This document shows, in pieces, positions 1-64,000 of a stretch of 64,000 nucleotides of DNA; the first letter of the stretch is position 1, and every line of letters begins with the position of its first letter. The stretch spans positions 11,816 through 75,815 of the forward strand of contig JBBIOJ010000003.1 in the NCBI GenBank assembly GCA_037443445.1. The letters are read 5' to 3'. Source of the DNA: Desulfarculaceae bacterium. Its GTDB lineage: Bacteria; Desulfobacterota; Desulfocorpusculales; Desulfocorpusculum. The notes below the pieces were generated by a model, which was not told where the DNA came from, did no database searches, and saw only the letters and a list, made by a program, of their open reading frames with translations. The translations under genes were made by a program, and so were the position numbers.

Positions 1-990
1 ACCACAGAGGCCGCATACGTGAAGGCTGATATGGCTTCCGTGGCGCCCGAGCTGGGAGGTAGGATCCTGGAGGTGCTTGTGCGAGAGGGCCAAGAGGTCA
101 AAGCCGGACAACCGCTTCTGAGACTGGAGGACGAGGACTGGCGTCACAAGCAAGAGCAGGCCGAGGCCAAGGTGGCCGAGATGGAAACACAGCTTCTCAG
201 ACGTCGTGCGGTCCTGGAGCGCACCAGAGCTTCTGTGAAGGCGGCCATAGAGGTAGCCGAGGCAGCTCTGGCCGCAGCCAGAAAGCAGCTTGCCAGAGCA
301 CAGGCCAACTTAGAGTATCTCGAAGCCCAGGAGCGCAGGATGCACGCCTTGGTCCAGAGGGATGTCGTTGCACGCTCCCAATGGGACCAGGTCCATGCCG
401 GCGCCGAGGCGGCAAGGGCAGAGGTGGCAGCCGGCAAGGACCAAGTGGCCTTGGCAGAGGCCAGGCTAGTGGAAGCCAAGGCAGCCAGACACACCATAGA
501 TGAAGCCGAGGCAGCCCTTCAGGAGACACAGGCTGGCTTGGAGCAGGCAAGGGCAGCCCTGGCCCAGATCCGCTGGGCAAGAGGTAGAGCCGAGCTCAAG
601 GCTCCCATTACGGGGGTCATAGCCAGACTCTTCGTGCGTGAGGGAGATTTCGCGGTTCCGGGAAGACCGCTCTTGGCCCTGTACGACCCGGCCACCAGGT
701 ACGTGGAGGCGAGGTTCGAGGAGAACAAGGTTGCCAGCCTCAAACTGCAGCAAGAGGCTGAGCTGAGGGTTGATGCCCTGCCTGGTCTGGTGCTAAAGGG
801 CAGAATCCGCCGCATCTTTCCGGCTGCGGCCCAAGAATTTGCCCTCATACCCAGGGACGTCACAGCAGGGGAGTTCACAAAGGTGATGCAGAGGGTCCCG
901 GTGGAGCTGGAGATCCTGGATCTGGATGGACATCCGCAGGTTGTGCCAGGGCTCTCGGTGGAGGTGGCCGTGAAAAAGGAGGGGGCCTAG
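1..990 (+). CDS. emrA: HlyD-family membrane fusion protein (EmrA-like efflux pump periplasmic adaptor), 5'-partial at window edge
   Basis: Reading frame is open to nt 1 (no upstream stop). Contains a biotin-lipoyl-like motif (GRILEVLVREGQEVKAGQPLLRLED), a long coiled-coil and a C-terminal beta-barrel segment typical of HlyD/EmrA. Its stop TAG overlaps the GTG start of the downstream MFS pump (TAGTG). Confidence 0.8.
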   Translation, partial: TTEAAYVKADMASVAPELGGRILEVLVREGQEVKAGQPLLRLEDEDWRHKQEQAEAKVAEMETQLLRRRAVLERTRASVKAAIEVAEAALAAARKQLARAQANLEYLEAQERRMHALVQRDVVARSQWDQVHAGAEAARAEVAAGKDQVALAEARLVEAKAARHTIDEAEAALQETQAGLEQARAALAQIRWARGRAELKAPITGVIARLFVREGDFAVPGRPLLALYDPATRYVEARFEENKVASLKLQQEAELRVDALPGLVLKGRIRRIFPAAAQEFALIPRDVTAGEFTKVMQRVPVELEILDLDGHPQVVPGLSVEVAVKKEGA

Positions 991-2528
991 TGCAAGGGTC
1001 CAACAAGTGGGTAGTGGCCTGCCTGGTAACAGCGGGGATGTTCGTGGCCTTCCTGGACACCACCATAGTGGACATAACCCTTCCCAAGATGATGTCCACC
1101 CTAGAGGCGGACATGTACGATGCCCAATGGATAATAATCGCCTATTTCATGGGCGCAGCCGTGGCCATGACCTTGGTGGGCTGGATCGCCGAGAGCCTGG
1201 GCCACAGAGACACCTATCTTGCGGGGCTCTTGCTATTCGTGGCCATGAGTGCCACCTGTGGGGCAGCCTCCTCCTTGGAAGCCATGCTCCTATCACGTTT
1301 CCTCCAAGGAGTGGGGGAGGGTCTGTTGATCCCTGTTGGCTGGCTGCTTCTCAGCGACTCCTTCCCTCCACAAGAGAGAGGACTGGCCATGGGCATCTAC
1401 GGCCTCGGGGCAGCCTTCGCTCCGGCCATAGGCCCCTCCATGGGAGGCCTCATCACAGAGCATCTCTCCTGGCGATGGATATTCTATGTGAACGTGCCCA
1501 TAGGGCTCCTGGACGCCATACTGGTAATCTGGCTTCTCCAAAACACCAGGAGGTCCCCTCGTGTGCCCCTGGACGGGATAGGAGTCCTGATGCTCTCCGT
1601 TGCCCTGAGCTCCCTTGTGATCTTCGTCTCCAAGGGACAGGAGAAGGGGTGGCTTCAGTCGGACTTCATTTTGCTGATGGTGATGGTCTTCGCGGTGAGC
1701 TTCTCCGGATTCCTCCTCTGGGAGATCCTATCCCCAGGACCCCTGATACCGAGAGCGGTCTTTCTGAACAAAGAGGTGCCCCTGGCCCTAGTAGCCCTGG
1801 GGCTCAACTCAATGGTGGCCTACGGGGTCTACCTTCTCCTCCCCGTGTACCTCCAGAGGCTCAAGGGCTACACCACCTTGGACTCGGGTTTGATCATGTT
1901 GCCTGGCTCCGTCGCCTCGGCCTTGGCCACTCTTCTCGGGGGGGCCATGGCCGACCGCTTCAGGCCCAAGATAGTGGCCATGGCATTTCTGCTCGGCGGA
2001 GCCTGGGCTACTTGGGCCTTTAGGATGGGTTACTTCGATCCCCGTTCAGCCATAGTATGGGACAACCTTGTTTGGGGATTCGCCATCTCAGGGGCATTCG
2101 CTCCCTTGAGCTACCTGGTGTTCGCCTCCCTGAGGGAGGATGAGTTTTCCCATGGCTCAATGATCATAAACGTGACCAGACTCGTGGCAGGCTCCATAGG
2201 AACGGCAGTCTCAACCAACCTGTTGACCGCGAGACAAAACGCTTTTTACGATGCCATAGCAAGCAGGATGGACTGGGGTTCCCGTGCGGGAGGTGAGTTC
2301 CTCGCCTCTCTGGGATCCTGGCTGGGAGGAATGGAAAGGGGGGCCTGGTTCGACCCCGATACCACCCATATGGGATTGGAGACGGCCAAAAGGCTCATAC
2401 AGGCCGTGGCAGGCGGCGAGGCCTTCATGGCCACTTATAGGCACCTAGCCCTCCTCATGCTTCTGGCTGCTGGAGCGGTGATCCTGGCCAAGAATCTAAA
2501 GGCCCAGGGGAGAGGGCCGGCTCACTAG
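990..2528 (+). CDS. emrB: MFS transporter, DHA2 (EmrB/QacA) family multidrug efflux permease
   Basis: 512 aa with 14-TM architecture and a DHA2 N-terminal motif (FLDTTIVDITLPKM). Translationally coupled to the upstream HlyD gene. Confidence 0.85.
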   Translation: MQGSNKWVVACLVTAGMFVAFLDTTIVDITLPKMMSTLEADMYDAQWIIIAYFMGAAVAMTLVGWIAESLGHRDTYLAGLLLFVAMSATCGAASSLEAMLLSRFLQGVGEGLLIPVGWLLLSDSFPPQERGLAMGIYGLGAAFAPAIGPSMGGLITEHLSWRWIFYVNVPIGLLDAILVIWLLQNTRRSPRVPLDGIGVLMLSVALSSLVIFVSKGQEKGWLQSDFILLMVMVFAVSFSGFLLWEILSPGPLIPRAVFLNKEVPLALVALGLNSMVAYGVYLLLPVYLQRLKGYTTLDSGLIMLPGSVASALATLLGGAMADRFRPKIVAMAFLLGGAWATWAFRMGYFDPRSAIVWDNLVWGFAISGAFAPLSYLVFASLREDEFSHGSMIINVTRLVAGSIGTAVSTNLLTARQNAFYDAIASRMDWGSRAGGEFLASLGSWLGGMERGAWFDPDTTHMGLETAKRLIQAVAGGEAFMATYRHLALLMLLAAGAVILAKNLKAQGRGPAH

Positions 2529-2554
2529 AAGCGCCTCAGGGTGGGGGAGTAGAC

Positions 2555-3340
2555 ATGGTGGGTTCCATAGCCGGGGACATAGTGGGCTCTGTTTACGAAG
2601 CCAATCCCATAAAAACAAAGCAATTTCCGCTTTTTCACCCCCTGTGCAGGTTTACGGACGACACTGTTCTCACCTTGGCCATTGCCAAGGCCTTGATGGA
2701 GGACCGAGACTATGCCCGCTGCCTGAGGGACCTGGGCCGCCGCTATCCCCGCGCAGGCTACGGGGGAACTTTTTCCAGGTGGCTCCTTTGGGAAGAACCG
2801 AGACCCTATGGGAGCTGGGGAAACGGCTCTGCCATGAGGGTGAGCCCGGTTGGCTTGGCCCTGGAAACCCAGGAGGAAGTGCTCCGGGAGGCATCTCGCA
2901 GTGCCTCGGTCACCCACGACCACCCAGAGGGTGTGAAAGGGGCCCAGGCCACCGCGCTAGCCATATGGCTGGCCAGGAAATTCCATGACAGGGAACTGAT
3001 CAGGCGAGAGATTTCAAGTAGATTCGGCTACGACCTGTCCCGCACCCTGGAAGGCATCCGACCCGGTTACTCCTTTGAGATCTCCTGCCAGAGAACTGTT
3101 CCGGAAGCCCTCATTTGCTTCCTGGAGTCGGACTCCTGGGAGGGGGCGGTCAGAAACGCTGTTTCCCTTGGAGGAGACAGCGACACGCTGGCCTGCATAG
3201 CAGGTGGGGTGGCAGAGGCTTTTCACGGCCCCCTTCCAGGGGAGGTGATCGGACAGGTTAAAAGGAGACTCCCACCCGAATTGTGGGACATCTTGGCTGA
3301 CTTTTACTCCAGATTCTCGCCTTGGCCCCTGATCCCCTGA
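2555..3340 (+). CDS. ADP-ribosylglycohydrolase family protein (DraG/ARH-like)
   Basis: 261 aa with motifs typical of ADP-ribosyl hydrolases (GDIVGS, DDTVLTLAIAKAL, GNGSAMRVSPVGLA, GGDSDTLACIAGGVAEA). ATG at 2555 is preceded by a GGGGGAG Shine-Dalgarno sequence. Confidence 0.75.
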   Translation: MVGSIAGDIVGSVYEANPIKTKQFPLFHPLCRFTDDTVLTLAIAKALMEDRDYARCLRDLGRRYPRAGYGGTFSRWLLWEEPRPYGSWGNGSAMRVSPVGLALETQEEVLREASRSASVTHDHPEGVKGAQATALAIWLARKFHDRELIRREISSRFGYDLSRTLEGIRPGYSFEISCQRTVPEALICFLESDSWEGAVRNAVSLGGDSDTLACIAGGVAEAFHGPLPGEVIGQVKRRLPPELWDILADFYSRFSPWPLIP

Positions 3341-3383
3341 GGGCTGGAGTCACAGGGTATCCAGGCGGGCTCCTCCAGGGAAT

Positions 3384-3689
3384 TCAGCCCCCGGAGTAGA
3401 CCGGCAACACCCTGACCTGGTCCCCGTCTGCCAGGGCTTCCTCCAGGAGCCTTGAGGGGGAATCCAGCCTGTTGTTCTTGATGAACAAGAGCTGGTTTTT
3501 CAAGCAGCCTCCCTGGGCTTCAAAGAGCAGCTCCTTGAGCCCGGGATTCCTGCTGCCCATGGCCTCCAGGAGTTCCCTCAAGGTAGTGCCCTCTGGAATC
3601 TCCACCTTTGTCTTGGAGCGAAGGGGTGAGAGGATCTGGAAGTCCTCACCCAGTTCCTGGCCTGAGCCAAGCCAAAGCTCTAGCTCCAC
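3384..3689 (-). CDS. MoaD/ThiS-family small sulfur-carrier-like protein (AorD-like) downstream of the AOR gene
   Basis: C-terminal ~100 aa of the 3384..3830 ORF resembles MoaD (EGTTLRELLEAMGSRNPGLKELL ... DGDQVRVLPVYSGG, with terminal Gly-Gly). Likely GTG start just after or overlapping the AOR stop at 3695; the upstream part of the ORF overlaps the AOR gene and is not coding. Start is approximate. Confidence 0.6.
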   Translation of the reverse strand: MELELWLGSGQELGEDFQILSPLRSKTKVEIPEGTTLRELLEAMGSRNPGLKELLFEAQGGCLKNQLLFIKNNRLDSPSRLLEEALADGDQVRVLPVYSGG

Positions 3690-3694
3690 ATGTA

Positions 3695-5557
3695 TCACAG
3701 CTTCCTGGTCCCTGAGAGACCCTCCCACCAGGCCCTTATGCCCAGCCTCTCCAGGGTGGAGGAAAGTGGCCACCCGGTGGAAGGCTCCCATCCCATCTCC
3801 TCGTGGTACACCTTCAGCATCTCCTCCCAACGGGCCATTATGTCCCTGCCCGCTGCAGGACCGTCTTTAGGCACAGAGCCGTAACGCTGGGAAGGACGAA
3901 TTTGTTCCATTCTGAGGCCATGAGAGAGGTTGAAGAGCCTAAGTACATTCACCGCCCTGAGGCCCACCCGGAAGGCGTCTTCCAGGTTGAAGTTCCACCC
4001 TGTCACCGCATTGAAGGCCTTGAGTATGTGAAGGGGGTTCATGCTGGCCAACCTGCAGATGCCCACGCAGTCGTCGAACTGCCTGATGCCGTTGAACCTG
4101 GCGCAGATTCTGGCCACCTCCAGGTGGTCAAAGGGATCCTCCAGTTCCCTCATGCCCAGGAAAGAGGCCTGGATGCCACCGAAGGAGCTCTCTATGGTGG
4201 AGGTGTTGCTCACACAGGTGTCGAAGAGCTCTGTCCAACGCCCCCTGTGGTCGTGCCCCCTGGGGCTGGCTCCTCGCATGGTGTGGATGGCCCACTGGCT
4301 GGTCTCTCCCCCCAGCCTGGTGGCAGCCCTCATGACCCCTTCGGCAAGGAGCTCTCCCAGGAAGCCCTGTCTCCTGGAGATGCGCCCCAGGAGTTCTCTG
4401 ACAGCCTCCACATTCCCCCAGCTCAACTCCAGCCCTTCTGTCTGGGAGGGCTTCAAGACTCCCCTTTCACAGCATTCCATGGCCCATCCCACGCACCAGG
4501 AGGCCTCGTTGCAATCCATGCCCAGCCTGTCCACCTCGTGAGCCAGGACCACTGCCCCGCCGAGATCCGTGTTGCCGATCTGAGGCCCCCAGGCCGCAAG
4601 CTGCTCATATTCCGGCTCCTCTGCTGTAAACCCACTGTAAGGCCCCTCTGTGACAGTGACCTCTTTCACATGGGCCATACGGCACCTGAAGCAGGGCCGG
4701 GACTTGATACGGAAGTGGGTACGCAGGTACTGCCCGTTCATCTTCTCGTGTTCCTGGAAGATGTTGGTGGTGTAGTTGCGAACCGGAAGGGCTCCCTGCC
4801 CGTAGATGGTGGAAAAACCACCTCCTGTGCCCCACCTGTAAAACGGTCCGAATTCCTTCATGAATCCGAAACATTCCAGATCTGCTTTCTTCACCCCTTC
4901 TGGATCAGCCACAGAGAAGCCCCTGGGTGCCCTGTGTGCCACCAAGGCCTTGAGGTTCTTGGCCCCCATCACAGCACCCAGCCCGTTGTGGGCAGCCACG
5001 TGGCCCCCGTCTCCAACTATTGCCGCATAGCGCACCAAGTTCTCCCCAGCCGGGCCTATTGCAAAGACGCTTACCTGAAGTCTCTTGGCTCCGAGCTCTC
5101 TGTGCAGTTCCGCCTCGGTCTCATCCACGGGCAGGCCCCAGAGTCCCGAGGCGTCCTTGAGGGAGGCCCTTCCTTCCTTGATTTCCAGGTATACTGGTCT
5201 GGAAGAGCGTCCCTGCAGGATCACCCCGTCGAATCCCGAGAACTTCATATAGGCCCCCATGAATCCGTTGGCCTGGGAGGAGCCTGCCATCTCGGTCATG
5301 GGGCCCTTGGAAACCACGTTGAAGGTGGCAGCTCCACCAAAGCCAGACCCTCCCAGAGGTCCACAGGTAAATATCAAGCGATTTTCCGGATGGTCCCATG
5401 AGACGGTTGGTCCCACCTCTTCCATCAAGTACTTGGCGCCCAGGGCGACCCCCCCCACCCAAGTCCTGAGATCCTTCTCCAGCAACTCCTCGCTCCAGAT
5501 CTCTCCTCGGCTGAGATCCACCCTGAGCAGCCTGCCTAGATATCCTGGGGGAGCCAT
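3695..5557 (-). CDS. aor: Aldehyde:ferredoxin oxidoreductase (tungsten-containing AOR family)
   Basis: 620 aa. N-terminal GRLLRVDLSRGEIWSEEL matches the AOR N-terminal domain, and there is full-length similarity to tungstopterin AORs. Followed by a MoaD-like gene, as in characterised bacterial aor operons. Confidence 0.85.
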   Translation of the reverse strand: MAPPGYLGRLLRVDLSRGEIWSEELLEKDLRTWVGGVALGAKYLMEEVGPTVSWDHPENRLIFTCGPLGGSGFGGAATFNVVSKGPMTEMAGSSQANGFMGAYMKFSGFDGVILQGRSSRPVYLEIKEGRASLKDASGLWGLPVDETEAELHRELGAKRLQVSVFAIGPAGENLVRYAAIVGDGGHVAAHNGLGAVMGAKNLKALVAHRAPRGFSVADPEGVKKADLECFGFMKEFGPFYRWGTGGGFSTIYGQGALPVRNYTTNIFQEHEKMNGQYLRTHFRIKSRPCFRCRMAHVKEVTVTEGPYSGFTAEEPEYEQLAAWGPQIGNTDLGGAVVLAHEVDRLGMDCNEASWCVGWAMECCERGVLKPSQTEGLELSWGNVEAVRELLGRISRRQGFLGELLAEGVMRAATRLGGETSQWAIHTMRGASPRGHDHRGRWTELFDTCVSNTSTIESSFGGIQASFLGMRELEDPFDHLEVARICARFNGIRQFDDCVGICRLASMNPLHILKAFNAVTGWNFNLEDAFRVGLRAVNVLRLFNLSHGLRMEQIRPSQRYGSVPKDGPAAGRDIMARWEEMLKVYHEEMGWEPSTGWPLSSTLERLGIRAWWEGLSGTRKL

Positions 5558-5719
5558 AGGGAACCTCCTATTGTGGGGTCAGACTCGGATCGGATAGAAG
5601 GTATGAGCCTGGTTGGATGGCATGGAATCCAATGCCGAGAGGGAAAACACCGTGCAACCCAAAGGGCGGGACCGGCCTGATTCCGTCCAAGGAAAGACCT
5701 GGATCCCATGGAAAACTTG

Positions 5720-6946
5720 TCAGGAAAGCGCTGCCTTTTCCTTCCTGTATACGTAGACTGGCTCTTCGTTGCCTGCTATGACCCCCGGGGTGATGACGCA
5801 CTCGGCAAGACCCTGTTGGTCCGGCAGGTTGTACATTATATCCAACATGGCCTTTTCCAAAATGGTCCTAAGCCCTCTTGCCCCGCTTTTTCTCTTGATG
5901 GCCTCCCTGGCCACTGTGAGCAGCGTCTCCTCCAAGAACTCCAGGTGCACACCCTCCAGGTCGAAGAGGGCCTGATACTGTTTCACCAAGGCGTTCTTGG
6001 GCTCCTTGAGGATCCTGACGAGGTGCTCCTCTGAGAGCTCATCCAAGACAGCCACTATGGGCAGGCGGCCCACGAACTCGGGAATCATCCCAAACTCTAT
6101 CAGGTCCTCAGCCCGCACCTCGTGGAGTGGGTAAAGACCCTTGGGGGTTCTATCCTTTTCCGCTCTGAAGCCCAGTGCCCGTTGCTGGATCCGGCTTTGC
6201 ACTATTTTTTCCAAACCCACGAATGTCCCACCGCAAATGAAGAGGATTTGTGTTGTGTCCACCTTGTGGTACTGGCCTTTCATGCCCTTGGGATGGAGGT
6301 GCACAACAGTGCCTTCCAGCATCTTGAGAAGGGCCTGCTGAACGCCCTCCCCGGAGATGTCCCTTCCGTTGGCCGAGTTCACCGTGCGCTTGGCTATCTT
6401 GTCCGCTTCGTCTATGTAAACTATTCCCTGCTGGGCCCGCTCCTCGTCGAAGTCGGCGTTCTCCAGCAAGCGCATGATTATGTCCTCCACGTTCTCTCCC
6501 ACATAGCCCGCTTCGGTGATGGCAGTGGCGTCTGCTATGGCAAAGGGAACCTGAAGGATCTTGGCAAGGGTTTGGGCCAGGAAGGTCTTTCCAGATCCGG
6601 TGGGTCCTATGAGCAGGATGTTGCTCTTTTCCAGTTCCACGCCCTTGAGGGTTTTTCTTGCCTGCAGCCTCTTGTAATGATTGTGCACGGCCACGGCCAG
6701 GGTCTTCTTGGCCTCTTCCTGGCTTATGACGTACTCATCCAGAGCCTTCTTTATGCGAGAGGGCTTTGGAAAACCACCTGTCCGCTCGGCCCTGAACTCC
6801 TCTGCCAATATCTCGTTGCAAATCTGAACGCATTCGTCACAAATAAAGGCCTCTGTTCCCGAGATGAGCTTTCGAACCTCACTCTCGCTCTTGCGACAGA
6901 AGGAACAGTGGAGGCCGAGATCCTCGTCGAACGGTGTCCTCGCCAT
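5720..6946 (-). CDS. clpX: ATP-dependent Clp protease ATP-binding subunit ClpX
   Basis: N-terminal C4 zinc-finger ([27 protein letters not shown]), Walker A (GPTGSGKT) and full-length ClpX similarity. Start taken at MARTPFDE, the second Met of the ORF. No clpP is adjacent. Confidence 0.9.
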
Positions 6947-7063
6947 TAATTGCCCCCCGGCTCCCATGAATATCCGGCTTTGTTCTTGTTATAACACAGC
7001 AGCCCTCCCAAGCAAACCCCTGCTGATTTCTCATCGACCAGTGCAGTGCAGGACTTTAGCTGC

Positions 7064-8986
7064 TCAGAGCAGAACCTTTCCCGACTCGGAAGGGTCGTAC
7101 CCCCCCAGCGCCCGTACCCTTTCCCTGAACTCTTGGCTCCTTATCACCTCCAGGAGCAGTTCTATCCCCTGGGTCTGGAAGAACACCTCCGGGATCACCA
7201 GGTCATATCTCTCTGATTTTACCGGGATGAATTCGAGGCCGAGGGCCTTGGCTGCCGCAAGGATTCCCATTCCAGCATCGGCAGCACCGCTGGCCACTGC
7301 CACTGCCACTGCCATGTGGGTATACTCTTGCTGGTCGTAGCCCTGGATGCTTTTGGGTTCAATGCCCAGCTCCCTCAAATGGAAATCCAGTAGAACCCTT
7401 GTCCCCGAACCTGCCTGCCGATTCATGAAGCGGACTCCCGGGCGTGCCAGGTCTTTGAGTCCTTGAATGCCCAAGGGATTTCCGGGGGCCACCATCAGGC
7501 CCTGCTCTCGGTACACCAGATGAACCATCCTGACCTTCATTCCTTCGAGGTACCGGGCCACATAACTGAAGTTGTAATCCCCTGTTTCCGGATCCAGCAA
7601 ATGGGTTCCGGCCAGATGGGCCTGGCCCTTCCTGACAGCCATCAGCCCGCCCAGGCTACCCACGTTGCTGGATGCCAGCCCGTATCCTGACCCGAGGGCC
7701 CGGAGTCTATCATGTATCAAGTCCAGGGTGAGGTCGTGGCTCCCTATGGCCACAAGGGTTCGACCCAGCTCTTCGGGCCTCCTGAGAAGTTCCACCTCCA
7801 CCTCCTCCCCCTCGGCCACCCCTTCCAGATCCTCTGGAACCCTCAGGATTCCGTCTGCCCTGGTAAGACTGGTTATGGAGCCGGCTGCACGGGGAAGAGC
7901 CGTGGCTGCCATTTGATCCCCTACCTTCCCCAACCTCACCCTCACGAACTCCTCCATGCCTATTCGGGAAGTTATCTTCCTGGAAACCCGGGCTCGAACC
8001 CGGGGCCTGGAGGTGGGATCCACTCCCAGAAGCCTGGCCAGCAAGGGGCCCACTATTTGCTCGCAGGAGACCACGGCCGAGACCGGGTAGCCCGGATTTC
8101 CTATGACCGGCCTTTCCTTCACCACCCCTAGCACCGTAGGCTTCCCAGGCATCATGGAGATGCCGTGAACGAGCACCTCGCCCAGCTCTTCTATCACCTG
8201 GGCTGTCATGTCCTCGGAGCCCGCAGAGGAGCCGGCATTCACCACAACCACATCGAAATCCCCAAGGGCACTTTCCAGGGTGTTCTTGAGTTGCTCCGGG
8301 TCGTCCTTGACAATGGGAAAGCGCACGGCTTCCCCTCCCCACTGCTCCACCAAGGCCCCCAGCACCACGGTGTTGAACTCTATTATCTTTCCCGGGGGCA
8401 GAGCGCCTTGTCTTTCCCAGGCCTCCCATTCCAGGAGCTCCCTGCCTGTGGGGATCAGAGCTACCCTTGGCCTGGGATGCACCCAGAGCCTGGTTACTCC
8501 TGCTGCCAGGAGAGCACCCAGGTCGTAGGGAGTGAGCCTGTGGTTCTGGGGGAGCAGCAGCTCGGTGGCCACTATGTCCTCTCCCACTCGCCTCACGTTT
8601 TGCCATGGATAGGCTGGTCGCTCTATCTGGATCCTGTCCTGATCCAGCTCCACCACATCCTCGATCATGACCACCGCGTTGGTGCCCTGGGGAAGTGGAT
8701 TGCCAGTGTTGACCGGGTGGGCGTTCTGCCCCAGCTTGAGAACCAAAGGTCGGTCTGGGTGGGCTGAATAGGTTTCTTCTGCCCTGAGAGCAAATCCATC
8801 CATGGCTGCCCCGTGGTAAGAGGGAGCCGAAAGCCTGGCAAAGACCCCTTTTGCAGTAACCCTTCCCAGGGCCTGCACAGCCGTCACCTCCTCGGGTTGC
8901 CTCCACCCCCCTACAGGAAACCTCTCCAGGAATATTCTCCTGGCCTCCTCCAGGGAGCGCATCCTGAGATACACGCGACGTCTCAT
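7064..8986 (-). CDS. moeA: Molybdopterin molybdo/tungsto-transferase MoeA fused to a C-terminal periplasmic-binding-protein-like (PBP-like) oxyanion-binding domain
   Basis: N-terminal ~400 aa is MoeA (MDGFALRAEE..., GGVSMG-type region). C-terminal ~230 aa (GLASSNVGSLGGLMAVRKGQAHLAGTHLLDPETGDYN ... ) resembles the PBP-like domain found fused to MoeA. Start taken at MRRRVYL, overlapping the upstream moeA stop (ATGA). Confidence 0.75.
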   Translation of the reverse strand: MRRRVYLRMRSLEEARRIFLERFPVGGWRQPEEVTAVQALGRVTAKGVFARLSAPSYHGAAMDGFALRAEETYSAHPDRPLVLKLGQNAHPVNTGNPLPQGTNAVVMIEDVVELDQDRIQIERPAYPWQNVRRVGEDIVATELLLPQNHRLTPYDLGALLAAGVTRLWVHPRPRVALIPTGRELLEWEAWERQGALPPGKIIEFNTVVLGALVEQWGGEAVRFPIVKDDPEQLKNTLESALGDFDVVVVNAGSSAGSEDMTAQVIEELGEVLVHGISMMPGKPTVLGVVKERPVIGNPGYPVSAVVSCEQIVGPLLARLLGVDPTSRPRVRARVSRKITSRIGMEEFVRVRLGKVGDQMAATALPRAAGSITSLTRADGILRVPEDLEGVAEGEEVEVELLRRPEELGRTLVAIGSHDLTLDLIHDRLRALGSGYGLASSNVGSLGGLMAVRKGQAHLAGTHLLDPETGDYNFSYVARYLEGMKVRMVHLVYREQGLMVAPGNPLGIQGLKDLARPGVRFMNRQAGSGTRVLLDFHLRELGIEPKSIQGYDQQEYTHMAVAVAVASGAADAGMGILAAAKALGLEFIPVKSERYDLVIPEVFFQTQGIELLLEVIRSQEFRERVRALGGYDPSESGKVLL

Positions 8987-10212
8987 GGAAAGCTCTCCAC
9001 CTCCACCCAATCTCCGCTATAGAGCCCTTCGCAAAGAGGATCGATCCGGATCAATCCATCCGCCCTGGAAAGATTCCCTATGAGACCCGAGGAGCCCAGC
9101 AAGGGACGGGCCCAGAGTTCCCCTTGCCTTTGTTCCAGGGCCACCCTCACATAATCCTCTCTGCCCTGGGCTGAGGCCAGGTTTCTGGTGAGCCTTGCCC
9201 GAAAAGGTCTGGGTCTGTTGATGTAGCTTCTTCCGCAAATTCTGTCCAACAAGGGCCTTCCCAAGAGATGGAGGATCACCAGAGCTGAGACCGGATGTCC
9301 AGGGAGTCCCAAGAAGGGTTTCCCACCCACCTCTGCCACCAAAGTGGGTTTGCCCGGCCTCACTGCAAGACCATGGGCCAGCACCTCAGCACCCGGCAAT
9401 GCCTGGAGGGCCTCCATGAGAAAATCCCTGGTACCGACTGAGCTTCCCCCCGAGACTATTACCGCATCGGCCGTCTCCAGGGCTTCCCTGAGGGCTTTGG
9501 AGAGCTGCTCCAGCCGGTCCGGAATTATTCCCATGGGGAGGGCTATTGCGCCCTCCAGGTTCACCCAGGAACAAACGGAGACCCCATTTACATCCCTTAC
9601 CTGGCCCGGAGCAGGCTCCGTGTGGACAGGCACCACTTCGTCCCCAGTGGAAAACACGGCCACCGATGGCTTTCGGTAAACCCAAAGCCTGGTTGTCCCC
9701 AGAGCCCCCAGGATCCCCAGATCCTGGGGCCTCAAGCTCCATCCCGAGGGCAGCACCTCCTGGCCTGCAGAGACGTCCTCCCCGGGTCTCACCACGTTCT
9801 CCCATGGAGCCACGCTCCTGTACACCTCCAGGGTTTCCGAGTCCAGTTGCTCTGCATGCTCTATCATGACAACAGAGTCCGCGCCTTCCGGCAGCATGGC
9901 GCCGGTGGCCACCCGCACGGCCTCCGAACCCCTCAGGGTCATCTGGGCGGGCTCCCCCATGCGCACTTCGCCCACTAGGCGAAGCAGGGCAGGCAGCCCC
10001 TCGCTGGCTCCAAAAGTGTCTTGGGCCTTTACAGCAAAGCCGTCCATGGTAGCACGCGGGAAACCCGGCAGGTCTTCCTTCGCCACCACCGTCCTGGAAA
10101 GCACTCTGCCCAGGGCATTCCAAAGCTCCACTTCCTCTTCCCCCGCCGGGGAAAATCTTTGGAATTCGGCCACCACCTCCTGGCGGCTTCTCACCCTGAA
10201 GAAGCGGATCAC
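8983..10212 (-). CDS. moeA: Molybdopterin molybdo/tungsto-transferase MoeA (second paralog)
   Basis: 409 aa with full-length MoeA similarity (ATMDGFAVKAQD, GAMLPEGADSVVMIE, GGSSVGTRD). In tandem with the MoeA-PBP fusion gene. Confidence 0.85.
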   Translation of the reverse strand: MIRFFRVRSRQEVVAEFQRFSPAGEEEVELWNALGRVLSRTVVAKEDLPGFPRATMDGFAVKAQDTFGASEGLPALLRLVGEVRMGEPAQMTLRGSEAVRVATGAMLPEGADSVVMIEHAEQLDSETLEVYRSVAPWENVVRPGEDVSAGQEVLPSGWSLRPQDLGILGALGTTRLWVYRKPSVAVFSTGDEVVPVHTEPAPGQVRDVNGVSVCSWVNLEGAIALPMGIIPDRLEQLSKALREALETADAVIVSGGSSVGTRDFLMEALQALPGAEVLAHGLAVRPGKPTLVAEVGGKPFLGLPGHPVSALVILHLLGRPLLDRICGRSYINRPRPFRARLTRNLASAQGREDYVRVALEQRQGELWARPLLGSSGLIGNLSRADGLIRIDPLCEGLYSGDWVEVESFP

Positions 10213-10829
10213 CCTCTGCCTCCTTGTCCCATCAGATCCAGGGGAAGCCCCTTGGCCTCCATGGAATCCCAGTACTCCTTGGCCACCACCTCCACTCCGG
10301 GAAGCGGACCGGAGCCCAGGATTTCCCTCGTGATCTGGTGCACCAGGGCTTCTTCCCTGGCCCTATCCAAAGGATAGGCCTCGAAGCTTTGCAGGAAAAG
10401 GCTGAATCTAACTATGTGCACCAGCTCGTGGGTGACCACATAGACCAGCAGAGGGAAAAGTGAGAGCTCTCTATCCCTGTCCAGGGCCCTTAGTATCACG
10501 TGATCCTGGAGGCATATCTTGTAGAAATCGAAATGAGAACTGCGAAGGCCGCTTTCGGCGGGTTGCCCCAGGTATCGGATTATCTGGGCAAAAGCCTCAT
10601 CGGTCAGCTCACCTTCCTTGAGCTTGGCCGCTGTTTGGATGTCGTAACGGCATCTTCTCCATTGGCTGGTGGAGTACTTGAAATGCTCGCTGGTCAGCTC
10701 TTCGGCCACGGCAACGGCCTCGTCCACCACTGCCAGGTGCTCCTGGTCGAAGCTCCGCCGCAGGATGCCTACAGATCCCAACCCCCAGCTCCATGGGTCC
10801 ACTTGCGAAGAGCGGATCACACAATTCAA
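10209..10829 (-). CDS. Hypothetical protein with HExxH motif (possible zinc-dependent hydrolase), co-operonic with moeA
   Basis: 206-aa ORF overlapping the moeA start by 4 nt. Contains VVTHELVHIV (HExxH). No confident family assignment. Confidence 0.5.
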   Translation of the reverse strand: MNCVIRSSQVDPWSWGLGSVGILRRSFDQEHLAVVDEAVAVAEELTSEHFKYSTSQWRRCRYDIQTAAKLKEGELTDEAFAQIIRYLGQPAESGLRSSHFDFYKICLQDHVILRALDRDRELSLFPLLVYVVTHELVHIVRFSLFLQSFEAYPLDRAREEALVHQITREILGSGPLPGVEVVAKEYWDSMEAKGLPLDLMGQGGRG

Positions 10830-10859
10830 ACCGGCTCTTGTGCCGGAAACCCTGCTTGG

Positions 10860-10954
10860 TGGCGGAGAGACCGGGATTCGAACCCGGGGTAGAGCTTTTT
10901 GGCCCTACACTCGCTTAGCAGGCGAGCCCCTTCAGCCGTCTCGGGCATCTCTCC
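10860..10954 (-). tRNA. tRNA-Ser (anticodon GCU), class II with long variable arm
   Basis: Hand fold of the reverse complement: acceptor GGAGAGA/TCTCTCC, anticodon stem CTCGC/GCGAG with loop CTGCTAA (anticodon GCT), long variable arm, T-arm CCGGG-TTCGAAT-CCCGG, discriminator G and encoded CCA. 95 nt. Confidence 0.85.
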
Positions 10955-11057
10955 TCGATCGGGTAAAACGGGTGAGCTCGGCCACCCAATGCCTTCCACT
11001 ATAGACCAGCGGCCCGTTCACAGTCAATGTGGCCGCTTGGGTCGGATTCGGCTTTCC

Positions 11058-11744
11058 CTAATCAGGACTTCGAAGCAGCATCCTCACTGGTCGTAGGTCT
11101 TTCAACAGGCTGGCCAGGCTGAGCCCTCTTGGATCCTGGACCAGGTGAACCCATCCCCCCACATGCACCAATACGCGGTATCTGCCTGCCATGTTCCTGA
11201 TCCTGCAGGCCATAAACATCTCCCGCAAGAGCCCCCTCTTGTACACCCAGGGGGGAGTTATTCCGACTTCTTTCAGGAGACCTCCTGAATCCAGACAGCG
11301 GCGGGCCCTGGCATAGGCTGCCAGAATCCTCTCTCCCAGGTCGGCTTGTTCCCTGGAGAGAAGAAGGGCCAAGTTTTCCCTGGTCAGGATTTCCTTTTCG
11401 TACCCTGGGAGCTCCTCTCTGGAGACCCAGTTGAGGTCTGTGAGGTGCAAAGGAATCCCATGGCTGGAAGCATAATCCCGACAGGCCAGATACTCGAAGG
11501 GGAGCCCCAGGGCCTGGACCATGAGCCTTACCTCGGGGTGAGCCTTGGCTGCGGGGGGGAACTCCTCCAGAAGTGAGTCCAGCTTGCCCAGGAGCTTGGG
11601 GCCCATCTGCTCTCTCCAGAGCAGCCCCAGGGGGCTCAGCTCCACGCCCAAGGCCTGGGGCCGGAGCTTCTCAAGGCTCTTGCAGAGGTAAATGGCCCCC
11701 TGAGGGTCCCTGTGGACAACCCCCAGCAGTACAAGAAGCCCCAT
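11058..11744 (-). CDS. TraB/GumN-family protein (Tiki/TraB/GumN superfamily)
   Basis: N-terminal LLGVVHRD...ALGVELSP and C-terminal VLVHVGGWVHLV resemble TraB-family signature regions (GTAH...VELC / GxxH). 228 aa. Confidence 0.55.
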   Translation of the reverse strand: MGLLVLLGVVHRDPQGAIYLCKSLEKLRPQALGVELSPLGLLWREQMGPKLLGKLDSLLEEFPPAAKAHPEVRLMVQALGLPFEYLACRDYASSHGIPLHLTDLNWVSREELPGYEKEILTRENLALLLSREQADLGERILAAYARARRCLDSGGLLKEVGITPPWVYKRGLLREMFMACRIRNMAGRYRVLVHVGGWVHLVQDPRGLSLASLLKDLRPVRMLLRSPD

Positions 11745-11823
11745 GGAAAGGGATCCTCCCCCATGGTTGCCTTCGGAGTTTCTTGATGGAAATCCGAGCC
11801 CCAGCCCCCAGGATCCACAATTT

Positions 11824-12591
11824 CTACTTGGGAGGCATGCGAAGGGCTCCGTCGAGCCTTATGGTCTCCCCGTTGAGAACCGGATTCTGGATTATGTGCT
11901 GAACCAGCATGGCGAACTCGTGAGGCCTTCCTAGCCTTGGGGGAAAAGGTATCTGCTGGCCCAGGGAGGTGCGGATCTGCTCAGGGAGGCCTGCCAAGAG
12001 GGGAGTGTCGAAGGTGCCAGGAGCTATGGTCACCACCCGGATACCGAAACGGGCCAACTCCCGGGCTGCAGGAAGGGTAAGTCCCACGATGCCGGCCTTG
12101 GAGGCTGCGTAGGCCACCTGCCCGATTTGGCCCTCGAAGGCAGCTATGGAGGCGGTGTTGACGATCACGCCCCTTTCTCCCTCCGAGTCGGGCTGGTTGC
12201 GAGTCATGTAGAAAGCAGCCCACCTCAACACATCAAAGGTGCCCACGAGGTTTATGTTCAGAACTCTGACAAAATGATCAAGCTCATGGGGCCCCTCCTT
12301 ACCCACCACCTTTGCTGGAGTGCCAACCCCAGCGCAGTTGACAGTTATGTGCACGGCTCCGAACCTCTCCACGGCCGAATTCATGGCAGCTTGGACCTGG
12401 GAGGTGTCTGTCACGTCGGTGCAGAAGAAAGCAGCCCTCTGCCCCAGCTCCGTGCAAAGGGCCAGGCCCCTGTCCTGGCTCACATCCAGTAGAACCACGT
12501 TGGCCTCCAAACTGTGAAGAAGCCTGGCTGTGGCCTCTCCGAGCCCGCTCACCCCTCCTGTGATCACAGCGGTCTTGCCTTTGATATCCAT
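11824..12591 (-). CDS. SDR-family oxidoreductase (3-hydroxyacyl-CoA dehydrogenase-like short-chain dehydrogenase)
   Basis: [15 protein letters not shown] Rossmann motif, catalytic [12 protein letters not shown] (YxxxK) and NAG motif. 255 aa. Confidence 0.8.
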
Positions 12592-12860
12592 CTTTTCTCA
12601 TCCCCCTTCTCAGGCTCAATACCGAAGCAGATACTCTCGGCCAAAGATAAGACCTTTAAGGAATGCCCAATCCTACTGGTGAGGGACAGCAGGTGTCAAG
12701 AAGACCTGCCTTCTGGGAAGGGTCCCTGCCCCTGATACTCCCAAGGCAGGAGGCTTCTTTTCCTGATTAGTCCGGAAAAGCTTTGGGGGACACAGATCCC
12801 AAGGGGGAAACCCCGGAGGGATCTGACACGTCAAAAAACTGGGGGCAGGGAGGTGAAAAA

Positions 12861-13427
12861 ATGAGGGCAAAGATACCCGGCATAGGCGGGGTGCTCCTGG
12901 GTTTTTCCCTGGCCGTGCTTTCTGGTTGTTCCCATGTGATCTCTCAAGAGATGAGAGCCAAGGCCAGGGAGGATCTGGAGTTCACCATGGTCTTGGCAGA
13001 CCCTGAGCGTTATCATGGAGAGACGGTCATCTGGGGGGGTGTGATCCTGGAGACCGAGAACAAGGCAGAGGGCACTACACTGGTGATTCTGGAGACCCCT
13101 TTGGATTGGGAAGGGGCTCCCAGGCACGCGGAGTTCTCCAGGGGCAGATTCTTGGCCCGTACCGGCAGTTTCTTGGACCAGGCAGTATACAGCCAGGGTC
13201 GCAAGGTAACCGTGGCCGGTGAGGTGGCTGGGAGGGAAGTGCGAAGGGTTGGGGACCTGTCTTACGGGTACCCGGTGGTGTGGATCCGCGAGATACATCT
13301 TTGGCGGGAAACCCCAGGAGCATGGGTTCCAGCCCATCCCTGGGGGCCGTACTGGTATTGGGGAGGTCCGTATTGGTACTGGGATTGGTGGTGGCCCGGG
13401 TGGAGGCCACATTGGCGCAGGCGTTGA
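12861..13427 (+). CDS. slp: Slp-family outer-membrane lipoprotein with Trp/Tyr-rich C-terminal repeat tail
   Basis: ATG at 12861 preceded by GGAGGTG. Lipoprotein signal with lipobox LSGC. Slp-like core (PERYHGETVIWGGVILETENKAEGTTLVILETPLD...). C-terminus GPYWYWGGPYWYWDWWWPGWRPHWRRR is encoded by a near-perfect tandem DNA repeat. Confidence 0.7.
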   Translation: MRAKIPGIGGVLLGFSLAVLSGCSHVISQEMRAKAREDLEFTMVLADPERYHGETVIWGGVILETENKAEGTTLVILETPLDWEGAPRHAEFSRGRFLARTGSFLDQAVYSQGRKVTVAGEVAGREVRRVGDLSYGYPVVWIREIHLWRETPGAWVPAHPWGPYWYWGGPYWYWDWWWPGWRPHWRRR

Positions 13428-13432
13428 GAAGG

Positions 13433-14293
13433 ATGGGGATCCTGTGCAGGGCGGGCCTCATCTTCTGGTTTTGCCTTTTTGGAGTGGCCCGGGAGACTTG
13501 GGCTGACTGGCCCGAGCAGCCTTTGATAGAGAGGCTCACAGACGGCTCCAGGATGGGCCTCAGCAGGCTCACCTCGGAACTCAGGGGAAGTCCATTTGTG
13601 CTGGTGGGGGAGCTTCATGAGGAGCCCGAGCACCACAGGGCTCAGTTGATGCTCATCAGGGCGCTTTGGGAGGCCAAGGTGCCCTTGGCCATAGGCATGG
13701 AGATGTTTCGACAGGATGCACAGGAAGCCCTGGACAGCTGGACCAGGGGGGGGCTCTCCGAGGAGGAAATGGAGCAGATCTTTGGGCAGAACTGGGCCGA
13801 GACCTCCTGGCTCCTGTACCGGGACATACTGCTCTTTGCCAGGGAGAAATCCATTCCTGTCTTGGGGTTGAACCTGCCCAGGGAGATCACCCAGAAGGTG
13901 GCCTCCGGGGGTTATGCGAGCCTGCCTGAGGAGATGAAAAAGCACTGGGGGGAGGTGTCCTGCGACCTCCAGGAGCCCTACAGGAGCTTTGTGCACTGGG
14001 CCTTTGAGGCCCACGGGGACAGCAAGGAGGAGAGTTGGGAGAATTTCTGCCAGGCCCAGATCCTCTGGGATACGGCCATGGCCGTAAGACTTCTGGATTA
14101 TCGGGAAGCAAATCCCCAGACCACCATCGTGGTCCTGACAGGGGTGGGACATGCCTGGATGCACGGGATCCCGCAAAGGATAACCCAGCGCTCATACTTG
14201 CTCTGCAGGGTGATCCTCCCGGATCTGCAAGGAAGACTAAAGCAGGGTAAACTGGGGACCGAGGACGCCGACTATCTTTGGCTTAGGTATTGA
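13433..14293 (+). CDS. ChaN-family (Cofac_haem_bdg/DUF399) protein, Tiki/TraB/GumN superfamily, secreted
   Basis: ATG at 13433, 5 nt after the slp stop. Signal-peptide-like N-terminus. Motifs LVGELHEEPEHHRAQL, LAIGMEMF, NWAETSWLLYRDILLFARE, PVLGLNLPREI and GVGHAW match ChaN-family conserved blocks. Confidence 0.7.
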   Translation: MGILCRAGLIFWFCLFGVARETWADWPEQPLIERLTDGSRMGLSRLTSELRGSPFVLVGELHEEPEHHRAQLMLIRALWEAKVPLAIGMEMFRQDAQEALDSWTRGGLSEEEMEQIFGQNWAETSWLLYRDILLFAREKSIPVLGLNLPREITQKVASGGYASLPEEMKKHWGEVSCDLQEPYRSFVHWAFEAHGDSKEESWENFCQAQILWDTAMAVRLLDYREANPQTTIVVLTGVGHAWMHGIPQRITQRSYLLCRVILPDLQGRLKQGKLGTEDADYLWLRY

Positions 14294-15009
14294 TTGTCCG
14301 GCCGGCTCACCAAAGGGAGCCTGGGACCGAGGGAAATTCCCTCGGGGCTGACCAATGCCGTGTAAGCCCAGATTTCCACCCCCATCTCCAGGGCCTTCCA
14401 GAAAAGTTCCGCGTACCTCGGATCCACGAAGTCGGCTGGGGCAAAGCAGCGGGCGTCCTGGCGCTGTACCAGGTAAAAACACGCTGCCCTCTCCCCTTCG
14501 GCTGCAAGGGCCATGAGTTTTTGAAGGTGGCGTTGACCCCTTTGAGTCACGGCGTCAGGGAAGTAGGCCACATCATATTCCACCAGGGTGACATTCTTGG
14601 CCTCGATCCAAAGACGCTTCCCAGGAGAACTCAGAAGTGCGTCTATCCTGTTTTCACCCACCTGCACCTCGGGGTAGAATTTGCCGTACCCGTGTGCTTC
14701 TGGCAGAAGCCCTCGCTCCCAGGCTCTCCTGAGGACTCGGTTGGGGGTGAGGGTATTGATTCCGACCCAGGTGCTGTTGGAGCGCACCAGCTCCAGGGTG
14801 TAAGGAAACTTCCTCCCGGGCCTCTGGGCAGGCGAAGCAATCACCCGGTTTCCAGGCCTCAGCAGGCCCATCATGCTCCCGGAATTGTTGCAGTGGACCC
14901 AGAAGCTTCCTGCTCTTGCCTCCACCTCCACAAGAAACCTCTTCTCCCTCCTTATGAACTTGCCCCTTAGTACACCCTGGGGGAAAACAACCAGATGCTC
15001 CTGGCTCAC
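14272..15009 (-). CDS. sfsA: Sugar fermentation stimulation protein A (SfsA) family
   Basis: Similarity to SfsA along the ORF (KFIRREKRFLVEVE, VHCNNSGSMMGLL, YFPDAVTQRGQRHLQKLMALAAEG). The ORF as tracked (to 15135) would overlap the upstream thioredoxin-like gene; a GTG at about 15009 aligns with the SfsA N-terminus. Start uncertain. Confidence 0.7.
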   Translation of the reverse strand: MSQEHLVVFPQGVLRGKFIRREKRFLVEVEARAGSFWVHCNNSGSMMGLLRPGNRVIASPAQRPGRKFPYTLELVRSNSTWVGINTLTPNRVLRRAWERGLLPEAHGYGKFYPEVQVGENRIDALLSSPGKRLWIEAKNVTLVEYDVAYFPDAVTQRGQRHLQKLMALAAEGERAACFYLVQRQDARCFAPADFVDPRYAELFWKALEMGVEIWAYTALVSPEGISLGPRLPLVSRPDNQYLSQR

Positions 15010-15080
15010 AGGCTCCAATCCCTTCCCTTTGAAATAATAATCCGCCCCCCAATGCTCACGGGCAAGGGGGGCGGGCGCTC

Positions 15081-15656
15081 TTAGTTTATCAGCCTGTACG
15101 GCTGGGCTCTCTTGGCCCATTCGCTGCTCGGCCACTTCCTCTGGAGCTCCTCATAGGCCTCCCTGAGATGTTTTGGCTCGTGGGTATGCTTGTAAAGGGC
15201 CACCCCCTTCAGGAACATGGCCTCAGCAGCCGCGTCACTGCCGGGATGATGCTCCAGGATGCCCTCAAGGGCCGAGACGGCCTCCTGGAAGCGTCCGGCA
15301 TCAAAATGCACCTTGGCTATGCCCAGCCAGCCCGAGGGCACAAACTCCTCCGGGGGTAGAAAGCCTACTGTCCTGTGGTGCTCCTTCCCATCGGTGTCCA
15401 GGGTAACCAGGGTAGGAGTCCACTGCAGATTGAAGTCCCTGGCAAGGGGTTGGGTGTCGAAGCTAACCCTCAGCCCCACGAAATTCTGGTTTACGAAATC
15501 TCTGACAGTTTCCTTGGGATACGTGACCGCATCCATCTGCTGACAGCCAATTCAACCGGGGTTGAAAAAATCCAGGAGCACGGGCTTTTTCTCCTGCCTG
15601 GCCCTCTGAAGGGCCCTTTCCCAACTGGTTTCCCAGAGGATGCTCTCGCTGGCCAT
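15081..15656 (-). CDS. Thioredoxin-fold protein with UxxC redox motif, putative selenoprotein (in-frame TGA Sec codon at 15552-15554), with C-terminal TPR-like region
   Basis: Two same-frame ORFs (15552..15827 and 15081..15536) are separated only by a TGA. Read-through gives ...KPVLLDFFNPG-U-IGCQQMDAVTYP..., i.e. the stop sits exactly where the first Cys of a thioredoxin CxxC would be. Strong SD (AAGGAGGG) 5 nt upstream of ATG at 15656 (MASESILWETSW...). A 7-bp stem/GUCA-loop hairpin begins 17 nt downstream of the UGA. Confidence 0.75.
15517..15534 (-). promoter_or_regulatory. Putative bacterial SECIS-like hairpin (GGAUGCG-GUCA-CGUAUCC) downstream of in-frame UGA
   Basis: Perfect 7-bp stem (one G-U pair) with a GUCA apical loop. 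Starts 17 nt 3' of the UGA, which places the apical loop about 24 nt from the UGA. Consistent with the spacing and loop G/U features of bacterial SECIS elements. Confidence 0.5.
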
Positions 15657-16061
15657 GGTTTCCCTCCTTACAAGAAAGCTCCTGTCCGACTCCTCCATTG
15701 AGGCCCAGAACACCCGGGACTCAAGCCCCTCATACTCTTTAAGGATACTTTCAATATAACCCTGCCCCAACCCTCGCAAAGCAAAAAAACGTGTTCTGCT
15801 TTGACACCCTTGTGCTGCTTTGGGCATATGAGGCTCTCAGCCTGAACCATTAAGCCCTCAAGAGAAAGCCGGCCCAAATAGAACTACCTCAGTATGGAGT
15901 CCCTGCTCCTATCATTCAATACAAAACCTCGAAATCAGGCTTATCCATCCAAGAAAGGCACAAGCAGGCCCAGGCTCCCCCTTCTTGGGGGTCCCCAGGG
16001 GTCCTGGCTCCAATTCTTTGCCACCTTTCCCATTGCTCCAGAACAATACGGGGCAGAGGGC

Positions 16062-17549
16062 TCAGGAGCCGAATTCTCTGGCCCGCACAGGTCCACTGGT
16101 GACAACGTACAGCAACCGGGAAGACTCGTTGAGGCCAAGCAAGGAGGCTGCCTCTTGATCATAGAAGGCCCCCACTGCACAAGCCCCCAACCCAAGGGCC
16201 GTGGATGCGAGGTAGATCCTCTGGCCCATGCGGCCCGAAAGTATCAAGGCATGTCTGTACGCCCTGGCCCCCAGCCGGGATTCAAGGAGTTCCAGATTGC
16301 TAAGGAAGATAACCTGCAAGGCAGCCTGGCCCATCCAGTCTTGGTTCAGGCAGGCATAGGCCATCTTTCGGGAGAAATCCCCACGGGCCACCTCCCTTAG
16401 GGTCCGCTCTTGCATGTCTAGGAGATAGAACCCCCCGGGCATCTGCTCCACTTCCCTCAAGAGAAATCCAACAGCCAGAAGTTGATCCCATTCCTGGGAG
16501 GGGAAGTCCTGCTGTGGCTTCAGGCACTCCAACAGGCAGTGAAAGCTGTGTCTGTCCATGGGCCTAGGCAGGTAGGCCCGTCTGGACCTTCGCTGAAAAA
16601 GGGAGTCCACATATCCCATCTCATGTTGCCCAGGCGTGGGTGCTCCCCCAGGATGAGCAGGGCCCAATTCAAGCCCCAGCTCCTCCAGCATCCTCAACAC
16701 TGGGCCTTCCCCCCAGCGCATGGGACGGCAACCGGCTATGTGGGCTTCCAGAATGGTGGGGTAAATGGTCTCCTTGGGGGCCGGAGGCTCAGGTTTGGGA
16801 ATAGGGTAGGGGGATCCAAAGAGAGCCTCGGCAAGGGGAGAAGCCCCACTCCCCAAATCACCTGCTTCCACTATTGCCAAACAGGCCTCCTGTGTTGAGC
16901 CCAAACCCAAAAAAGAGTTCACTTTTTCATCTTGGAAATCCAGCAGAGTCCTGTGTGGGGTGCAGGTGGCCCTAAGGGCCAGGAGCAGGTTTTCCAGGAC
17001 ATAGCCTGAGTCCAAAAGCAGGTAGCGGTAGGCCCTCTCCCGATATTTCCAGGAGCTTCTAAAGAAGATGACGCTTACAAAGAAAGTCAAACTGCATGCG
17101 TCGGCAGCTCCCCAGGGCTCAAGGGGCCTTAACCTTACCAGGGAGTGCTCCTCCAGGTTGTAATGATACAGAGCCGCCGGGAGCCCGTTTATCCCCGAGG
17201 CTGCCAAATAAATCTCGCAAGGGTAAAGAGCGCCTGCCGAGGGTGTGCTTCTATAGAAGAAATCCCCTCCAGGATGTGAGCTTTTGGCAGTTATGGCACA
17301 GGTGAGCCTCAAAATTCCGGAGAGCTTCTTGAGGTCCCAGGCCTGAGAGCATTTAAAAGCGCAAGGGTCTCTCATGAGCTCCAGCATGCCCACGGAGGGA
17401 AATTCCAGCTCAATGGGAAGGGGCACCCTGGGCGCATTGAGATAGCGCTTGTACACTGTTGGCTGGTTGGACCACTCCAGGTACCCTCCTGACATGGCAT
17501 CCCGTTGGTAGGAGGTGATTTCATGATAGCGCTTCAGGGACTGGAGCAT
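16062..17549 (-). CDS. SagB/ThcOx-family dehydrogenase (tandem nitroreductase-like domains)
   Basis: 495 aa with two nitroreductase-fold halves and the glycine-rich C-terminal region typical of SagB-type dehydrogenase-domain proteins. No YcaO/cyclodehydratase gene nearby. Confidence 0.6.
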   Translation of the reverse strand: MLQSLKRYHEITSYQRDAMSGGYLEWSNQPTVYKRYLNAPRVPLPIELEFPSVGMLELMRDPCAFKCSQAWDLKKLSGILRLTCAITAKSSHPGGDFFYRSTPSAGALYPCEIYLAASGINGLPAALYHYNLEEHSLVRLRPLEPWGAADACSLTFFVSVIFFRSSWKYRERAYRYLLLDSGYVLENLLLALRATCTPHRTLLDFQDEKVNSFLGLGSTQEACLAIVEAGDLGSGASPLAEALFGSPYPIPKPEPPAPKETIYPTILEAHIAGCRPMRWGEGPVLRMLEELGLELGPAHPGGAPTPGQHEMGYVDSLFQRRSRRAYLPRPMDRHSFHCLLECLKPQQDFPSQEWDQLLAVGFLLREVEQMPGGFYLLDMQERTLREVARGDFSRKMAYACLNQDWMGQAALQVIFLSNLELLESRLGARAYRHALILSGRMGQRIYLASTALGLGACAVGAFYDQEAASLLGLNESSRLLYVVTSGPVRAREFGS

Positions 17550-17817
17550 GTTTAGGCTCTCCTTGACAAAAGCCGACCTGCGCCCTTTGATTCATCATGA
17601 CCGGTTTTGAAAGGAGTCGCAAGCCAGCCCTTGTTTCAAAAAAAGACTGGCCCTGATTTTTCTCCAAAGCCCGCAACTTTGGGGACTAGGGCCCCCAAGC
17701 TTTCCATAGGCTTAGACATATTCCGACTCGAAGCAGGCCCAAATCTGGAATCGAAAATCAGGATACATTTAAGTGTGGAGCGGCTTGCCCAAACATGTCA
17801 TTAAGATAGCCGGCATT

Positions 17818-17878
17818 ATTGTCCCACTCGGGGAATGGGAGAAAAACCATCGCCTTCAGGCAAAGACTTTGGTCCCCG
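17818..17878 (+). repeat. Copy A of a conserved ~60-nt element (ATTGTCCCACTCGGGgaATGGGAGAAaAACC...CTTTGG) in the carB 5' leader
   Basis: About 80% identical to copy B at 21152-21210. Contains the inverted repeat TCCCA-N9-TGGGA and an ATGGGAGAA(A/G)AACC mini-ORF start. Confidence 0.6.
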
Positions 17879-17914
17879 CTCAGGGAGTCAGCAATTCATG
17901 TGGGGGGCTTTGCC

Positions 17915-20900
17915 ATGCCGAAGCGCACCGATATCAGCAACGTCATGATCATAGGTTCCGGGCCCATAGTGATAGGCCAGGCATGCGAGTTCGACTATTC
18001 CGGAACACAGGCTTGTAAAGCCTTGAGGAGACTGGGATATAGGATAGTACTTGTGAATTCCAATCCTGCCACGATCATGACGGATCCGGGAATGGCCGAC
18101 ATTACTTACGTGGAACCTCTCACCCCGGAAGCCTTAGAACAAATCATTCAAAAAGAGAAACCCGATGCCATACTGCCCAATTTGGGAGGGCAGACAGGAT
18201 TGAACCTGACATCCGAGCTTCACAGAAGAGGGGTTTTGGAAAAGTACGGGGTCAAGGTCATAGGCGTTGCCGTGGATGCAATAGAAAGAGGGGAGGACAG
18301 GATAGCATTCAAACAGACAATGGCGCGTCTCAATATAGATGTACCCAGGAGCGAGCCTGCCTACACGATTGAAGAAGCGCTTCGAATAGCGGAAAAGTTG
18401 GGCTATCCGGTGGTTGTTCGCCCGGCTTACTGTTTGGGTGGAACAGGGGGGGGGCTTGGTTTACAACGTAGAGGAACTGAAGGTCGTGGCAGCCAGAGGT
18501 CTAAGTGCCAGCATGGTAGGGCAGATTCTGGTAGAGGAGTCCGTTGAGGGCTGGGAGGAGCTGGAGCTGGAAGTTGTGAGAGACGCCAAGAATCAGATGA
18601 TCACCGTCTGCTTCATAGAGAACGTGGATGCCATGGGAGTGCATACTGGCGACTCCTTTTGCGTGGCACCCATGCTAACCATAGATCCTGAGCTGCAACA
18701 AAGACTCCAGAAGCACTCCTACAATATCGTGGAGGCCATCAAGGTCATTGGGGGAACAAATATCCAGTTCGCCCACGACCCCAAGACAGGACGGCTGGTG
18801 GTAATAGAGATAAACCCCAGAACCTCAAGGTCTTCCGCCTTGGCCTCCAAGGCCACGGGTTTTCCCATCGCTTTCGTATCTTCCCTATTGGCGGCTGGAC
18901 TCACCCTTGACGAAATTCCCTATTGGAGAGAAGGCACCCTGGATAAGTACACCCCCTGCGGGGATTACGTGGTGGTGAAATTCGCCAGATGGGCTTTCGA
19001 GAAGTTCAAGGATGCTCATGACAGGCTTGGGACTCAGATGCGGGCGGTAGGGGAGGTCATGAGCATAGGGAAGAATTACAAAGAGGCCCTTCAAAAGGCC
19101 ATCCGCTCCCTGGAGATAGGCCGGCACGGGCTTGGCTTTGCAAAGGATTTCCACCTCCGAGGTCTGGAAGAACTAATGGACATGCTCTCTGAGCCAACCA
19201 GTGAGAGGCAGTTCCTGATGTACGAGGCCCTCAGAAAAGGTGCCTCGGTAGAAGCGCTTTACAGAAAAACTTACATCAAGCCTTGGTTTATAGAGCAGAT
19301 GAAGGAACTGGTGGAGTTGGAGGAAATGCTCCTTAAGTTCAAAGGGAAGGAGGTTCCTGATGAACTCCTGAGACGGGCCAAGAAAGATGGTTTTTCTGAC
19401 AAGTACCTATCTAAGTTGCTAGGGACTCCCGAGTTGGAGATACGCGAAAAAAGGAAGGCCGTTGGGGTTGTTCAAGGTTACGAAGCAGTGCCTGTAAGCG
19501 GGGTGGAGAAGGGAGCTTACTATTTTCCCACCTATAACGCCCCCGATGCGGTCCCGGTCAGCTCCAGACCCAAGGTGATGGTCTTGGGCGGAGGCCCCAA
19601 CCGAATAGGTCAGGGGATAGAGTTCGACTATTGTTGCGTGCACGCAGCCTTCGCCCTTAAAGACGAGGGGTACGAAGCCATCATGGTGAACTGTAATCCC
19701 GAGACCGTCTCCACCGACTACGACACCTCGGACCGCCTGTACTTTGAGCCTCTTACAGGAGAGGACGTTCTAGGTGTTTACGAAAAGGAGAAACCTCAAG
19801 GGGTCATAGTACAGTTCGGGGGGCAGACTCCCCTTAACATTGCAAGAGAGCTAGCCGAGCAGGGAGTCCGAATATTGGGCACTTCCTACGAGTCCATAGA
19901 TTTGGCTGAGGACAGGGACCGGTTCAGGCAAATGATGAGCAGACTGGGCATACCACAGCCCGCCTCGGGCATGGCCAGTTCTATGAGTGAAGCCCTGGAA
20001 GTGGCAAACAAAATAGGTTACCCCCTCATGGTCCGCCCATCCTATGTTTTGGGAGGCCGGGGCATGGAAGTTGTCCATGACCGCGCAATGTTGGAAACAT
20101 ACGTTGCAGAGACTGTGGGTGTCACACCCGAACGTCCCATTCTGATAGACAGGTTCTTGGAGGATGCCATCGAGGCGGAGGCCGATGCCATATCAGACGG
20201 AAAGGAGGCCTTCGTGCCTGCTGTGATGGAGCATATAGAGTTGGCCGGGATTCATTCCGGGGACTCTGCCTGCGTTATACCCCCGGTGAGCATTCCTCCA
20301 AAGCACATGGAGACGATCCAAGAATATACCCGCCGCATAGCCGTAGAACTAAATGTGGTGGGCCTCATGAACATACAGTACGCCATATACCGAGACACGG
20401 TTTTCGTGCTGGAGGCCAATCCCCGAGCTTCCAGAACAGTGCCTCTGGTGTCAAAGGTTTGCGGCATCCCCATGGCAAGACTAGCCACCAACGTGATGAT
20501 GGGGAAACGTATCTCGGAGTTCCCCCTCCAGCTCCCCAGAATAGCTCACTACGGGGTTAAGGAATCGGTTTTCCCTTTCAACATGTTTCCGGAGGTGGAT
20601 CCGGTGCTGGGCCCGGAGATGCGCTCCACGGGAGAAGTGTTGGGCTTGGCCGAGTCTTTTGGCCTAGCCTTTTACAAGTCCCAGGAGGCGGCCCAGCAAC
20701 GGTTGCCTCTCAAAGGCACAGTGCTCATCACCGTGTCGCCTCAGGACAGGCCCGCAGTGCTGGAGGTGGCCAGGCGTTTCCAGGACCTGAACTTTCGCAT
20801 CCTGGCCACCCAGGGCACTCAGAGTTTCTTGGCCGAGCACTCCATCAAAGCCGAGCGAATCCTGAAGATGCACGAGGGAAGGCCTAACATAATAGATGGG

Positions 20901-21119
20901 ATAAAGAATGGAGATATTCAACTGGTCATAAACACCCCTAGTGGGAAGCTGAGCTCCTATGACGACTCCTACATTCGAAAGGCAGCTATCCGCTATAGAG
21001 TGCCCTACATTACGACTCTGGCGGCTGCCATGGCGGCGGCAAAAGGAATCGAGGCCTGTCTGGAGAAGAATTGGTCTGTGAGATCTCTCCAAAGCTTTCA
21101 TCGTGGGGAAGAGGCTTAG
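17915..21119 (+). CDS. carB: Carbamoyl-phosphate synthase large subunit CarB, reading frame interrupted by a +1 frameshift in a G9 homopolymer (18446-18454)
   Basis: N-terminal part ([30 protein letters not shown]...[15 protein letters not shown]) is in the 17819 frame. The remainder ([11 protein letters not shown]... to ...FHRGEEA) is in the 18414 frame. The two join cleanly if one G of the G9 run is removed. Combined length is about 1068 aa, typical for CarB. Confidence 0.85.
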
Positions 21120-21151
21120 TCCCTAGGGCACATAAGAGACTAGCCTACTTC

Positions 21152-21210
21152 ATTGTCCCACTCGGGCCATGGGAGAAGAACCTTTGCCTTGAAAAGAAGG
21201 CTTTGGCCCG
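21152..21210 (+). repeat. Copy B of the same conserved element immediately downstream of carB
   Basis: ATTGTCCCACTCGGGccATGGGAGAAgAACCtttGCCTTgaaaagaaggCTTTGGcccg aligns with copy A. Confidence 0.6.
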
Positions 21211-21374
21211 CATTATCCATTGAGCGTCAATGATTCAGCCTGGCTTTGGAGTCTGGGCAGGTTGTGAGCTTTCCAACATGAAGGGGCTTGCCGAATTCTC
21301 AGGGCCAGCATATTGTGAAGTCATATTCAATGACTCACCTTTTGTGAGTAGTTCTGGCCAAGAGGAGACAGATA

Positions 21375-21722
21375 TTGGACGGGTCATCCCGTTTCCCGGC
21401 TCGCGGATCGGCATATCAGGGGGATGATTGGGTTTCTCCTGAGTTCTTGAAAAGGGAAAGACAGCGCGCCAGAGAGCTTCGCCAGAGTGCATGGTGGAAA
21501 CGAAAGCTGGCCAAAGGTGATTGTTATTACTGCCGCAGAAGATTCCCACCCGGGGAGCTCACCATGGATCATCTGGTGCCGCTGGTCAGGGGGGGAAGGA
21601 GCACCAAGAGCAATTGCGTGCCTTGTTGCAAGGAGTGCAATACAAAGAAGAACACCCTTCTCCCGCTGGAGTGGGAGGAATATCTGCACCGGCTTCAAGA
21701 GGAAGGGGAAAGGGTCCTATGA
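21375..21722 (+). CDS. HNH endonuclease-family small protein
   Basis: Motif CYYCRRRF...MDHLVPLVRGGRSTKSNCVPCCKECNTKK (Cys4 plus His-Asn-His). The tracked ORF starts at TTG; the true start is uncertain and may be the downstream TTG at EFLKRER. Confidence 0.65.
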   Translation: MDGSSRFPARGSAYQGDDWVSPEFLKRERQRARELRQSAWWKRKLAKGDCYYCRRRFPPGELTMDHLVPLVRGGRSTKSNCVPCCKECNTKKNTLLPLEWEEYLHRLQEEGERVL

Positions 21723-21743
21723 CACCTTCCCCCCAGGCCCCCA

Positions 21744-22817
21744 TCAGGTGACAGGTTCCACCCAGCCGTGGGGATCCGGGCGGGTCCCATACTGGATGGC
21801 CTGTAGTTCCTCATAGAGCTTCAGAGAAAGCTCCCCCACCTTCCCTTGGTTGATCTTGTACACCTCCCCCCGGTAACAGATCTCTCCCACAGGGGAGATC
21901 ACCGCTGCAGTGCCCGTGGCAAACATTTCCTGGAGGCGGCCTAGTCGGATGCCGTCTATAAGCTCTTGCACGGGCACTGGGCGTTCCCTCACAGGGATCC
22001 ACCAGTCCCTGGCCAACTGAATAACAGAATCCCTTGTTATGCCTGGCAGGATGCTACCCCCCAGAGGAGGAGTCAGGAGTTCGTCTTCCATGAGGAAGAA
22101 GATGTTGCTCGTGCCAACCTCCTCCACATACTTCTGGTTCACCGCATCCAGCCACAACACCTGGGTGTATCCGTTCTTGTGGGCCTCCTCCATGGCCAGG
22201 AGGCTGGCTGCGTAATTCCCGCAGGTCTTGGCTTCCCCCACCCCCCCGCGCACAGCCCTCACGTACCTGTCTTCCACCAGAATCTTGGTGGGATTGAACC
22301 CTTGGGGATAATAAGCCCCTACGGGTCCAGTCATTATGTAGAAAAGGTAGTCTGGGGAGACCTTCACCCCCAGTGCCGCCTCGGTGGCTATCATGGTGGG
22401 TCTGATGTAGAGGGATGCCCCTGGGGTGCGCGGGACCCATTCCTGATCCAGCACCAGGAGTTTCTTGAGCGCCTCCAGTGCAAACTCCACATCCAGCTCG
22501 GGCATGCACAGCCTGCGGGCCGAGCGGTTCAACCTCCTGAAGTTGTCCCTTGGCCTGAAAAGCTGAATCCCTCCGTCTGGCCGCCTGTAAGCTTTGAGGC
22601 CCTCGAAGACCTGCTGGCCATAATGGAGCACCAAGGCAGCCGGGTCCAAAGAGAGGGGCGCGTAAGGTTCTATGCGGGGATTCTGCCATCCGCCTCCTGC
22701 CCTGTAATCCATGAGAAAGATGTGGTCCGAGAAGTGCACACCAAATCCCAGCTTGGTTTCATCCTGGGGTTTAGGCTTGCACTGGGAAGGCTCTGCCTGT
22801 CTGATTTTTATCTCCAT
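21744..22817 (-). CDS. ilvE: Branched-chain amino acid aminotransferase (class IV, IlvE)
   Basis: 357 aa with full-length IlvE similarity (GLKAYR..., LYIRP, EAKTCGNYAASLLA, VEEVGTSNIFF). Confidence 0.9.
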   Translation of the reverse strand: MEIKIRQAEPSQCKPKPQDETKLGFGVHFSDHIFLMDYRAGGGWQNPRIEPYAPLSLDPAALVLHYGQQVFEGLKAYRRPDGGIQLFRPRDNFRRLNRSARRLCMPELDVEFALEALKKLLVLDQEWVPRTPGASLYIRPTMIATEAALGVKVSPDYLFYIMTGPVGAYYPQGFNPTKILVEDRYVRAVRGGVGEAKTCGNYAASLLAMEEAHKNGYTQVLWLDAVNQKYVEEVGTSNIFFLMEDELLTPPLGGSILPGITRDSVIQLARDWWIPVRERPVPVQELIDGIRLGRLQEMFATGTAAVISPVGEICYRGEVYKINQGKVGELSLKLYEELQAIQYGTRPDPHGWVEPVT

Positions 22818-22900
22818 AGTACTGAACGCTCCTTAAGCTTGAGATTTAGTCCATGACCCTCCAGTCTCAACAGAAGCTGAAATCAAAGGCTGCTTCCCTT

Positions 22901-23854
22901 TCAGTCGTATGCGGTCCCCCTCAGTTCCTCCACATACCTGGCTGCAGCCCGGGCGGCCGTGGCTCCGTCCCCACAGGCAGTGACAACCTGCCGCAGCAGC
23001 TTGCGCCGGGCGTCCCCGCAGGCAAAGACCCCTGGCAAAGATGTGCGCATGTCCTCGTCGGTGAGGATGTAGCCTCTCTGGTCCATTTCCACCAGGCCTT
23101 TGAGAAAAGCCGTGTTGGGGACCATTCCCACGAAAATGAAAACCCCGGAGCAGGGTTTTTCCCACCTGCGGCCCGAGGGCAACTCCCTGATCCTGACGCC
23201 TTGCACTCCCTGGGCCCCGCCCTCTATGGCTTCCACCACGGAGTTCCACACGAATTCCATCTTGGGATTTGAAAGGGCCCTTTGCTGTACAACAGGTGAT
23301 GCCCTGAGCCTGTCCCTGCGGTGGATGAGTGTGACCCTGGAGGCCATCTTGGTCAGGTAAGTGCCTTCCTCCACGGCGGTGTCCCCTCCTCCCACCACTA
23401 CCACCTCCTGGTCTCTGAAAAAAGGGCCGTCGCACGTTGCGCAGTAAGAAACCCCTCTGCCCCTGAATTCCTCCTCCCCAGGCACTCCCAGACGGTTCCA
23501 GTCAGCCCCCATGGCCAGTATCACGGCTCTTGCATGCTGAATTCCCTCGCTGCTCACCAGCTGGAAAGACTTGGGCTCACCTTCCATGACCCGTAGGGCC
23601 TGAACATCACCCTGGAGCACCTGTAGCCCGAACTTCCTGGCCTGTTGCTCCATGCGCTGCGAGAGCTCGATGCCCGAGACCCCATCCGGAAATCCAGGGT
23701 AGTTCTCCACCCACTCGGTGGTGGCCACCTGCCCGCCTGAAACCATGCGCTCCAAGAGAAGCGTTTTCATGGCGTCGCGCACAGCGTACAGACCCGCAGT
23801 CAGCCCTGCCGGGCCACCCCCCACTATGACTATGTCCCACAGGATTTCAGACAC
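22901..23854 (-). CDS. trxB: Thioredoxin-disulfide reductase TrxB
   Basis: DIVIVGGGPAGLTAG FAD motif, redox-active CATCDG, and a second (NADPH) Rossmann motif. 317 aa. Confidence 0.9.
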   Translation of the reverse strand: MSEILWDIVIVGGGPAGLTAGLYAVRDAMKTLLLERMVSGGQVATTEWVENYPGFPDGVSGIELSQRMEQQARKFGLQVLQGDVQALRVMEGEPKSFQLVSSEGIQHARAVILAMGADWNRLGVPGEEEFRGRGVSYCATCDGPFFRDQEVVVVGGGDTAVEEGTYLTKMASRVTLIHRRDRLRASPVVQQRALSNPKMEFVWNSVVEAIEGGAQGVQGVRIRELPSGRRWEKPCSGVFIFVGMVPNTAFLKGLVEMDQRGYILTDEDMRTSLPGVFACGDARRKLLRQVVTACGDGATAARAAARYVEELRGTAYD

Positions 23855-23899
23855 CTCCCGGTTCTCCTCCCACCTGGGAAACCTTCAACGGGTGTCCCC

Positions 23900-24229
23900 T
23901 TACAGGGCCTTCTGGAGCATGGCCTCTATCTGGCCCTTTGGCACAGCTCCCACTATCTGGTCCACAGCCTCTCCGTTCTTGAACAAAATAAGAGTTGGAA
24001 TTCCGCGTATTCCGTACTTGCCTGGGGTCACGGGATTGTTGTCAACGTTCATCTTGGCCACCTTGATGCGGCCTTGATACTGCTGTGCCAGTTCCTCCAC
24101 AATGGGGCCCACAACCCGACAAGGCCCACACCAGGGAGCCCAGAAATCCACCAACACGGGGGTAGAGGACTGTAAGATCTCCGCCTCAAAACTGGCGTCA
24201 CTCAGCTCTGTCAAATTTTCGGCTGCCAT
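23900..24229 (-). CDS. trxA: Thioredoxin TrxA
   Basis: WAPWCGPC active site and typical thioredoxin fold. 109 aa. Confidence 0.9.
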   Translation of the reverse strand: MAAENLTELSDASFEAEILQSSTPVLVDFWAPWCGPCRVVGPIVEELAQQYQGRIKVAKMNVDNNPVTPGKYGIRGIPTLILFKNGEAVDQIVGAVPKGQIEAMLQKAL

Positions 24230-24328
24230 CTTGTCTCTTCTCCTTCAGTAGGGTTGAAGTGATGAAGGATCCTCGCCTTCTTGGGGCTCGGATCCTTGTT
24301 AGCTGGTAACACACGGGCCCAGGGATTG

Positions 24329-25696
24329 TCAATACCCTTCGGCCACTTCCATCCTGCTTGTGTAGTCTTCAAAAGTGGCGAACTGGGGCAGGAAAGTCAA
24401 AGTCACCTTTCCGGTGGGACCGTTTCTGTGTTTTCCCACTATGATGTCCGCTGTGCCCTTCTTGGGGTTGTCGGGGCTCTTGTTGTACACCTCGTCCCTG
24501 TATATGAAAAGGATCAGATCCGCATCCTGCTCTATTGCCCCTGACTCCCTCAGATCGGAGAGCTGGGGGATCTTGTCTCCTCTCTCCTCAACTCTTCGAT
24601 TCAACTGGGAGAGTGCCATGACAGGAACGCCGAGTTCCTTGGCCAAGGCTTTCAAGGACCTTGAGATCTCAGAGATTTCCTGCTCCCTGCTTCTTTCAGG
24701 GCCCTGTCGGCCCCTCATGAGCTGCAAGTAATCCACTATGATCAGGCCAACGTTGCGCTCTGCCTTGAGCCTCCTGGCCTTTGCCCTCATCTCCAGGGCG
24801 GAGATGCCTGGGGTGTCATCCACGAAGATGGGGCTTTCACTCAGAACTCCGGCCGCAGTTGTAAGACGCGGGAAATCCGAGTCTCTCAGCATGCCTTTTC
24901 GCAACAGGGATCCGTCCACCTGGGCCTCGGCGCAAAGAAGTCTCAAGGCTATTTGCTCCTTGGACATCTCCAAGGAAAACAAGGCCACCGGTATGTTCTC
25001 CACCACCGCAGCATGCCTTGCCACATCCAGGCAAAAGGCTGTCTTGCCCATGCTGGGTCTTGCTGCCACCACTATGAGATCCGAGGGTTGGAACCCAGAG
25101 GTGATGGTGTCCAAATCCACCCATCCGGAAGGGACCCCTGTTATCATAGACTTGCGTTCATAGAGCTTTTCAATTGTCTCGAAGCTGGAGCGGATGATCT
25201 CCTGAATGCTGAAAAATGCCTTGCGGGTCCTGTCCTCGGCCACCTCGAAAATTGAACGCTCTACCTCGTCCAAGAACTGCTCCAGGTCTGTTGGATCCTC
25301 GTAGCACTGCTTGAGGATGTCCGAGGCCTTGCGCATGAGACGGCGCAGCACAGCCTTCTCGCGCACTATCTTGGCATAATAGGAGGCGTTTGCTGCTGTG
25401 GGGACCTGTTCCACCAGGAGGGTCAGGTAGTCTGTGCCTCCGGCTGCCTCCAGCTGGCCTTTGGAGCGGAGCAAATTGGAGAGGGTCACCAGGTCCGCAG
25501 GCTCGCTTCTCTCGAAGCACTCCAGCATCCTCTCATAGATCAGCCGGTGCGCGTCCCTGTAAAAATCCTCAGGATCCAGCACCTCCATGACCTTCAGGAG
25601 GGTCTCATTGTCAAGAAGTATGGCTCCCAATACCGAGCGCTCTGCCTCCAAGTGGTGGGGGGGTACCTTCAAGCTGGAAGGTTCTCGTGCGCCCAT
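24329..25696 (-). CDS. dnaB: Replicative DNA helicase DnaB
   Basis: N-terminal LEAERSVLGAILLD, Walker A ARPSMGKTAF, and RecA-like C-terminal domain. 455 aa. Confidence 0.9.
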   Translation of the reverse strand: MGAREPSSLKVPPHHLEAERSVLGAILLDNETLLKVMEVLDPEDFYRDAHRLIYERMLECFERSEPADLVTLSNLLRSKGQLEAAGGTDYLTLLVEQVPTAANASYYAKIVREKAVLRRLMRKASDILKQCYEDPTDLEQFLDEVERSIFEVAEDRTRKAFFSIQEIIRSSFETIEKLYERKSMITGVPSGWVDLDTITSGFQPSDLIVVAARPSMGKTAFCLDVARHAAVVENIPVALFSLEMSKEQIALRLLCAEAQVDGSLLRKGMLRDSDFPRLTTAAGVLSESPIFVDDTPGISALEMRAKARRLKAERNVGLIIVDYLQLMRGRQGPERSREQEISEISRSLKALAKELGVPVMALSQLNRRVEERGDKIPQLSDLRESGAIEQDADLILFIYRDEVYNKSPDNPKKGTADIIVGKHRNGPTGKVTLTFLPQFATFEDYTSRMEVAEGY

Positions 25697-25985
25697 GAGA
25701 ATGCCTCTTGCCCTGATGATTCAACGTGGGCCGGGTCATTGGGCCCAGGCCCGGGGTGCTCCTAGATGTTCGGAACCAAACCTTTTCTAAGGTAGTGCCG
25801 CACGCGCAGAGTGTTTTCAGTTACAGCCGCCTAAGTATGAGCGGATTTAATGGCTAGCCTGAATTAGCCAAGGTTTCTGAACGGTGCAGGCCAGGGAAAT
25901 CCCGCTTTTTTTGGGCAGGGCACACAGCAAGTCCAGAGACCTGCACCTGCCTTCCTGCATCATTCAATTCCTTGGCCAATGTGCC

Positions 25986-26429
25986 TCAGGCACGAATCAC
26001 CTTCACCTTCAGTTGCGCCGTGATCTCGGGGTGCAGCTTCACAGGGATCTGGAACTCACCCAGGCTTTTTATGGGTTCTGGAAGTTGGATACGTCTTCGA
26101 TCCACCTCAAGCCCCTGTTCTCTCAGGGCTCTTTCCAGATCCATGGAGGTGACCGAACCGAACAGCTTGTCCGCCTCCCCGGCCTGTCTGGACAGAGCCA
26201 GCTCGAGATGCTGGATCCGGTCGGCCAAGGCCTGGGCCGCTGCCTTGGCCTTGTCCCTCGCGGCCTCTATCTGTTTTCGCATTTGTTCGAACCTCTGGAG
26301 GTTCTGAGGGGTTGCCGGAAGAGCCTTTTTCCTGGGTATCAAGTAGTTACGGGCAAAGCCGTCTTTGACCTGGAGAACCTGACCCGCCGAACCCAAGCCC
26401 GGATCGTCTGCAATCAGTATGACCTTCAT
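25986..26429 (-). CDS. rplI: 50S ribosomal protein L9
   Basis: MKVILIADDPGLG...YLIPRKKA N-terminal domain plus L9 C-terminal domain. 147 aa. Confidence 0.9.
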   Translation of the reverse strand: MKVILIADDPGLGSAGQVLQVKDGFARNYLIPRKKALPATPQNLQRFEQMRKQIEAARDKAKAAAQALADRIQHLELALSRQAGEADKLFGSVTSMDLERALREQGLEVDRRRIQLPEPIKSLGEFQIPVKLHPEITAQLKVKVIRA

Positions 26430-26442
26430 GAACTCCTCTCCC

Positions 26443-27306
26443 TCATGCTTGGAGGGTGGGCCTGGCCCACCTCTTCCTGAAATCGAACCACAGGTCGAAA
26501 AGCCCTAAGGCTGCAACTGCCAAGAGCAATACCTGCTGGAAAAAAACAAAGGCGTAAACCACGCCCCTCAGAAAAGGGGGCACTCCCCTCTGTCTGAACA
26601 GATTGGAAAGCACTGCCACGCCCTGCAATAGATGCACAGAACCCATGAACAGCACAAGATTCATCCCCACGGCCCCGGAGATCTCCACGGGCACCAGAAG
26701 CAGCAGCCCACCCAGGATGGTAACCCAGACCCAGTGGTAAGGAATCCCCCATTCATCCAGCCTCTCGGGCCCGGGCCTGTCTGCAGCCCAAATCAGTGAA
26801 AACCTCCTGCAAACCAGCAAAGTCCACCATTGAAGAAGCAAGTTCGTGGAAGCGAAGATTCCAGGCAACAGGACCACCAGCAACCTGGAGATGCGGGAAA
26901 TCCCCTCCTGCATCCTGCCCATTTCTTCCCTGCCCACGGCTCCCTGAGCATACAGCTCGAATACCTGTCTGAAGGCTGTCTCCACGCTCTGAGTCAAGAG
27001 GCTCCAAGGGGTTTCTGCCCGCTGCAGGGACCAGATCCCCAGGAGGGAGATCTGCAAGACTAGAGAAACCAACACAGCGCTCCCCATGGCCCTGTTGAGG
27101 GTCCAGGAACGCCTCATGACCTCTCCCAAGACAAGCCCTTGGGCTGCCCACTGGCCTGACCACAGGGCGCCCCCAACACCTGCCTGGGACATTGTGTTGG
27201 TCAAGACCAATCCCAGGCCCAAGACCCCAAGCCCTCGGAGCCGTCCCAGGTGGGTGTACAGGAAGGCTCCCAAGACCGGGAGAAAAGGGAACATCAACAT
27301 TCGCAA
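26443..27306 (-). CDS. DUF2232-family integral membrane protein (YybS-like)
   Basis: Polytopic membrane protein located between rpsR and rplI, the conserved position of DUF2232 genes. Confidence 0.6.
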   Translation of the reverse strand: MRMLMFPFLPVLGAFLYTHLGRLRGLGVLGLGLVLTNTMSQAGVGGALWSGQWAAQGLVLGEVMRRSWTLNRAMGSAVLVSLVLQISLLGIWSLQRAETPWSLLTQSVETAFRQVFELYAQGAVGREEMGRMQEGISRISRLLVVLLPGIFASTNLLLQWWTLLVCRRFSLIWAADRPGPERLDEWGIPYHWVWVTILGGLLLLVPVEISGAVGMNLVLFMGSVHLLQGVAVLSNLFRQRGVPPFLRGVVYAFVFFQQVLLLAVAALGLFDLWFDFRKRWARPTLQA

Positions 27307-27444
27307 AGGCAGAGGAGCCCAGCCAAAGGCAAAAAAAAACCTGTGCTGATCCCCAGGGCAAGACCCAACATACCCCCTCCGGGGGAAACCGGCCAGGCCT
27401 CTGGCTTGTTCTCCTGCTCTGCCATGAAACCTTCCCCCCAGCGC

Positions 27445-27687
27445 TCAAAGCACAAGAGTTGTGTAAGGCATCAGGGCCAGGTGCCTGGCTCTCTTTATGG
27501 CCTGGGTTAGAGCCCGCTGATGTTTTGCGCAGTTCCCGCTTATGCGGCGCGGCACTATCTTGCCCCTCTCTGTGGTGAAGAACCTTAGCGTCTTGATGTC
27601 CTTGTAATCGATCAACAGGGACTTGTCCGCACAGAAACGGCATACCTTCCTGCGACCGAACCCCCTCCTTCCTTTAGGAGCTGGCAT
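27445..27687 (-). CDS. rpsR: 30S ribosomal protein S18
   Basis: [60 protein letters not shown]. Start placed at MPAPKGRR. Confidence 0.9.
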
Positions 27688-27951
27688 GGCGAAACGAACC
27701 TCCTTGACTACAAACAATTTGACTTCTCAGTCCCCTAGGTGCAACCCTGGAGGCTCAGCCCAGTTGCCCGGCCAAAGCCGGCCACCTGGGGAGTTCATGC
27801 CTCCGATCCCGCGGGATACTTCAAGACTTGCTGGGCCAAAGTTCCCCTTAAGGCTCTCGCGCACACCCAGGCGGTTTTCAAGCAGAGTCACTTTGGCTCA
27901 ATCAACTCGAATAGTTTGCCTTCGTTTTCCACTGGCCCTGAACAGTGAAGG

Positions 27952-28383
27952 CTAGGACTCTGTAACCTGCGGCTGGGGGGATGCCTCCGGCTCTTGTGGC
28001 TGCTGCGCCAGGGCCGCCTCAGCAACCGGCTCTTCCTCTGGAGAACCCTGGCCGGGCCCGGCCTGGGTCAGGCTAGCCTTCACAGCATCCACGTCCACCT
28101 CTTCGTCCACCATGACGGTCAGGAACCGAAGCACATTGTCCTCCAACCGCAGGAGCCTTTCCACCTCTGTCACGGCCGAAGGGGTGGCAGCATAATCCAA
28201 GAAGGTGTAATGACCTCTGCTTTGCTTGCGGATGTCGTAAGCCAGCCTTTTCTTGCCCCAGTCCTGAACTTGGAAGAGCTCCCCCTGATTCTGTATGGGC
28301 CCAAGAGCCTTGTGGAGAACCCTTAGCTGTTCTTCCTCTGATAGGTCGGGATTTGTGATGAAGATGGTCTCGTAGCGTCTCAC
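27952..28383 (-). CDS. rpsF: 30S ribosomal protein S6 with acidic C-terminal extension
   Basis: MRRYETIFITNPDLSEEE...HYTFLDY. Confidence 0.9.
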   Translation of the reverse strand: MRRYETIFITNPDLSEEEQLRVLHKALGPIQNQGELFQVQDWGKKRLAYDIRKQSRGHYTFLDYAATPSAVTEVERLLRLEDNVLRFLTVMVDEEVDVDAVKASLTQAGPGQGSPEEEPVAEAALAQQPQEPEASPQPQVTES

Positions 28384-28717
28384 TGGTGCGCCTCCCCGTG
28401 GTCTTAGGCCCCGGCTGCCACCGGAGCGAGGAGAGAGAGCCTGTGGAGCAGGCTTTTCCTCTCGTGTGAGTGGCTATTCTTACACGAATTCGCGGCGCTT
28501 TCAAGCCTTCTGGGCCCGGACCCATTCCTTAAGTCCTTTCAAGGCCCAAACCTGGAGGCACATTCCTTGTCCTGGGGCCCCGAGCTCTTAAACCCGCCTG
28601 CCCTGGTTCCATGAGCTCAAGAAGGTGGAAGAAGATTCATTAGTCAGACCGCATTATCCACTGCCTGGAGTGAAGCAGGCCTGGAACTCTTTGGATATCC
28701 AAGCTCCAAGTCCCTTT

Positions 28718-30118
28718 TCAGCCTAGCTCCTCCTGTGCCATCAGTAGCCTTTCCACATAAGGCACAGCCCCTCTCTTGGCAAAAATGACCACCCGATCTC
28801 CCTCTCGTAACACAGTCTCCCCATGAGGTATCAGGATGGCACTTTCCCTGATAACAGCCCCTATGATTGCCTCCCTGGGAAACCTTATCTCCCTGAGGGG
28901 TTTATGCAACAGCTCTGAGCGATGCCCCACAAAAGCCTCCAGGGCTTCCGCAGTTTCCCCGCCCAGGGTGGCCACTCGAAGCACCTCTCCTTTTCTTACA
29001 TGGCGCAGAATCTTGTCCACTGCCGCCATCTGAGGGTTCAGCACCACGTCAACCCCTATGCTGGAAACAAGAGAGATGTAAGAGAGTCTGGAGACCAGGG
29101 CCATGGTGCGTTTGGCTCCGAGTCTCTTTGCCAAGAGAGCTACCAGGATGTTTTCCTCCTCGTCCTCCGAGGCTGAAATGAAGTAGTCTGCATCCTGCAC
29201 ATTGAACTCCAGGAGCAGGTCCTGGTCTGTACCCTCCCCGCACAAGACAGCCACCCGCTTGAACTGGGCCAACAACCTGTTGCAAAGAGCTTGGTCCGAG
29301 CAGATGAACTTCACAGAGAAGGGTTTTTCCTCAAGGATGGAGGCCAGATACTGGGCGATCTTGCTGGCCCCGTAAAGGATCACCCTTTGGGGAGTCTGTA
29401 TGCCTTTTCCCAGGGACTTGAGAGCCTCGAGCACCCTTTCTCTCTCGGCCACCAGGAACACCTGGTCTCCCTCCAGCACCAGATCCTCGCCATGAGGTAT
29501 TATCAGGGAATCTCCCCTTCTCAAGGCTGCTATGAGTATCTTTCCCCCTGGGGCCACCCCGGCCTGCACATCCCGAAGCCGGCGGTTCAGAAAGGGGCTG
29601 GTGCTGTCCATGCCGGTGCTTACCAGCAGTACTTTGCCTTCGGCAAATTCTGCCACCTCTCGACCCGATGGGATCTCCATGAGCTGGAGAGCCATGTGCG
29701 CTGCCTCCCTCTCGGGATGGAGGCAGAGATCTATCCGGTAGGGCTCGCCCCTGAGCTGATCCAGTGCAGCCTCATACGCCTGGTCGCGCACTCGGGCCAC
29801 TTTGACGGGCAGGCGGGTCAGTGAGGAGGCCATCAAACAGGACAGGATGTTGACCTCGTCGCTTCCTGTCACTGCCAGGAGCATGTCTGCCTGGGCGATT
29901 CCGGCTTCCTCAAGTACTCGGGGATCGGCTCCGTTGCCAGCCCTGACCTGCACGTCCAGGGCCATTCCCACACGCCTTGCCACTTCCTCACTGGTTTCGA
30001 TCAAGGTCACCTCATGATGCTCCCTGGAAAGCACTTGGGCAACATGAAGGCCCACCTCTCCAGCTCCCACTATGATAACCCTCAAGCCCTTCTCCTCCTT
30101 GCCCTGTTCATTTGCCAA
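28718..30118 (-). CDS. trkA: Trk potassium uptake system protein TrkA (tandem RCK/NAD-binding domains)
   Basis: Two Rossmann motifs (IIVGAGEVG and ILYGASKIA) and RCK_C domains. 466 aa. Confidence 0.85.
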   Translation of the reverse strand: MANEQGKEEKGLRVIIVGAGEVGLHVAQVLSREHHEVTLIETSEEVARRVGMALDVQVRAGNGADPRVLEEAGIAQADMLLAVTGSDEVNILSCLMASSLTRLPVKVARVRDQAYEAALDQLRGEPYRIDLCLHPEREAAHMALQLMEIPSGREVAEFAEGKVLLVSTGMDSTSPFLNRRLRDVQAGVAPGGKILIAALRRGDSLIIPHGEDLVLEGDQVFLVAERERVLEALKSLGKGIQTPQRVILYGASKIAQYLASILEEKPFSVKFICSDQALCNRLLAQFKRVAVLCGEGTDQDLLLEFNVQDADYFISASEDEEENILVALLAKRLGAKRTMALVSRLSYISLVSSIGVDVVLNPQMAAVDKILRHVRKGEVLRVATLGGETAEALEAFVGHRSELLHKPLREIRFPREAIIGAVIRESAILIPHGETVLREGDRVVIFAKRGAVPYVERLLMAQEELG

Positions 30119-30822
30119 AATTAAGAAAGATCAGAGTCAAGAAGCCCGCACGCTTGTAAGGACCAAGGCCCGATTATCCATGAAGGCCCGCGACCTTGGG
30201 GACCTCAGATCGCAGGCTCCCCGCACTTTTCCATTCCAGAGAGATCTCAACCCCTAATGTGTGGCGAACCATGACCGCAGGCAGCCTATCTTCCCTGTGC
30301 TGGCCTGGGGTTTCAGCCAAATTCGAGCATGTGGAGGCTTGAGCCCCTAGGCCCCCCGGGATGCCCCAAGTCGTCCAGGCCCAAGAGCTTTTTCTCGGGT
30401 AGTCTAGCACAGGCAGACTGTTTTGAAAAAAGCCTCCCAAGTATAAGCAGATCAAGAAGTTAAGTCACATCATTCAGCCCCGGGGAATAATCCGGGCCAC
30501 TCATCCCCTGGTTTCATGTTCTTGCTCCGGATCATCAGGGGATTGTTAGCATTAGGGGTTGCACCTCCCTCAGAGGGTAGCGGTAGCTTCTGCTTTTCCT
30601 GACAAGGGGTTTGCGCTCTTGGAATAACAGGATTTCCCGAGAAATTGGGGATCCCAAAGCCGGGGGTCCTGGGCTTTGGACATGATGGAGCCTTGCTCTT
30701 CAAGACATGCTCCGGCCGAGGGAATCAATTTTTTTAGTTAGACCGATTTCCCCCCGGGAGGGTTCACGGCACCTGGTCCCAAGGCTCTGACCTGCCTGCC
30801 CGGACCAAGCACAGAATCCCAA

Positions 30823-31305
30823 TCAGAAGGTTCCTGGCGGTGAGCCAGGCCTGCAATCCTTCAGGTTGAGGACCTTGTCCAGAATTCCGTTAATGAAGGC
30901 CGGCGAGTCCGCAGAGCCAAATCTCTTGCCCAACTCAATGGCCTCGTTGATGCTTACTCGCACAGGGATTTCAGGGCAGAAGAGAAGCTCATAGATGGCC
31001 AGTCTGAGGATGTTTCTGTCCACCGTGGTCATCCTGTCCACCCTCCAGTTCTGGGCCATTTTCATGAGCACTTGATCTATTTCATCTAGGTGTTTCCTGA
31101 CCCCTTGGACCAGCTCCGAGGCGAACTTTCTTGACTCCTGGGAGGGGGCTCCCCCCTCGGGATCTGAGACGGCCTCCTGTCCCGGTTCCCCCAGGCTCAG
31201 CAGCTTTAAGACCGAGCATAGACTGCTGTCCGTTTCCTCATGGGTCAGGTCTGCCCTGTACAGGACCTTCAACGCCAGTTCCCTCGCTCTTCTCCTGGAT
31301 CCCAT
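30823..31305 (-). CDS. nusB: Transcription antitermination factor NusB
   Basis: ARELALKVLYRADL...RMTTVDRNILRLAIYELLF...INGILDKV. Confidence 0.85.
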   Translation of the reverse strand: MGSRRRARELALKVLYRADLTHEETDSSLCSVLKLLSLGEPGQEAVSDPEGGAPSQESRKFASELVQGVRKHLDEIDQVLMKMAQNWRVDRMTTVDRNILRLAIYELLFCPEIPVRVSINEAIELGKRFGSADSPAFINGILDKVLNLKDCRPGSPPGTF

Positions 31306-31479
31306 GAGTTATCTCCACCCCTCGCCCGCCTCCCCAAGGCTTGAAGAACCTATGCGCTTTTCAAGAACTCTTTTTCCATCAAGACAATCAGTACGGCCAG
31401 AGGGCATGCCCAGCTCATGGGAAGGAGATCCCCTTAACATGCTGCCCAATTCACTGCCCGAGACATAGAGCCCTCAGGC

Positions 31480-31956
31480 TCAAGAGCTTTCAGCCAGAGC
31501 CCGGCGAAGCTGAACCAGTTCCATGGCAGCCATGGCCGCGTCCCAGCCCTTGTTCCCGGCTTTTGAGCCGGCCCTCTCTATGGCCTGCTCGAGGGTGTCG
31601 GTGGTGAGAACTCCAAACACCACCGGCACCGGGGCCTCCATGGAGACCTGTGCCACACCTTTAGAGACCTCTGCGGCTATGTACTCGAAATGAGGCGTGC
31701 TGCCCCTTATAACCGCCCCCAAGCATATGACCGCGTCGAAGTGACCGCTGTGGGCTGCCCAGCGGGCCACTGCAGGGATCTCGAAAGCTCCGGGCACCCT
31801 GATGACGTGCACATCCTGATCCAGGGCTCCGTGCCGGACCAGAGCGTCCACAGCCCCCTCCAGCAGCCTCCCACAGACAAATTCGTTGAAACGGCTTGCG
31901 ACTATGGCTATCCTGAGGCCCTCCGCACTTATCTTTCCTTCATGAACTATCGGCAT
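31480..31956 (-). CDS. ribH: 6,7-dimethyl-8-ribityllumazine synthase
   Basis: [22 protein letters not shown]...[11 protein letters not shown]. Confidence 0.9.
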
Positions 31957-32097
31957 TTGCGGCCCTCCAAAGCTCCCAATGAAACCGGTTTTCTCCTCTG
32001 GGAAGTTTTCTGGTCATGGGTTGCTTGACTCGAGCGGCTTCTCACACCAGCCCATGCGCCCAGCCCTTGAACCATCCCCCATTCTCAAGACCTTGCC

Positions 32098-33303
32098 TCA
32101 CTTGAGCTTCAACATATGACCCATCTTGTCCCGCTTTGTCATCAGGTACTTGAGGTTCCTCTGGTTGGGTTTCACCTCCAGAGGAACCCTTTCAACTATC
32201 TCCAGCCCGTAGCCCGCCAAGGCCACATACTTGGTGGGGTTGTTGGTCATGAGGCGCATGCGCCTTATGCCCAGATCCATCAGTATCTGGGCGCCAACCC
32301 CATAGTCCCTCTGGTCCACCGGAAGTCCCAATTCCAAATTGGCCTCCACCGTATCCTTGCCTTGGTCTTGAAGCACGTAAGCCCTAAGCTTGTTGCAAAG
32401 CCCTATTCCCCTGCCTTCCTGCCTCATGTACACCAAAGCTCCCCTGCCTTCCTGCTGGATCATTCGCATGGCAGTGTGAAGTTGCTCTCCGCAGTCACAC
32501 CTCTGGGAGTGCAGCACGTCCCCGGTAATACACTCGGAATGCACCCTTACCAGGACAGGCTCCTGAGGCTCCCAGTTCCCAAGGACCAGGGCCAAGTGTT
32601 CATTGGGATCCACATCGTTCTCGTACGCTATTGCCTTGAACTCGCCGGCGATAGCCGTGGGCAGCACTGTCTCGGCAACTCGCCGCACCAACCTCTCGTG
32701 TTGGAGTCTGTAATTTATCAAATCTGCTATGGTGACTATCTTGAGTCCGTGCTCTTGGGCGAAGATCTCCAGATCTGGCCTGCGGGCCATGGTGCCGTCC
32801 TCGTTCATAATCTCGCATATGACACCCATGGGTTTCAAACCGGCCAGCCTGGCCAGATCCACCGACCCCTCTGTCTGGCCCGTGCGAGCCAGGACACCTC
32901 CAGGCTTGGCAATGAGGGGAAAGACGTGCCCTGGCCTCGCTATGTCCTGGGGAGTGGTTCGATCATCCGCGAGGGTTTGGACGGTAATTGCCCTGTCATA
33001 GGCGGATATGCCCGTGGTGATCCCCTTTTTTGCATCCACCGAGACAGTAAAAGCTGTTCTGAAAGGGCTGGTGTTGTCCTGGACCATGGGAGGAAGGTTC
33101 AGCTTGGCTGCCCTTTCCTCAGTCATGGACACGCAGATGAGCCCTCTTCCGAACTTTGCCATGAAATTGACATGCTCGGGGGTGACCTTCTCGGCCGCCA
33201 TGGTCAAATCCCCTTCGTTCTCCCTGTCCTCGTCGTCCACCAGGATCACCATGCGCCCTTCCCGGATCTCCTTGATGGCCTCCTCGATAGTGGCAAACGA
33301 CAT
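32098..33303 (-). CDS. ribBA: Bifunctional 3,4-dihydroxy-2-butanone-4-phosphate synthase / GTP cyclohydrolase II
   Basis: N-terminal DHBP synthase ([12 protein letters not shown]) and C-terminal GTP cyclohydrolase II ([19 protein letters not shown]). 401 aa. Confidence 0.9.
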
Positions 33304-33389
33304 GAAAACCTCCTTAAATCAAAGCCCTAGTCACTTAACGCCTGGGTTCTCTACACCCCGGATCCCACCTCAGGGATCTGAAGCAGGCC

Positions 33390-34052
33390 TCAGGGAAGGT
33401 AGCCGTGTTCTTTCAAGAGTTCTTCGGTCACTTTGCCACGGCCTGCCTGGGGAAGGCTGCGGGTGCGGCTCTCCAGAAGCTTCTCCACGTACTTCCCCAG
33501 GATGTCGCATTCTATGTTTAGCCTTGCCCCAACACCCTTCATGGCCAGGGCTGTTCGGCTGATGGTGTGGGCAATGAGAGCCAGGCCGAACCAGTCTGAT
33601 CCGCAGCGGTTTATGGTCAGACTGATACCATCCACAGCCACCGAGCCCTTCTCAACCAGATAGCGGCCCAGTCCACCAGGCACTCCTATCTCCAACTCCA
33701 GATACCTGGTGGCAGTCTGTCTTCTCTTGAGTATTCCCACCCCGTCCACGTGCCCCGTGACCAGATGACCTCCCAAGCGGTCCGAGACCCTCAGCGCACG
33801 CTCCAAGTTCACGGGCCGTCCCGGTTCCGCTTCCCCCAGAGTGGTTCGCTCCAGGGTTTCTGGAGAAACTTCCACCTGGAATTCTTCTGGGCCAAAGGAA
33901 ACCACGGTGAGGCAGACTCCGTCCACAGCCACACTCTCCCCCAGTTGGGGATTCTCCTCCAGAAGCCGACTTTGGATGGTGAGTCGCAGGAGCTCCCCGC
34001 GGCGCTCCAGCCTTCTTACAAGTCCAACGTCCTGGATCAAGCCGGTGAACAC
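33390..34052 (-). CDS. ribE: Riboflavin synthase alpha subunit
   Basis: MFTGLIQDVG...VAVDGVCLTVV with two lumazine-binding repeats. 220 aa. Confidence 0.85.
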   Translation of the reverse strand: MFTGLIQDVGLVRRLERRGELLRLTIQSRLLEENPQLGESVAVDGVCLTVVSFGPEEFQVEVSPETLERTTLGEAEPGRPVNLERALRVSDRLGGHLVTGHVDGVGILKRRQTATRYLELEIGVPGGLGRYLVEKGSVAVDGISLTINRCGSDWFGLALIAHTISRTALAMKGVGARLNIECDILGKYVEKLLESRTRSLPQAGRGKVTEELLKEHGYLP

Positions 34053-34075
34053 TTCAGCCTCCCAGGGAAAAGAGC

Positions 34076-34558
34076 TCAGGATGGTTTTCTCTCCTTGTCC
34101 TGGCTCTGGCTGGCGGCCAGCAATTCCCTAACTTCCTCTATGAACTGGGTGATATCCTTGAACTGTCTGTACACAGAGGCGAACCGGACATAGGCCACGT
34201 CATCCAAGCGATAAAGGGCCCTCATGACCATCTCCCCGATGGCTGAACTGTGGATCTCCTTTTCCCCCATCTCCTGGAAATGACGCTCTATCCCAGAGGT
34301 CACCTCCTCGAGAACCTCCACGCTTATGGGTCTCTTCTCACAGGCTTTCTTGAGCCCTGCCATGATCTTGTTTCGATCAAAGACCTCCCTGGAACCGTCT
34401 TTTTTTATGACCAGGGGCAGAATCTCCTCCACCCTCTCGTATGTGGTAAAACGACGCTGGCAACTCAAACACTCCCTTCTTCTTCGAATCACGTCCCCTT
34501 CCCTGGACAAACGGGAATCTATGACCCTGTTGTCTAGGCTCTTGCAGAAGGGACACTT
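34076..34558 (-). CDS. nrdR: Transcriptional repressor NrdR
   Basis: MKCPFC...C...C zinc ribbon plus ATP-cone. Start placed at MKCPFCKS. Confidence 0.85.
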
Positions 34559-34562
34559 CATG

Positions 34563-35006
34563 CTATCCTCCCAGTCTCTCCACAGAGATACCGCTGCAGG
34601 AAAGCATTTCAGCCGAAAGCTGATCTGCATATCCTTCTTGGTAAACTATTCTCAAGATCCCCGCATTGATTATCATCTTAGTGCAAATTACACAGGGGTG
34701 GGTGGTGGAATAGATGGTGGCCCCCTTGATTCCAACCCCATGGTTGGCGGCCTGGATTATGGCGTTCTGTTCCGCATGCAGCCCCCTGCACAACTCGTGA
34801 CGTTCCCCCGAGGGGATTCCCCTAAGCTCCCTGAGACAACCCACCTCCTCGCAGTGGGGCAGGCCACTGGGAGGGCCATTGTAACCCGTTGCGAGAATCT
34901 GCCTGTCCCTCACGAGCACGGCTCCCACTTGCCGTCTGAGGCAGGTAGACCTCCTGGAGACCAGCCGGGTGATCTCCATGAAGTACTCGTCCCAGCTAAG
35001 CCTCAT
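34563..35006 (-). CDS. dCMP deaminase / cytidine-deoxycytidylate deaminase family (ComEB-like)
   Basis: HAEQNAI and PCVICTKMI zinc-binding motifs. Start at MRLSWDEYF overlapping the glyA stop (ATGA). No ribD reductase domain is present. Confidence 0.75.
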
Positions 35007-36292
35007 GGCGCGGCCTTGGCCTGCCCTGAACCCCGGGTTCTGTACTGCCCGAGCCTGGCCGGATACACCGGGAATCGGCTGCACAGCTCCCTCACTTGAG
35101 TGCGGACTTCGGCTATGGTCTTCTCGTCCTGCGGGGTCTGAAGCACCCTGTGGATAAGTTTGGCTATGAGTCGCATCTGGGCCAGCCCCATTCCTCTGGT
35201 GGTTACCGCAGGGGTGCCTATCCTTATGCCGCTTGTTACCTGCACGCTCAGTGGATCAAAAGGGATTGCATTCTTATTTACTGTTATGCCGGCCCTGTCC
35301 AGGGCCTCCTCAGCCTCTGCCCCCGTGATCTTTTGCCCTGTAAGGTCCACGCAGAAAAGATGGTTGTCCGTCCCGCCCGAAACTATGGAATAGCCCATTT
35401 CCATGAGGCTTTGGGCAAGGCACCTGGAGTTGGAGACCACCTTTTGCTGATAGATCCTAAACTCCTCCTGGAGTGCTTCCTTAAAGGCCACGGCCTTGGC
35501 CGCGATCACGTGCATGAGTGGTCCTCCCTGAATACCAGGGAAGACTGCTGAGTCTATGGCTTGAGCATACCGGGACTTGCATAGTATCAACCCACCCCTG
35601 GGGCCCCTGAGGGTCTTGTGGGTCGTGGCCGTGACAAAATCAGCGTGGGGTACCGGGCTTGGGTGAAGTCCAGAGGCCACCAGTCCGGCTATGTGGGCCA
35701 TGTCCACCATGAGGTACGCTCCCACTTCCCCCGCTATGTCTGCAAAGGCCTCGAAATCTATGATGCGGCTATAGGAGCTTGCGCCGGCCACTATCATTCG
35801 GGGCCTGGTGGCCAGGGCTATCTGGCGGATCTCCCCATAGTCCAGCATCTGATTGTCAGGTCTTACCCCGTAAGATACCGCATGGTAGAGCCTTCCCGAG
35901 AAACTGGCTTGAGCCCCGTGGGTCAGATGCCCTCCATGGGCCAAGCGCATTCCCAAAATCCTGTCGCCAGGCTTCAGGGTAGCCAAGTAAACGGCCATGT
36001 TGGCAGCGGAGCCCGTCACAGGCTGCACATTGGCGTGCTCAGCCCCGAAGAGCTCCATTGCCCTGTGCACCGCCAGCCTTTCCACCCTGTCCACGTGCTG
36101 ACAGCCCCCGTAGTACCTCTTGCCAGGGTAGCCCTCGGCATACTTGTTGGTCATCACCCCGCCCTGGGCCTCCAGGACCGCCTCGCTGGCATAATTCTCC
36201 GAGGCTATGAGCACCAAGCGATTCTCCTGGCGTTCCAGCTCGTCTTGAAGAGCCTGGGCTACTTCAGGATCCACTTCCATAAGCCTGGACAA
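35003..36292 (-). CDS. glyA: Serine hydroxymethyltransferase
   Basis: [36 protein letters not shown] and the [15 protein letters not shown] site. 429 aa. Confidence 0.9.
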
Positions 36293-36295
36293 TAC

Positions 36296-36766
36296 TCAAA
36301 CCCCTCCCCCTTGATCAGGGATCTTCTTTTCAAGTTCCTTTATCTGGGCCAGACGGAGCTCGTGCCTCCCTCCTTCAAAAGGAGTCTCCAGCCAGAGCTT
36401 CACTATCTCTTTGGCCAGGCCCTTTCCCAAGACCCTTCCTCCCAGGGCCAAGCAGTTGGCATCATTGTGCTTTCTGCTCATTATCGCAGTGTAGAGGTCA
36501 TGGCAAAGGGCTGCCCTTACCCCAGGAAAGCGGTTTGCCACTATGGACATACCTATGCCGGTCCCGCAGATCAAGATTCCCCGGTCTGCCTGCCCGCCCA
36601 GAAGTTGGCGGGCTACCAGAGCGGCAAAACTCGGATAGTGTACAGACTCTTCCCCTTGGGTTCCCAGGTCCTGTACCTGATGGCCCATTTCCTCCAGAAA
36701 CCTCTTGAGCTCCTCCTTGAGCTCAAAGCCCCCGTGGTCGGCCCCTATGGCTATTCGGTATCTCAT
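36296..36766 (-). CDS. rpiB: Ribose-5-phosphate isomerase B
   Basis: [20 protein letters not shown]...[14 protein letters not shown]. Confidence 0.85.
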
Positions 36767-36883
36767 CCCATTCTTATTCTAACAGGTCGGCGCAAGAGAT
36801 GGATCCCTCTTTCAGACGGCTGTAACAATACCGCTGCCGCCCTCAATCCCAAGGGAAAAGGCAGGTGGGATGGCGAGTCAGCG

Positions 36884-36911
36884 GCGGCCGCCCTGACCTA
36901 GTGCGGCCGCC
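36884..36911 (-). terminator. Perfect 9-bp GC hairpin (GGCGGCCGC-N10-GCGGCCGCC) just downstream of acpP; terminator-like but no U-tract
   Basis: Palindrome seen directly in sequence 10-40 nt after the acpP stop. Lacks a poly-U tail, so intrinsic-terminator status is uncertain. Confidence 0.25.
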
Positions 36912-36920
36912 CACTGCCCC

Positions 36921-37163
36921 CTACACTCTTTCTGCGATGTAATTTATGGCATCCTGGACGGTCTGGATTTTCTCGGCGTCCTCGTCCGAGATTTCCATGT
37001 CGAATTCCTCCTCCAGGGCCATGATGAGCTCCACCAGATCCAGAGAGTCGGCTCCCAGGTCGTCCACGAAGGAAGCCTCGGGCACGATTTCCTCCTCGCT
37101 AATACCCAGCTGCTCCGCGATGATCTCCTTGAGTCGTCGCGTTATTTGCTCCAGATCTGCCAT
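36921..37163 (-). CDS. acpP: Acyl carrier protein
   Basis: [19 protein letters not shown] phosphopantetheine attachment motif. 80 aa. Confidence 0.95.
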
Positions 37164-37272
37164 TCCACATCACCTCCTTGAGCAATTTCTGAGTTTCCCA
37201 ACTTTCATCCTCGTTGGTCTTCAAAGAGTTCCTGGGGCACACAAAGCTCTGCGTCCTGCTGCGGGGGCCCCA

Positions 37273-38037
37273 TCAGATGTAAAGCCCGCCGCTTACGTTG
37301 ATGACCTCCCCGGTTATGTAATGGGATGCGGGGGAAACCAAGAAAAACACGGCCCAGGCCACATCCTCTGGAGTCCCGAATCTGGCCAGGGGGATGCTCC
37401 CCAATACCTCTTCTCTCACCTTCCCGGGCAATCTGTCTGTCATGTCCGTGGTTATGAAACCAGGACACACGGCATTCACCCTGATGTTCCAAGGGGCCAG
37501 CTCCTTTGCCAAAGCCTTGGTGAGCCCTATGAGGCCGGCTTTGGAAGCAGAATAGTTGGCCTGTCCCGCATTGCCCGCAAGCCCGGCCACTGATGCCATG
37601 TTCACGATGCAACCCCTTCGCTTCTTCATCATGGCGCGGGCCACTGCCCTGCTGCAGTTGAAGGCCCCGTCCAGGTTCACCTGCATCACCTGACGCCACT
37701 CCTCTGGCTTCATTCGCACGAAGAGCTGGTCCCTTGTGATTCCGGCGTTGTTTACCAGCACATCTATGGAACCATGCCTCTGCTGGATCTCCTGACATGC
37801 CAGCTGCACCTGCTCAGGGTCTGCTACGTCAAAGGGCTTGAGTTCGCAGGTGCCCCCCTGGGCGATTATCTGTTCTTCCAGCTCCTGGGCCGCACTCTGA
37901 GAGCTCTGATAATTGATCACCACGCGCGCTCCGGCTCGGGCCAGAAGCTGGCTTATGGCCCTTCCTATCCCCCTGGAGCCTCCAGTTACCAGGGCCACCT
38001 GCCCGGAAAGATTCAAGACCCTATCTTCCATATCCAT
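37273..38037 (-). CDS. fabG: 3-oxoacyl-[ACP] reductase
   Basis: TGGSRGIGRAI, NNAG, YSASKAGLIGLTK. 254 aa. Confidence 0.9.
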   Translation of the reverse strand: MDMEDRVLNLSGQVALVTGGSRGIGRAISQLLARAGARVVINYQSSQSAAQELEEQIIAQGGTCELKPFDVADPEQVQLACQEIQQRHGSIDVLVNNAGITRDQLFVRMKPEEWRQVMQVNLDGAFNCSRAVARAMMKKRRGCIVNMASVAGLAGNAGQANYSASKAGLIGLTKALAKELAPWNIRVNAVCPGFITTDMTDRLPGKVREEVLGSIPLARFGTPEDVAWAVFFLVSPASHYITGEVINVSGGLYI

Positions 38038-38041
38038 TACC

Positions 38042-38980
38042 TCATCCCAGGGCCTTGGCCAGCTCCTGGAGACCTGCCGGGTCCTCCACCTGGAGCCCGA
38101 CTATACCCGGAGAGATGCGCTTCAAGAGCCCCACCAGCACCTTCTTGGGTCCCAGCTCCACCGCCATCTGGATTCCCCAGGAAGCCATCAGTTGCATGCT
38201 CTCCTCCCAGCGCACAGGAAGGCTAACCTGTCTGGCCAGTATGTCCACCGCCGCATTCCCCGAAGGGTATGGACTGGCATCCACGTTGGAGATGACAGGG
38301 AAGATAGGATCGCGGAAACTTATGTCCTTCAGCACTCCTTTGAGCCTTTCCCCGGCAGGGGCAAGAAGCGGGGAGTGAAAAGGGGCGCTCACTGGCAGCT
38401 CCACAACCTTCTTGGCCCCCCCCTGTCTGGCCGCTTTCCCAACCCTTTGCACCGCAGAGGCATGTCCAGAGACCACCACCTGACCCGGGCCGTTGTAATT
38501 GGCTGCCACTACCACCTCTGAGCCAGCCGCCTCTTTGCAAATGCGATCCACTTCCGCGGCATCCATGCCCAGAATGGCCGCCATGGCCCCTTGGCCCTCT
38601 GGGACCGCCTCCTGCATGAACTGGCCCCTTTTTCTAACAGCTTGGACCGCCTCGGGAAAACTCAGGGCCCCTGCTGCCACCAGGGCCGAGTATTCGCCCA
38701 AGGAATGTCCTGCAGCGCATGCAGGTTGAATCCCCAGCTCCTCCACCGCCACTCTGTAGACCGCAACGCTCAAGCTCAGGATGGCGGGTTGGGCATTGGC
38801 GGTCAATCTAAGGCGATCTTCAGGCCCCTCCAGACAGAGCCGGAGAATATCTTCCCCCAGCACATCACTGGCCTCCTGAAAAATTCTCCTGGCCACAGGG
38901 AACTGTTCAAGAAGCTCCTTGCCCATGCCTACGTACTGGGAACCCTGCCCTGGGAAAAGCAACCCCAATTTTCTTGCCAT
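38042..38980 (-). CDS. fabD: Malonyl CoA-ACP transacylase
   Basis: LFPGQGSQYVGMG, GHSLGEYSAL. 312 aa. Confidence 0.9.
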   Translation of the reverse strand: MARKLGLLFPGQGSQYVGMGKELLEQFPVARRIFQEASDVLGEDILRLCLEGPEDRLRLTANAQPAILSLSVAVYRVAVEELGIQPACAAGHSLGEYSALVAAGALSFPEAVQAVRKRGQFMQEAVPEGQGAMAAILGMDAAEVDRICKEAAGSEVVVAANYNGPGQVVVSGHASAVQRVGKAARQGGAKKVVELPVSAPFHSPLLAPAGERLKGVLKDISFRDPIFPVISNVDASPYPSGNAAVDILARQVSLPVRWEESMQLMASWGIQMAVELGPKKVLVGLLKRISPGIVGLQVEDPAGLQELAKALG

Positions 38981-39020
38981 TTATGTCGAACCTCCCCCTG
39001 AGAAGGCCTTGCAGCTTTCC

Positions 39021-40049
39021 CTAAAACCTGAACAACCCCGCCCCCCAGGTGAAGCCAGCCCCGAAAGAGTCCACCAGGATGAGGTCGCCCCGGCGTATTT
39101 TCCCGCTTCTTACCCCCTCGTCAAGTGCCGTGGGAATAGAGGCCGCCGAGGTATTCCCGTACTTGTGCACTGTGACTATTACCTTCTCCGGCGGGATCTC
39201 CAACCTCTTGGCCACCACCTCCATTATCCTCAAATTGGCCTGGTGAGGGATGAACCAATCCAGATCCTCAGGAGTCACCCCGTTGCTTTGCATGACCTCC
39301 TGGCCGGCCTCCACCATGCTTCGAACAGCGTGCTTGAAAACCTCGTTGCCCTGCATTCGCAGGTACTGAAGGCCCTGATCCACCATTTGGTGGGTGGGGG
39401 GATTGCGGGAGCCGCCCCCGGGAAGGTGAAGCAATTCCCAGAGGCTCCCGTCCGAGTAAAGATGGGTGGAGAGGATTTCACCGTCTCCGTTTCCGTTGGA
39501 GGTGCCCAGAACCACTGCACCAGCTCCGTCTCCGAAAAGAACGCAGGTGCTCCTGTCTGCATAGTCCACCCGGTTGGAAATCACCTCCCCTCCCACCACC
39601 AGAGCGTTTCGGAAAGTGCTGTCCTGGATGAACCGATGCGCCACCGAGAGGGAGTAAATGAAGCCCGGACAGGCTGCATTCAGATCAAAGGCAACGGCCT
39701 TTCTGGCACCCAGCCGATGCTGCAGGATGCAAGCCGCCGAGGGAGTCACCATATCGGCGGAGACGGTTCCCACCACTATCAACTCCAGTTCCTCTGCCTG
39801 TAGCCCCGCCATTTCCAGGGCTCTCTCGGCAGCCGGGACAGCCATGTCTGTGAGGGCTTGTCCTGGCTTGACCATGCGCCTTTCCTGGATCCCCGTTCTT
39901 GTTCGAATCCACTCGTCGCTTGTCTCCACGAGGCTTTCGAAGAAGGAATTGGGGACCACCCTCTCGGGTACATACGACCCTGTTCCCTTTATGCAGACTT
40001 TGTTCACGAAGTCACCTTGTCCGTAGGATTTGCCCCAGAGCATGGGCAC
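39021..40049 (-). CDS. fabH: 3-oxoacyl-[ACP] synthase III
   Basis: GTGSYVPERVVPN, active-site Cys (AACPGF), His/Asn region. True start is probably the GTG at about 40007 (VNKVCIKGTG). Confidence 0.85.
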   Translation of the reverse strand: MPMLWGKSYGQGDFVNKVCIKGTGSYVPERVVPNSFFESLVETSDEWIRTRTGIQERRMVKPGQALTDMAVPAAERALEMAGLQAEELELIVVGTVSADMVTPSAACILQHRLGARKAVAFDLNAACPGFIYSLSVAHRFIQDSTFRNALVVGGEVISNRVDYADRSTCVLFGDGAGAVVLGTSNGNGDGEILSTHLYSDGSLWELLHLPGGGSRNPPTHQMVDQGLQYLRMQGNEVFKHAVRSMVEAGQEVMQSNGVTPEDLDWFIPHQANLRIMEVVAKRLEIPPEKVIVTVHKYGNTSAASIPTALDEGVRSGKIRRGDLILVDSFGAGFTWGAGLFRF

Positions 40050-40058
40050 GGGTCAGTC

Positions 40059-40235
40059 TCATTCTGGCTTTAGGACCTCTCTACCCTTGTAAAAACCGCA
40101 CTTTGGGCAAGCACGGTGAGGGGCCTTGGGTTCGTTGCACTGTGGACAGGTGGACACGGCGGGTGAAACAAGATGATCGTGGGATCTCCTCTTGTCCCGG
40201 CGGGTTCTGGATTGTCTTCTCTTGGGTACGGCCAT
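40059..40235 (-). CDS. rpmF: 50S ribosomal protein L32 (below the ORF-track size cutoff)
   Basis: Manual translation of the minus strand gives MAVPKRRQSRTRRDKRRSHDHLVSPAVSTCPQCNEPKAPHRACPKCGFYKGREVLKPE (58 aa): MAVPKRR N-terminus and C4 zinc ribbon typical of L32, in the conserved yceD-rpmF-fabH position. Confidence 0.85.
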   Translation of the reverse strand: MAVPKRRQSRTRRDKRRSHDHLVSPAVSTCPQCNEPKAPHRACPKCGFYKGREVLKPE

Positions 40236-40272
40236 CAGTCTTCCTTCCTCACATTTCGGTGCACACGAGGGC

Positions 40273-40818
40273 TCAAGTTCTGAGCTTCAGCAAAGGTTCC
40301 CATCGGGGATCACCTCTGGACTCCCCGCACTGGCAGGCCTCTACATTGCGGTCTGCCCCGCATTCAGGGCAAAGACCCCGACATTCCTCGCAGCACAACG
40401 GTTTCATTGGAAAAGAAAGGACTATTTGCTCATGAATCAGTCCCGAAAGGTCTATCTCTTCCCCTTCGAAATACCCTGTATCCAAGTCCTCCAGGCTCAA
40501 CTCCAATTCCTCTTTGGCGGGCGCTTCAGGGGAAATCCGGCAAAGCGTGAATCTGCCTTTGGCGAGAACCCGAAACAGAAATGGTTTCAAGCAGCGGGAG
40601 CAGCTCAGAACAGCCACAGTGCTCACGCCCAAATCCACCCGAACGTCCCTCCCGAAGGGGCTCAGAACAAAATCCACCTCCACGGGTTCTGCCAGGACTA
40701 TGGGTCTGACCGGATCGTCAGCACCAGGAGGCAATGAAAACCACGAGGCAGCCAAGGATCTGTGTCCTGAAATCCCCTCGGCTCTGATTTTCTTGACGGA
40801 GAATACCAGGCCTTCCAT
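40273..40818 (-). CDS. yceD: YceD/DUF177-family protein (23S rRNA accumulation protein)
   Basis: Conserved position upstream of rpmF and a C-terminal Cys cluster (CCEECRGLCPECGADRN). 181 aa. Confidence 0.7.
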   Translation of the reverse strand: MEGLVFSVKKIRAEGISGHRSLAASWFSLPPGADDPVRPIVLAEPVEVDFVLSPFGRDVRVDLGVSTVAVLSCSRCLKPFLFRVLAKGRFTLCRISPEAPAKEELELSLEDLDTGYFEGEEIDLSGLIHEQIVLSFPMKPLCCEECRGLCPECGADRNVEACQCGESRGDPRWEPLLKLRT

Positions 40819-40921
40819 GATGGTGTGGCCGAAGCCCAGCCTTCCTTATTTGCAAAACACTAAAGATTCAACTATAAAGAAATTCTGAGCCATGTCAAGT
40901 TGAAATGGGAGAATTCTCCCC

Positions 40922-43273
40922 ATGCCAGGCCCTGTCCCTTGTTGCCCAAAGCCCCCCCCCGGTGCTTCCCTGGGGCCTCTCCTCCAGTTAAGACAACCAG
41001 CCTTGCTTCTCCTGGACCCCACCTTCAAGGTGATGGCTGCCAACGCGGGAGCTTCGCTGCTAAGCGGCTTCCAGCCAGCTGAGCTCATGGGCCTGGATTT
41101 CCTGTGCTTGTTCGAACCCTCTGAAAGGGAAAAAATACAAGAATGCATTGGCTCCGCTCCCCATGAAAAACAACTAGAGGTGCAGCTCCTGGCAGCCCAC
41201 GGCAGGTGTATTCCTGTGGGGATTTCCTGTGCAGCCGATGCAGGACAGGTCTGGGTGGCCCTTTGGGATCTTCAGCCCATGTTGGATTTGAGGAAGCTAG
41301 CCGATGAAGCCCGAGACAGAGCAGAGCGGATTTCCAACATGGGGGATATTGGGATCATAGTTTACGACCAGGATTTCCACATAGAGTTCGCCAACCAAAT
41401 GGCAGGGGAGATTCTGGGATGTCCGGCCCGGGAGCTGCTGGGAAAGGAAATAACGAGCTTCTTGGGCAAAGTGCAAAGCCTTCAACTGAGAAACTACCAC
41501 TCGGCTTTCCTCATGGAGCAGCAAACAAAGCTCAGGGCAGAGCTGCCTGTGGAGAGGCCTGACGGCACGCGCAAGCTGGTGGAAATATGCCTGTCCATGA
41601 CCAAAAACGAGCGCCGTGCCTCGCGCACCTATGCGTACATGAGGGACCTCACAGAGCGTGTAGAGATGGAAAACGAGCTCCGAAAGGCGAATCAGTTCTT
41701 GCAGAACGTGATCAGGAGCTCGGTGGATGGCATAATCGCTGCCGATATGAAAGGAAACATAATCATTTTCAACGAGGGGGCAGAGAGACTCCTGGGTTAC
41801 AGGGCAGAAGAGGTCATAGGAAAGATCCACATCACTCAGCTCTACCCGCCGGGTGTGGCCAAGAAGATCATGCGGCGGCTTCGTAGCGAGACTTACGGGC
41901 CCAAGGGGAAGCTGCCCACCACCCCCACCACCATCGTGGCCAAATCAGGGGAGCACATACCCGTGAGGATCTCCGCAGCCATCGTATACGAAGGCGAACG
42001 GGAGATAGCTTCAGTGGGCATCTTCAGGGACTTGAGGGAGCGCATCAAGATGCAGCAGCAGCTGGAGGAGACATACCGGCAGTTGCTGCACTCAGAGAAG
42101 CTGGCTTCCCTGGGAAAGCTGGCGGCTGGGGTGGCCCACGAGCTGAACAATCCCCTGGGAGGCATTCTCATGTACGCCAACATCCTGCTGGAACAGTCCG
42201 GCCAAGGACCCATGACCCATGACCTCAGGGAGATAGTGGAACAGGCCCTGAGATGCAAGGAGATAGTGCGGGGATTGCTGGATTTTGCCCGAAGGCGAGG
42301 GGAGGAGCTGGCCAGGGTTCAGCTCAACGAGGTGTTGGAGAAGTGCGTGGGGTTGATGAGCAAACAGGGCACCTTCCTGAACATCCAATGGGAAAAGCAG
42401 CTCCAATCAGATCTCCCCCAGGTGGCGGGGGAGCCGGACCAGTTGAGTCAGGTTTTCACCAATCTCATAGTGAATGCTGCGGATGCCATGGAAGGGAAAG
42501 GAACCCTGGGGATCAGAACCTGGGCCGAGGGGGAGCCCCCGCAGGTCCACGTGGAAATATCAGATACTGGGAGCGGCATTCCAGAGGAACACCTGCAGAG
42601 GGTCTTCGACCCTTTTTTCACCACAAAGGAGGTGGGCAAGGGCACGGGCTTGGGGTTGAGCATCGCATACGGGATTGTGCGGAGAATGGGCGGGGACATC
42701 CAGGTCAAGAGCAAGCTGGGCCAAGGCACAACTTTTCACCTGCGCTTTCCTCTGGAGCCTCCGGCTCAGCTTCCAGGGGAGGCCCAGGAGGGCTTGGCAG
42801 GTATTCGGGACAAGGAAGGAAGAGCGGTACAGGTGGTTCTGGCAGGGGAAAAGGGGCTCATGAGGCTCTTGTCTTTTTACGACTCCTTCGAACCCAAGGG
42901 GGCCTTCGAGGGACTCCCTCCCCCTCTCAAGAGGGAGAGGCGCAAATGGGTCATCGGGCTGATGGGCGGGTGGCGCAACTTCCTCCTACTGGACGGCGAG
43001 AGGGTGATAGGCCACGTGGGGGTGACCCTGGGGGAGTCGGATCTGGAGGAGGTAATCATCTTTCTGCACCAAAATTACAGGGGAAAAGGAATCGGTACCC
43101 TGGCTCTCAAGCACATAGGAGAACTCATGGCCCGGGAGGGCTGTACCAGGCTCTGGCTCACAGTGGAGTCCACCAACACGTCTGCCATCCGCTGTTTCCA
43201 AAAAGCGGGATTTCATTTCACATCCAGGGAGCTTGAGCCCCAAATGGAGATGGTGATGGATCTGGAAGGCTGA
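40922..43273 (+). CDS. PAS-domain sensor histidine kinase with C-terminal GNAT N-acetyltransferase domain (HK-GNAT fusion)
   Basis: Multiple PAS regions, HisKA (HELNNPLGGI), HATPase_c (GTGLGLSIAYGIVRRMGG), then ~150 aa with GNAT motif A/B (NYRGKGIGTLALKHIGELMAREGCTRLWLTVESTNTSAIRCFQKAGF). No receiver domain or adjacent response regulator. Start uncertain. Confidence 0.75.
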   Translation: MPGPVPCCPKPPPGASLGPLLQLRQPALLLLDPTFKVMAANAGASLLSGFQPAELMGLDFLCLFEPSEREKIQECIGSAPHEKQLEVQLLAAHGRCIPVGISCAADAGQVWVALWDLQPMLDLRKLADEARDRAERISNMGDIGIIVYDQDFHIEFANQMAGEILGCPARELLGKEITSFLGKVQSLQLRNYHSAFLMEQQTKLRAELPVERPDGTRKLVEICLSMTKNERRASRTYAYMRDLTERVEMENELRKANQFLQNVIRSSVDGIIAADMKGNIIIFNEGAERLLGYRAEEVIGKIHITQLYPPGVAKKIMRRLRSETYGPKGKLPTTPTTIVAKSGEHIPVRISAAIVYEGEREIASVGIFRDLRERIKMQQQLEETYRQLLHSEKLASLGKLAAGVAHELNNPLGGILMYANILLEQSGQGPMTHDLREIVEQALRCKEIVRGLLDFARRRGEELARVQLNEVLEKCVGLMSKQGTFLNIQWEKQLQSDLPQVAGEPDQLSQVFTNLIVNAADAMEGKGTLGIRTWAEGEPPQVHVEISDTGSGIPEEHLQRVFDPFFTTKEVGKGTGLGLSIAYGIVRRMGGDIQVKSKLGQGTTFHLRFPLEPPAQLPGEAQEGLAGIRDKEGRAVQVVLAGEKGLMRLLSFYDSFEPKGAFEGLPPPLKRERRKWVIGLMGGWRNFLLLDGERVIGHVGVTLGESDLEEVIIFLHQNYRGKGIGTLALKHIGELMAREGCTRLWLTVESTNTSAIRCFQKAGFHFTSRELEPQMEMVMDLEG

Positions 43274-43443
43274 GATGGTCTGGTTGCGGAGCGCCAATAG
43301 AGAGACGCCTTGCAAGAAAGATCAGCTCTGAGTCACAGCAGAGTTCTGGGGGTGGGAATATTGATCAGCTCAAGAGCCAGTAGATCCGGGGGTGGGCAGA
43401 AGTTCACCCTCGCAATGCAATCAGGCCTATCTCGACTTAGGCT

Positions 43444-44571
43444 GTGCAACAGCAAGCGGTTCGTGTTGTGAAAACCTATAGCATAGTCGTCCTGCCTGGG
43501 GATGGAATAGGACCTGAAATCGTAGAGGCTGCCTTGGAGGTCCTGGACACTCTTCAAGAAGTTCTAGGGGAATTTAGGCTTTCCTATCAGATTCATAGAG
43601 CCGGGGCCAGCCTTTATCAGGAGACGGGGGTGCCCATCGGAAAAGAGGCCATTGAGGCCTTTCGGGACTGCCGCGTTGCTCTCAAAGGCCCGGTCGGGCT
43701 CCCCACGGTTCGTAAGCCTGATGGTACCGAGGCGGGGCTTCTGGGGGGAATCCTGAGATGCGGATTCGATCTCTACGCCAATGTGAGACCCATCTGCCTT
43801 CTTCCCAAGGTGCCCGGCCCATTGGCCGGTATCACCCCCGAAGGGCTGGATTACGTGATCGTAAGGGAGAACACAGAAGGTCTGTACCTCTCCCGGGGGC
43901 TGGGATTGGTGACACCGCAGGCAGCAACGGACACCATGCTTATGACCGCCGTGGGGTGTGAAAGAATAGCCCGATTCGCCTTCCGTACGGCCTTGATGAA
44001 GAGGCGGGGGGCTCCAGAGGACGGCAAGAAAAGAGTCACACTCGTTGACAAGAGCAATGTTCTTAGATCTTTCGCCTTTTTCAGGAAGATCTACTTGAAA
44101 ATAGCCGAGGAGTTCCCAGAGGTGGAAGCGGAGTGCATGTACGTGGATGCGGCCTGCGCAGCACTGGTTAGTCGCCCGGGCCATTTCCAGGTGATCGTGA
44201 CCGAGAATCTCTTCGGAGATATACTTAGCGACCTCGGGGGGGCAACGGTGGGAGGGCTTGGCTTTTGTCCCTCTGGGAATATAGGGGAGACCCACGCATA
44301 CTTCGAACCAATCCATGGCTCGGCCCCGGACATAGCGGGCCGCGGGCTCGCAAACCCAACGGCCCAGATTCTTTCGGCCGCCATGATGCTGGATTACTTG
44401 GGAGAGCAGCGTGCGGCCGAGATGTTGCGCAATGCAGTTAGGAGGGTCTGGGCCGAAGCTCCACTGAGGCTGGAGGCAGGAGGGTGGGTCATAGGAGGAG
44501 CGCAGAGCGTGACCAGGGCAATAAGAGAGATGCTCCTTGCGGCCGAAGAGGGCGCCCATGAGATCCGCTGA
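43444..44571 (+). CDS. Isocitrate/isopropylmalate dehydrogenase-family protein (tartrate/D-malate or NAD-isocitrate dehydrogenase-like)
   Basis: SIVVLPGDGIGPEIVEAALEVLD N-terminus and conserved family blocks. 375 aa. Substrate not assignable from sequence. Confidence 0.7.
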   Translation: MQQQAVRVVKTYSIVVLPGDGIGPEIVEAALEVLDTLQEVLGEFRLSYQIHRAGASLYQETGVPIGKEAIEAFRDCRVALKGPVGLPTVRKPDGTEAGLLGGILRCGFDLYANVRPICLLPKVPGPLAGITPEGLDYVIVRENTEGLYLSRGLGLVTPQAATDTMLMTAVGCERIARFAFRTALMKRRGAPEDGKKRVTLVDKSNVLRSFAFFRKIYLKIAEEFPEVEAECMYVDAACAALVSRPGHFQVIVTENLFGDILSDLGGATVGGLGFCPSGNIGETHAYFEPIHGSAPDIAGRGLANPTAQILSAAMMLDYLGEQRAAEMLRNAVRRVWAEAPLRLEAGGWVIGGAQSVTRAIREMLLAAEEGAHEIR

Positions 44572-45976
44572 AGACCAACTCGTAGACCTGGAAAAGGAGT
44601 ATGGGGTTGTGGTGGTAGGAGGGGGCAACGCGGCTCTCTGTGCGGCCATGACGGCCCGGGAAACAGGAACCAGCGTACTGCTTCTGGAGTGCTCCCCCAA
44701 GGAGTTCAGGGGGGGCAACAGCCGCCACACCCGTAACTTGAGATTTCTTCACGAAGGCCCCACCTCCTACCTCACAGATGCGTACCTCGAGGATGAGTTT
44801 TGGGAAGACCTTATGTTGGTAACAGAGGGACAGACAACAGAACACTTGGCAAGACTCACCATTCGGGAGTCCAGGAATCTGGGGGAATGGATGGAGGCCC
44901 ACGGCTGTGTGTTCCAGCCCCCTTTGCGGGGAACCCTTCATCTATCCAGAACCAACGCCCATTTCCTGGGAGGGGGAAAGGCTCTCGTGAACGCTTACTA
45001 TGCCAGGGCCCTGAAAATAGGGGTGCGGGTTCTCTACGGGGCGGAGGCCAGGAGCATAGAACTTCTCGAAGGGAAGTTCTCCTCCCTGGTCGTGCGGCAC
45101 AACGGCTCTGAGCACCGCATCAAAGCAAAGGCCGCGGTCATGGCCTCAGGGGGTTTCCAGGCAGATCTCGGCTGGTTGAGGCAGTACTGGGGGGATGCGG
45201 CCGAGAATTTCCTCATCCGAGGCACGCCTTTCAACAGAGGCCATATGCTCAGAGCGCTTCTAGCTCTCGGCGCCAAGCCTGTCGGGGATCCCCGCCAGTG
45301 CCATGCCGTGGCCATAGACGCAAGAGCCCCCAAATTCGACGGAGGCATTGTGACAAGGCTGGATTGCGTGCCATTTGGCATCGTGGTGAACCGGGATTGC
45401 CGCCGCTTTTACAACGAAGGGGAGAACTTCTGGCCCAAGCGTTACGCCATATGGGGGAGACTGGTGGCCCAGCAACCCGGACAGATAGCGTACTGTCTCA
45501 TTGATTCCAAATCATTGAACCTGTTCATGCCGTCTGTGTTTCCACCCCTTGAAGCCAATTCCATAGGGGAACTGGCCCGAAACCTGGGGCTGGACCCCCG
45601 AGCTCTGGAAAATACTGTCAGAACTTACAACGCAGCTGTCCGCCCGGGCAGGTTCGATCCCACTGCCTTGGATGATTGCCACACCGAGGGCTTGGAGCCT
45701 GAGAAGACTCACTGGGCTCGCCCCTTGGATTCACCTCCCTTTTACGGCTATCCTTTGAGGCCCGGGATCACCTTCACATATCTCGGAGTCACGGTAGACG
45801 ATCGGGCCCGGGTGATCCTCCAGGACAATCAGCCGCTGCCCGGCATCATGGCTGCAGGGGAGATAATGTCAGGGAACATCCTGGGGAAAGGATACCTGGC
45901 TGGGTTCGGGATGACAATCGGAACAGTTTTCGGTCGGATAGCGGGAAGGGAGGCTGCACTTTATGCCCGCGGATGA
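44558..45976 (+). CDS. tcuA: FAD-dependent tricarballylate dehydrogenase TcuA
   Basis: VVVVGGGNAALCAAMTARE FAD motif and full-length TcuA-like organisation. Overlaps the downstream tcuB. Confidence 0.75.
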   Translation: MRSAEDQLVDLEKEYGVVVVGGGNAALCAAMTARETGTSVLLLECSPKEFRGGNSRHTRNLRFLHEGPTSYLTDAYLEDEFWEDLMLVTEGQTTEHLARLTIRESRNLGEWMEAHGCVFQPPLRGTLHLSRTNAHFLGGGKALVNAYYARALKIGVRVLYGAEARSIELLEGKFSSLVVRHNGSEHRIKAKAAVMASGGFQADLGWLRQYWGDAAENFLIRGTPFNRGHMLRALLALGAKPVGDPRQCHAVAIDARAPKFDGGIVTRLDCVPFGIVVNRDCRRFYNEGENFWPKRYAIWGRLVAQQPGQIAYCLIDSKSLNLFMPSVFPPLEANSIGELARNLGLDPRALENTVRTYNAAVRPGRFDPTALDDCHTEGLEPEKTHWARPLDSPPFYGYPLRPGITFTYLGVTVDDRARVILQDNQPLPGIMAAGEIMSGNILGKGYLAGFGMTIGTVFGRIAGREAALYARG

Positions 45977-47066
45977 CCTGCTCAGGGAAGCTCAGCGAGT
46001 GATGACCATCTGCAATGCCTGCAGATACTGCGAGGGATTCTGCGCGGTATTCCCGGCCATGGAGCTCAGGAGGGTCTTTGCGCCCCGGGACCTGAAGTAC
46101 CTTGCCAACCTATGCCACAACTGCCGGGGCTGCTATTACGCATGCCAGTACGCTCCTCCGCACGAGTTCATGCTAAACGTTCCCAAGACCCTAGCTCAAC
46201 TGCGGCGGGAGACTTACAAGGAGTTCGTGAGGCCTTCGGCCCTGGGCCGGTTGTTCGAGAAAAACGGCAGAGTTTTGGCATTGCTCACAGCAGGGTGTCT
46301 GCTTCTGGCCCTGGGTCTCACCTTGGGGTTTCAGCCCAGGGAACTGGTTCTGGGCGTACATCAAAGGGAAAGGGCGTTTTACAAGGTGATACCCTACGAA
46401 TTTATGGTGTGGCCCTTCTTGGCTGTGGGTTGTGCAGTTTCGGTTTTCCTGATAAACGGGATCATCTCCTTTTGGAGAGGCATTGGGGGGCGACCGAGAG
46501 AGTTGTGGGATTGGGCCGCGAACCTGAGGGCTTTGGGAGATGCGCTAAAGCTGACCTATCTGGGTGGAGGGGGGCAGGGGTGTAATTATCCTGACGAGAG
46601 TTTCAGCAACGCTCGCAGGTGGCTCCACCAGACTGTGTTTTACGGGTTTTTCCTGACGGGGGTCTCAACGGCTTTGGCGGCCTTCTACGACCACTTCCTG
46701 GGGAGAATGGCTCCTTATCCCTTCTGGAGCTGGCCAGTGGTGCTTGGCGGCCTGGGAGGATTGGGAATCATGGCCGGGGGCCTTGGGCTGCTATATCTGA
46801 AAGCCAAGGTGGACCGGGCTCCAGCCGATGAGGGAGCCTTAAGCATGGACATCGGTTTCACGGTCTTGCTGCTCTTGACTGCCTTAAGCGGAATCCTGCT
46901 CTTGCTTTTCAGGGACACCCGGGCCATGGGGCTTCTGCTGGCAGTACACTTGGGCTTTGTAGGGGCTTTTTTCCTGAGTTTACCCTGCGGCAAGTTTGTG
47001 CATTCAGTATATCGTTACGCGGCCTTGGTGCGAAACGCCCAGGAGAGAATACGGGAAGGGAAATAG
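45963..47066 (+). CDS. tcuB: Tricarballylate utilization protein TcuB (membrane Fe-S electron-transfer protein)
   Basis: N-terminal Cys clusters (CNACRYCEGFCAVFP; CHNCRGCYYACQYAPPH) followed by TM helices, as in TcuB/CitB. Confidence 0.75.
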   Translation: MPADDLLREAQRVMTICNACRYCEGFCAVFPAMELRRVFAPRDLKYLANLCHNCRGCYYACQYAPPHEFMLNVPKTLAQLRRETYKEFVRPSALGRLFEKNGRVLALLTAGCLLLALGLTLGFQPRELVLGVHQRERAFYKVIPYEFMVWPFLAVGCAVSVFLINGIISFWRGIGGRPRELWDWAANLRALGDALKLTYLGGGGQGCNYPDESFSNARRWLHQTVFYGFFLTGVSTALAAFYDHFLGRMAPYPFWSWPVVLGGLGGLGIMAGGLGLLYLKAKVDRAPADEGALSMDIGFTVLLLLTALSGILLLLFRDTRAMGLLLAVHLGFVGAFFLSLPCGKFVHSVYRYAALVRNAQERIREGK

Positions 47067-47222
47067 CTGCTGGGATTTCAGCAGCAAGGCAAAGGGTACC
47101 GTACGGTACCAAGGCTTTTGAGATCCACTGAGGGTTGCTTTGAAACGGACAGCTTGGGTGGGTCTGATCCGACTCAAGGGAACAATAAACAGACCTGATC
47201 ACGCTTAGGATGGGATGGAAAC

Positions 47223-49157
47223 ATGGGACAGAACTTGGTCGAGAAAATACTGGGTTCGCATCTGGTTGCAGGCAAATACATTCCGGGTGAGGAGATCCGA
47301 ATAAGGATTGACCAGGCCTTGGTGCACGACGCCACAGGAACCATGGCATTTCTGGAGTTCGAGGCAATGGGTCTAAAGGGGGTCAAAACGGATCTCTCGG
47401 TGGTCTATGTGGACCACAATACCCAGCAAATCGGCTTCGAGAACAACGACGATCACCTTTATCTCCAAAGCGTGGCAGCCCGCTTCGGTGCGGTTTACTC
47501 CAGGGCCGGCAACGGTATCTGTCACCAGGTTCATCTGGAACGCTTTGGGAAGCCGGGCACCACGCTTTTGGGCGCGGACAGCCACACCCCCACAGGCGGC
47601 GGCATAGGGCAGTTGGCAATGGGGGCCGGGGGATTGGACGTAGCCGTGGCCATGGGCACAGGCCAATACACCTTGATGTGTCCCAGGGTTTATCTGGTCA
47701 AGCTTCATGGCAGGCTTCCAGAGTGGGTAACGGCCAAGGATCTGGTCTTGAAGATGCTTTCCATATTGAGCACCAAGGGGAATGTGGGAGTGGTCCTGGA
47801 ATACGGCGGGGAAGGCGTGAGGAGCTTGAGCGTGCCTGAGAGGGCCACCATCGCCAACATGGGCGCCGAGATGGGGGTGACAACCTCTCTTTTCCCCTCT
47901 GACCAGCAGACGCGCCGCTTCCTAAGAGCCCAGGGCCGCGAGCAGGATTGGGTTGAGCTCAAGGCCGACCCTGAGGCCTCTTACGACCGGATAATAGAGC
48001 TTAATCTGGAGGAGATCGAGCCTTTGGTGGCCGTGCCGCATAGCCCGGGAAACGTCAAGAGACTCTCGCAGCTGGAGGAAATCATTGTGGATCAGGTCTG
48101 CATAGGTTCCTGCACCAATTCTTCTTACAGGGACTTGATGGCGGCCTCGGCAATCCTGAAGGGGAAAAGGATCCACCCTCGAGTCAGCCTGGGCGTGGCC
48201 CCGGGCTCGCGGCAGGTGATGCTTGCCCTGGCCCAGGAGGGAGCGCTCACGGAGCTGCTCAAGGCAGGCGCGAGGATAAAGGAATGCGCCTGCACTTTCT
48301 GCATCGGCAACGAGTTTTCCCCCAGGAGTGGGGGCGTCTCGGTCAGGACCTCTAACAGGAATTTTGAAGGCCGGTCGGGCACCAAGGATGCGCGGGTGTT
48401 TCTCACCAGCGTTGAAGCGGCAGCCGTGGCCGCCCTGACCGGGCGGTTGGTGGATCCGCGAAGCCTGGGGATGGCTTACCCCAAAGTGAGGGAGCCCGAG
48501 GCCTATGTGGTGGACGAAAACATGTTCATATTCCCTGAGCCAGAGATGAGAGACACCCCTATCTTTAGAGGCCCCAACATAGGCAACCCCCCGCAAAACG
48601 AGGAAATGCCAGAATCGTTAAAGGGAGAGGTGATGGTGAAGTTGGGCGACAAGGTGACAACCGACCACATCACACCTGCAGGCCCGAGGCTCAAGTATAG
48701 ATCCAACATAGCCAAGTACTCGCAGTTCGTGTTCGAGAACCTGGATCCCACGTTTCCAACCAGATGCCTGGAGAACAAGGCAAGAGGAATCCACAACCTA
48801 ATAGTGGCCGGGGAGTCCTACGGTCAGGGATCCAGTAGGGAACACGCGGCAATATGTCCCATGTTTCTGGGCGTGAAGGCCGTAATAGCGAAATCCTTCG
48901 AGAGAATACACTTGGCAAACCTGGTCAATTTCGGCATCCTGCCTCTTCTTTTCAAAGAAGTCTCCCGATACGAGAGTATTGAGCAGGGGGACAGGCTTTC
49001 CTCTGAGAACTGGAAAGAGGCCCTCAAGAAAGGCCAGTCAATCCATATCCTGAACCACAGGACAGGAGAGTCTTTCGAGTGCGTTTACAATCTTTCCCAG
49101 ACGCAGCGGGAGCTGGTCTTGGCAGGGGGACTGCTGAACAGGATTGGATCCAGATAA
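47223..49157 (+). CDS. acn: Aconitate hydratase (short ~640-aa aconitase-family form)
   Basis: Aconitase catalytic-domain motifs (VHDATGTMAFLEF, GICHQVHLERF, DSHTPTGGGIGQLAMGAGG, CIGSCTNSSY, SNRNFEGR) plus the swivel domain. Confidence 0.85.
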   Translation: MGQNLVEKILGSHLVAGKYIPGEEIRIRIDQALVHDATGTMAFLEFEAMGLKGVKTDLSVVYVDHNTQQIGFENNDDHLYLQSVAARFGAVYSRAGNGICHQVHLERFGKPGTTLLGADSHTPTGGGIGQLAMGAGGLDVAVAMGTGQYTLMCPRVYLVKLHGRLPEWVTAKDLVLKMLSILSTKGNVGVVLEYGGEGVRSLSVPERATIANMGAEMGVTTSLFPSDQQTRRFLRAQGREQDWVELKADPEASYDRIIELNLEEIEPLVAVPHSPGNVKRLSQLEEIIVDQVCIGSCTNSSYRDLMAASAILKGKRIHPRVSLGVAPGSRQVMLALAQEGALTELLKAGARIKECACTFCIGNEFSPRSGGVSVRTSNRNFEGRSGTKDARVFLTSVEAAAVAALTGRLVDPRSLGMAYPKVREPEAYVVDENMFIFPEPEMRDTPIFRGPNIGNPPQNEEMPESLKGEVMVKLGDKVTTDHITPAGPRLKYRSNIAKYSQFVFENLDPTFPTRCLENKARGIHNLIVAGESYGQGSSREHAAICPMFLGVKAVIAKSFERIHLANLVNFGILPLLFKEVSRYESIEQGDRLSSENWKEALKKGQSIHILNHRTGESFECVYNLSQTQRELVLAGGLLNRIGSR

Positions 49158-49187
49158 GAAAAGGGGAGAACCCCCATTGGAGAAACC

Positions 49188-50402
49188 TTGGACATGGAAA
49201 AAATAAACGTGAAGAGCCCCATAGTTGAGATTGACGGCGACGAGATGACCCGCATCATCTGGGGGATGATCAAGGAGAAACTGATATTCCCTTTTCTGGA
49301 TGTAAAGCTGGAATACTACGATCTGGGAATAAGAAACAGAGACCAGACCGAGGACAGAGTCACCAGAGAAGCCGCAGAGGCCATAATACGCCACGGGGTG
49401 GGCGTTAAGTGCGCCACCATAACTCCGGACCAAGAAAGAGTAGCCGAGTATGGTCTCAAGAAGGCTTGGCCCTCTCCCAATGCCACCATCCGTTCGGTGC
49501 TGGACGGCACAGTCTTTAGAAAGCCCATCCTGGTGAAGAACATCCGCCCTGCGGTCAGGAGCTGGAACAAGCCCATCGTCATAGGGCGCCATGCTTACGG
49601 AGACATTTATAAGGCGGTGGAGTTGGTGGTGGAAGGCCCTGGGAAAGTGGAGCTGGTTTACACGGGAGAGGACGGCGAGGAGACTCGTCTCCTGGTGCAC
49701 AGGTTCCAGGGCCCGGGGGTGGTAATGGGTCTTCACAATCTGGAGAAATCCATAAGATCCTTTGCCAAGGCTTGCATAAATTATGCACTCGGGGAGAGGA
49801 TGGAGATCTGGTTCTCCATGAAGGACACCATAAGCAAGAAGTACCATGCTTACTTCAGGGAAATCTTTTCCCAGGAGGTGGGGGCAAGGGAAGAGGAGTT
49901 TGCCAGGGCCGGCACAACTTACCGGTACCTGCTCATAGACGATGCGGCAGCCCAGATCATGAAAAGGGAGGGAGGGATCCTCTGGGCTTTGAGCAATTAC
50001 GATGGGGATGTGTTCTCGGATGTGGTTGCGGCCGGATTCGGAAGCCTCGGCATGATGACCTCGGTGCTGGTCTCCCCGGACGGGAAGTATGAGTTCGAGG
50101 CCGCTCACGGAACCGTGCGTCGTCATTATTACGAACACCTCAAGGGGAATCCCACAAGCACCAATTCGGTAGCCTCCATCTTTGCCTGGAGCGGGGGCAT
50201 CAAGAAAAGGGGGGAATTGGACGGCACACCTGAGGTGATAGGCTTCGCCGAGCGACTGGAGAGAGCCGTGATCGAGTGCATAGAGGAAGGAATTGTGACC
50301 AAGGACCTGGTCCCGCTGATGGAGCCCCGCCCTATTGGTTTCCAGACGACCGAAGGGTTCTTGGAGGCCGTGGCAGGAAGATTGGGGAAGTCTCGGGAGT
50401 GA
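49188..50402 (+). CDS. icd: NADP-dependent isocitrate dehydrogenase (eukaryote-like ~400-aa type)
   Basis: Full-length similarity to type-I NADP-IDH ([25 protein letters not shown]..., NYDGDVFSD). 404 aa. Confidence 0.85.
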
Positions 50403-50555
50403 AAGGGGTGGGTCAGCTCAACCTGCGGGGCCACAGAGGGTTGACATGGGCACTGGGTTTTTCCCATACTCCCCGGCGGGGAATCCCGGGGCTGCAAGGG
50501 CAAAAAGGAAAGTCTTTGAGGGCGGCCGGAGCCTGGTTAGGCCTGGCCACACCGA

Positions 50556-51539
50556 TTGAGGAAGGAGGGCGGAGAAATGAGGAGGGCTTTGTGCTTCATG
50601 GCTTTTCTATCCCTGCTTCTTGGTTTGGGAGGGATTGCTGGGGCGGATTACCCAGAGCGGGCCATCGAGATCCTGGTACCCTTTGGTGCCGGGGGGGGCA
50701 GCGACACTGCCGCAAGGGCACTCGTAGAAGGGATCAAGCCCCAACTGAAGTACGGGGTCGTGGTGACCAACATGCCTGGAGGGGGCGCCACAAAGGGCAT
50801 GCTCCACGTTTCCCAGCAGCCTCCCGACGGATACACGGTCCTTGCAGTCACCACTTCCCACCTCATAGACGCGGCCAACCCCAAGACCCGCGCCCACATC
50901 CTAAGGGACTTTGATCCCTTGTGCCGAATCCAGTGGGACACCTCTTCGGTGACCATAGCCGGGAATTCCAAGTTCAAGAGCTTTGCGGATCTGGTGGAAT
51001 TCGGCAGGAAGAACCCCAAGGCCTTGAAGTTCGCGGGCACTTCCCCTGGGGGCTGGTCCGAGATACAGACGGTGGCCTTCTTCAAGAAGGCCGGGGTGGA
51101 GGTCACTTTCGTACCTTTTGACTCAGGCGCCGAGATCAAGGCGGCCATACTGGGAGGGCACATAACCGGGGCCGTGGAAGAGCTGGCCGAGACCCTCCCC
51201 CTGATACAGGCCGGAAAGCTCAAGTCACTGTGCGTGATAATGGAGAAGCGCCACCCAGCTCTTCCGGATGTGCCCTGCTCCAAGGAGCTGGGGATAGATT
51301 ACACCCACGGCCTGATGCGTGCCTGGGCAGTCAAGAAGGGGACCCCGCCGGAGCGTCAGGCCTTTCTCCTGGATGTAATAAAGAAGGCCCTGGAACATCC
51401 CATGTACCTCAAGTTTGTGAAGGATAACCACCTGGATGCGAGGCCCGGGTTTCTGGGTCCCGAAGAGACGAGGAAGTACTGGGAGGAGCAGGTGGCCTTT
51501 TTTACGGGAGTTCTAAAAGAACTGGGATACATCAAGTAG
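50556..51539 (+). CDS. tctC: Tripartite tricarboxylate transporter substrate-binding protein TctC (Bug family)
   Basis: Signal peptide, YPERAIEILVPFGAGGGSD, and Bug/TctC fold blocks. 327 aa. Confidence 0.85.
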   Translation: MRKEGGEMRRALCFMAFLSLLLGLGGIAGADYPERAIEILVPFGAGGGSDTAARALVEGIKPQLKYGVVVTNMPGGGATKGMLHVSQQPPDGYTVLAVTTSHLIDAANPKTRAHILRDFDPLCRIQWDTSSVTIAGNSKFKSFADLVEFGRKNPKALKFAGTSPGGWSEIQTVAFFKKAGVEVTFVPFDSGAEIKAAILGGHITGAVEELAETLPLIQAGKLKSLCVIMEKRHPALPDVPCSKELGIDYTHGLMRAWAVKKGTPPERQAFLLDVIKKALEHPMYLKFVKDNHLDARPGFLGPEETRKYWEEQVAFFTGVLKELGYIK

Positions 51540-51580
51540 GCTCGCACAAGAGCTGTCTCGGGCCCCAAGCGTTTCTCAGA

Positions 51581-52087
51581 ATGAAAAGAAAAGAAACCGT
51601 TTTCTTCGGGGTCTGTCTGGCCTTTTTCGGCTTCATGTTGTATGAGGCCTTGGGGCAGATAGGCCGTGGCCGGGCAGGCGAAGTGGGAAGCGGATTCTGG
51701 CCGCTTCTGACCCTAAGTGGTTGTGCCCTGCTAAGCGGGGTGCGCTTCATCTACTGCCTCAGGCGGGAGGGCCGCGAAAGCTCGAGCCTCCCAAGGGAGG
51801 AAGAGCAAGCCTCAGAAAGGCCTCAGGTGAGGCAAAATGCGGTCCTTTTCACCATGGCCTCCTTCCTGGCCTATCTTATCGCCATCCCATGGATCGGCTT
51901 CATATTGGCCACCCTTCTGTTCGTCCCTGCTGTGAGCGTTTCCCTAGGCGAGAGGCGCTGGGGGGTGCTGGCAGTCTCACCTTTTGTGCTGACCGCCGTC
52001 ATAGTGGCGGTGTTCGCCAAGTTCATCACCATACCTTTCCCCAGGGGGGCGGGGCTGTTTGCCGACTTCAGCAGGCTTTTCTATTGA
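51581..52087 (+). CDS. tctB: Tripartite tricarboxylate transporter small membrane subunit TctB
   Basis: 4-TM small protein between tctC and tctA. 168 aa. Confidence 0.7.
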   Translation: MKRKETVFFGVCLAFFGFMLYEALGQIGRGRAGEVGSGFWPLLTLSGCALLSGVRFIYCLRREGRESSSLPREEEQASERPQVRQNAVLFTMASFLAYLIAIPWIGFILATLLFVPAVSVSLGERRWGVLAVSPFVLTAVIVAVFAKFITIPFPRGAGLFADFSRLFY

Positions 52088-52102
52088 GGGGAACTTTGAC
52101 CC

Positions 52103-53593
52103 ATGGAGCATTATCTGCAAGCTTTGGCAACGGTCTTGCAGCCCCAGAATCTAACGGCCATGGTGCTTGGCTCTCTTTGGGGACTCCTGGCCGGGGCACT
52201 TCCCGGGATAAGCACCTCCATGGGAGTGGTACTCCTTCTCTCCTTTACTTACACCTTGGCGCCCATGACTGCCTTCGTACTTCTGGTAGGGGCATACCTG
52301 GGGGGCATCACAGGCGGGTCCATCACCTCCATACTGTTCGGAATTCCGGGAGAGCCCTCCTCTGTGCCCACGGTGATAGAGGGCCATGCCCTGGCCAAGC
52401 AGGGCAAAGCCACCTACGCCATGTGGGTATACCTTCTTTGCTCTATTTTCGGGGGGCTCTTCAGCGTGGTGGTCATGATTCTGGCTACACCCCTCATAGC
52501 CGATTTCGCCCTTCGCTTCGGGCCCTCTGAATACTTCGCCCTGACCGTCTTGGGGCTAAGCGTGGTATCGGGTCTCTCTGGGGGTTCCATGCTCAAGGGC
52601 TTCATATCCTGTTTTTTCGGGCTTTTTCTGGCAACAGTGGGCACGGACGGTATCACCGGCGAGGAGCGCTTCACCTTCAACACAGTAACGCTTCTTGGAG
52701 GCATCAACTTCGTGGTGGCCATGGTGGGGCTGCTGGCGGTCTCGGAGATATTCATTGAGGCAGGAGAACTGTTCCAGGAATACAAGGGCAGCGTTGAATA
52801 CCGGGGCCTGCTCAAGGAGCTTCCTCCGCTATCTCTTTTTAGGCAGTATCTCTTGACCATGATCCGCTCCCCCATCATAGGCACCATCGTGGGGGCATTG
52901 CCCGGGGCCGGAGCCACCATCGCGGCATTTCTTTCATACGGGGAGGCCGCCCGCACAGCCAAGAGAGAGCCCGAGAAGTTCGGAAAGGGCGCGGTGGAGG
53001 GTCTCATGGCCGCCGAGTGCGCCAATAACGCCTCTACGGGCGGTTCCATGACCATCCTGCTTTCCCTGGGAATCCCCGGGAGCAACACCACGGCCATGCT
53101 TGTGGCCGCATTTATGATCCACGGCATGCAGCCGGGGCCCCTTCTGCTTTCCACCAGGCCAGAGGTGGTATATGGGATCTTCGTGAGTATGCTGCTCACC
53201 AACCTGCTTCTCTTGGTGCTGGTAGGGGTGAGTATAAGGCTTTTCCTGGAGTTGAACAGACTGCCTTACTCCGTCTTCTCGGCGGCTATACTGATTCTGT
53301 GTGTGATCGGGGCCTACGGACTGAATAACAGCGTGGACGATGTCTTCTTGATGTTTCTATTCTCCATGGTCGGCTATTTCATGCGCAAGTTCGGGGTGCC
53401 TGTGGCACCCTGCATCCTGGGGCTCGTGCTGGGGGATCTGGCGGAACTCTCCTTTCGAAGGGCGCTTCTTATAGCCGACGGAAGCCCTTTGGGTCTGGTG
53501 AGCAGTCCCATAAGCAGCCTGCTGCTGGCAGGAGCTCTGTTTTCCATCCTTTATCCCTTCTTCAAGAGACCGAAGATGATCAGCGGGGCCTGA
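52103..53593 (+). CDS. tctA: Tripartite tricarboxylate transporter permease TctA
   Basis: ~500-aa polytopic permease with TctA-family conserved GxPGxxS motifs (GIPGEPSS; GIPGSNTT). Confidence 0.85.
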   Translation: MEHYLQALATVLQPQNLTAMVLGSLWGLLAGALPGISTSMGVVLLLSFTYTLAPMTAFVLLVGAYLGGITGGSITSILFGIPGEPSSVPTVIEGHALAKQGKATYAMWVYLLCSIFGGLFSVVVMILATPLIADFALRFGPSEYFALTVLGLSVVSGLSGGSMLKGFISCFFGLFLATVGTDGITGEERFTFNTVTLLGGINFVVAMVGLLAVSEIFIEAGELFQEYKGSVEYRGLLKELPPLSLFRQYLLTMIRSPIIGTIVGALPGAGATIAAFLSYGEAARTAKREPEKFGKGAVEGLMAAECANNASTGGSMTILLSLGIPGSNTTAMLVAAFMIHGMQPGPLLLSTRPEVVYGIFVSMLLTNLLLLVLVGVSIRLFLELNRLPYSVFSAAILILCVIGAYGLNNSVDDVFLMFLFSMVGYFMRKFGVPVAPCILGLVLGDLAELSFRRALLIADGSPLGLVSSPISSLLLAGALFSILYPFFKRPKMISGA

Positions 53594-54749
53594 CACCGGG
53601 GATCCTTGTCTCGGGCACAAGCACCCAACCTTCCATTAAGCGACGTGCAGTCCTTCCCAAACGGGCTTCAAGGTAGTCGCGGCGGCCTTCTTTTTCTTTC
53701 ATCAGAGCTTCTATTTCCATCCTCCCGGAGGGATGTCCTAATATTATCTTGCCTGCCGTCTCCCTCCTTTTCCCAAGCACCTGGTGGACCACACTGCCCT
53801 CAGTCATAGCCGCCGCGGCCGTGCATATTGCCCCTGTGACGGCATATGCGCGGTGAAGATTTCCCATGGACATCATCCTCGCCAGAAGGTGGATGGATTG
53901 TCTCCTGACTGTGCTCCCGAGAAGGGTCCTGTATGTCTTAGGAGCTGCAATCAAGGCTATCTTGGGCACTGCTTGGCTTCTATGGCTGGCCTCACTTCGG
54001 CCCTTTGCAAAGCCAAGCCTCACGGCGGCCTCAGCTCGTATGGCTTCAAGCTTGCCCTTGAGTTCTTCATTGCCATCAATCTCTTCTATCTCGGTCCCCT
54101 GCAGTCCTAGATCCACAGCCCTCACAAAGACCACAGGATTGCCCGCATCCAGGATGGACAGATCCAGCTTGCCAACGCCGTCCACCTTCCAGGTGTCCAG
54201 CGCGTTTCCCGTAGGAAGCAGCTTGCCCGTCACAGAGCCCCCAGGATCAAGAAATCTAAGGTTTATTTTTGAGCCGGTGCCAGGCACACCATCGATTGAG
54301 TAGTTTCCTATGGGATTGTACTTTCCTCCCTGCACAGGAACCTCTGCCAGGATGGTTTTTCCGGTGTTCAGCTGAAGGATGCGCACCGTTGTGACTGGCT
54401 CACGCACCTCCAGGATTCCCTCGTCTATGGCGAAGGGCCCCACGGCCGAAGAGAGGTTCCCGCAGTTTCCTTTGAAGCTTACAAGCGGCCTGTCGATGGA
54501 AACCTGGCCAAAGAGGTATTCCACGTCGTGGTCGGGGCTCTTAGCGGTCCTGATTATGGCCACCTTGCTTGTGACAGAAGTGCCTCCTCCCATTCCATCC
54601 AACTGCCTGCCGCTTGGATCTGGGCTGCCGTATGCTGCCAGAATCAACGCGTCCCGGCTGGCCGCATCCTGGGGGAGATCCTTTTCGTGGAAAAACAGCC
54701 CCTTGCTGGTTCCCCCTCTCATTAACACTGCTGGTATTCTCATCTGCAT
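53580..54749 (-). CDS. prpF: PrpF/AcnD-accessory family isomerase (2-methylaconitate / aconitate cis-trans isomerase-like)
   Basis: MRIPAVLMRGGTSKG N-terminal signature and family-wide similarity. Start taken at MQMRIP. Confidence 0.8.
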   Translation of the reverse strand: MQMRIPAVLMRGGTSKGLFFHEKDLPQDAASRDALILAAYGSPDPSGRQLDGMGGGTSVTSKVAIIRTAKSPDHDVEYLFGQVSIDRPLVSFKGNCGNLSSAVGPFAIDEGILEVREPVTTVRILQLNTGKTILAEVPVQGGKYNPIGNYSIDGVPGTGSKINLRFLDPGGSVTGKLLPTGNALDTWKVDGVGKLDLSILDAGNPVVFVRAVDLGLQGTEIEEIDGNEELKGKLEAIRAEAAVRLGFAKGRSEASHRSQAVPKIALIAAPKTYRTLLGSTVRRQSIHLLARMMSMGNLHRAYAVTGAICTAAAAMTEGSVVHQVLGKRRETAGKIILGHPSGRMEIEALMKEKEGRRDYLEARLGRTARRLMEGWVLVPETRIPGVRPR

Positions 54750-54903
54750 GGATCCAGACCTCCCTTTCCCTGGGAGCTTGCCAGATGGCATCCCCTTCCC
54801 GGAGTCTGCCCCGGCCACCCGGCTCTTCAGGGCCCGGAGGGTTCGCCAAGGCTGTGCGATCCTGTCCGCTGGAAGGGCCGGGCCAGTATCTTATTGCAAT
54901 TTT

Positions 54904-55515
54904 TCAGCGCCGGGCAGGGGCAGGAGGCTTGGTGATGAAGGTGAGGCAACCTGACAGGAGCAGGAGCGCTCCAGCCATGGCAAAGGCCAGATCAAACCTT
55001 CCTGTGGCATCGAAGACCCTGCCCGACACATAGGGCAGAATCAATCCCCCCGCTCCCCAGGCGGTGAAAACCAGCCCGTAGTTCACACCGAAGTTCCTCA
55101 AACCGAACCAGTCCTTGGTCACCGATGGGAATACAGATAGATTGGCCCCGTAGTTGAACCCCAGGAGCATGGAGATGAGGATGAAAAGCCCCCAGTTGCT
55201 GATGAACTTGAGCAAAAACATGAGCACAGCTTGGAACAGGAACACAAGGAGCATGGTTCTTGTTCGACCTATTTTGTCCGAGAGAAAGCCTGCCACTATC
55301 CTGCCCGAGGCGTTCCCCACGGCCAGCAAGGCAACCAGCACGAATCCAGCCTTTATCTCTGCCTGCACCTGGCAGATCTTGGCCAGTTTCCCTATGATCA
55401 TGAGCCCGGCCCCGGCCAGAACCACGCTCCAACCAGATCCCCCCAGGCCCATGCCCATGACACCTCCCCAGGGCCAACCGGACCCAGCCCTTTTCTGGGG
55501 CGCCAAGCCCCACAC
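54904..55515 (-). pseudogene. C-terminal half (6 TM) of an MFS transporter (OFA-like); probable gene remnant
   Basis: 203-aa ORF with six predicted TM helices resembling the second half of MFS permeases. Begins 46 nt after the acs stop, leaving no room for an N-terminal half. Confidence 0.45.
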
Positions 55516-55561
55516 GCTGAGAAACTCAGCTCTCTCTCAATGGAATCGGGCCCTTTCTGGC

Positions 55562-57538
55562 TCACAGCCTCCCTGTCACCAGCCTCTCCACCACTGTGGG
55601 GTCTGCCAGGGTGCTCGTGTCCCCCAGCTCTGATATGGCCCCCTCGGCGATCTTCCTTAAGATCCTCCTCATGATCTTGCCGCTCCTGGTCTTGGGAAGG
55701 GCATCTGCGAAGTGGAGCTTGTCAGGGGTGGCTATGGGGCCTATCTCCTTCCTCACGTGCTGGACCAGCTCCTTTCTCAGCTCCTCCGTGGGCTCCACCC
55801 CCTGCTTGAGGGTCACGAAGGCGTAAATCCCCTGCCCCTTTATCTCGTGGGGGTAGCCCACCACCGCAGCCTCGGCCACCTTGGGATGCGCCACCAGGGC
55901 GCTCTCTATTTCAGCCGTGCCCAGCCTGTGGCCGGAGACATTCAGCACGTCATCCACCCTTCCCATGAGCCAGAAATACCCGTCCTCGTCCCTCCTGGCC
56001 CCGTCCCCTGTGAAGTACATGCCTGGATACTGGACGAAATAGGTCTGTTTGAACCTATCTGGATCCCCGTACACTCCCCTCATGAGCCCTGGCCAGGGCC
56101 TTCGGATCATCAGGTAACCACCCTCGTTCACCTCGGCCTGGCTTCCATCTTGTCTTATGACCACAGGATCCACTCCGAAAAAGGGAAGGGTGGCGGAACC
56201 GGGTTTTTGGGGTACAGCTCCTGGCAGGGGCGTGATGAGGATGCCCCCGGTCTCGGTCTGCCACCAAGTGTCCACTATGGGGCAGCGCTCCTTGCCTATG
56301 ACCCTGTAATACCAGAGCCAGGCCTCTGGGTTTATGGGCTCGCCCACTGTGCCCAGGAGCCTCAAGGAGCTAAGGTCACGCCTTTGGGGCCATTTTTCTC
56401 CATCCCTCATCATGGCCCTTATGGCGGTGGGAGCTGTGTAAAGAGTGTTGACCCTATATCTTTCCACTATTTCCCAGAATCGGTCCGGCTCCGGGTAGTT
56501 GGGCACTCCCTCGAACATCAGGCTCGTGGCGCCGGAGGCCAGGGGTCCGTACACTATGTAGCTGTGTCCGGTGACCCAGCCTATATCAGCTGTACACCAG
56601 AAGACGTCTTCGTCCCTATGGTCGAAGACGTACTGGAAGGTGAGAGCTGCGTAAAGGAGATATCCCGCCGTGCTGTGGAGCACTCCTTTGGGTTTGCCCG
56701 TGCTGCCGCTGGTATAAAGGATGAAAAGAGGATCTTCGGCTTCCATGGACTCCGGCTCAGCACTCCCCGAGCTCTCGGAGACCAGCTCCTCCCACCAGAA
56801 ATCTCTTCCCTCCCGCATGGGAGTTTCCCTATCAACCCTGCGCACCACCACGCAATGCTTGACCCCCGAACACTCCTCCAGGGCCTGATCCGCTGTGCGC
56901 TTGCTCTCCAGGAGCCGGCCCGCCCTAAAACCGTAGTTGCTTGTGATCAGGGTCTCGGCACCTGCATCCAGTATCCTGTCCCTGAGGGATTCAGCGCTAA
57001 AGCCCCCGAAGACCACGCTGTGGATGGCACCTATGCGGGCGCAAGCCAGCATTGCAATGGGAAGCTCCGGGAGCATGGGCAGGTAGATCGAGACCCTGTC
57101 GCCTTTCTTGACCCCGAGCTTCTTGAGCACATTGGCGAAGCGGCACACCTCGTGGTGGAGCTGCTGATATGTGAGTGTCCTGGACTCCTCCAGGGGCTCC
57201 CCTTGCCAAATTATGGCTGCCTTGTTCCTGCGCCAGGTCTTCAGATGCCGGTCCAAGCAATTGTAAGAGGCATTGAGCCTGCCTCCCTGGAAATACCTCA
57301 CGAAAACAGGATCTTTGAAGCTGTAGCACTCCACTTCATCCCACTTGCGGAACCACTCCAAGTGCTTCTGGGCCATCTCCCCCCAGAACCCGGCCGGGTC
57401 CTCTATGGAGCGGCTGTACAGGCAGCGGTATTCTTCCAGACTCCTGACTCTGGCCTTTTCGGAAAACTCCGCTGGGGGCTCAAACACCCTTCTTTCCAGA
57501 TACACGGACTCGACAGCTCCTCTGGATTCCTTTGCCAT
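55562..57538 (-). CDS. acs: Acetyl-CoA synthetase (AMP-forming)
   Basis: 658 aa with AMP-binding motif ([12 protein letters not shown]), the acs-typical N-terminus, and the C-terminal Lys-containing motif (SGKIMRR). Confidence 0.9.
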
Positions 57539-58178
57539 GGGTCTTACCTCCTTGGCCGGGATTGAGTAATGAGTCCATGCTTATCACAGGGGCTTGGAAA
57601 TGGCCAGCTCTGCCCAAGAAGGAACAAGATGCCCCGTGGTCGGTTTGGTGATGGGTTCTGGATGCTATTGTCCGTTGGGTAGGCTTCATGATAAGGGGTC
57701 GGAGGGTCGAGGTCAGGCTTAGTTGGCCACGGAGCATCCGCCCCAAGACTTCCTTGCAATCCCCTTGCCATGATCTGCCAGATGAGCCGGGTGATTCAGA
57801 AAGCCCGGCCAGAGGAGAGTCTCGAGCCCAAGCTGATGGATACCCTGAGATCTCACAGCCGGAACTCCCCCTGGGCTGCAGACCCTTGATCCCTGACTCA
57901 TGGCAAGCCCCTGGAGCATGGGGAGTCGGCTGGAAGCCCAGGGGGTTGGTGCCAGGTTTCTTTACATGATGTCAGTTCTTTTGGCTCTTCAGGCTTTGCA
58001 GGACTGAAAGCTCCAGGGGCTTCCCATCCCGGTGAGCAGACCCCCCTTGTCTGGCCTCTGTGAGTTGCAAGGACCTGCCCTGATTCCCCCACAAGAAAAG
58101 AGCAGGAGGGGGGCTGGGCAATCCACTGCCGGCGGCCTGCAAGCTGGTCTCTCCTTGCAGAGACTCTGCTCTGGCTGT

Positions 58179-58207
58179 TTGGATCTCCCCCAGGCTTGCC
58201 GTATAAT
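58179..58207 (+). promoter_or_regulatory. Putative sigma-70 promoter (TTGGAT -17 nt- TATAAT) for the Pta-N-like gene
   Basis: Perfect -10 hexamer TATAAT at 58202-58207 and a -35-like TTGGAT at 58179-58184 with 17-nt spacing, about 40 nt upstream of the GTG start and GGGGAGAGG Shine-Dalgarno sequence. Confidence 0.4.
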
Positions 58208-58246
58208 GGCGGCCGAGAGGTAAGGAAATCCTTGAGGGGAGAGGTC

Positions 58247-59317
58247 GTGAGGCTCTTGTTCATAGGTTCCACAGGGGACCATGCAGGCCAAAGCCTTGTG
58301 GCTTGGGCCATTGCCCGGAGCCTAGGAGAAAAGGGGCTGAGATTGGGTTTCCTAAAGCCCCTTTTCCCCACAGAGGATTCGGAAGGGGGTTTCCCTCTGG
58401 ATGAGGACTGCGAATTGTTCAGGCAGGTCCTGGCCTGCCAAGAACCCTTGGAAATCACCTGTCCTGTTTTCCGGGGAAAAGAGGGCTCAGGGAGGCTTTC
58501 AGCCGAGGAGGTGGCTTGCGGGATTCTCCCCGTCCTGGAGAAAAGTTGCCAGGAGAAAGATCTCGTCCTGATCATGGGCAGGAAGGAGATCTTCCTGGAC
58601 GACCCGGCTTTCCCGGTATCTGACGTGTCCCTGGCGCAGGCCCTGGAGGCCCGGTTCCTGCTTGTGACCCGTTACCTGGACATGCCGCGCACTCTTTACA
58701 GCCTGCTTTCTGTTTTCTCGCTTCTGGGCTCGAGGCTCAAGGCAGTGATAGTGAACCGAATCCCACCCCAGCAGGTGGAGCAAGTCTGCCATGGGATCCG
58801 CTCCAGGCTCCCTGGCCAGGGGGTGCCCCTGGTCATTGCCGTCCCGGAGGACCCTTTTCTTTCGGCCAGAACCCTGGCCGAGGTGGTGGAAGCCACAAGA
58901 AGCGAGTTGCTCCTGGGTCAGGAGAAGGCAGGGGAGCTGGTGGCAAGCTGGAGCATGGGGGCAAGCCACCTATTGAGGGGAGACATGGCTCTCTTCAAAA
59001 GGTTCTACAACCGAATCCTGCTGTTGGGTCCTCAGGAGCCGGATGCAGAAGAGCCTGCCCGACCTGTGGGGGTGATTCTCACTGCCGGGCGAAGGCCCCC
59101 CCCGGTTCTTCTCGAACAGGCCAGTAAAATGGAGCTCCCTTTGCTGTTGTGCTCCTTGGATACCTTTGCCACGCTGGAGCGACTGGAAAGGACACCCCCA
59201 AGACTCTCCTTGCAAAGTGAGCCAAAGGCCGAGAGGATGAGCACTTGGCTGGCTGCCGGGGGGCAGCTAAAAGAACTTTGGCCCTCCCTGGGGCTTGATC
59301 TGCCCAGGAGGGGATAA
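58247..59317 (+). CDS. Stand-alone phosphotransacetylase N-terminal-domain protein (AAA_26/BioD-like plus DRTGG domains; no Pta catalytic domain)
   Basis: VRLLFIGSTGDHAGQSLVAWAIARSL (BioD-like P-loop) and C-terminal DRTGG-like block (VGVILTAGRRPPPVLLEQASKMELPLLLCSLDTFAT). GTG start at 58247 with Shine-Dalgarno sequence; the tracked TTG start at 58196 lies inside the -10 box. Confidence 0.6.
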   Translation: MRLLFIGSTGDHAGQSLVAWAIARSLGEKGLRLGFLKPLFPTEDSEGGFPLDEDCELFRQVLACQEPLEITCPVFRGKEGSGRLSAEEVACGILPVLEKSCQEKDLVLIMGRKEIFLDDPAFPVSDVSLAQALEARFLLVTRYLDMPRTLYSLLSVFSLLGSRLKAVIVNRIPPQQVEQVCHGIRSRLPGQGVPLVIAVPEDPFLSARTLAEVVEATRSELLLGQEKAGELVASWSMGASHLLRGDMALFKRFYNRILLLGPQEPDAEEPARPVGVILTAGRRPPPVLLEQASKMELPLLLCSLDTFATLERLERTPPRLSLQSEPKAERMSTWLAAGGQLKELWPSLGLDLPRRG

Positions 59318-59484
59318 TGCTGGCCAAGATATGGATCTGACTGGATAAAAGGGAGTGGAGCTAAAAACTCTCTGCCCTTGCCAGAACACCGAAGAAGGGT
59401 TCTGAGTCTTCAAATCTTGAAGCGCCCATGGTTCTAGGGGGCAGAAGCCCCCGATGTGCCCGAACTTGGGGTGAATGGCCCTGG

Positions 59485-59850
59485 TCAGCCCAAGGCCTGG
59501 GATATGAGTGCCAGGAGGCGGTCTGGGGAGATGGGTTTTGAAAGAAAAAGATTGGCCCCTGCCTCCAGACCCCTTTCCCTGTCTTCATCCCTGCTCTTTG
59601 CCGTCAAGAAGATTATGGGAGTCTCTTTTTGGATCTCCTTTTCCCTTATCCTGCGGCAAAGCTCAAAACCGTCCATCTCGGGCATTATCACGTCCAGGAC
59701 AAGCAGGTCGAACCTTTCCTTTTCCAGCCTCTCCAGGGCCTGTGCGGGCCTGGCGCTGGTGTGGACCTCGTAGCCCTGGGGACGCAGGAGTTCCCCCAGG
59801 GCTATCAGGATCAGCTCGTCGTCGTCCACGATCAGGATTTTCTTGCTCAT
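59485..59850 (-). CDS. Single-domain response regulator (CheY-like receiver)
   Basis: [15 protein letters not shown]...DLLVLDVIMPEMDGFEL...FLTAK. Its start overlaps the HK stop (ATGA). Confidence 0.85.
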   Translation of the reverse strand: MSKKILIVDDDELILIALGELLRPQGYEVHTSARPAQALERLEKERFDLLVLDVIMPEMDGFELCRRIREKEIQKETPIIFLTAKSRDEDRERGLEAGANLFLSKPISPDRLLALISQALG

Positions 59851-62657
59851 GAGGGCTCCTCCTTGGGGGGATCGGCATTTGCCGGCAAGAGCACTCTGAC
59901 CTCTGTGCCAATCCCCACCTGGCTTCTGATCTCCAGTACCCCTCGGTGATCCTCTACTATCTTGAAACAAAGGGACAATCCCAACCCTGTACCTCTTCCC
60001 ACTGGTTTGGTGGTAAAGAACGGCTCCATGACCTTCTCCAGGATCTGGGGCGGGATCCCAGGTCCTGTGTCCTTGACGGTAACCACCACCCAGGAGCTTC
60101 CCCCGCGTTCCTCCTGGGTTGTCTGGATGAGAAGCTCCTTGTAACCCTCTGTTTCGTCCAAAGCGTCCCTGGCATTGGAAATCAGGTTCAAGAGGACCTG
60201 CTCCATCTGGTTGGGATCAGCCATCACGGGGGGAAGACCCCTGGCCAATCGTTTTTCCAAGTGAATCTGATGATCCAGAAGTTGCTGCCCTGTGATGAGA
60301 AGGGCGTTTTCCACAGGCAGGTTGATGTCCAGGGGCCTCAGCTCCGGCCTGGCCTGCCTTGAGAATTCCCTCAGGTGATCCACTATTCTGGCTATCCTTT
60401 CATTGCAACGTCTGATCACCTCCAGCCTGTCTTTGTTGGGGCAATCCTGGTGGAGTTCTTTTTCCATGACGTGGAGGATGGTCTGAGAGGCCATGAGGGG
60501 ATTGTTTAGCTCGTGGGCCACCCCGGCCACCAGCTCCCCCAGGGCCCTCAGCTTGGAGGCCTCCACAAGGTGGGCCTGGGTTTCCTTGAGCTTGGCCTCC
60601 AACCTCTTCTGCTGGGTGAGATCCTTGAAGACCCCCACCGTACCTATTATGTTGCCCTCTCCGTCCCTGAGAAGAGATGCGGAGTTGATGATGGAAAGTA
60701 CCTCTTGATCCTTGCGAAGTATCTGCATCTCATAGTTTTCCACTCTCTGCCTGGACCTGAGGGCGTCCATGATCTCCCTGGCTTCCTGGATGCCCCTCAC
60801 ATACAACTTGGAGATGTGAGTTCCCAGAAGCTCCTCCCTGGAATATCCCAGCATCTCTTCCATTCCCCGGTTCAAGAAGGTGATGTGCCCCTTGAGATCC
60901 GTGGTCACGATCCCGTCCACAGAGCTGGCCATCACATTCTCCAGGAACTCCTTGGTCTCCCTGAGTTGTCTTTCCAGAAGCCTCCTTCGGGTCAGGTCCC
61001 TCACTATCTCCACGAAACCCGAGACCCGGCCCTCAGGGTCCAGCATGGCCGTCACCACCGAGTGAGCCGGGAAGCGGCTTCCGTCCTTTCGGATCCGCTC
61101 CATCTCCAGCTCGCAGAGCCCCTCGGCGCGGGTGCGGGAAGCGATCTGTTTCTGGATCCCTTTTTCCCTCTGTTCGGCCGGGATGGTCATGCCGATATTC
61201 TCTTTGCCCAGCACCTCCTGCTTGCTCCAGCCAAAGAGCCTTTCCGCACCCCTGTTGAACTCCATGATTTGGCCCTTGAAATCCAAAGCCATGATGGCGT
61301 ACTGGGTGGCGCTTTCCAAAATGCTGTTCAGAAAGGTGGAAAGCTCCCTGAACCTCTCCCTGGAATCCGCCAGTTCCCTGGTCCTCTCCTCCACCATGCG
61401 CTGGAGACCTGTGGTGTACTCCTGGATCTGGCTGGCCATCCTGTTGAAGGAGAGTCCCAGAATCCCTACCTCGTCCCTTCCGTGCACCTCTACACGCTGG
61501 GAGAGGTCCCCGTCCAGCATGCGGGCAGTGGCCTGGGTCAGCTCCCCGATCCTGCGGGTCAGAACCCTGGAAACCCCCACCGTGAACATGAAAACAAGAG
61601 GCAGGCTCACAAGGATTACCGCCACTGTGAATCTCTCTGTCTCGTACAGGGCCTGGTAAATCTCCTCCTCGTATGTGCCTGCGGCAATTATCCAGTCCCA
61701 GGGCCTGAAGTAGGTGTACTTGGTTATCTTCTGCCGTGGAGTTTTCTCCCCCAGCTCGGGGTTCATCCAGGGATAACGTATAGTCTCCACCTTACCCTCT
61801 GGTGCCCGGGTGGCCGCCTCCACCATTGCCCTTATGTATTGGAATCCCTCGGTGTCCCTGGCGTCGATTATGTTCTCGCCCTCTTTGGCAGGATGCACCT
61901 TCAGGACCCCTTGACTGTCCATTATGTATACATAGCCGGTCTGCCCAACCCGGATGTGCTTCACCTGGGTCTTGAGGGAGACCGCTGGCTCCCTGACCCC
62001 TACGCTCAAGGCTCCCAGAACCCTTCCCTTCTCATCCAGGACGGGTTCATACACGGTTATGTACCACTCCTCCAGAACCATGGTTCTGCCTGTGAAAGGC
62101 TGCCCCTTCAGGATCCTGCGGGAAACAAGATTTTCCCCGGGGATCAGTGTGCCCACCGCACGAATCCCCTGCCTGTCCCTGAGGTTCGTTGCAATTCGCA
62201 AGAGCTCCCCGTTTTCCAAGGCATGGAAGATGGTGCAGATTCCTCCTGTCAACTCTCCCACCCTGTCTATAAAATCCGGATCCAGGTTCACCCAGGTCCC
62301 GTCCAGTTTCCAAGAGGGCACCTCCAGGTACCTCCTGGTATGGCCATCAGCATCCTGTATGGGGAGCTTGAGGGGCCTGTCGGGATCCTCTTGGATCCTG
62401 GGAGAATCTCCCAGAAGCAGCATCCGGGCCAAAGCCATTTTTCTGCCCAGCTCCATCTGGACAGTCTCTTCCTGAAGGCTGCACATGGCGTATATGTTTG
62501 TTACCAGGTGCTCCAGGTCCTGCTCGGCGGCTTTCCTAAGGGCGCTGTCGAACCTGTTGAGGGAAAGGAAAGAGACTGCCAGAAGTGGAACCAGGACGAG
62601 CAGCAGGGTCAGGCTCACAAGCTTGGTTCTTATGCTCAGATCCCGGATTCTCACCAT
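59847..62657 (-). CDS. Sensor histidine kinase with double-Cache periplasmic domain, HAMP, three PAS domains, HisKA and HATPase_c
   Basis: N-terminal TM, Cache-like region, second TM plus HAMP, PAS repeats, HELNNPL H-box, [17 protein letters not shown]-box. 936 aa. Confidence 0.85.
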
Positions 62658-62794
62658 GTGATGCCGCTCCCCATAAGTCCAGCCCCTTCTTGGGCCGGGA
62701 GGCGACTTGGGCCATTAGAGCACAGGCCCCCCAACCTGTAAAGGAAAGGGTAAGGGCTCTCCGGAAGCCTACATTTGCAAGGAACGTGCTCTTT

Positions 62795-63610
62795 TCAATA
62801 GACCGGGTCCGGGAAGGTGGTCATTGCTCTCGGCCTTCCCACCATGCGGTACATGACAGGCGAACTCCAACCCTCGCAAAGCAGCTCGTCCTCCACCTCC
62901 AGGAGGATCCCGTCGTGAATGGCCCAGCTTCTGCCTCGAACCGTGTGGGCCATCTCAGGGCGTCTGAAGGGTGTGCTTCCGTTCATCAGTGCATAGAGCT
63001 TTCCGCCCGGAAGGAATTCCCGGTGGATGCTCTTCATAAGGGGATAGCCGCTGAAGTACGAGAAGCCGTGCCGTTCGTAGGTAATGGCATTGTGATAAAA
63101 GAGGGCCTCCAGACGGATGGTCCTGATGTCCAGTATTCTGCAGAAGAACTCAAGACATTCAAGGGCTTGGCCCGTGAGGCCCAAGCCTTTCCTGCTTTGG
63201 CCCGGGCAAAGCCCTGCCTCCATGGCCTTTATTTCCTCCTGGATGTTCCTGGAGGCCCATCCAAAAAGGGTGTCCCTTCCGCGGGAGTCCACCTGGGTGA
63301 GGAATCTGGGGCTGTGGGGATCGTTCACGATCAGGAATTCCCACTCCAGCTGAGTGAAGTCCTGGGTGTCCGATACCTGGATGGAGTAAAGAGGCTCCTC
63401 CATCCCCCCCAGCTTTATCTCCACCAGGGCTGTGCTGTCTCCTGGGGGTGCCCAAATCCGCACGGCCCTGGCTCCCTCATCTGATGTAAAGCGCAGGGGA
63501 TGTATTCCGAACCTGGAGTACAGGGAGGGGGGGATCAGGATTCTGTAAAGCCCTTCTTTCTCCGGGACGGACAGCTGGTTGATGCGACGGATCCAGGACA
63601 TGCCTGCCAC
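62795..63610 (-). CDS. GNAT-fold acetyltransferase-like protein with ~120-aa N-terminal extension, first gene of GNAT-HK-RR operon
   Basis: Motif block RKGLGLTGQALECLEFFCRILDIRTIRLEALFYHNAITYERHGF matches GNAT motifs A/B. 137 nt upstream of the HK on the same strand. Confidence 0.5.
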   Translation of the reverse strand: MAGMSWIRRINQLSVPEKEGLYRILIPPSLYSRFGIHPLRFTSDEGARAVRIWAPPGDSTALVEIKLGGMEEPLYSIQVSDTQDFTQLEWEFLIVNDPHSPRFLTQVDSRGRDTLFGWASRNIQEEIKAMEAGLCPGQSRKGLGLTGQALECLEFFCRILDIRTIRLEALFYHNAITYERHGFSYFSGYPLMKSIHREFLPGGKLYALMNGSTPFRRPEMAHTVRGRSWAIHDGILLEVEDELLCEGWSSPVMYRMVGRPRAMTTFPDPVY

Positions 63611-64000
63611 TCTCCCTTGTTGGAGTGTTTAGCCCATTCAAGGCAGGATGTCAAAGCCAGCAAAGAGACCCCCAATTTCTGACTTGACACCTAGGGAGTC
63701 CGTGTGCTCTCATCTGATCCAGGCGTAGGGTTTGTTCCCATTGAGCTGGATTCTTGTCTCAGGAAAATTCTTGGGAGCGAAGCCATGGTCCAAGCTCCCA
63801 GCCGGCTTTCAATCCCGCGCTTCCTCCTCGAGCCGCTAAACTTGCCCTGCAGCCTTGTCGCGCGCCATGTCCGGGATAGACCTGGGAGGTGGGTCTTTAC
63901 CGGTTTGAAGTATTGGTGCTTGAAGCCCGGGTCTGGGTGTCCCTAGCTTTCTCAAGTATTTCCTGCAGATTCCTCAGAGAGGAACGAGCCTTGGAGACGG

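Follow-up and report, generated by a model that had tools for sequence, protein, structure and literature searches.

Two MoeA genes in tandem, one of them PBP-fused, are recognised as a mark of tungsten use (PMC11733289, PMC13328260). The MoeA-PBP protein is archaeal-type and a predicted tungsten insertase, co-occurring with TupA in 86% of cases (PMC11733289), and the pairing of a Class I WOR with a ThiS/MoaD-like protein, 'WorX', is likewise established (PMC13328260). In ClpX, residues of the pore-2 and RKH loops make the contacts that recognise the ssrA degron, and human ClpX, which is without these residues, does not degrade ssrA substrates (PMC7652416). Mitochondrial ClpX, also RKH-less, partially unfolds ALAS, leading to cofactor insertion (PMC7077987), and ClpXP can degrade the MoeA of S. 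aureus in vitro (PMC9067530).

The locus described here lies in a 64-kb stretch of DNA (the window, by which we mean the whole stretch analysed), whose HExxH, MoeA and AOR genes place the source organism among the Thermodesulfobacteriota. An initial annotation had reported six co-directional genes in the order HExxH–moeA–moeA::PBP–clpX–AOR–MoaD-like, and ORF calling and profile searches bear this out: the minus strand carries all six ORFs, and their domain identities are those first called (Table 1). While that observation is confirmed, the interpretation placed upon it is partly supported. We would give roughly even odds (about 0.5) to a reading of the region as a mosaic in which three units have come together in one Thermodesulfobacteriota lineage, the conserved core being moeA–moeA::PBP together with a specialised ClpX whose clients are probably MoeA or pterin enzymes.

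Table 1. Features of the locus, in window coordinates.
Feature	Position	Strand	Details
Hairpin + T-run behind tRNA-Ser(GCU)	10846-10831	-	terminator scan
tRNA-Ser(GCU)	10860..10954	-	directly upstream of HExxH gene; Rfam RF00005 53.5 bits + ARAGORN
Promoter-like site ahead of tRNA-Ser(GCU)	11027-10998	-	promoter scan
HExxH protein	10209..10781 (ORF to 10829)	-	zincin-fold; 190 aa from TTG 10781
moeA1	8983..10212	-	stand-alone MoeA, 409 aa; GTG start; MoeA_N + MoCF_biosynth + MoeA_C
moeA2::PBP_like	7064..8986	-	640 aa; ATG start; PF12727 262.8 bits + MoeA domains
clpX promoter-like element	6988..7015	-	TTGCTT 7015-7010, 16-nt spacer, extended -10 TGtTATAAC 6996-6988
clpX, divergent clade	5720..6946 (alternative ATG 6967)	-	408 aa; NF003745 572 bits, cutoff 359
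Pore-2 loop of ClpX, remodelled	6356..6376	-	SANGRDI replaces PSITRDV; T199G, V202I (E. coli numbering)
RKH loop of ClpX, remodelled	6272..6295	-	HPKGMKGQ, 4-residue deletion, replaces canonical PPKGGRKHPQQE
AOR/WOR-family large subunit	3695..5557	-	620 aa, single-subunit 'Class I'; AFOR_N 215 bits, AFOR_C 273 bits
ThiS/MoaD-like beta-grasp protein 'WorX'	3384..3698	-	ends ...SGG; PF02597 40 bits

The best solved structure for moeA1 is the MoeA of Pyrococcus horikoshii (1uz5, E 1e-78; ~1e-55 for E. coli MoeA), which is also the best PDB match of moeA2::PBP_like; the latter reaches 773 bits with NF011068 (cutoff 534), and its ATG overlaps the moeA1 stop by 4 nt. The pair therefore shares with the archaeal-type MoeA1(PBP fusion)/MoeA2 tandem (PMC11733289) its contiguity, a C-terminal cytoplasmic PBP-like fusion on one member, and a closest solved relative in Pyrococcus MoeA for both. 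It differs from that tandem in always being trailed by a divergent clpX, and in that no tupA lies in the window; neither tupABC nor wtpABC was found within the 64 kb, no lon, tup/wtp/mod transporter or other Moco gene is present among the called ORFs of at least 100 aa, and a search of the window sequence found no Moco riboswitch. The earlier suggestion that two tandem paralogs are a W/Mo signature accords with the literature on PBP-fused pairs cited above, and moeA2::PBP_like is predicted to be an archaeal-type tungsten insertase with a cytoplasmic PBP-like oxyanion-binding domain, which would probably take up tungstate and feed it to the insertase active site. From our reading of the translations, both MoeAs carry PGK and the canonical Ser and do not have the residues reported to bias MoeA1 of M. 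extorquens toward tungsten, so that tungsten is no more than the presumed metal of the pair.

The initial annotation was also correct in noting a full clpX without clpP: the NCBIfam equivalog cutoff is exceeded, and none of the window's called ORFs of 100 aa or more is a clpP. With bacterial ClpX of the E. coli type the protein shares the C4 zinc-binding N-domain, Walker A/B, the GYVG pore-1 loop, the arginine finger, sensor-2 and an IGF-type (LGF) loop, and it matches E. coli ClpX structures at E 6e-144. In contrast to that type, its RKH loop is four residues shorter and has lost the motif, its pore-2 loop carries T199G and V202I, and its clade has seven specific zinc-binding-domain substitutions (out of 25 clade-discriminating columns) and a long stem branch; the clade gene also sits after moeA::PBP, whereas Desulfarculus sp. 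and one other organism have their canonical clpX, with RKH, in tig–clpP–clpX–lon. R228K, K229G and deletion of H230 are present in 22/22 clade members, as is the T199G + V202I pair, while R, K and H, and likewise the canonical pore-2 residues, are kept in 100/100 other ClpX. Clade members are without four of the six residues by which canonical ClpX recognises ssrA-type Ala-Ala-COO- degrons. Because of this loss, and of the altered surface of the zinc-binding domain, we infer a narrowed or shifted client set; the rebuilt loops hint at a dedicated client.

Y153, V154, K125, E185, R307, R370, the IGF loop (as LGF) and the four zinc-finger Cys are retained throughout the clade, and the enzyme is still equipped for ATP hydrolysis, polypeptide threading and ClpP docking. 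Since the ClpP-docking loop is kept, the absence of a nearby clpP does not speak for a protease-free chaperone. Loss of the bacterial RKH/pore-2 ssrA-recognition residues is shared with mitochondrial ClpX (PMC7652416), a precedent for a ClpX whose work is tied to a cofactor. The resemblance is no more than an analogy, the window protein being much nearer to the bacterial type; mitochondrial chains match it over partial length, at E ~1e-92.

The 22 clade members are 66–97% identical to one another, and an identity gap follows: across the best 120 of ~7,900 scored homologues, the clade is 52–63% identical (median 59%) to every other ClpX, whereas identities among those canonical ClpX, which come from different phyla, run from 63 to 90% (median 72%). 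E. coli and Desulfarculus ClpX, at 68.6%, are nearer to each other than the clade is to any canonical ClpX. In a neighbour-joining tree the clade is monophyletic on a stem of 0.208, with a root-to-tip distance of 0.674, against 0.485 ± 0.022 for canonical ClpX.

The reading in the initial annotation required a conserved neighbourhood. This holds for moeA–moeA::PBP–clpX, an order present in all 11 distinct clade members examined (ClpX identity 73–100%; the window, L081/82/88, L001, L083/84, L085, L173, L175, L174, L087, L002/L170 and L168/169); it does not hold for the attached AOR (4/11), nor for HExxH, whose family lies elsewhere in 78/80 loci. The outer flanks of the 11 loci are unrelated to each other, and insertions are tolerated within the block (def between moeA2 and clpX in L087, a glycosyltransferase in L168). 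The presence of ClpX here is not incidental: the remodelled clade is strictly syntenic with the MoeA pair.

Within the moeA2–clpX spacer, ~100–300 nt long in the lineage, is an extended -10 promoter that the initial annotation had missed. All 8 distinct lineage spacers aligned share its TTG and TG-TA-A columns without variation, and the pattern is matched in L173 and L175 as well; a generic promoter scan overlooked the element because its -10 ends in C. With its own promoter, a spacer of this length and the possibility of an intervening def, clpX need not be co-transcribed with the moeA genes, and its conserved promoter would allow the level of ClpX to be set independently of them.

How, then, is the bond between clpX and the MoeA pair to be explained? 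Synteny and the altered loops together suggest a functional link. Given how tightly clpX is tied to the pair genetically, its clients would most probably be the insertases themselves or apo-pterin enzymes, and either regulated ClpXP proteolysis or partial unfolding might gate cofactor insertion. A competing explanation, which we consider tenable though somewhat improbable, is that this is the lineage's only ClpX, which has left the vicinity of clpP and drifted, the place after moeA::PBP being inherited gene order, and AOR/WorX and HExxH chance neighbours. Its equivalog score, the preservation of the zinc-finger Cys, GYVG, Walker motifs, sensor residues and ClpP-docking loop, its own conserved promoter, a conservation within the lineage of 79–96% where HExxH is at 57–88%, and the lack of a second clpX on the lineage contigs (~20 kb of each examined) are all consistent with a housekeeping role. 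Were the genomes to lack a canonical clpP–clpX, the divergent protein would be the sole ClpX and would have to serve general proteolysis. However, simple drift sits poorly with a median of 59% to canonical ClpX in a Thermodesulfobacteriota host, below the E. coli–Desulfarculus value, with an identity that falls abruptly from 79% within the lineage to ≤62% outside it while that of HExxH declines smoothly from 57% to 53–56%, with the replacement in every clade member of ssrA-recognition residues invariant elsewhere, and with a three-gene order that persists while all outer flanks have been reshuffled. It is important to note that the clade may descend from one organismal lineage, in which case the synteny and the ClpX divergence might simply have been inherited together, with no functional coupling behind them.

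The second unit in the mosaic comprises the AOR and its small partner. The AOR belongs, as first proposed, to the tungstopterin AOR/WOR family and not to the xanthine-dehydrogenase type, its best solved structure being P. furiosus AOR (1AOR, E 7e-89). With that enzyme and with Class I WOR (PMC13328260) it has in common its make-up of one large subunit (AFOR_N plus AFOR_C), the two pterin-binding motifs and Glu313, and the gene likewise has no adjacent electron-transfer subunit genes and a GG-ending ThiS-like neighbour. Its clade differs from P. furiosus AOR in three changes invariant in 121 sequences: CxxCxxxH, in which His replaces Cys295, the third [4Fe-4S] Cys; Tyr427 to His435; and His448 to Glu456. 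A DDCxGxC motif is equally invariant in the clade. By residue alignment with 1AOR, the window enzyme lacks two out of four residues that aldehyde-oxidising members typically carry. The clade is uncharacterised, no characterised member having been identified.

The MoaD-like gene behind the AOR fits the WorX pattern (PMC13328260), and a homologous or GG-ending gene directly follows the AOR in ~39/72 unrelated loci. WorX scores below cutoff against the MoaD_arch and SAMP1 profiles, and it may start at GTG 3698 (a GTGA overlap with the AOR stop), at GTG 3689, or at 3731, the start picked by gene callers in relatives. We envisage WOR and WorX as a self-contained two-gene module, later placed after clpX in a sub-lineage only; WorX would act as ThiS-like sulfur-carrier partner of a WOR that probably uses the tungsten-bis-pterin cofactor made by the MoeA pair.

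Taken to its full extent, the insertion module of the initial annotation would be one dedicated operon of all six genes that makes the W cofactor and inserts it specifically into the neighbouring AOR, ClpX and HExxH acting as insertion chaperones. The genes are indeed co-directional, HExxH, moeA1 and moeA2 overlap by 4 nt, and between moeA2, clpX and AOR the terminator scan predicts no intrinsic terminator on the coding strand. The whole six-gene block recurs in the L081/L088 group (HExxH 87–88%) and the L083 group (72%), and in L001 (67%) it can be followed as far as clpX and 37 N-terminal residues of an AOR, where the contig ends. Yet of 80 metagenome loci of the AOR clade, just one, which belongs to the lineage of the window, carries moeA, clpX or HExxH at a distance of 10 kb or less. 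Furthermore, the AOR follows clpX in just four of the 11 distinct lineage loci (the window, the L081 and L083 groups, and L001), the other seven having the three-gene block without it, and the clpX–AOR spacer is not conserved (~135 to 490 nt), with clpX served by its own promoter. The single-operon model is largely refuted by this comparison, and we regard it as very unlikely.

The HExxH protein, the third unit, was correctly described as overlapping moeA by 4 nt and as uncharacterised: it has no match among Pfam and NCBIfam profiles. Its true start is likely the TTG at 10781, judging from the 190-aa length that this gives, which matches relatives. Invariant in the family are HELxH (H134–H138, 206-aa numbering), E159, E160, H164, C106, Q108, D109 and H110, and we predict a small zincin metallohydrolase of an unnamed family; from its nearest known counterparts, the minigluzincins, YbeY and 3cmn-type small zincin-fold hydrolases, it differs in its lack of a profile match and in its extra invariant C106, Q108, D109, H110 and H164.

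In 80 loci, neighbours of the family include Zn_ribbon_8 (47), Band_7/SPFH (40), GroEL (35) and GroES (26), and 78 have no moeA, clpX or AOR nearby. The family normally keeps company with proteostasis genes; here its member is translationally coupled to moeA1. One might propose that HExxH and ClpX form the functional pair, like HExxH–groES/groEL of other Desulfobacterota, with the moeA genes as passengers, and it is true that in most genomes the family adjoins genes for chaperones or genes related to membrane proteases, and that HExxH lies upstream of the block in 9 of the 10 lineage loci having upstream sequence. We think this very improbable, given that L173 has moeA–moeA::PBP–clpX without HExxH, that the translational coupling of HExxH is to moeA1 and not to clpX, and that both moeA genes always lie between the two. 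Its absence from L173 also makes HExxH dispensable for the core.

The tRNA-Ser(GCU) gene was a further feature missed by the initial annotation. It is not upstream in L002, L085, L087 or L170, and is found upstream in L001, L081 and L083 as it is in the window.

The six co-directional protein-coding genes of the block have the identities that the initial annotation gave them, as ORF analysis and profile searches of the window bear out. The HExxH gene overlaps moeA1 by 4 nt, as moeA1 does moeA2, and the moeA2–clpX and clpX–AOR spacers are ∼100 nt and 162 nt long, respectively.

Features of the minus-strand block, listed from its upstream end
Feature	Position	Strand	Remarks
tRNA-Ser(GCU)	10860–10954	–	Rfam and ARAGORN
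HExxH gene	ORF 10209–10829	–	TTG start at 10781, after a GGAG-rich stretch, fits the 190 aa of relatives
moeA1	8983–10212	–	409 aa
moeA2::PBP_like	7064–8986	–	640 aa
clpX	5720–6946	–	408 aa; alternative ATG at 6967
AOR-family gene	3695–5557	–	620 aa
ThiS-like gene	3384–3698	–	C-terminus SGG-stop; start uncertain

Among ORFs of at least 100 aa, the rest of the 64-kb window holds ordinary chromosomal genes (dnaB, carB, glyA, ribH, nusB, nrdR, fab genes, a tricarboxylate cluster and sensor kinases), and we found no clpP, lon, tig, tup/wtp/mod transporter or further Moco gene there. At gathering thresholds Rfam returned the tRNA alone, with no Moco/Wco riboswitch or other RNA element; a relaxed search (E ≤ 1) over 3200–11200 gave nothing credible, and the window has no match to the CIRCE heat-shock operator even when 3 mismatches are allowed. 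Between an SDR gene and the tRNA-Ser lies a 228-aa ORF (11058–11744, minus strand), which matches no Pfam or NCBIfam model and is kept (67%) only in the closest relatives (loci L081, L082 and L088).

The two MoeA proteins each have the full MoeA_N, MoCF_biosynth and MoeA_C architecture, and MoeA2 adds a C-terminal PBP_like domain (PF12727, 262.8 bits; the whole protein scores 773 bits against NF011068, cutoff 534). Both are nearer to the P. horikoshii MoeA 1uz5 (E 1e-78 for MoeA1, 6.5e-68 for MoeA2) than to E. coli MoeA. The pair thus agrees with the archaeal-type duplicated pair described previously, whose paralogues are usually contiguous, whose PBP-fused member is also found in a few bacterial phyla and co-occurs with TupA in 86% of cases, and for which a role of MoeA-PBP as the tungsten inserter has been proposed (PMC11733289). 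Two MoeA copies have been read as a sign of dual W/Mo use (PMC13328260). In M. extorquens a W-selective MoeA has been demonstrated genetically, the reported tungsten-biasing pocket substitutions in MoeA1 being Lys to Arg and Ser to Ala (PMC13197769). Reading the unaligned window translations by eye, we find PGK in both proteins, together with the canonical Ser in the motifs GHPVS and GYPVS. This pocket criterion comes from one organism, and as both MoeAs carry the canonical Lys and Ser it is uninformative here for assigning tungsten or molybdenum; with the substitutions absent from both, metal specificity can only be inferred. The C-terminus of MoeA2::PBP (7064–7090, minus strand) ends in a pattern, GGYD(P/A)SxSG(K/E)(V/L)LL, that is kept in most members of the lineage, the comparison being within the lineage only. 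This tail is a possible ClpX degron, or may simply be the end of the PBP fold.

As the initial annotation had supposed, the AOR-family gene is a genuine member of the AOR/WOR family; it is not of the xanthine-dehydrogenase type. Its AFOR_N and AFOR_C domains score 215 and 273 bits, the closest solved structure is that of P. furiosus AOR (1AOR, E 7e-89), and its invariant pterin-binding motifs DRLGMD and DCVGIC align to the DxxGxD and DxxGxC motifs of 1AOR. Its clade is large and uncharacterised, occurs widely in metagenomes of Thermodesulfobacteriota and Chloroflexota (the window gene and relatives' loci L088–L167), and keeps the motifs invariant across 121 sequences. The same 121 sequences differ from P. 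furiosus AOR (PfAOR) at the [4Fe-4S] site. Where PfAOR has four cysteines (C288, C291, C295 and C494), the clade keeps C289, C292 and C501 and has His296 in place of C295 (CxxCxxxH), together with an extra invariant Cys497 and a second pterin motif of the form DDCxGxC. Four residues are typical of aldehyde-oxidising WORs, namely Thr243, Glu313, Tyr427 and His448 (PMC13328260); the Thr and Glu are kept, whereas Tyr427 is replaced by His435 and His448 by Glu456, both invariantly, the latter in the context NTSTIE rather than NRGGCH. With two of these four residues replaced, "aldehyde oxidoreductase" is here merely a family label. Taken together with the changes at the [4Fe-4S] site, the replacements hint that the cluster is ligated in an unusual way and that the chemistry is not that of aldehydes.

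The AOR gene is flanked by clpX and the ThiS-like gene, and no electron-transfer subunit gene adjoins it. The ThiS-like product matches PF02597 (40.4 bits, cutoff 22.5) and ends in YSGG-stop, but falls short of the curated MoaD/SAMP1 models (TIGR01687, 33 bits against a cutoff of 49.5; NF041918, 30.8 against 60). The two genes agree with a described pairing, in which a Class I WOR of one subunit is accompanied by a ThiS-like WorX whose role is presumed to lie in pterin biosynthesis (PMC13328260). We surveyed 80 metagenome loci of the AOR clade, at 46–86% identity. A small homologous or GG-ending gene lies 3' of the AOR gene in ∼39 of the 72 loci that extend far enough downstream; moeA, clpX or the HExxH gene lies within 10 kb in just one of the 80, L088, which is from the window's own lineage. 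The clpX–AOR spacer is itself unconserved and holds no conserved promoter.

The HExxH protein is similarly detached from the cofactor genes in most genomes. It matches no Pfam or NCBIfam model, and hence no described peptidase family, yet has at least 1473 homologues (360 representatives when clustered at 50% identity), nearly all of them stand-alone proteins of 170–200 aa from Thermodesulfobacteriota. HELxH, E159/E160, H164 and C106-x-QDH are invariant in the family; its zincin fold, and an HExxH motif that is followed by an acidic third ligand, identify it as a gluzincin-like zincin, and we predict a metallohydrolase. Only two of 80 genome loci (L001 and L002) place moeA and clpX beside it. 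The remainder recurrently have an SPFH/Band_7 gene upstream (40 loci) and Zn_ribbon_8 just downstream (47), with groES (26) and groEL (35), the recurrent order in loci L003–L080 being SPFH/Band_7, HExxH, Zn_ribbon_8 (FmdB-like), groES, groEL. The context of the family is therefore proteostasis rather than cofactor synthesis, which suggests that outside the window's lineage the protein is an uncharacterised metalloprotease attached to the Desulfobacterota chaperonin operon. Within the lineage that carries the divergent ClpX described below, the HExxH gene precedes moeA1 in 9 of the 10 loci that reach far enough upstream and is missing in the other, L173. A third family context is seen in L086 (10001–12960), a locus from the same sample as L083, where a 63% identical homologue adjoins an archaemetzincin-type Peptidase_M54 gene and a radical-SAM gene, with a different AOR gene 3.6 kb downstream.

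The initial annotation had gone on to read all six genes as one dedicated W-cofactor insertion module built around the AOR, a claim that our results support only in part. Each of the two pairs, MoeA with MoeA::PBP and AOR with ThiS, is of a known kind. They adjoin one another in one sub-lineage alone, which also shares the upstream tRNA-Ser, and the comparison of gene neighbourhoods shows that neither the AOR (1/80 loci) nor the HExxH gene (2/80 loci) has a conserved link to moeA and clpX.

The most interesting element of the block is clpX, although not for the reason first noted, its lack of a nearby clpP. By every motor criterion the window protein is ClpX. It scores well above the cutoffs of the equivalog models (NF003745, 571.8 bits against 359; TIGR00382, 539 against 370.75) and has the N-terminal C4 zinc-binding domain (PF06689, 62.7 bits). 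All 22 members of a divergent clade to which it belongs keep the four zinc-binding cysteines, Walker A K125, Walker B E185, the arginine finger R307, sensor-2 R370 and pore-1 Y153/V154 (E. coli numbering; the window motif is GYVG). All 22 likewise keep an IGF-type ClpP-docking loop, L/M/I-G-F, which is LGF in the window, so that the absence of a neighbouring clpP says nothing about independence from the protease. The typical tig-clpP-clpX-lon context, in which the canonical ClpX of Desulfarculus sp. and of one other organism sit, is absent from the window (ORFs of at least 100 aa, 64 kb) and from every locus of the lineage.

What sets the clade apart is its divergence and where the changes fall. 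A search of 5.8 billion proteins yielded merely 21 clusters at 69–96% identity to the window ClpX, followed by an abrupt fall: every other ClpX among the matches listed is 58–62% identical, over a range spanning Desulfarculus, Desulfomonilia, Thermosulfurimonas, Binatia, Betaproteobacteria and Terriglobales. Those canonical ClpX proteins are 63–90% identical to one another (median 72%), and that of Desulfarculus is closer to E. coli ClpX (68.6%) than to the window's (59.7%). A neighbour-joining tree recovers all 22 sequences as one monophyletic group whose stem measures 0.208, with a root-to-tip distance of 0.674 against 0.485 ± 0.022 for the canonical proteins. It is mainly the elements governing specificity that have changed. 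Four residues are missing from the RKH loop, with R228K, K229G and deletion of H230, and the pore-2 loop carries T199G and V202I; each of these changes is found in 22/22 clade members, while the canonical residues are found in 100/100 other ClpX proteins. The zinc-binding domain holds 7 of the 25 clade-discriminating columns. Of the six residues known from earlier work to read the ssrA degron, four are changed in the clade; ssrA substrates are likewise not degraded by human ClpX, in which T199 and H230 differ (PMC7652416).

Divergence of this kind is accompanied by a fixed genomic partner. In all clade members with readable context (11 distinct loci, ClpX 73–96% identical to the window's), clpX lies directly 3' of moeA-moeA::PBP. 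The outer flanks all differ, with SDR, PutA, toxin–antitoxin genes, DUF3786, an SCFA transporter or an SNF2 helicase upstream, and AOR, an AI-2E transporter, a CoA-transferase or a glycosyltransferase downstream. The block itself tolerates insertions, of def in locus L087 and, in L168, of a glycosyltransferase gene that separates the moeA pair. Contigs carrying the block include JAPWUY010000056 (L001), MTPG01000104 (L002), ERZ27245800 k141_615703 and ERZ4756918 NODE_64. Aligning eight distinct moeA2–clpX spacers brought out a conserved promoter, TTG-N16/17-TGnTATAA, overlooked by a generic scan with a strict final-T rule; the pattern is also matched in loci L173 and L175. Thus clpX can be transcribed alone. 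In L168, the most basal locus of the ClpX clade, MoCF_biosynth (MogA/MoaB-like) and MOSC-domain genes (14221–15167) lie ∼9 kb downstream of clpX and are further Moco-related content near the block.

There are two main explanations for this combination. The first is that the moeA-linked protein is the lineage's sole ClpX and the synteny is inherited baggage, a reading to which we give about a third of the weight. Three observations speak against it: the divergence of ClpX is burst-like, HExxH identity by contrast declines smoothly, and the block has persisted although its flanks were reshuffled. The second, which we think the likelier, is that this ClpX, with an intact motor and ClpP-docking loop but rebuilt recognition surfaces, has a shifted set of clients; its fixed partner would make the MoeA insertases, or else the enzymes that depend on them, the candidate clients. 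This is plausible given two precedents: S. aureus MoeA is degraded by ClpXP in vitro (PMC9067530), and mitochondrial ClpX, which lacks the RKH motif, promotes insertion of the ALAS cofactor via partial unfolding (PMC7077987). A bolder version, which we hold tentatively at a probability of roughly 0.28, is that the protein is a second paralogue, dedicated to the block and additional to a canonical clpP-clpX elsewhere in the genome. Its rebuilt loops and zinc-binding domain would then recognise MoeA::PBP or apo-tungstoenzymes, and it would act as a gatekeeper of W/Mo cofactor insertion by regulated degradation or partial unfolding. In that case it would parallel, in a bacterium, what mitochondrial ClpX does to ALAS.

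Apart from the S. aureus substrate report, we found no paper in the full-text literature that ties a ClpX variant to moeA. What is new is the ClpX clade, whose specificity loops are remodelled and whose MoeA partner is fixed; everything else in the block is ordinary or already described. Substrate choice by ClpX has mostly been studied in E. coli-type enzymes; here is a natural bacterial clade altered in ssrA-recognition residues that keeps its motor, its ClpP docking and one genomic partner, and so lends itself directly to studies of how AAA+ unfoldases gain new clients. To the means by which cells discriminate W from Mo and control cofactor insertion, a protease or unfoldase tied to a predicted tungsten insertase would add an undescribed layer of post-translational control. 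Two by-products of the analysis are the uncharacterised WOR clade, with its altered Fe-S ligand and active-site residues, and the unnamed zincin family that travels with chaperone genes.

Elsewhere in the window, carB (17915–21116, plus strand) looks frameshifted relative to its L081 orthologue (96–97% identity), residues 1–181 of the latter being encoded in frame 2 (17915–18457) and residues 178–1067 in frame 3 (18447–21116); the probable cause is a mistake in sequencing or assembly, not genuine decay of an essential gene. A sensor histidine kinase (40922–43273, plus strand; PAS-PAS-HisKA-HATPase) carries a C-terminal GNAT acetyltransferase domain, an uncommon fusion. The tricarboxylate-metabolism cluster (43444–54818) includes two isocitrate/isopropylmalate dehydrogenase-family genes, an FAD oxidoreductase, an aconitase-family gene, tctCBA transporter genes and prpF.

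Follow-up and report, generated by a model that had tools for sequence, protein, structure and literature searches.

The C-terminal tail of the Slp-family lipoprotein encoded in the window (here, the window is the whole 64-kb stretch of DNA that was analysed) is the local version of a family-wide trait. Readings of it as an oddity, as an artefact or as an unstable repeat do not hold, and in this sense the result is mainly corrective. Judged from the aligned sequences, an aromatic-rich tail is a hallmark of the whole Slp family, and the overall aromatic content and Pro+Gly content of the tail in the window are typical of it. The bias toward Trp in place of Tyr and the terminal Arg cluster are the only features special to the clade of the window. 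The family-wide aromatic tail is apparently undiscussed in the searched literature; the clade of the window is its Trp extreme.

Slp proteins are common, are present multiply in acidophiles, and are tied to survival under acid and starvation. They have been described with “no proven function” and with “little known about the mechanism” (PMC9543262). For the Slp of E. coli O157, a role in adhesion is given in one report (PMC6561548). The outer-membrane location and the induction by starvation, stationary phase or acid are known for E. coli Slp only (PMC6561548, PMC9543262).

The slp Gene and Its Product

The coordinates of the features are listed in Table 1. The slp open reading frame lies on the + strand and closes at 13427; its true start is the ATG at 12861. 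With its Shine-Dalgarno site, its lipobox and its strong match to the Pfam Slp model, the gene is, by all sequence signs, a genuine one. It almost certainly encodes a typical Slp-family outer-membrane lipoprotein of a Desulfarculaceae-like bacterium. The N-terminus, MRAKIPGIGGVLLGFSLAVLSGC, is a lipoprotein signal peptide. The cysteine of the lipobox, Cys23, is conserved in at least 90% of the aligned homologs, in both the 40-sequence and the 150-sequence alignments, and it is followed by Ser, which is not an inner-membrane retention residue. The rule in E. coli is that Asp at the position +2 causes inner-membrane retention (cited in PMC9543262). There is no Asp at this position in the window Slp, and therefore the protein is predicted by the E. 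coli rule to be targeted to the outer membrane.

The assignment to the Slp family, already made in the first-pass annotation, is borne out by the match to PF03843 (152.4 bits against a gathering score of 22.5, E = 8e-45) together with the conserved lipobox Cys. The profile positions 1–152 of 153 are aligned to the residues 20–177 of 188. This indicates that the curated family model itself reaches into the Trp-rich tail. The NCBIfam model for Slp, TIGR00752, gives 75.8 bits (E = 2.6e-21), which is below its cut-off of 88.45. The window Slp is a clear homolog that falls short of the trusted score, and the model seems to be fitted to proteins nearer to E. coli Slp. The membership in the Slp family is thus based on the Pfam score, the lipobox, the core motif and the tail composition, with the stricter NCBIfam cut-off missed. 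A homology search yielded 58 homologs of the window Slp. A profile search against 1.84 billion representatives yielded 3,248 cluster representatives of the Slp family at E <= 1e-3.

With either alignment (40 or 150 sequences), AlphaFold2 predicts the core at residues ~24–150 with pLDDT of 90–98, as short helices followed by five strands. The window Slp is thus predicted to have the OB-fold-like beta-barrel core that ends with the conserved motif Y-x-Y-P ... E-I-H-L-W. A sequence search among solved structures gave no relative; its best match (E = 0.17) is irrelevant. The prediction for the tail is different in both alignments: from about residue 155–164, pLDDT is below 50 and no secondary structure is seen. 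The deeper alignment of 150 sequences still gives no structure to the tail.

Table 1. Features of the slp-chaN region, in window coordinates.
Feature	Position	Strand	Description and basis
Shine-Dalgarno-like GGAGG	12849-12853	+	7 nt 5' of the slp start codon; read off the sequence
slp-family lipoprotein gene, 188 aa + stop	12861-13427	+	translation, PF03843 match, homologs
Signal peptide with lipobox L-S-G-C	12861-12929	+	lipidated Cys23 = codon 12927-12929; Ser at +2
Globular core, residues 24-148	12930-13304	+	predicted short helices, then five-stranded OB-fold barrel closing with E-I-H-L-W
C-terminal aromatic/Gly/Pro-rich tail, residues 149-188	13305-13424	+	RETPGAWVPAHPWGPYWYWGGPYWYWDWWWPGWRPHWRRR; 11 Trp, 4 Tyr, 5 Arg
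Peptide repeat GPYWYW-G-GPYWYW	13344-13382	+	DNA cores 13347-13362 and 13368-13383; 14/16 identical, period 21
ChaN-family (PF04187) gene, N-terminal signal peptide	13433-14293	+	PF04187 match; start 5 nt past the slp stop

The Tail in Close Relatives

The last 27 residues of the window Slp are GPYWYWGGPYWYWDWWWPGWRPHWRRR. The first-pass annotation quoted this sequence exactly and counted its 4 Tyr correctly, and its count of 11 Trp has to be replaced by 9. To reach 11 Trp, the last 39 residues are needed. In all six frames of the 64-kb window, no other 27-residue stretch contains more than 7 Trp.

Homologs do carry this tail. That they might lack it was given in the first-pass annotation as grounds for refutation, and the opposite was found. 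The proteins P0002–P0006, which are 73–79% identical to the window Slp and come from other samples and other sequence collections, end with PWGPYWYWGGPYWYW[DE]WWWP.W..HWRRR or minor variants. The same ending is seen in the nearest species-representative genome (L009), an uncultured Desulfarculaceae MAG, in which Slp is 75% identical. When the last 45 codons are compared with those of L001 and L009, there are 14 synonymous and 8 non-synonymous differences. These numbers indicate that the tail is under purifying selection in the reading frame of Slp. Kept near-verbatim in these relatives in spite of many synonymous changes, the tail is genuine protein sequence. At 68–70% identity, the tail region is reshaped by small indels (GPYWYWWDPYWPWWPGWG, 185 aa).

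The Tail across the Slp Family

The composition of the tail was compared among 150 diverse aligned Slp members, using the first 40 residues after W148. The median fraction of aromatic residues (W+Y+F) is 0.35 in the tail (IQR 0.275–0.419) and 0.089 in the core; the tail of the window has 0.375. The corresponding values for Pro+Gly are 0.275 in the tail, 0.149 in the core and 0.30 in the window. For Tyr they are 0.20, 0.042 and 0.10, and for Trp 0.092, 0.016 and 0.275, the last of which is the highest among the 150 members. A second count, which is independent of the alignment and covers 166 members, also places the clade of the window first for Trp. The first-pass annotation regarded an aromatic tail as unusual for Slp. 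It is the rule instead: in 125 of the 150 members the tail is at least 25% aromatic, E. coli Slp and its paralog YeaY are alike in this respect, and the PF03843 model extends into the tail.

Nearly every homolog has the motif E-[IL]-H-L-W followed by a stretch rich in Tyr, Trp, Gly and Pro, for example YYYPYPYYPYYPYVGWYGPYWGYGPDWGYGPWWGY and PYYYDPWYWGPPYPWRPWGRPYW. Slp homologs with aromatic tails are found in Desulfobacterota, Planctomycetota, Nitrospirota and Gammaproteobacteria. The window Slp shares the aromatic/Gly/Pro-rich tail, which is an empirical trait set up here and not a published definition. Across the family, the tail is conserved in composition, not in position or in exact sequence. 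The commonest 4-mer of the tails is GPYW, seen in 30 of the 150 members, and the commonest 3-mers are PYW, GPY and YPY. The repeat unit in the window is thus built from the words favoured by the family.

The ends of the tails are variable. Only 10 of the 150 members end with a basic cluster, defined as 3 or more Lys/Arg among the final 5 residues, and the Arg end is thus no trait of the family as a whole. An aromatic residue is at the end in 49 of the 150. Acidic C-terminal extensions rich in Glu/Asp are seen in 17 of the 150; examples are rich in Glu, Gly and His. One sub-branch has a short Gly-rich hydrophobic tail (FQFGIGVGF type) instead of the aromatic tail.

The ratio W/(W+Y) in the tail does not correlate with the GC content of the locus (Spearman rho = -0.09, p = 0.71, n = 19 loci). 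A drift from Tyr to Trp driven by GC content is rejected on this ground.

A Possible Second Membrane Anchor

The first-pass annotation proposed anchoring to the membrane or to peptidoglycan, or stacking on a cofactor or ligand, as possible roles of the tail. The reading preferred here, tentatively and with somewhat less than even confidence, is that the tail serves as a second anchor at the membrane interface. This anchor would be non-covalent. In the outer membrane, the side chains of Trp and Tyr would settle in the interfacial region, and the arginines at the end of the tail would be paired with the phosphate groups of the lipids. The OB domain could then be held flat on the membrane at both ends, with the lipid at the N-terminus and the aromatic tail at the C-terminus.

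On the Wimley-White interfacial scale, a composition-based measure on which aromatic-rich peptides in general score well, the last 27 aa have a free energy of -13.9 kcal/mol, and -18.3 is reached by the most favourable 27-mer within the tail. The family median for the tails is -8.9 kcal/mol. As a background, the 58 longest ORFs of the window give 23,042 27-mers, with a mean of +5.6 and a minimum of -10.4. On the same scale, indolicidin has -6.2 and tritrpticin has -4.2. Trp-rich peptides that contain Pro and have an Arg end, such as indolicidin, are neither helical nor sheet-forming; they bind micelles through a core of Trp and Pro, and their charged ends lie at the head groups (PMC12654255). 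In a survey by coarse-grained simulation, E. coli Slp and YeaY are among the ~25% of lipoproteins with a reproducible membrane interface (PMC7139219). The residues of Slp and YeaY in contact with the membrane are not given in the survey (PMC7139219).

The unstructured tail in the AlphaFold2 models is as expected of a segment that folds on binding. The short Gly-rich hydrophobic tail of the sub-branch described above appears at least consistent with a membrane-seeking role. Several points argue against an anchor. The acidic extensions (17 members) would be repelled by an anionic membrane, a basic end is seen in only 10 members, the free energy reflects nothing but composition, and the low pLDDT of the model would fit docking, self-association or peptidoglycan binding equally well. 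Nothing relevant to the tail of Slp proteins was found in the literature searched on Slp structure, PF03843 and Trp-rich lipoprotein tails.

The explanation as a whole, that is, the Slp identity together with the tail as a membrane anchor, is given a chance slightly short of even, which mainly reflects the mechanism. A wider speculation is more doubtful. The Tyr/Trp-Gly-Pro tail might be an unrecognised module of the whole family, whose more than 3,000 cluster representatives are spread over many phyla. It would be a second anchor devoid of structure by which the OB domain is fixed on the outer membrane, and this could underlie the proposed barrier role in acid or starvation. The clade of the window would then represent the tryptophan extreme, with an interfacial anchor similar to indolicidin. 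Should the tail indeed anchor the protein a second time in the membrane, or serve to dock it, this would offer the first mechanistic handle on the Slp family. The Trp-rich variant of the tail is suited to binding tests based on fluorescence.

A rather improbable alternative is that the tail is a segment for protein-protein interaction, which would dock to an outer-membrane protein or to BAM by strand addition, or which would mediate self-association of Slp via Tyr/Trp-Arg stickers. The low pLDDT of the monomer is typical of segments that are ordered only in complexes, Tyr/Trp, Gly and Arg are abundant in its composition, and the aromatic ends of 49 of the 150 family tails are like the beta-signals of outer-membrane proteins. 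The tail of the window, however, ends with RRR and not with an aromatic residue. It is also unusual for a specific docking motif that the composition is kept but not the position, and no partner gene is consistently adjacent.

It is quite unlikely that the tail binds peptidoglycan or another glycan by aromatic stacking on sugar rings and in this way links the outer membrane with the cell wall. Sugars are usually bound on surfaces rich in aromatic residues, and the lipoprotein would face the periplasm if it is in the inner leaflet of the outer membrane. Against this, PF03843 is the only domain detected, with no peptidoglycan-binding or carbohydrate-binding domain, no fold is predicted for the tail, and no supporting literature was found.

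Gene Context and Other Roles Considered

The gene downstream of slp matches PF04187 (ChaN / haem-binding uptake) with 187.6 bits against a cut-off of 27.7 (E = 3.9e-55); it has no match in NCBIfam. The stop codon of slp and the ATG of the ChaN gene are separated by 5 nt, GAAGG at 13428–13432. A short-chain dehydrogenase gene is located upstream of slp-chaN on the minus strand. Downstream, also on the minus strand, are sfsA, a TPR/thioredoxin-like gene and a nitroreductase-family gene. The same gene order is seen in L001–L005 and L009, whose Slp proteins are 59–78% identical to that of the window. In four cases the ChaN gene starts at the stop of slp or close beside it: with the overlap TGATG in L003, with TTGA in L005, after 5 nt in the window and after 20 nt in L002. 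Coupled translation would be compatible with such distances. In L001-type relatives, the putative start of ChaN overlaps the part of slp that encodes the tail by 55 nt. In the first-pass annotation slp was described as translationally coupled to the ChaN gene; the direct adjacency and the 5-nt gap stand, and for the coupling itself the spacing says only that it could occur.

The ChaN gene is not a general neighbour of slp. It is absent from the examined flanks (2.5–3 kb or less) of 17 other Slp loci, most of which encode aromatic tails. The Slp loci devoid of ChaN include one in a second Desulfarculaceae genome, with 56% identity. In E. coli, neither slp nor yeaY has ChaN beside it, and other neighbours are found there.

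It is very unlikely that the tail and the neighbouring ChaN protein work together, for instance with the tail stacked on haem or some other planar cofactor handled by ChaN, which develops the first-pass idea of cofactor or ligand stacking. The short gap suggests co-translation, and the Slp-ChaN pair is present in six related loci, down to about 59% identity of Slp. Yet ChaN is missing beside the other 17 loci in spite of their mostly aromatic tails, and beside both E. coli genes. Besides, the six loci share the entire order of short-chain dehydrogenase, Slp, ChaN, SfsA and nitroreductase, and the pairing may thus be simple inherited synteny. The linkage to ChaN is lineage-specific and inseparable from this synteny, and it therefore carries little functional information on the tail. 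A family-wide functional link to ChaN is rejected, as the pairing is confined to one syntenic clade.

That the tail is a cleaved C-terminal sorting signal of the exosortase or rhombosortase type, which consists of a motif, a hydrophobic stretch and an Arg cluster, is hardly tenable. The likeness is superficial and is limited to a non-polar stretch followed by RRR. Models of sorting signals are part of the NCBIfam scan, in which the Slp model is the only match (E <= 0.01), and endings with a basic cluster occur in as few as 10 of the 150 family tails. Pro or Gly is present every few residues, and this excludes a transmembrane helix in the tail. With no model matched, a stretch broken by Pro and Gly, and a basic end that is rare in the family, sorting signals of the PEP-CTERM, GlyGly-CTERM and similar types are rejected.

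The Repeat and the Reading Frame

The two cores of the DNA repeat, CCGTACTGGTATTGGG (13347) and CCGTATTGGTACTGGG (13368), are 16 nt each and identical at 14 of the 16 positions. The full 21-nt units are identical at only 15 of 21. Tandem Repeats Finder reports 0 rows even at score 30, and the repeat search beyond this program gave only two-copy families of 12–13 nt. The “near-perfect tandem duplication” of the first-pass annotation comes down to these two 16-nt copies; it does not extend to the full units, and it is not recognized by Tandem Repeats Finder.

In the 64-kb window, a 16-mer repeated with at least 14 of 16 identities within 30 nt is found at three loci only. This indicates that the DNA repeat of GPYWYW is not due to chance. 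It is fully explained by the repetition of the peptide GPYWYW: Trp can be encoded by one codon only, and the order of the two Tyr codons is reversed from one unit to the other (TAC TAT and TAT TAC), so that the units are no more alike in DNA than the peptide demands.

The window, L001 and L009 have the identical count of two GPYWYW units. The more distant L002 keeps two units, the first of which is degenerate (APYWYG). Variation in the repeat number, which the first-pass annotation suggested to check, is not seen: the two units of the window recur in each of the closest relatives. No variation in copy number was found among the close relatives, nor was any fast change. The locus is not a tandem array at the DNA level, nor a contingency locus with varying copy number. 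A slippage-prone tandem repeat is rejected because of the negative result of Tandem Repeats Finder and the two units in the close relatives.

The probability that the tail is an artefact of assembly or frameshift, or a slippage-prone repeat with varying copy number, is negligible: an out-of-frame G-rich repeat can yield a Trp-rich sequence and a short repeat with a period of 21 nt is present, yet all close relatives have two units that Tandem Repeats Finder does not report, the Tyr codons of these units differ, and the tail recurs, with synonymous differences, in independently assembled sequences from other samples, by which a frameshift or assembly artefact is excluded in practice and effectively refuted.

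Comparison with Known Systems

The predicted OB-fold core invites comparison with bacterial SSB, an OB-fold protein whose C-terminal tail is disordered, and with periplasmic OB-fold proteins of the BOF/YgiW type (PDB 3f1z). The sequence identity of the window Slp to them is only 10–19%. The tails of SSB are acidic and bind partner proteins, unlike the tail of the window. No role with nucleic acids is plausible for a periplasmic lipoprotein.

In the membrane-proximal segments of viral fusion proteins, such as the MPER of HIV gp41, and in the aromatic girdles of outer-membrane proteins, clustered Trp and Tyr partition into the bilayer interface near an anchor. These segments are helical or part of a beta-barrel, and they adjoin a transmembrane element. 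The aromatic segment in the window is different from them, being broken by Pro and Gly and located at the opposite end from the lipid anchor.

Indolicidin (ILPWKWPWWPWRR) and tritrpticin (VRRFPWWWPFLRR) are “extended” antimicrobial peptides rich in Trp, Pro and Arg. The tail of the window shares with them its composition and the words WWWP, PGW and the terminal W-R-R-R. It is longer than these peptides and is also rich in Tyr and Gly, and its interfacial free energy is about twice that of indolicidin. The likeness is an analogy and not homology: the tail is the end of the bacterium's own lipoprotein, not a secreted peptide of host defence.

The closest comparison is with E. coli Slp (b3506, 188 aa) and its paralog YeaY (b1806, 193 aa); the window Slp has 188 aa. 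The lipobox Cys and the OB-type core that closes with W-H-L or H-L-W are common to the three proteins. E. coli Slp and YeaY also carry an aromatic/Gly/Pro-rich C-terminal segment, which in Slp is YNLWDYGYGAFWPEPGWGAPYY, within the K-12 Slp sequence ...VWHLREVVNTTYNLWDYGYGAFWPEPGWGAPYYTNAVSQVTPELVK. E. coli slp is located in the acid fitness island beside dctR, whereas slp in the window is beside ChaN. With 11 Trp in 40 residues, the tail of the window is far richer in Trp than that of E. coli Slp, whose last 45 residues contain 4. The tail of the window extends to the very C-terminus and ends with RRR, while E. coli Slp and YeaY end with a short non-aromatic stretch.

Possible Overlap between the Slp Tail and the ChaN Start

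In the closest relatives of the window locus, L001 and L009 (the latter from an uncultured Desulfarculaceae MAG), the start of the ChaN gene may lie within the Slp tail. At positions 4657–4711 of L001 and in the same region of L009, the codons for W-E-W-W-W-P of Slp spell G-M-V-V-A in the +2 frame, and the ATG in this reading is in frame with the ChaN ORF. In L001, no canonical ChaN start is seen closer to the Slp stop than this ATG, and gene callers place the ChaN start 55 nt within the Slp tail. These facts suggest that the tail DNA in these genomes may be dual-coding, for both Slp and ChaN. At the corresponding site of the window (compared over 13373–13432), TTG is present where L001 and L009 have this ATG, and the Slp residue is Asp, not Glu. 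The ChaN gene of the window has a good start codon, the ATG at 13433, and encodes a normal signal peptide.

Gene Calls and Neighboring Sequences

The Slp gene call of P0002, the homolog at L001 4001–4711, is 236 aa long and includes a 48-residue N-terminal extension, which is missing in every other member. Translation most likely begins at the internal Met immediately preceding the signal peptide. The window Slp (12861–13427) scores far over the Pfam threshold for Slp and under the trusted cut-off of NCBIfam TIGR00752 (75.8 vs. 88.45); it might therefore receive only a generic name under standard NCBI annotation.

The slp gene contains a second short repeat, encoding G-R-F-L-A and G-S-F-L-D; the entire 64-kb window has only three short-range repeats of this kind, this one included. 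Neither of the two upstream ORFs has a Pfam match. In L001 and L002, the same positions hold similarly sized ORFs that likewise have no recorded Pfam hit, and L003–L005 show this in part. Matched to relatives by size and position, both look like uncharacterised conserved proteins.

Features of the slp locus and of related Slp proteins
Feature	Location or members	Sequence
Second slp repeat (21-nt period, 14/16 identical)	13143–13158 and 13164–13179	GGCAGATTCTTGGCCC / GGCAGTTTCTTGGACC
ORFs upstream of the short-chain dehydrogenase gene	11058–11744 (−) and 10209–10829 (−)	
Slp members with acidic extension	P0020, P0024, P0038, P0040, P0044, P0045, P0050, P0052, P0054; L014	GGEFEEGEHHEGGGEHHEGGGEREGGGGHEGGDRR (example)

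C-Terminal Variants of Slp

The aromatic tail is absent from one sub-branch of Slp (P0034, P0041, P0043, P0049, and P0058; loci L022 and L023). Here, the C-terminus is a short Gly-rich hydrophobic peptide with Phe or Leu as the last residue, such as FQFGIGVGL, FQFGVGVGF, HLGIGFGVTF, or FHFGLGVGKTF. In another sub-branch, a long acidic stretch with abundant Glu, Gly, and His extends the protein beyond the aromatic segment and looks like a metal- or proton-binding low-complexity tail.

Follow-up and report, generated by a model that had tools for sequence, protein, structure and literature searches.

Our analysis indicates that a minus-strand locus in the window (the whole 64-kb stretch of DNA analyzed here), at positions 15081..15656, is one gene for a 191-residue UxxC thioredoxin–TPR selenoprotein of a known family, with selenocysteine (Sec) predicted to be inserted at an in-frame TGA; we put the probability of this reading at roughly 88%. 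The selenocysteine reading follows from the position of the TGA at the column of a catalytic Cys, its conservation across species, and the presence behind it of a conserved SECIS-like hairpin that appears to be under RNA-level selection.

The predicted gene runs from an ATG at 15656-15654 to a TAA at 15083-15081 in a single frame whose sole interruption is the TGA at 15554-15552. As the original prediction described, this TGA and 15 nt separate two same-frame minus-strand ORFs (15552..15827 and 15081..15536). Read-through yields ...KKPVLLDFFNPG*IGCQQMDAVTYPKETV..., so that the predicted Sec codon (15552..15554, residue 35) takes the place of the first Cys in a thioredoxin CxxC motif (…LLDFFNPG-U-IGCQQMDAVTYP…), the nucleophilic position of a UxxC redox motif. 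The second, resolving residue would be Cys38 (TGT, 15543..15545, minus strand), whose codon is invariant at bases 1 and 2 and T or C at base 3 in the 81-sequence alignment A2 (columns 19-21).

The start proposed earlier, ATG 15656 with a Shine-Dalgarno sequence, is present as described: a Shine-Dalgarno-like AAGGAGGG (15662..15669, minus strand), read directly from the sequence, lies 5 nt upstream of the ATG, and full-length homologues begin at the same Met. The accompanying length of 190 residues was one too few, as the product has 191 residues including Sec. The 57 codons by which the mechanically called ORF extends further upstream (15657..15827, minus strand) are probably a noncoding 5' leader, given where the homologues start. 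Just 3' of the stop codon is a terminator-like element (15032..15074, minus strand), consisting of a G+C-rich hairpin at 15074-15042 followed by AUUAUUAUUU. This hairpin folds at -26 kcal/mol (z = -3.2; 0 of 200 shuffles fold equally well). A consensus terminator scan with a loop rule of 3-8 nt did not list the element, whose loop is longer and encloses an inner 3-bp helix.

On sequence similarity, the window gene belongs to the "thiol:disulfide interchange protein" selenoprotein family (pfam13098, UxxC), which was predicted in 2004 (Kryukov and Gladyshev 2004), was recorded in three genomes in 2006, and appears in current reviews, where it is listed as "predicted with high confidence" as distinct from experimentally verified. 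The reference member, WP_011366075.1 (sequence obtained from PMC12013277, supplement file 3), comes from Geobacter metallireducens, an organism whose use of Sec is established and which has the selenoproteins SelD and FdhA. BLASTP aligned the window protein to this reference along a gap-free stretch of 185 residues (44% identity, E 9e-61), with Sec on Sec and NPG-U-IGC in both. The two proteins are 190 (reference) and 191 residues long, share the motif LLDFFNPG-U-IGC-x-QMDAV-x-YP, and both consist of a thioredoxin domain and a helical C-terminus. They show no difference in kind; the window protein comes from another lineage and is unannotated as a selenoprotein. The suggestion in the original prediction that this might be a less-described Trx-TPR family is thus not borne out, the family being already known under its thiol:disulfide interchange name. 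Neither the family nor the recoding mechanism is new, and the family is much larger and taxonomically broader than those reviews report.

Homologues carry either TGA or Cys at the Sec35 column, in agreement with the original view of the protein as a probable UxxC selenoprotein. From a scan of species-representative genomes we kept 80 loci, each from a different species, and all 80 of these best related loci have TGA at this column, with the protein conserved on both sides. By record title they come from Thermodesulfobacteriota, Ca. Brocadia, Ca. Jettenia, Nitrospirota, and a few others; the nearest genome match is an uncultured Desulfarculaceae MAG (82% identity). More distant homologues have Cys at the same column. 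A protein homologue search returned 1199 matches, and most of the best 120 are fragments of 150-151 residues that start at the Met right after the TGA. Among the top 150 representatives (50% identity clusters), 45 are CxxC proteins, ~55 start at the post-TGA Met, and 3 read "WxxC". Searching with the N-terminal 75 residues gave 3 matches, a low number owing to the word index. No gene neighborhood was conserved among the 80 loci, the largest cluster of neighbors occurring in 9 of them.

A predicted bacterial SECIS hairpin (15517..15534, minus strand) starts 17 nt 3' of the UGA and overlaps the codons for (M)DAVTYP. It has a 5' arm GGAUGCG (15534-15528), a loop GUCA (15527-15524), and a 3' arm CGUAUCC (15523-15517), so the 17-nt spacer and the 7-nt 5' arm together set a UGA-to-loop spacing of 24 nt. 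Like the consensus bacterial SECIS, it is a coding-region stem-loop directly 3' of the UGA with a small apical loop of G then U. Relative to the element of E. coli fdhF, the loop G-U of the window hairpin is displaced ~5 nt away from the UGA, and its stem shows no obvious bulged U. The bSECISearch model (Zhang and Gladyshev 2005; summary in PMC13188914) sets a loop of 3-9 nt and a stem of 4-16 bp, a G at loop position 1 or 2 with G or U after it, a UGA-to-loop distance of 16-37 nt, and an MFE of -7.5 kcal/mol or lower. The window hairpin (4-nt loop, 7-bp stem, GU within GUCA, 24 nt, and -10.4 kcal/mol for the 23 nt of the hairpin alone) falls within all four of these constraints, as does the family consensus in its loop and stem (6 nt and 6 bp). 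The hairpin is present as originally drawn, with a 7-bp stem, a GUCA loop, and SECIS-compatible spacing 17 nt from the UGA, and the 7-bp stem holds for the window itself; what is conserved family-wide is a 6-bp stem with a hexaloop N-G-U-N-W-C, the seventh pair, seen in the window, occurring in only 31 of 77 distinct sequences. Rfam, run on the whole window at the gathering threshold and on 15400-15700 at a permissive E-value, gave the hairpin no family match, only noise; this result carries little weight, as Rfam may contain no general model of bacterial SECIS elements.

The 71-nt region around the hairpin folds at -17.2 kcal/mol, which is not significant for the single sequence (z = -0.5; 60 of 200 shuffles fold equally well), and the significance of the hairpin consequently rests on comparative evidence. 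RNAalifold recovered the SECIS helix as the sole consensus structure. At pair 32-45, 65 sequences have A-U, 2 have G-U, and 6 have G-C through a compensatory change (D to G, with TAT becoming TAC); at pair 34-43, 66 have G-U, 10 have A-U, and 1 has G-C. The stem thus shows compensation at one pair and one-sided change at another, while four of its seven pairs never vary. Third-codon (synonymous) positions within the stem are invariant in all 77 distinct sequences, compared with an entropy of 1.6-1.9 bits at four-fold sites directly outside it, and the loop positions G37 and U38 (numbered as in alignment A2) show no variation among 81 sequences. This retention of the hairpin in related loci, with covariation and constrained synonymous sites, supports RNA-level selection on the stem, as would be expected had the original prediction been correct on its conservation. 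In five Cys-form loci the hairpin is lost (L081), weakened (L083 and L086), or kept (L085 and L088), a pattern that, in only five loci, fits relaxed constraint after old Sec-to-Cys replacements.

If the TGA were instead a true stop, the locus would encode a 34-residue N-terminal peptide and a separate 151-residue TPR protein from ATG 15536. Public gene calls for the contig do take the form of fragments, homologues of 150 residues are named "tetratricopeptide repeat protein", and an ATG follows close behind the TGA. However, this internal ATG has no preceding Shine-Dalgarno sequence, and a protein starting there, at Met41, would be missing both the active site and the first strand of its thioredoxin fold. 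The five codons between TGA and ATG (IGCQQ) are conserved as protein while their synonymous sites vary freely, which argues that they are translated, and Cys-form homologues are continuous proteins of ~190 residues. Termination at this codon is, in our judgment, very improbable. Another possibility, that the gene is a pseudogene in decay with the TGA as its nonsense mutation, or that the TGA is a sequencing or assembly error, has in its favor that the assembly contains at least one probable homopolymer error. The TGA lies outside any homopolymer, however, and its recurrence at this column in all 80 independent species genomes, with purifying selection on both sides, effectively refutes this explanation.

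Read-through might also proceed without Sec, if a near-cognate or suppressor tRNA inserted Trp, Cys, or Gly at the UGA or if the codon were reassigned. Such a reading would agree with the content of the 64-kb window, in which we found no selA, selB, selD, or tRNA-Sec: ARAGORN identified only a tRNA-Ser(GCU), Pfam searches of nearly all window ORFs of at least 150 residues gave no SelA, SelB, or SelD, tblastn with a SelD sequence found nothing in the window or in any of the fetched loci, and tRNA scans of 60 related loci gave no tRNA-Sec. Some metagenome gene callers also place W at this position in homologues. Those "W" calls, however, come from short contigs (~1 kb), and in the one case checked (P0009, locus L087) the codon in the DNA is TGA. 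In a mechanical scan of the window for further TGA-split genes, treating UGA as a sense codon gave 250 candidates but no convincing long read-through ORF elsewhere, and UGA is therefore not generally reassigned. The column is moreover that of the catalytic Cys of CxxC, occupied by Cys in more distant homologues, the hairpin matches SelB-dependent SECIS elements in its spacing and in the G-U of its loop, and the reference protein of the family comes from the Sec-using G. metallireducens, all of which make decoding without Sec improbable. For the preferred reading of the TGA as a Sec codon, the Sec-decoding trait of the source organism is assumed.

Domain searches bore out the expectation of a thioredoxin fold followed by a TPR-like region. 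Pfam Thioredoxin_2 (PF13098) scored 54.4 bits (cutoff 27, E 1.8e-14), Thioredoxin_7 46 bits (cutoff 27), and TPR_14 32.9 bits (cutoff 23.5), with TPR_16 also matching. The thioredoxin-fold domain (~residues 8-105; 15342..15635, minus strand) was delimited with Pfam, NCBIfam, a PDB sequence search, and an AF2 model of a Cys homologue searched with Foldseek, and resembles Thioredoxin_2/Thioredoxin_7 and DsbD-gamma domains; in the PDB sequence search the first Cys of the CxxC of 2kuc aligned with the predicted Sec35. The C-terminal helical TPR region (~residues 108-185; 15102..15335, minus strand) was assigned from TPR_14 and TPR_16, PDB 6g5s, and the model, in which helices occupy 101-188. It resembles the TPR domains of CpoB/YbgF and BamD (PDB 6g5s, CpoB, E 5.5e-9). 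No signal peptide was predicted for the 191-residue protein, which is thus presumably cytoplasmic.

Among solved structures, the best two-domain match (the top Foldseek match) was to the CnoX/YbbN chaperedoxins, represented by E. coli YbbN (PDB 3qou). Both proteins have an N-terminal thioredoxin fold followed by C-terminal TPR and no signal peptide, but the TM-score is only 0.40 (rmsd 11.7 Å, 14% identity), the arrangement of the domains and the sequence family differ, and the window protein is ~95 residues shorter. E. coli YbbN is also not known to carry a CxxC motif. We rejected membership in CnoX/YbbN, given a likeness in architecture only (TM-score 0.40, 14% identity), though by analogy this likeness offers a possible model for a Trx-TPR protein in which the TPR serves as a platform for clients or partners. 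By sequence, the closest solved thioredoxin domains are the DsbD gamma domain and small Thioredoxin_7 proteins (PDB 2kuc, 1uc7, and 2fwe; E 7e-10 to 1e-7), all with a CxxC that aligns with the window UxxC, and the historical name of the family probably stems from this likeness. DsbD itself has ~570 residues in three domains and acts in the periplasm as a membrane electron transporter, whereas the window protein has 191 residues, is soluble, carries a TPR tail, and has neither a membrane nor an alpha domain. As only the gamma-like domain matches, DsbD membership was rejected (NCBIfam PRK00293, 40 bits versus a cutoff of 330). TsoB (50 versus 805), VPGUxxT types 1 and 2 (25.8 versus 275 and 14.5 versus 350), and Trx7/PDZ (21.1 versus 300) were also rejected, and none of the NCBIfam models reached its cutoff for the window protein or captures the family.

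These similarities can be combined into a provisional picture of how the locus may operate. The region 15656-15081 on the minus strand would be expressed as one monocistronic gene. During its translation, SelB:GTP:Sec-tRNA(Sec) would bind the G-U of the hairpin loop, 24 nt 3' of the UGA, and deliver Sec in place of termination, giving a presumably cytoplasmic protein of 191 residues with a U35-I-G-C38 redox motif in its thioredoxin domain and a TPR domain behind it. From domain similarity alone, we infer a biochemical role in thiol/selenol-disulfide exchange, in which Sec35 would be the attacking nucleophile and Cys38 the resolving residue, while the TPR domain may bring in a substrate or partner protein. 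Thioredoxin or another thiol system of the cell would probably re-reduce the oxidised selenenylsulfide.

The family occurs widely in Thermodesulfobacteriota, Nitrospirota, and anammox Planctomycetota, nearly always in its Sec form, a distribution that suggests a conserved redox role in anaerobes. A more speculative extension, which we regard as unlikely, is that the protein is an anaerobe-specific cytoplasmic "seleno-chaperedoxin", an analogue of CnoX in which the TPR holds clients while Sec35 forms and resolves mixed selenenylsulfides, and that the strict Sec form in Ca. Brocadia, Ca. Jettenia, Nitrospirota, and Thermodesulfobacteriota marks an important, unrecognised function in redox maintenance and use of Sec.

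The most immediate consequence of our data concerns annotation. Public gene calls for the contig consist of a 91-residue and a 151-residue fragment, as the original prediction anticipated for standard annotation, and the protein database (source NCBI) lists the 91-residue ORF, on the 183,709-nt contig, as a fragment of its own (P0298). The gene should be annotated as one 191-residue selenoprotein rather than split into a fragment of 91 residues and a "TPR protein" of 151. The same fragment misannotation affects homologues across public databases (1199 matches): the named close homologues that we inspected are called hypothetical, "tetratricopeptide repeat protein", "TolA-binding protein", or "thioredoxin-related protein", and none is called a selenoprotein. 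A dedicated model of the NCBIfam type, together with the highly conserved SECIS sequence, would correct these misannotated homologues. The added value of our analysis is modest, lying in the size, taxonomic breadth, and misannotation of the family, and it opens no new category. Elsewhere in the window, a run of nine G (18446-18454) frameshifts carB and is a probable homopolymer error.

We consider it highly probable (about 0.88) that the in-frame TGA at 15554–15552 encodes selenocysteine (Sec) at residue 35 of a full-length thioredoxin-TPR protein. Minus-strand translation from ATG 15656 to TAA 15083–15081 gives a single frame with this TGA as its sole interruption, confirming the original prediction of one split gene; the mechanical ORF list reports it as two pieces, 15552..15827 with 91 residues and 15081..15536 with 151. 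The read-through product (MASESILWETSWERALQRARQEKKPVLLDFFNPG-U-IGCQQMDAVTYPKETV…PYRLIN) has 191 residues, so the predicted start at 15656 holds while the predicted length of 190 does not. A Shine-Dalgarno-like AAGGAGGG (15669–15662, minus strand), read from the sequence, lies 5 nt ahead of the ATG, and since full-length homologues begin at the equivalent Met, the 57 upstream codons of the mechanical ORF are most likely leader, as had been proposed. Because a strong G+C-rich hairpin (−26 kcal/mol, z = −3.2 on folding) followed by AUUAUUAUUU lies immediately 3' of the stop codon (15074–15032, minus strand), the gene looks monocistronic. The mechanical ORF for SfsA (14275–15135, minus strand, 287 residues, GTG start) reaches some 60 codons upstream of where the SfsA domains begin and overlaps both this terminator-like element and the selenoprotein gene's 3' end, so translation of sfsA probably starts further downstream.

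The TGA is conserved across relatives of the gene. Scanning a single genome from each species yielded 282 relatives, and all of the best 80 loci examined carried TGA at this column, with protein conserved on both sides (…LLDFFNPG*IGCQQMDAVTYP…). By record title, these loci belong to Thermodesulfobacteriota, "delta proteobacteria", Ca. Brocadia, Ca. Jettenia, Nitrospirota, Thermodesulfovibrionia and a few MAGs otherwise labelled. An exhaustive profile search against representatives clustered at 50% identity returned 160 below 1e-30, the best 150 of which included 45 full-length CxxC forms, about 55 beginning at the post-TGA Met, 7 SxxC, 5 CxxS and 3 "WxxC". With TGA in 80/80 loci and CxxC among representatives, the alignments show classic Sec/Cys pairing at the catalytic position, bearing out the claim that the TGA replaces the first Cys of a CxxC motif. 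In several distant members, among them P0154, P0162, P0167, P0169, P0194, P0225, P0258 and P0291, either the first redox residue is missing (SxxC-like, ExxC, NxxC) or the second is (CxxS), which suggests lineages that are redox-inactive or work with a single Cys.

Two other readings of the TGA, as an error or as Trp, bear on this interpretation. The assembly does appear to contain at least one error: carB (carbamoyl-phosphate synthase large subunit; 17819–21116, plus strand) is broken at a nine-G run (18446–18454) into two ORFs that overlap and differ in frame. Removing one G restores the protein sequence, so this frameshift probably stems from a homopolymer error in sequencing or assembly and not from biology. 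The selenoprotein TGA lies outside any homopolymer, and its presence in 80 species excludes such an error. As for Trp, full-length homologue entries have Cys or "W" at the TGA column, and in the one "W" case checked (P0009; locus L087, a 966-nt contig from Logan SRR23614663) the DNA has TGA, which was presumably translated with a different genetic code. Trp was called at this position in metagenome genes P0007–P0010, P0016, P0019–P0021, P0206, P0254 and P0296, most of them on contigs no longer than about 1 kb, where the gene caller seems to have settled on a TGA = Trp code on account of the selenoprotein gene itself.

Sec is also the reading favoured by the RNA. A hairpin (GGAUGCG-GUCA-CGUAUCC; 15534–15517, minus strand) starts 17 nt past the UGA, with its apical loop 24 nt from it. 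Folded alone, this region is no more stable than shuffled sequences (z = −0.5); in an alignment of 81 sequences (77 distinct), RNAalifold found this helix as the sole consensus structure, with six pairs kept. Among the distinct sequences, pair 32–45 (alignment columns) is A-U in 65, G-C in 6, G-U in 2 and broken in 4, the G-C cases being compensatory changes in which an Asp-to-Gly replacement (GAT to GGT) is accompanied by a synonymous change of TAT to TAC; pair 34–43 is G-U in 66, A-U in 10 and G-C in 1. In the loop, G37 and U38 do not vary in any of the 81 sequences. Third-codon positions in the stem are also fixed among the distinct sequences (T of GAT/GGT/GCT and G of ACG/TCG, each 77/77), whereas four-fold sites just beyond the stem are near random (1.6–1.9 bits). 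Together, these patterns indicate that the hairpin is probably under selection on RNA as well as protein. Its computed fold and energy agree with all four published constraints on bacterial SECIS elements (loop of 3–9 nt opening with G then G/U; stem of 4–16 bp; 16–37 nt from the UGA; MFE ≤ −7.5 kcal/mol; PMC13188914), in line with the compatibility originally noted. In five Cys-form genes the hairpin was lost (L081), weakened (L083, L086) or retained (L085, L088), a small sample (n = 5) that agrees with relaxed constraint after TGA replacement. The L088 gene (L088:3001–3700; GCA_936417715.1, CAKYVR010000394.1), a close homologue with TGC, keeps the full SECIS-like hairpin (−10.8 kcal/mol) and lacks about 70 residues because of an internal frameshift or deletion. 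It has the appearance of a gene, decaying or misassembled, in which Sec was recently converted to Cys.

The family itself has been described. Among the predicted selenoprotein families in current reviews is one named "Thiol:disulfide interchange protein" (pfam13098, UxxC, reference WP_011366075.1), credited to a 2004 prokaryotic selenoproteome study and recorded in 2006 in Geobacter metallireducens, G. uraniumreducens and Syntrophus aciditrophicus. The 190-residue reference, printed in the deep-Sep paper supplement (MAQIEWITSLAEGLSMAGRENRLVLLDFFNPGUIGCKQMDAVAYP…KWTPT…EHYRTLGF…PYKLLKR), aligns with our protein gap-free over 185 residues (44% identity, E 9e-61), Sec on Sec. On this alignment the gene belongs to the known family, and the suggestion of a less-described Trx-TPR family falls away. 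It is a new, misannotated member, and annotation is what stays poorly handled for the family: among 1199 homologues from the protein search, most of the best 120 are 150–151-residue entries cut at the same place, since they begin exactly at the post-TGA Met. The named GenBank homologues, also 150–151 residues, are called "tetratricopeptide repeat protein" or "hypothetical protein", the fragmentation that had been anticipated. No NCBIfam model reaches its cutoff on the protein (best TsoB, 50 bits versus 805).

Domain searches supported the predicted thioredoxin fold with a TPR-like tail. In Pfam, residues 8–105 matched thioredoxin-like families (Thioredoxin_2, 54.4 bits; Thioredoxin_7, 46; DsbH/DUF255, 34.7; cutoff 27 for each) and residues 108–185 matched TPR families (TPR_14, 32.9 versus 23.5). 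Among PDB thioredoxin domains, 2kuc (a Thioredoxin_7 protein from Bacteroides) and the gamma domain of DsbD came closest, and the CxxC of each aligns with U-I-G-C; the helical tail matched the TPR domain of CpoB/YbgF. For P0022, a full-length homologue with Cys, AlphaFold gave a confident model (pLDDT 92, pTM 0.87) that shows a thioredoxin fold and then six helices; its best two-domain structural match, E. coli YbbN/CnoX (TM-score 0.40, 14% identity), is alike in architecture only. The N-terminus shows neither a signal peptide nor a membrane segment.

By analogy with known bacterial Sec insertion, SelB carrying Sec-tRNA(Sec) would bind the hairpin loop and recode the UGA. Thioredoxin chemistry would then have Sec35 attack substrate disulfides and Cys38 resolve the mixed selenenylsulfide, with the TPR domain perhaps mediating partner binding. 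The 64-kb window contains no selA, selB or selD, and its only tRNA is tRNA-Ser(GCU). No conserved neighbourhood was found for the family, and since neighbourhoods vary, no pathway can be assigned. A canonical trxA-trxB pair (22904–24229, minus strand), comprising a 109-residue thioredoxin (23903–24229) and an adjoining thioredoxin reductase-like gene (Pyr_redox_2, 317 residues; 22904–23854), lies 7–9 kb away and could supply electrons to the selenoprotein, though nothing links the two.

Elsewhere in the window, 43444–54818 looks like a tricarboxylate utilisation cluster, with genes for an FAD-binding oxidoreductase (44537–45973), aconitase, isocitrate/isopropylmalate dehydrogenase, a TctC/TctA transporter and PrpF. 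At 3698–10212 (minus strand), an aldehyde:ferredoxin oxidoreductase gene lies near two genes of MoeA type for molybdopterin or tungsten cofactors, of which one carries a fused periplasmic-binding-protein-like domain; this suggests maturation of tungsten or molybdenum enzymes.

Follow-up and report, generated by a model that had tools for sequence, protein, structure and literature searches.

A frame break at a G9 homopolymer in carB of an uncultured Thermodesulfobacteriota bacterium: a probable case of recent gene loss

The window is a 64-kb stretch of DNA from an uncultured member of the Thermodesulfobacteriota, the sister species of which originates from a hot spring at 65 °C. Its carB gene is split between two reading frames (Table 1). 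Translation from the ATG at 17915 reads ...YCLGGTGGG across a run of nine consecutive G residues (18446–18454), bordered by A and C, and then passes through 31 out-of-frame codons to a TGA at 18545–18547. Beyond the tract, the following frame stays open over the remainder of carB, as far as the stop codon at 21117–21119. Owing to this +1 shift, the gene has no uninterrupted full-length reading frame, and the removal of one G from the run yields a complete CarB of 1067 codons. When the closest intact homologue was used in tblastn, residues 1–181 aligned in frame 2 and residues 178–1067 in frame 3, with the overlap located exactly on the tract. Likewise, the Pfam domain CPSase_L_D2 is divided between the two pieces (1–57 and 52–210), as is the NCBIfam CarB equivalog NF003671 (TIGR01369), which is matched at profile positions 1–184 by the N-terminal fragment (307 bits) and at 192–1056 by the C-terminal fragment (1177.6 bits); the cut-off of this family is 599 bits, and P0001, an intact homologue with 97% identity, scores 1523.9 bits. 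These results bear out the sequence-only reading of the locus, which had placed a break of the carB frame at this G9 run and had stated that the N- and C-terminal parts join perfectly if the run is G8. In comparison with two close relatives, the extra G is the sole indel in the 3.2-kb carB coding sequence. A G9 run by itself is not unusual for the window (two G9/C9 runs observed versus 8.7 expected from dinucleotide shuffles); the non-random feature is the exact coincidence of the frame break with the tract. Both the 210-aa N-terminal product and the C-terminal fragment derive from one NCBI contig and are on record in the protein collection.

Table 1. Features of the carB locus and their positions in the window.
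Feature	Position	Strand	Evidence
Mosaic segment: N-terminal half of SagB-type dehydrogenase gene, carB, most of HNH gene	16700..21620	.	92–98% identical to sister species versus 63–86% outside
Deletion junction, 35 nt upstream of carB ATG, 348 bp missing	17879..17880	+	Alignment with conspecific strain; segment absent from whole window
Retained carB leader with G-rich, RBS-like GGGGGG 7 nt before ATG	17880..17914	+	Block conserved in all relatives
carB N-terminal coding part, codons 1–177, original frame	17915..18445	+	Translation; Pfam CPSase_L_D1, CPSase_L_D2 1–57; NF003671 1–184; tblastn residues 1–181, 96% identical to P0001
G9 homopolymer, invariant Gly-Gly-Gly of glycine-rich loop, one base over in-frame G8	18446..18454	+	Sequence; alignment to 1BXR for E. 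coli numbering
Out-of-frame tail of N-terminal product, ending ...GVR at premature TGA (18545–18547)	18455..18547	+	Translation
Rest of carB, 888 codons and stop, fully open in +1 frame	18455..21119	+	Translation; Pfam; NF003671; 97% identical to P0001, residues 178–1067; dN/dS 0.067 versus L001

Taken together, the two pieces contain all of the Pfam domains of CarB (CPSase_L_D1 and CPSase_L_D2, two each, CPSase_L_D3, and MGS). Upstream of the tract lie the pre-ATP-grasp domain and the beginning of ATP-grasp 1; the downstream part comprises the remainder of ATP-grasp 1, the oligomerisation domain, a second pair of pre-ATP-grasp and ATP-grasp domains, and the MGS-like domain. These domains follow one another as in Escherichia coli CarB (PDB 1BXR, 1JDB, 1C30, and others), to the structures of which the region of the break aligns closely (E-value, 3.5 × 10−106 over 224 residues). 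The residues encoded by the G tract are the aligned counterparts of G178–G180 in the GGSGGG loop of the E. coli protein. Unlike the gene of E. coli, window carB is interrupted after codon 180 and lacks a conserved upstream block with a putative promoter, and the loop is encoded with interrupted G runs in E. coli and in 73 other species.

The 348-bp segment missing from the window upstream of carB is present in a conspecific strain and includes a 174-nt block, conserved in all relatives, with the promoter-like arrangement TTGACA-18 nt-TATACT. The right 174 nt of the segment are 83–85% conserved in L001–L004, L086, L087, and L092. The near-consensus site itself is conserved in all six other genomes, scores 11/12 in the conspecific assembly L088, and is found in L092 too, while no promoter-like site was found at window positions 17500–18000. 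An Rfam scan of the conspecific locus detected no known RNA in the 348-bp segment. Judging from the consensus match and the conservation, the deleted block may represent the functional carB promoter, although another promoter could exist.

At the site of the tract, five related lineages with intact carB (L001–L003, L004, L086, L087, and L092) read GGAGGGGGC. The lineages come from independent data sets, with L001–L003 forming one population; four of the genes are full-length, and that of L092 is partial, being cut by a contig end. The carB genes of 73 other species have no G run longer than 7 at this site. A synonymous A>G change (GGA>GGG) makes the tract of the window species uninterrupted, and such an uninterrupted tract is specific to this species. 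The gene has the appearance of a unitary pseudogene, since the frameshift interrupts the first ATP-grasp domain and the site is intact in all five related lineages and in the 73 other species.

The closest intact genes are those of the sister species, represented by P0001 (JGI 3300007072, Dewar Creek DC9 hot spring; ENA ERZ27245800; Logan SRR7539636), P0002, P0124 (GCA_964414345.1), and P0123. They are equal in length to window carB, share 97% amino acid and 95% nucleotide identity with it, and have the same neighbours: a SagB-type dehydrogenase gene upstream on the opposite strand, and HNH, class-IV aminotransferase, trxB, trx, and dnaB genes downstream. In contrast to the window, the sister species carries the in-frame GGAGGGGGC and has kept the upstream TTGACA-18-TATACT block. 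A pattern scan of metagenome contigs that allowed 5–8 bases between exact flanks returned a single match, the sister-species contig Ga0209381_1000174. No intact conspecific CarB with more than 97.7% identity to the repaired protein was found among the best matches and the members of the two nearest clusters in a collection of 5.8 billion clusters, and a CarB search of genome contigs gave a best identity of 78% among the matches listed. P0249, considered as a third broken carB, was rejected, as it is an intact gene cut by a contig end.

A second strain of the window species is represented by L088/L089 (Logan SRR24079451/46), assembled independently of the window as automated contigs of one project and 97.7–98.3% identical to window positions 10859–32817. 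Its carB is disabled as well. The tract in L088 is G7, likewise out of frame, and the gene additionally contains two nonsense codons (TAC>TAG at the equivalent of window position 18968 and GAG>TAG at 19314) and a CGC>CCC change, which replaces Arg by Pro in the invariant RP motif at an ATP-site residue, the aligned counterpart of R169 in E. coli CarB. The G7 contig is reproduced with 100% identity in a second run (L091), and the 9.2-kb conspecific contig was found in two samples. Lesions other than the G9 run are present in both strains: the 348-bp deletion in the window, and the G7 tract, the two TAG codons, and the Arg>Pro replacement in L088. The surroundings of the gene are undamaged. The eight genes upstream differ between L088 and the window by 71 synonymous and 36 non-synonymous changes, with no stops or frameshifts; the 13.1 kb downstream of conspecific carB align to the window gap-free, with gene calls of the expected length, and about 20 genes flanking conspecific carB are clean.

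Within the window, carB is the only broken gene found beside about 55 others and the only same-strand frame switch detected by a codon-usage frame scan. All of the 19 neighbouring genes tested by tblastn with sister-species proteins are full-length and collinear with L001, and about 50 ORFs have Pfam matches of normal extent, with the exception of one half-length transporter ORF (54904–55515). A long alternative-frame ORF over rpsR (26753–27673) was dismissed as spurious, as S18 is intact in another frame. Comparison of 38 homopolymer runs of at least 6 nt between the window and L088/L089 demonstrated that only the carB tract differs by an indel; among the 37 runs without one are a G8 at 13746 and an A9 at 27331, which agree in length between the conspecific assemblies. 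Hence, these assemblies are not generally error-prone at homopolymers.

The sequence-only reading had named a homopolymer sequencing or assembly error as the likeliest cause of the break. According to that explanation, the window has a true tract of G8 and a functional, undamaged carB, to which sequencing or consensus calling has added the extra G. Runs of 8–9 G are a classic site of residual consensus errors. The break involves precisely a single base, within the window's longest G run, and the rest of carB is perfect, with strong purifying selection acting on the gene. Its coding sequence is flawless outside the tract, with 888 open codons and conservative replacements throughout, and this counts against a loss, as a flawless gene with one odd base is the look expected of a functional gene with one miscalled base. 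According to the literature, the errors that remain in long-read MAGs are predominantly homopolymer indels, which result in split gene calls (PMC9262707), and when a frameshift occurs as a singleton in a gene that is otherwise conserved, sequencing error is the usual explanation (PMC3711429). Nevertheless, an error is less likely than a genuine mutation because the conspecific strain is disabled in the same gene by G7, two nonsense codons, and Arg>Pro, with neighbouring genes intact; because the loss of the 348 bp with the conserved promoter-like site has no link to a homopolymer; because carB alone was found to be broken; and because the other homopolymer runs, including the G8 and the A9, match between conspecifics. 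The ranking given by the sequence-only reading is not supported, although its set of candidate causes (error, genuine mutation, and phase variation) was the right one. A miscall is considered unlikely, but it deserves to be kept in mind.

The substitution pattern bears on the time of the inactivation. The dN/dS of carB relative to L001 is about 0.07 on both sides of the shift. On the terminal branches it is about 0.16 for the window (15 synonymous and 8 non-synonymous changes) and about 0.27 for L088/L089 (10 and 9, respectively), values that do not approach 1. Over the whole gene, about 32 synonymous but only 17 non-synonymous changes separate the two conspecific strains, whereas about 100 non-synonymous differences would be expected had carB been dead since the strains split. 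An ancestral inactivation, in which deletion of the A produced G7 in the common ancestor, was rejected on these grounds. The low dN/dS (~0.07–0.27) points to recent and independent inactivations, and the loss, if real, must be very recent.

As a matter of context, and distinct from the lesion itself, carB lies in a mosaic segment, with a dS of 0.19 compared with 0.44–1.37 for 12 neighbouring genes; strains of the sister species show a uniform identity of about 96% among themselves. With 95% identity to the sister species, against about 80% in its flanks, the segment is a mosaic import, and carB could be a decaying duplicate or xenologue, with a functional carB or a carbamate-kinase-type enzyme encoded elsewhere in the genome. 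Such redundancy would provide the cause of relaxed selection that parallel decay in two strains needs. On the other hand, the locus corresponds by synteny to the carB position of all relatives, so that an allele replacement seems more likely than an added copy, tblastn found no second carB within the 64-kb window, and the low dN/dS between the strains indicates a copy that was needed until recently. The existence of a redundant copy is accordingly regarded as very improbable; it overlaps with a recent loss of carB and does not exclude it.

The tract also invites comparison with reversible phase variation, in which carB would be ON (G8) or OFF (G7 or G9) within populations, so that prototrophy alternates with cheaper auxotrophy. 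A homopolymer of 7–9 G does lie in the first fifth of the ORF (17% in), two strains of one species have it at different lengths (G9 versus G7) while all other compared runs are length-stable, and the two OFF states are of independent origin. However, no ON (G8) allele was found in the searched assemblies of the species, which leaves reversibility unsupported. The tract is absent from the five related lineages, with no run of at least 8 G at the site in the 73 other species, and is thus not a maintained feature. Moreover, slippage could not undo the additional damage in either strain, namely, the two nonsense codons and Arg>Pro of L088 and the deleted promoter block of the window, and carB encodes a core anabolic enzyme, whereas typical contingency loci are surface or restriction-modification genes (PMC3711429). 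The sequence-only reading had allowed for a genuine mutation as well as for phase variation; the former has gained support from these data, while the latter receives little and appears improbable. A related scenario, in which the species-specific G8 tract acts as a hypermutable on/off switch, CarB, together with prototrophy for arginine and pyrimidines, is repeatedly shed and regained depending on cross-feeding, and the G7 and G9 strains are OFF variants, some of them decaying beyond return, is slightly more doubtful still.

It may further be asked whether the G9 is real and full-length CarB is nonetheless produced, whether through a +1 slip of tRNA-Gly on the ribosome at the G run or through RNA polymerase slippage that drops one G. 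The sequence suggests that a GGG-reading tRNA-Gly could re-pair perfectly one base forward within the first six G residues, which would give the wild-type GGTGGGLV, and non-programmed frameshift suppression of 1–10% has been measured in E. coli, though for −1 events (PMC10861913). Against this, the frameshift is not conserved, related lineages outside the species all being in frame; the shift site has neither a stop nor an obvious hungry codon and is followed by no structure (fold z-score, +1.2), and the missing promoter speaks against selection for expression. Programmed frameshifting was rejected for the lack of a downstream RNA structure, of a stop at the site, and of conservation of the shift. 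Transcriptional slippage was likewise rejected as a means of rescue on the basis of published transcriptome-wide data, in which slippage insertions occurred only in A/T runs, G and C runs were "not prone to slippage", and homopolymer deletions were rare (PMC5574713). Recoding is therefore an extremely remote prospect.

The best explanation is that carB has been lost recently, as a very young pseudogene, starting at a lineage-specific slippery G8 tract; a probability of about 0.6 is assigned to it. A synonymous GGA>GGG substitution in an ancestor shared by the window strain and L088 would have changed GGAGGGGG into an uninterrupted G8 within the codons of the invariant Gly-Gly-Gly loop. Slipped-strand mispairing may then have lengthened this tract by one G in the window strain (G9) and shortened it by one in L088 (G7), and both slips would truncate CarB inside the first ATP-binding domain. 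The other damage would be later and independent, namely, the loss of 348 bp with the conserved putative promoter in the window, and the two nonsense codons and the replacement at the R169 equivalent in L088. Under this model, the G9 is probably present in the DNA and not merely in the assembly, and G8 is the likely intermediate state of the tract. The organism presumably survives by cross-feeding or by an alternative route to carbamoyl phosphate.

Loss of CarB leads to arginine and pyrimidine auxotrophy, or demands an alternative enzyme. If the lesion is real, the species has very recently abandoned de novo synthesis of carbamoyl phosphate, in two strains independently and at the same slippery tract. 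The locus would then be a clean natural example of a single synonymous change creating a mutational weak point in a core gene, and of auxotrophy arising in an uncultured bacterium with little other gene decay in the regions examined. If it is an artefact, it carries no biological weight. For annotation, carB is best treated as a probable pseudogene and not silently "repaired", and prototrophy for arginine and pyrimidines should not be assumed in metabolic reconstructions of the MAG.

Among known systems, the poly-G/C contingency loci of Campylobacter, Neisseria, and Haemophilus resemble carB of the window species in having a G7–G9 tract early in the ORF, with length differences between strains that switch the frame. 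Unlike these loci, the window species has no observed ON allele, its tract is unconserved, its further lesions are irreversible, and the gene is a housekeeping biosynthetic one. Pseudogenes and frameshifted genes of bacteria that stem from homopolymer slippage, such as those with poly(A)-tract frameshifts in Buchnera and Blochmannia, offer the other comparison. They differ in that the window has a G tract in a genome with a G+C content of 57% and that, apart from the half-length transporter ORF, the neighbouring genes are intact; transcriptional slippage, which has been proposed to rescue poly(A) tracts, would not be expected to rescue G runs (PMC5574713). Common to these genes and to carB of the window species are a single-base indel in a homopolymer of at least 8 nt as the first lesion of an otherwise conserved gene, and its recurrence at the same tract in related lineages.

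Translation, profile searches against Pfam and NCBIfam, and tblastn all bore out the sequence-only reading that the carB frame is broken at a G9 tract, with the N- and C-terminal parts of the gene in different frames. Past the tract, the frame of the start codon runs out of frame to a TGA, while the next frame keeps the remaining 888 carB codons open; with one G removed, as had been proposed, a protein of 1067 aa results. Since Pfam CPSase_L_D2 (1–57 and 52–210) and the NCBIfam equivalog NF003671 (1–184 and 192–1056) are both divided between the two pieces, these are confirmed as parts of one CarB. With the nearest intact homologue as the tblastn query, the frame change falls exactly on the tract, which, based on alignment to E. 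coli CarB structures, encodes G178–G180 of the GGSGGG loop in the first ATP-grasp domain. In the deposited sequence, the frame is genuinely broken, and this is the notable point: runs of nine G are not unusual on their own (two in the window vs. 8.7 expected from shuffles).

Coordinates of carB and of other features in the window
Feature	Position	Strand	Length	Remark
TPR/thioredoxin-like gene and adjacent ORF	15081–15827	-	151 aa and 91 aa	between sfsA and the SagB-type dehydrogenase gene
Mosaic segment	16700–21620			N-terminal half of SagB-type dehydrogenase gene, carB, most of HNH gene
Segment absent from window	between 17879 and 17880		348 bp	35 nt before carB ATG
carB	17915–21119	+		ATG at 17915, stop at 21117–21119
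G9 tract of carB	18446–18454		9 nt	site of frame break
Out-of-frame TGA	18545–18547		3 nt	end of N-terminal frame
Free-standing HNH endonuclease gene	21375–21722	+	115 aa	directly downstream of carB
Housekeeping block	30823–36766	-		rpiB, glyA, dCMP-deaminase-like gene, nrdR, ribE, ribBA, ribH, nusB
PAS-PAS-histidine kinase-GNAT fusion ORF	40922–43273	+	783 aa	
C9 run	40952–40960	+	9 nt	ten codons past ATG of fusion ORF; only other 9-nt G/C run in window
Tricarboxylate gene cluster	43444–54818			two isocitrate/isopropylmalate-dehydrogenase-family genes, FAD oxidoreductase, aconitase-family gene, TctCBA tripartite tricarboxylate transporter, PrpF-family gene
MFS ORF	54904–55515	-	203 aa	first half of MFS_1 only (26–179 of 347)

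The window assembly is not error-prone. According to a codon-usage frame scan, carB is the sole same-strand frame switch in 64 kb; 19 neighbouring genes give full-length single alignments to their orthologues in the sister-species locus L001, and about 50 ORFs across the window have Pfam matches of normal extent, the exception being one half-length MFS ORF. Two 8-nt C or G runs, at 5449 and 38416, lie inside Pfam domain matches, and a G8 at 13746 lies inside a gene with a full-length match to its L001 orthologue.

The best homologues of the broken gene are intact CarB proteins of 1067–1073 aa (96–97% identity), those with names coming from Thermodesulfobacteriota or Syntrophaceae MAGs. The loci compared, all syntenic with the window, were L001–L003 (one population, three data sets), L004, L086 (GCA_964414345.1), L087 and the more distant L092 (GCA_008362845.1); one sister-species metagenome, JGI 3300007072, was sampled at Dewar Creek DC9, a hot spring of 64.7 °C (PMC8098120). 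All of these loci read ACA GGA GGG GGC TTG at the tract site. Two changes set the window apart: a synonymous A>G that yields G8 and, on top of it, one additional G, the sole indel across the whole carB coding sequence relative to L001 and L004. G runs at this motif are shorter in 73 carB genes of other species, where the longest usually has 3 G and at most 7. Full-length CarB might still be made by recoding, as it would be mechanistically plausible for tRNA-Gly to slip +1 spontaneously, at a low level, on such a run, but the shift is not conserved, there is neither a stop at the shift site nor a downstream structure (z-score, +1.2), and in transcriptome-wide data the polymerase was not prone to slip on G or C runs (PMC5574713). 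Elsewhere in the genome there could also be another functional carB or a route through carbamate kinase; no second carB copy was found within the 64-kb window.

A search with the divergently transcribed SagB-type dehydrogenase gave a 98% match to a Logan contig, L088 (SRR24079451). Because L088 and its continuation, L089, are 97.7–98.3% identical to window 10859–32817, compared with only about 80% for the sister species over the same flanks, they represent another strain of the same species, assembled independently from other data. In this strain the carB tract is G7, again out of frame but in the direction opposite to that of the window. The gene further carries two stops, TAC>TAG and GAG>TAG at the equivalents of window 18968 and 19314, and a CGC>CCC change that puts Pro in place of the Arg aligned with E. 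coli R169, a residue invariant in the 73 carB genes, although the motif-search pattern itself required it. The G7 sequence is 100% identical in contig L091 from a second run (SRR24079446); the 9.2-kb contig occurred in two samples. Across the eight upstream genes, L088 and the window are separated by 71 synonymous and 36 non-synonymous substitutions, without any stop or frameshift, and the 13.1 kb downstream align gap-free, with gene calls of the expected lengths. By a rough calculation, random errors would be unlikely (~0.005) to place three disabling lesions within the 3.2 kb of carB and none in ~16 kb of flanking coding sequence. Among 38 homopolymer runs of at least 6 nt comparable between the two assemblies, 28 are identical, nine have substitutions, and an indel difference is found at the carB tract only; the G8 at 13746 and an A9 at 27331 agree.

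A segment present in L088 and L091 is absent from the window just before carB, with no copy elsewhere in the window. All sister-species loci have its right-hand 174 nt immediately before carB, at 83–85% conservation; in L092, only the last 82 nt align. This block holds TTGACA-18 nt-TATACT (11 of 12 consensus positions) within a nearly invariant 45-nt stretch about 50 nt before the ATG, and no sigma-70-like site was found in window 17500–18000. The consensus match and conservation suggest that the block is a functional promoter, and since the upstream gene lies on the opposite strand, read-through could not replace it. Assembler collapse was rejected for this deletion because it has no flanking repeat. 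The left 172 nt of the segment (L088 2022–2193, minus strand), found in the conspecific Logan strain only, lie between the arms of an inverted repeat (CCTAAGGCGC ... GCGCCCTTAGG) and match no Rfam family; a small inserted element and an uncharacterised RNA are both possible.

Homopolymer error, earlier ranked as the likeliest cause, now gives way to genuine loss, given the conspecific G7, two TAG codons and Arg>Pro, and the 348-bp deletion. A pure miscall, the extra G not being in the DNA, is less likely; it agrees with the otherwise flawless carB coding sequence but must coexist with both the promoter-block deletion in the window and a genuinely disabled conspecific gene. Phase variation, which had been left open, finds little support: the tract and its inter-strain length difference are of the right type, but no ON allele was seen in this species, the tract is not conserved in relatives, and both strains have irreversible further lesions.

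The mosaic segment is 92–98% identical to the sister species vs. 63–86% on either side, with a dS of 0.19 for carB vs. 0.44–1.37 for 12 neighbouring genes; sister-species strains are uniformly ~96% identical to one another. It looks like a recombinational import of about 5 kb that took place before L088 and the window strain diverged. The HNH gene, whose protein has a single NCBIfam match (the HNH domain of Cas9d), adjoins carB in the window, as it does in all relatives with contigs that extend far enough. Elsewhere, the C9 run appears to be in frame and to encode PPP. The 151-aa gene and the 91-aa ORF are both found in the window and L088 and neither in L001, while L004 has the 151-aa gene and only a 34-aa ORF call at the adjacent position; this is a small indel polymorphism among close relatives. 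The gene content of the tricarboxylate cluster suggests an island for tricarboxylate uptake and catabolism; the MFS ORF, directly adjacent to where the prpF-like gene starts, is possibly what remains of a truncated transporter. No ribD reductase domain was found at the housekeeping locus.

The dN/dS of carB relative to L001 is 0.07, upstream and downstream of the shift alike, and in comparison with L001 and L004 the window lineage has 77 synonymous and 19 non-synonymous changes of its own, the replacements all being conservative. When the differences between the two conspecific strains were polarised with four outgroups, 15 synonymous and 8 non-synonymous carB changes fell on the window's own branch, and 10 and 9, both stops included, on that of L088/L089. 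The resulting 17 non-synonymous differences, vs. about 100 expected had the gene been dead since the split, argue that the inactivations are recent and independent. This constraint speaks against an ancestral G7, for which the common ancestor would already have lost the A. On the most economical path, the two strains would first have shared an A>G that left carB in frame with a slippery G8; one would then have lost a G and the other gained one. Thus, the most likely reading is a genuine and very recent loss of carB that began at a lineage-specific slippery G8 tract, independently in two strains. Within-population switching between G7, G8 and G9, if true, would raise the importance of the case; as it stands, the loss is one more example of a process already well known and not a new kind of system.
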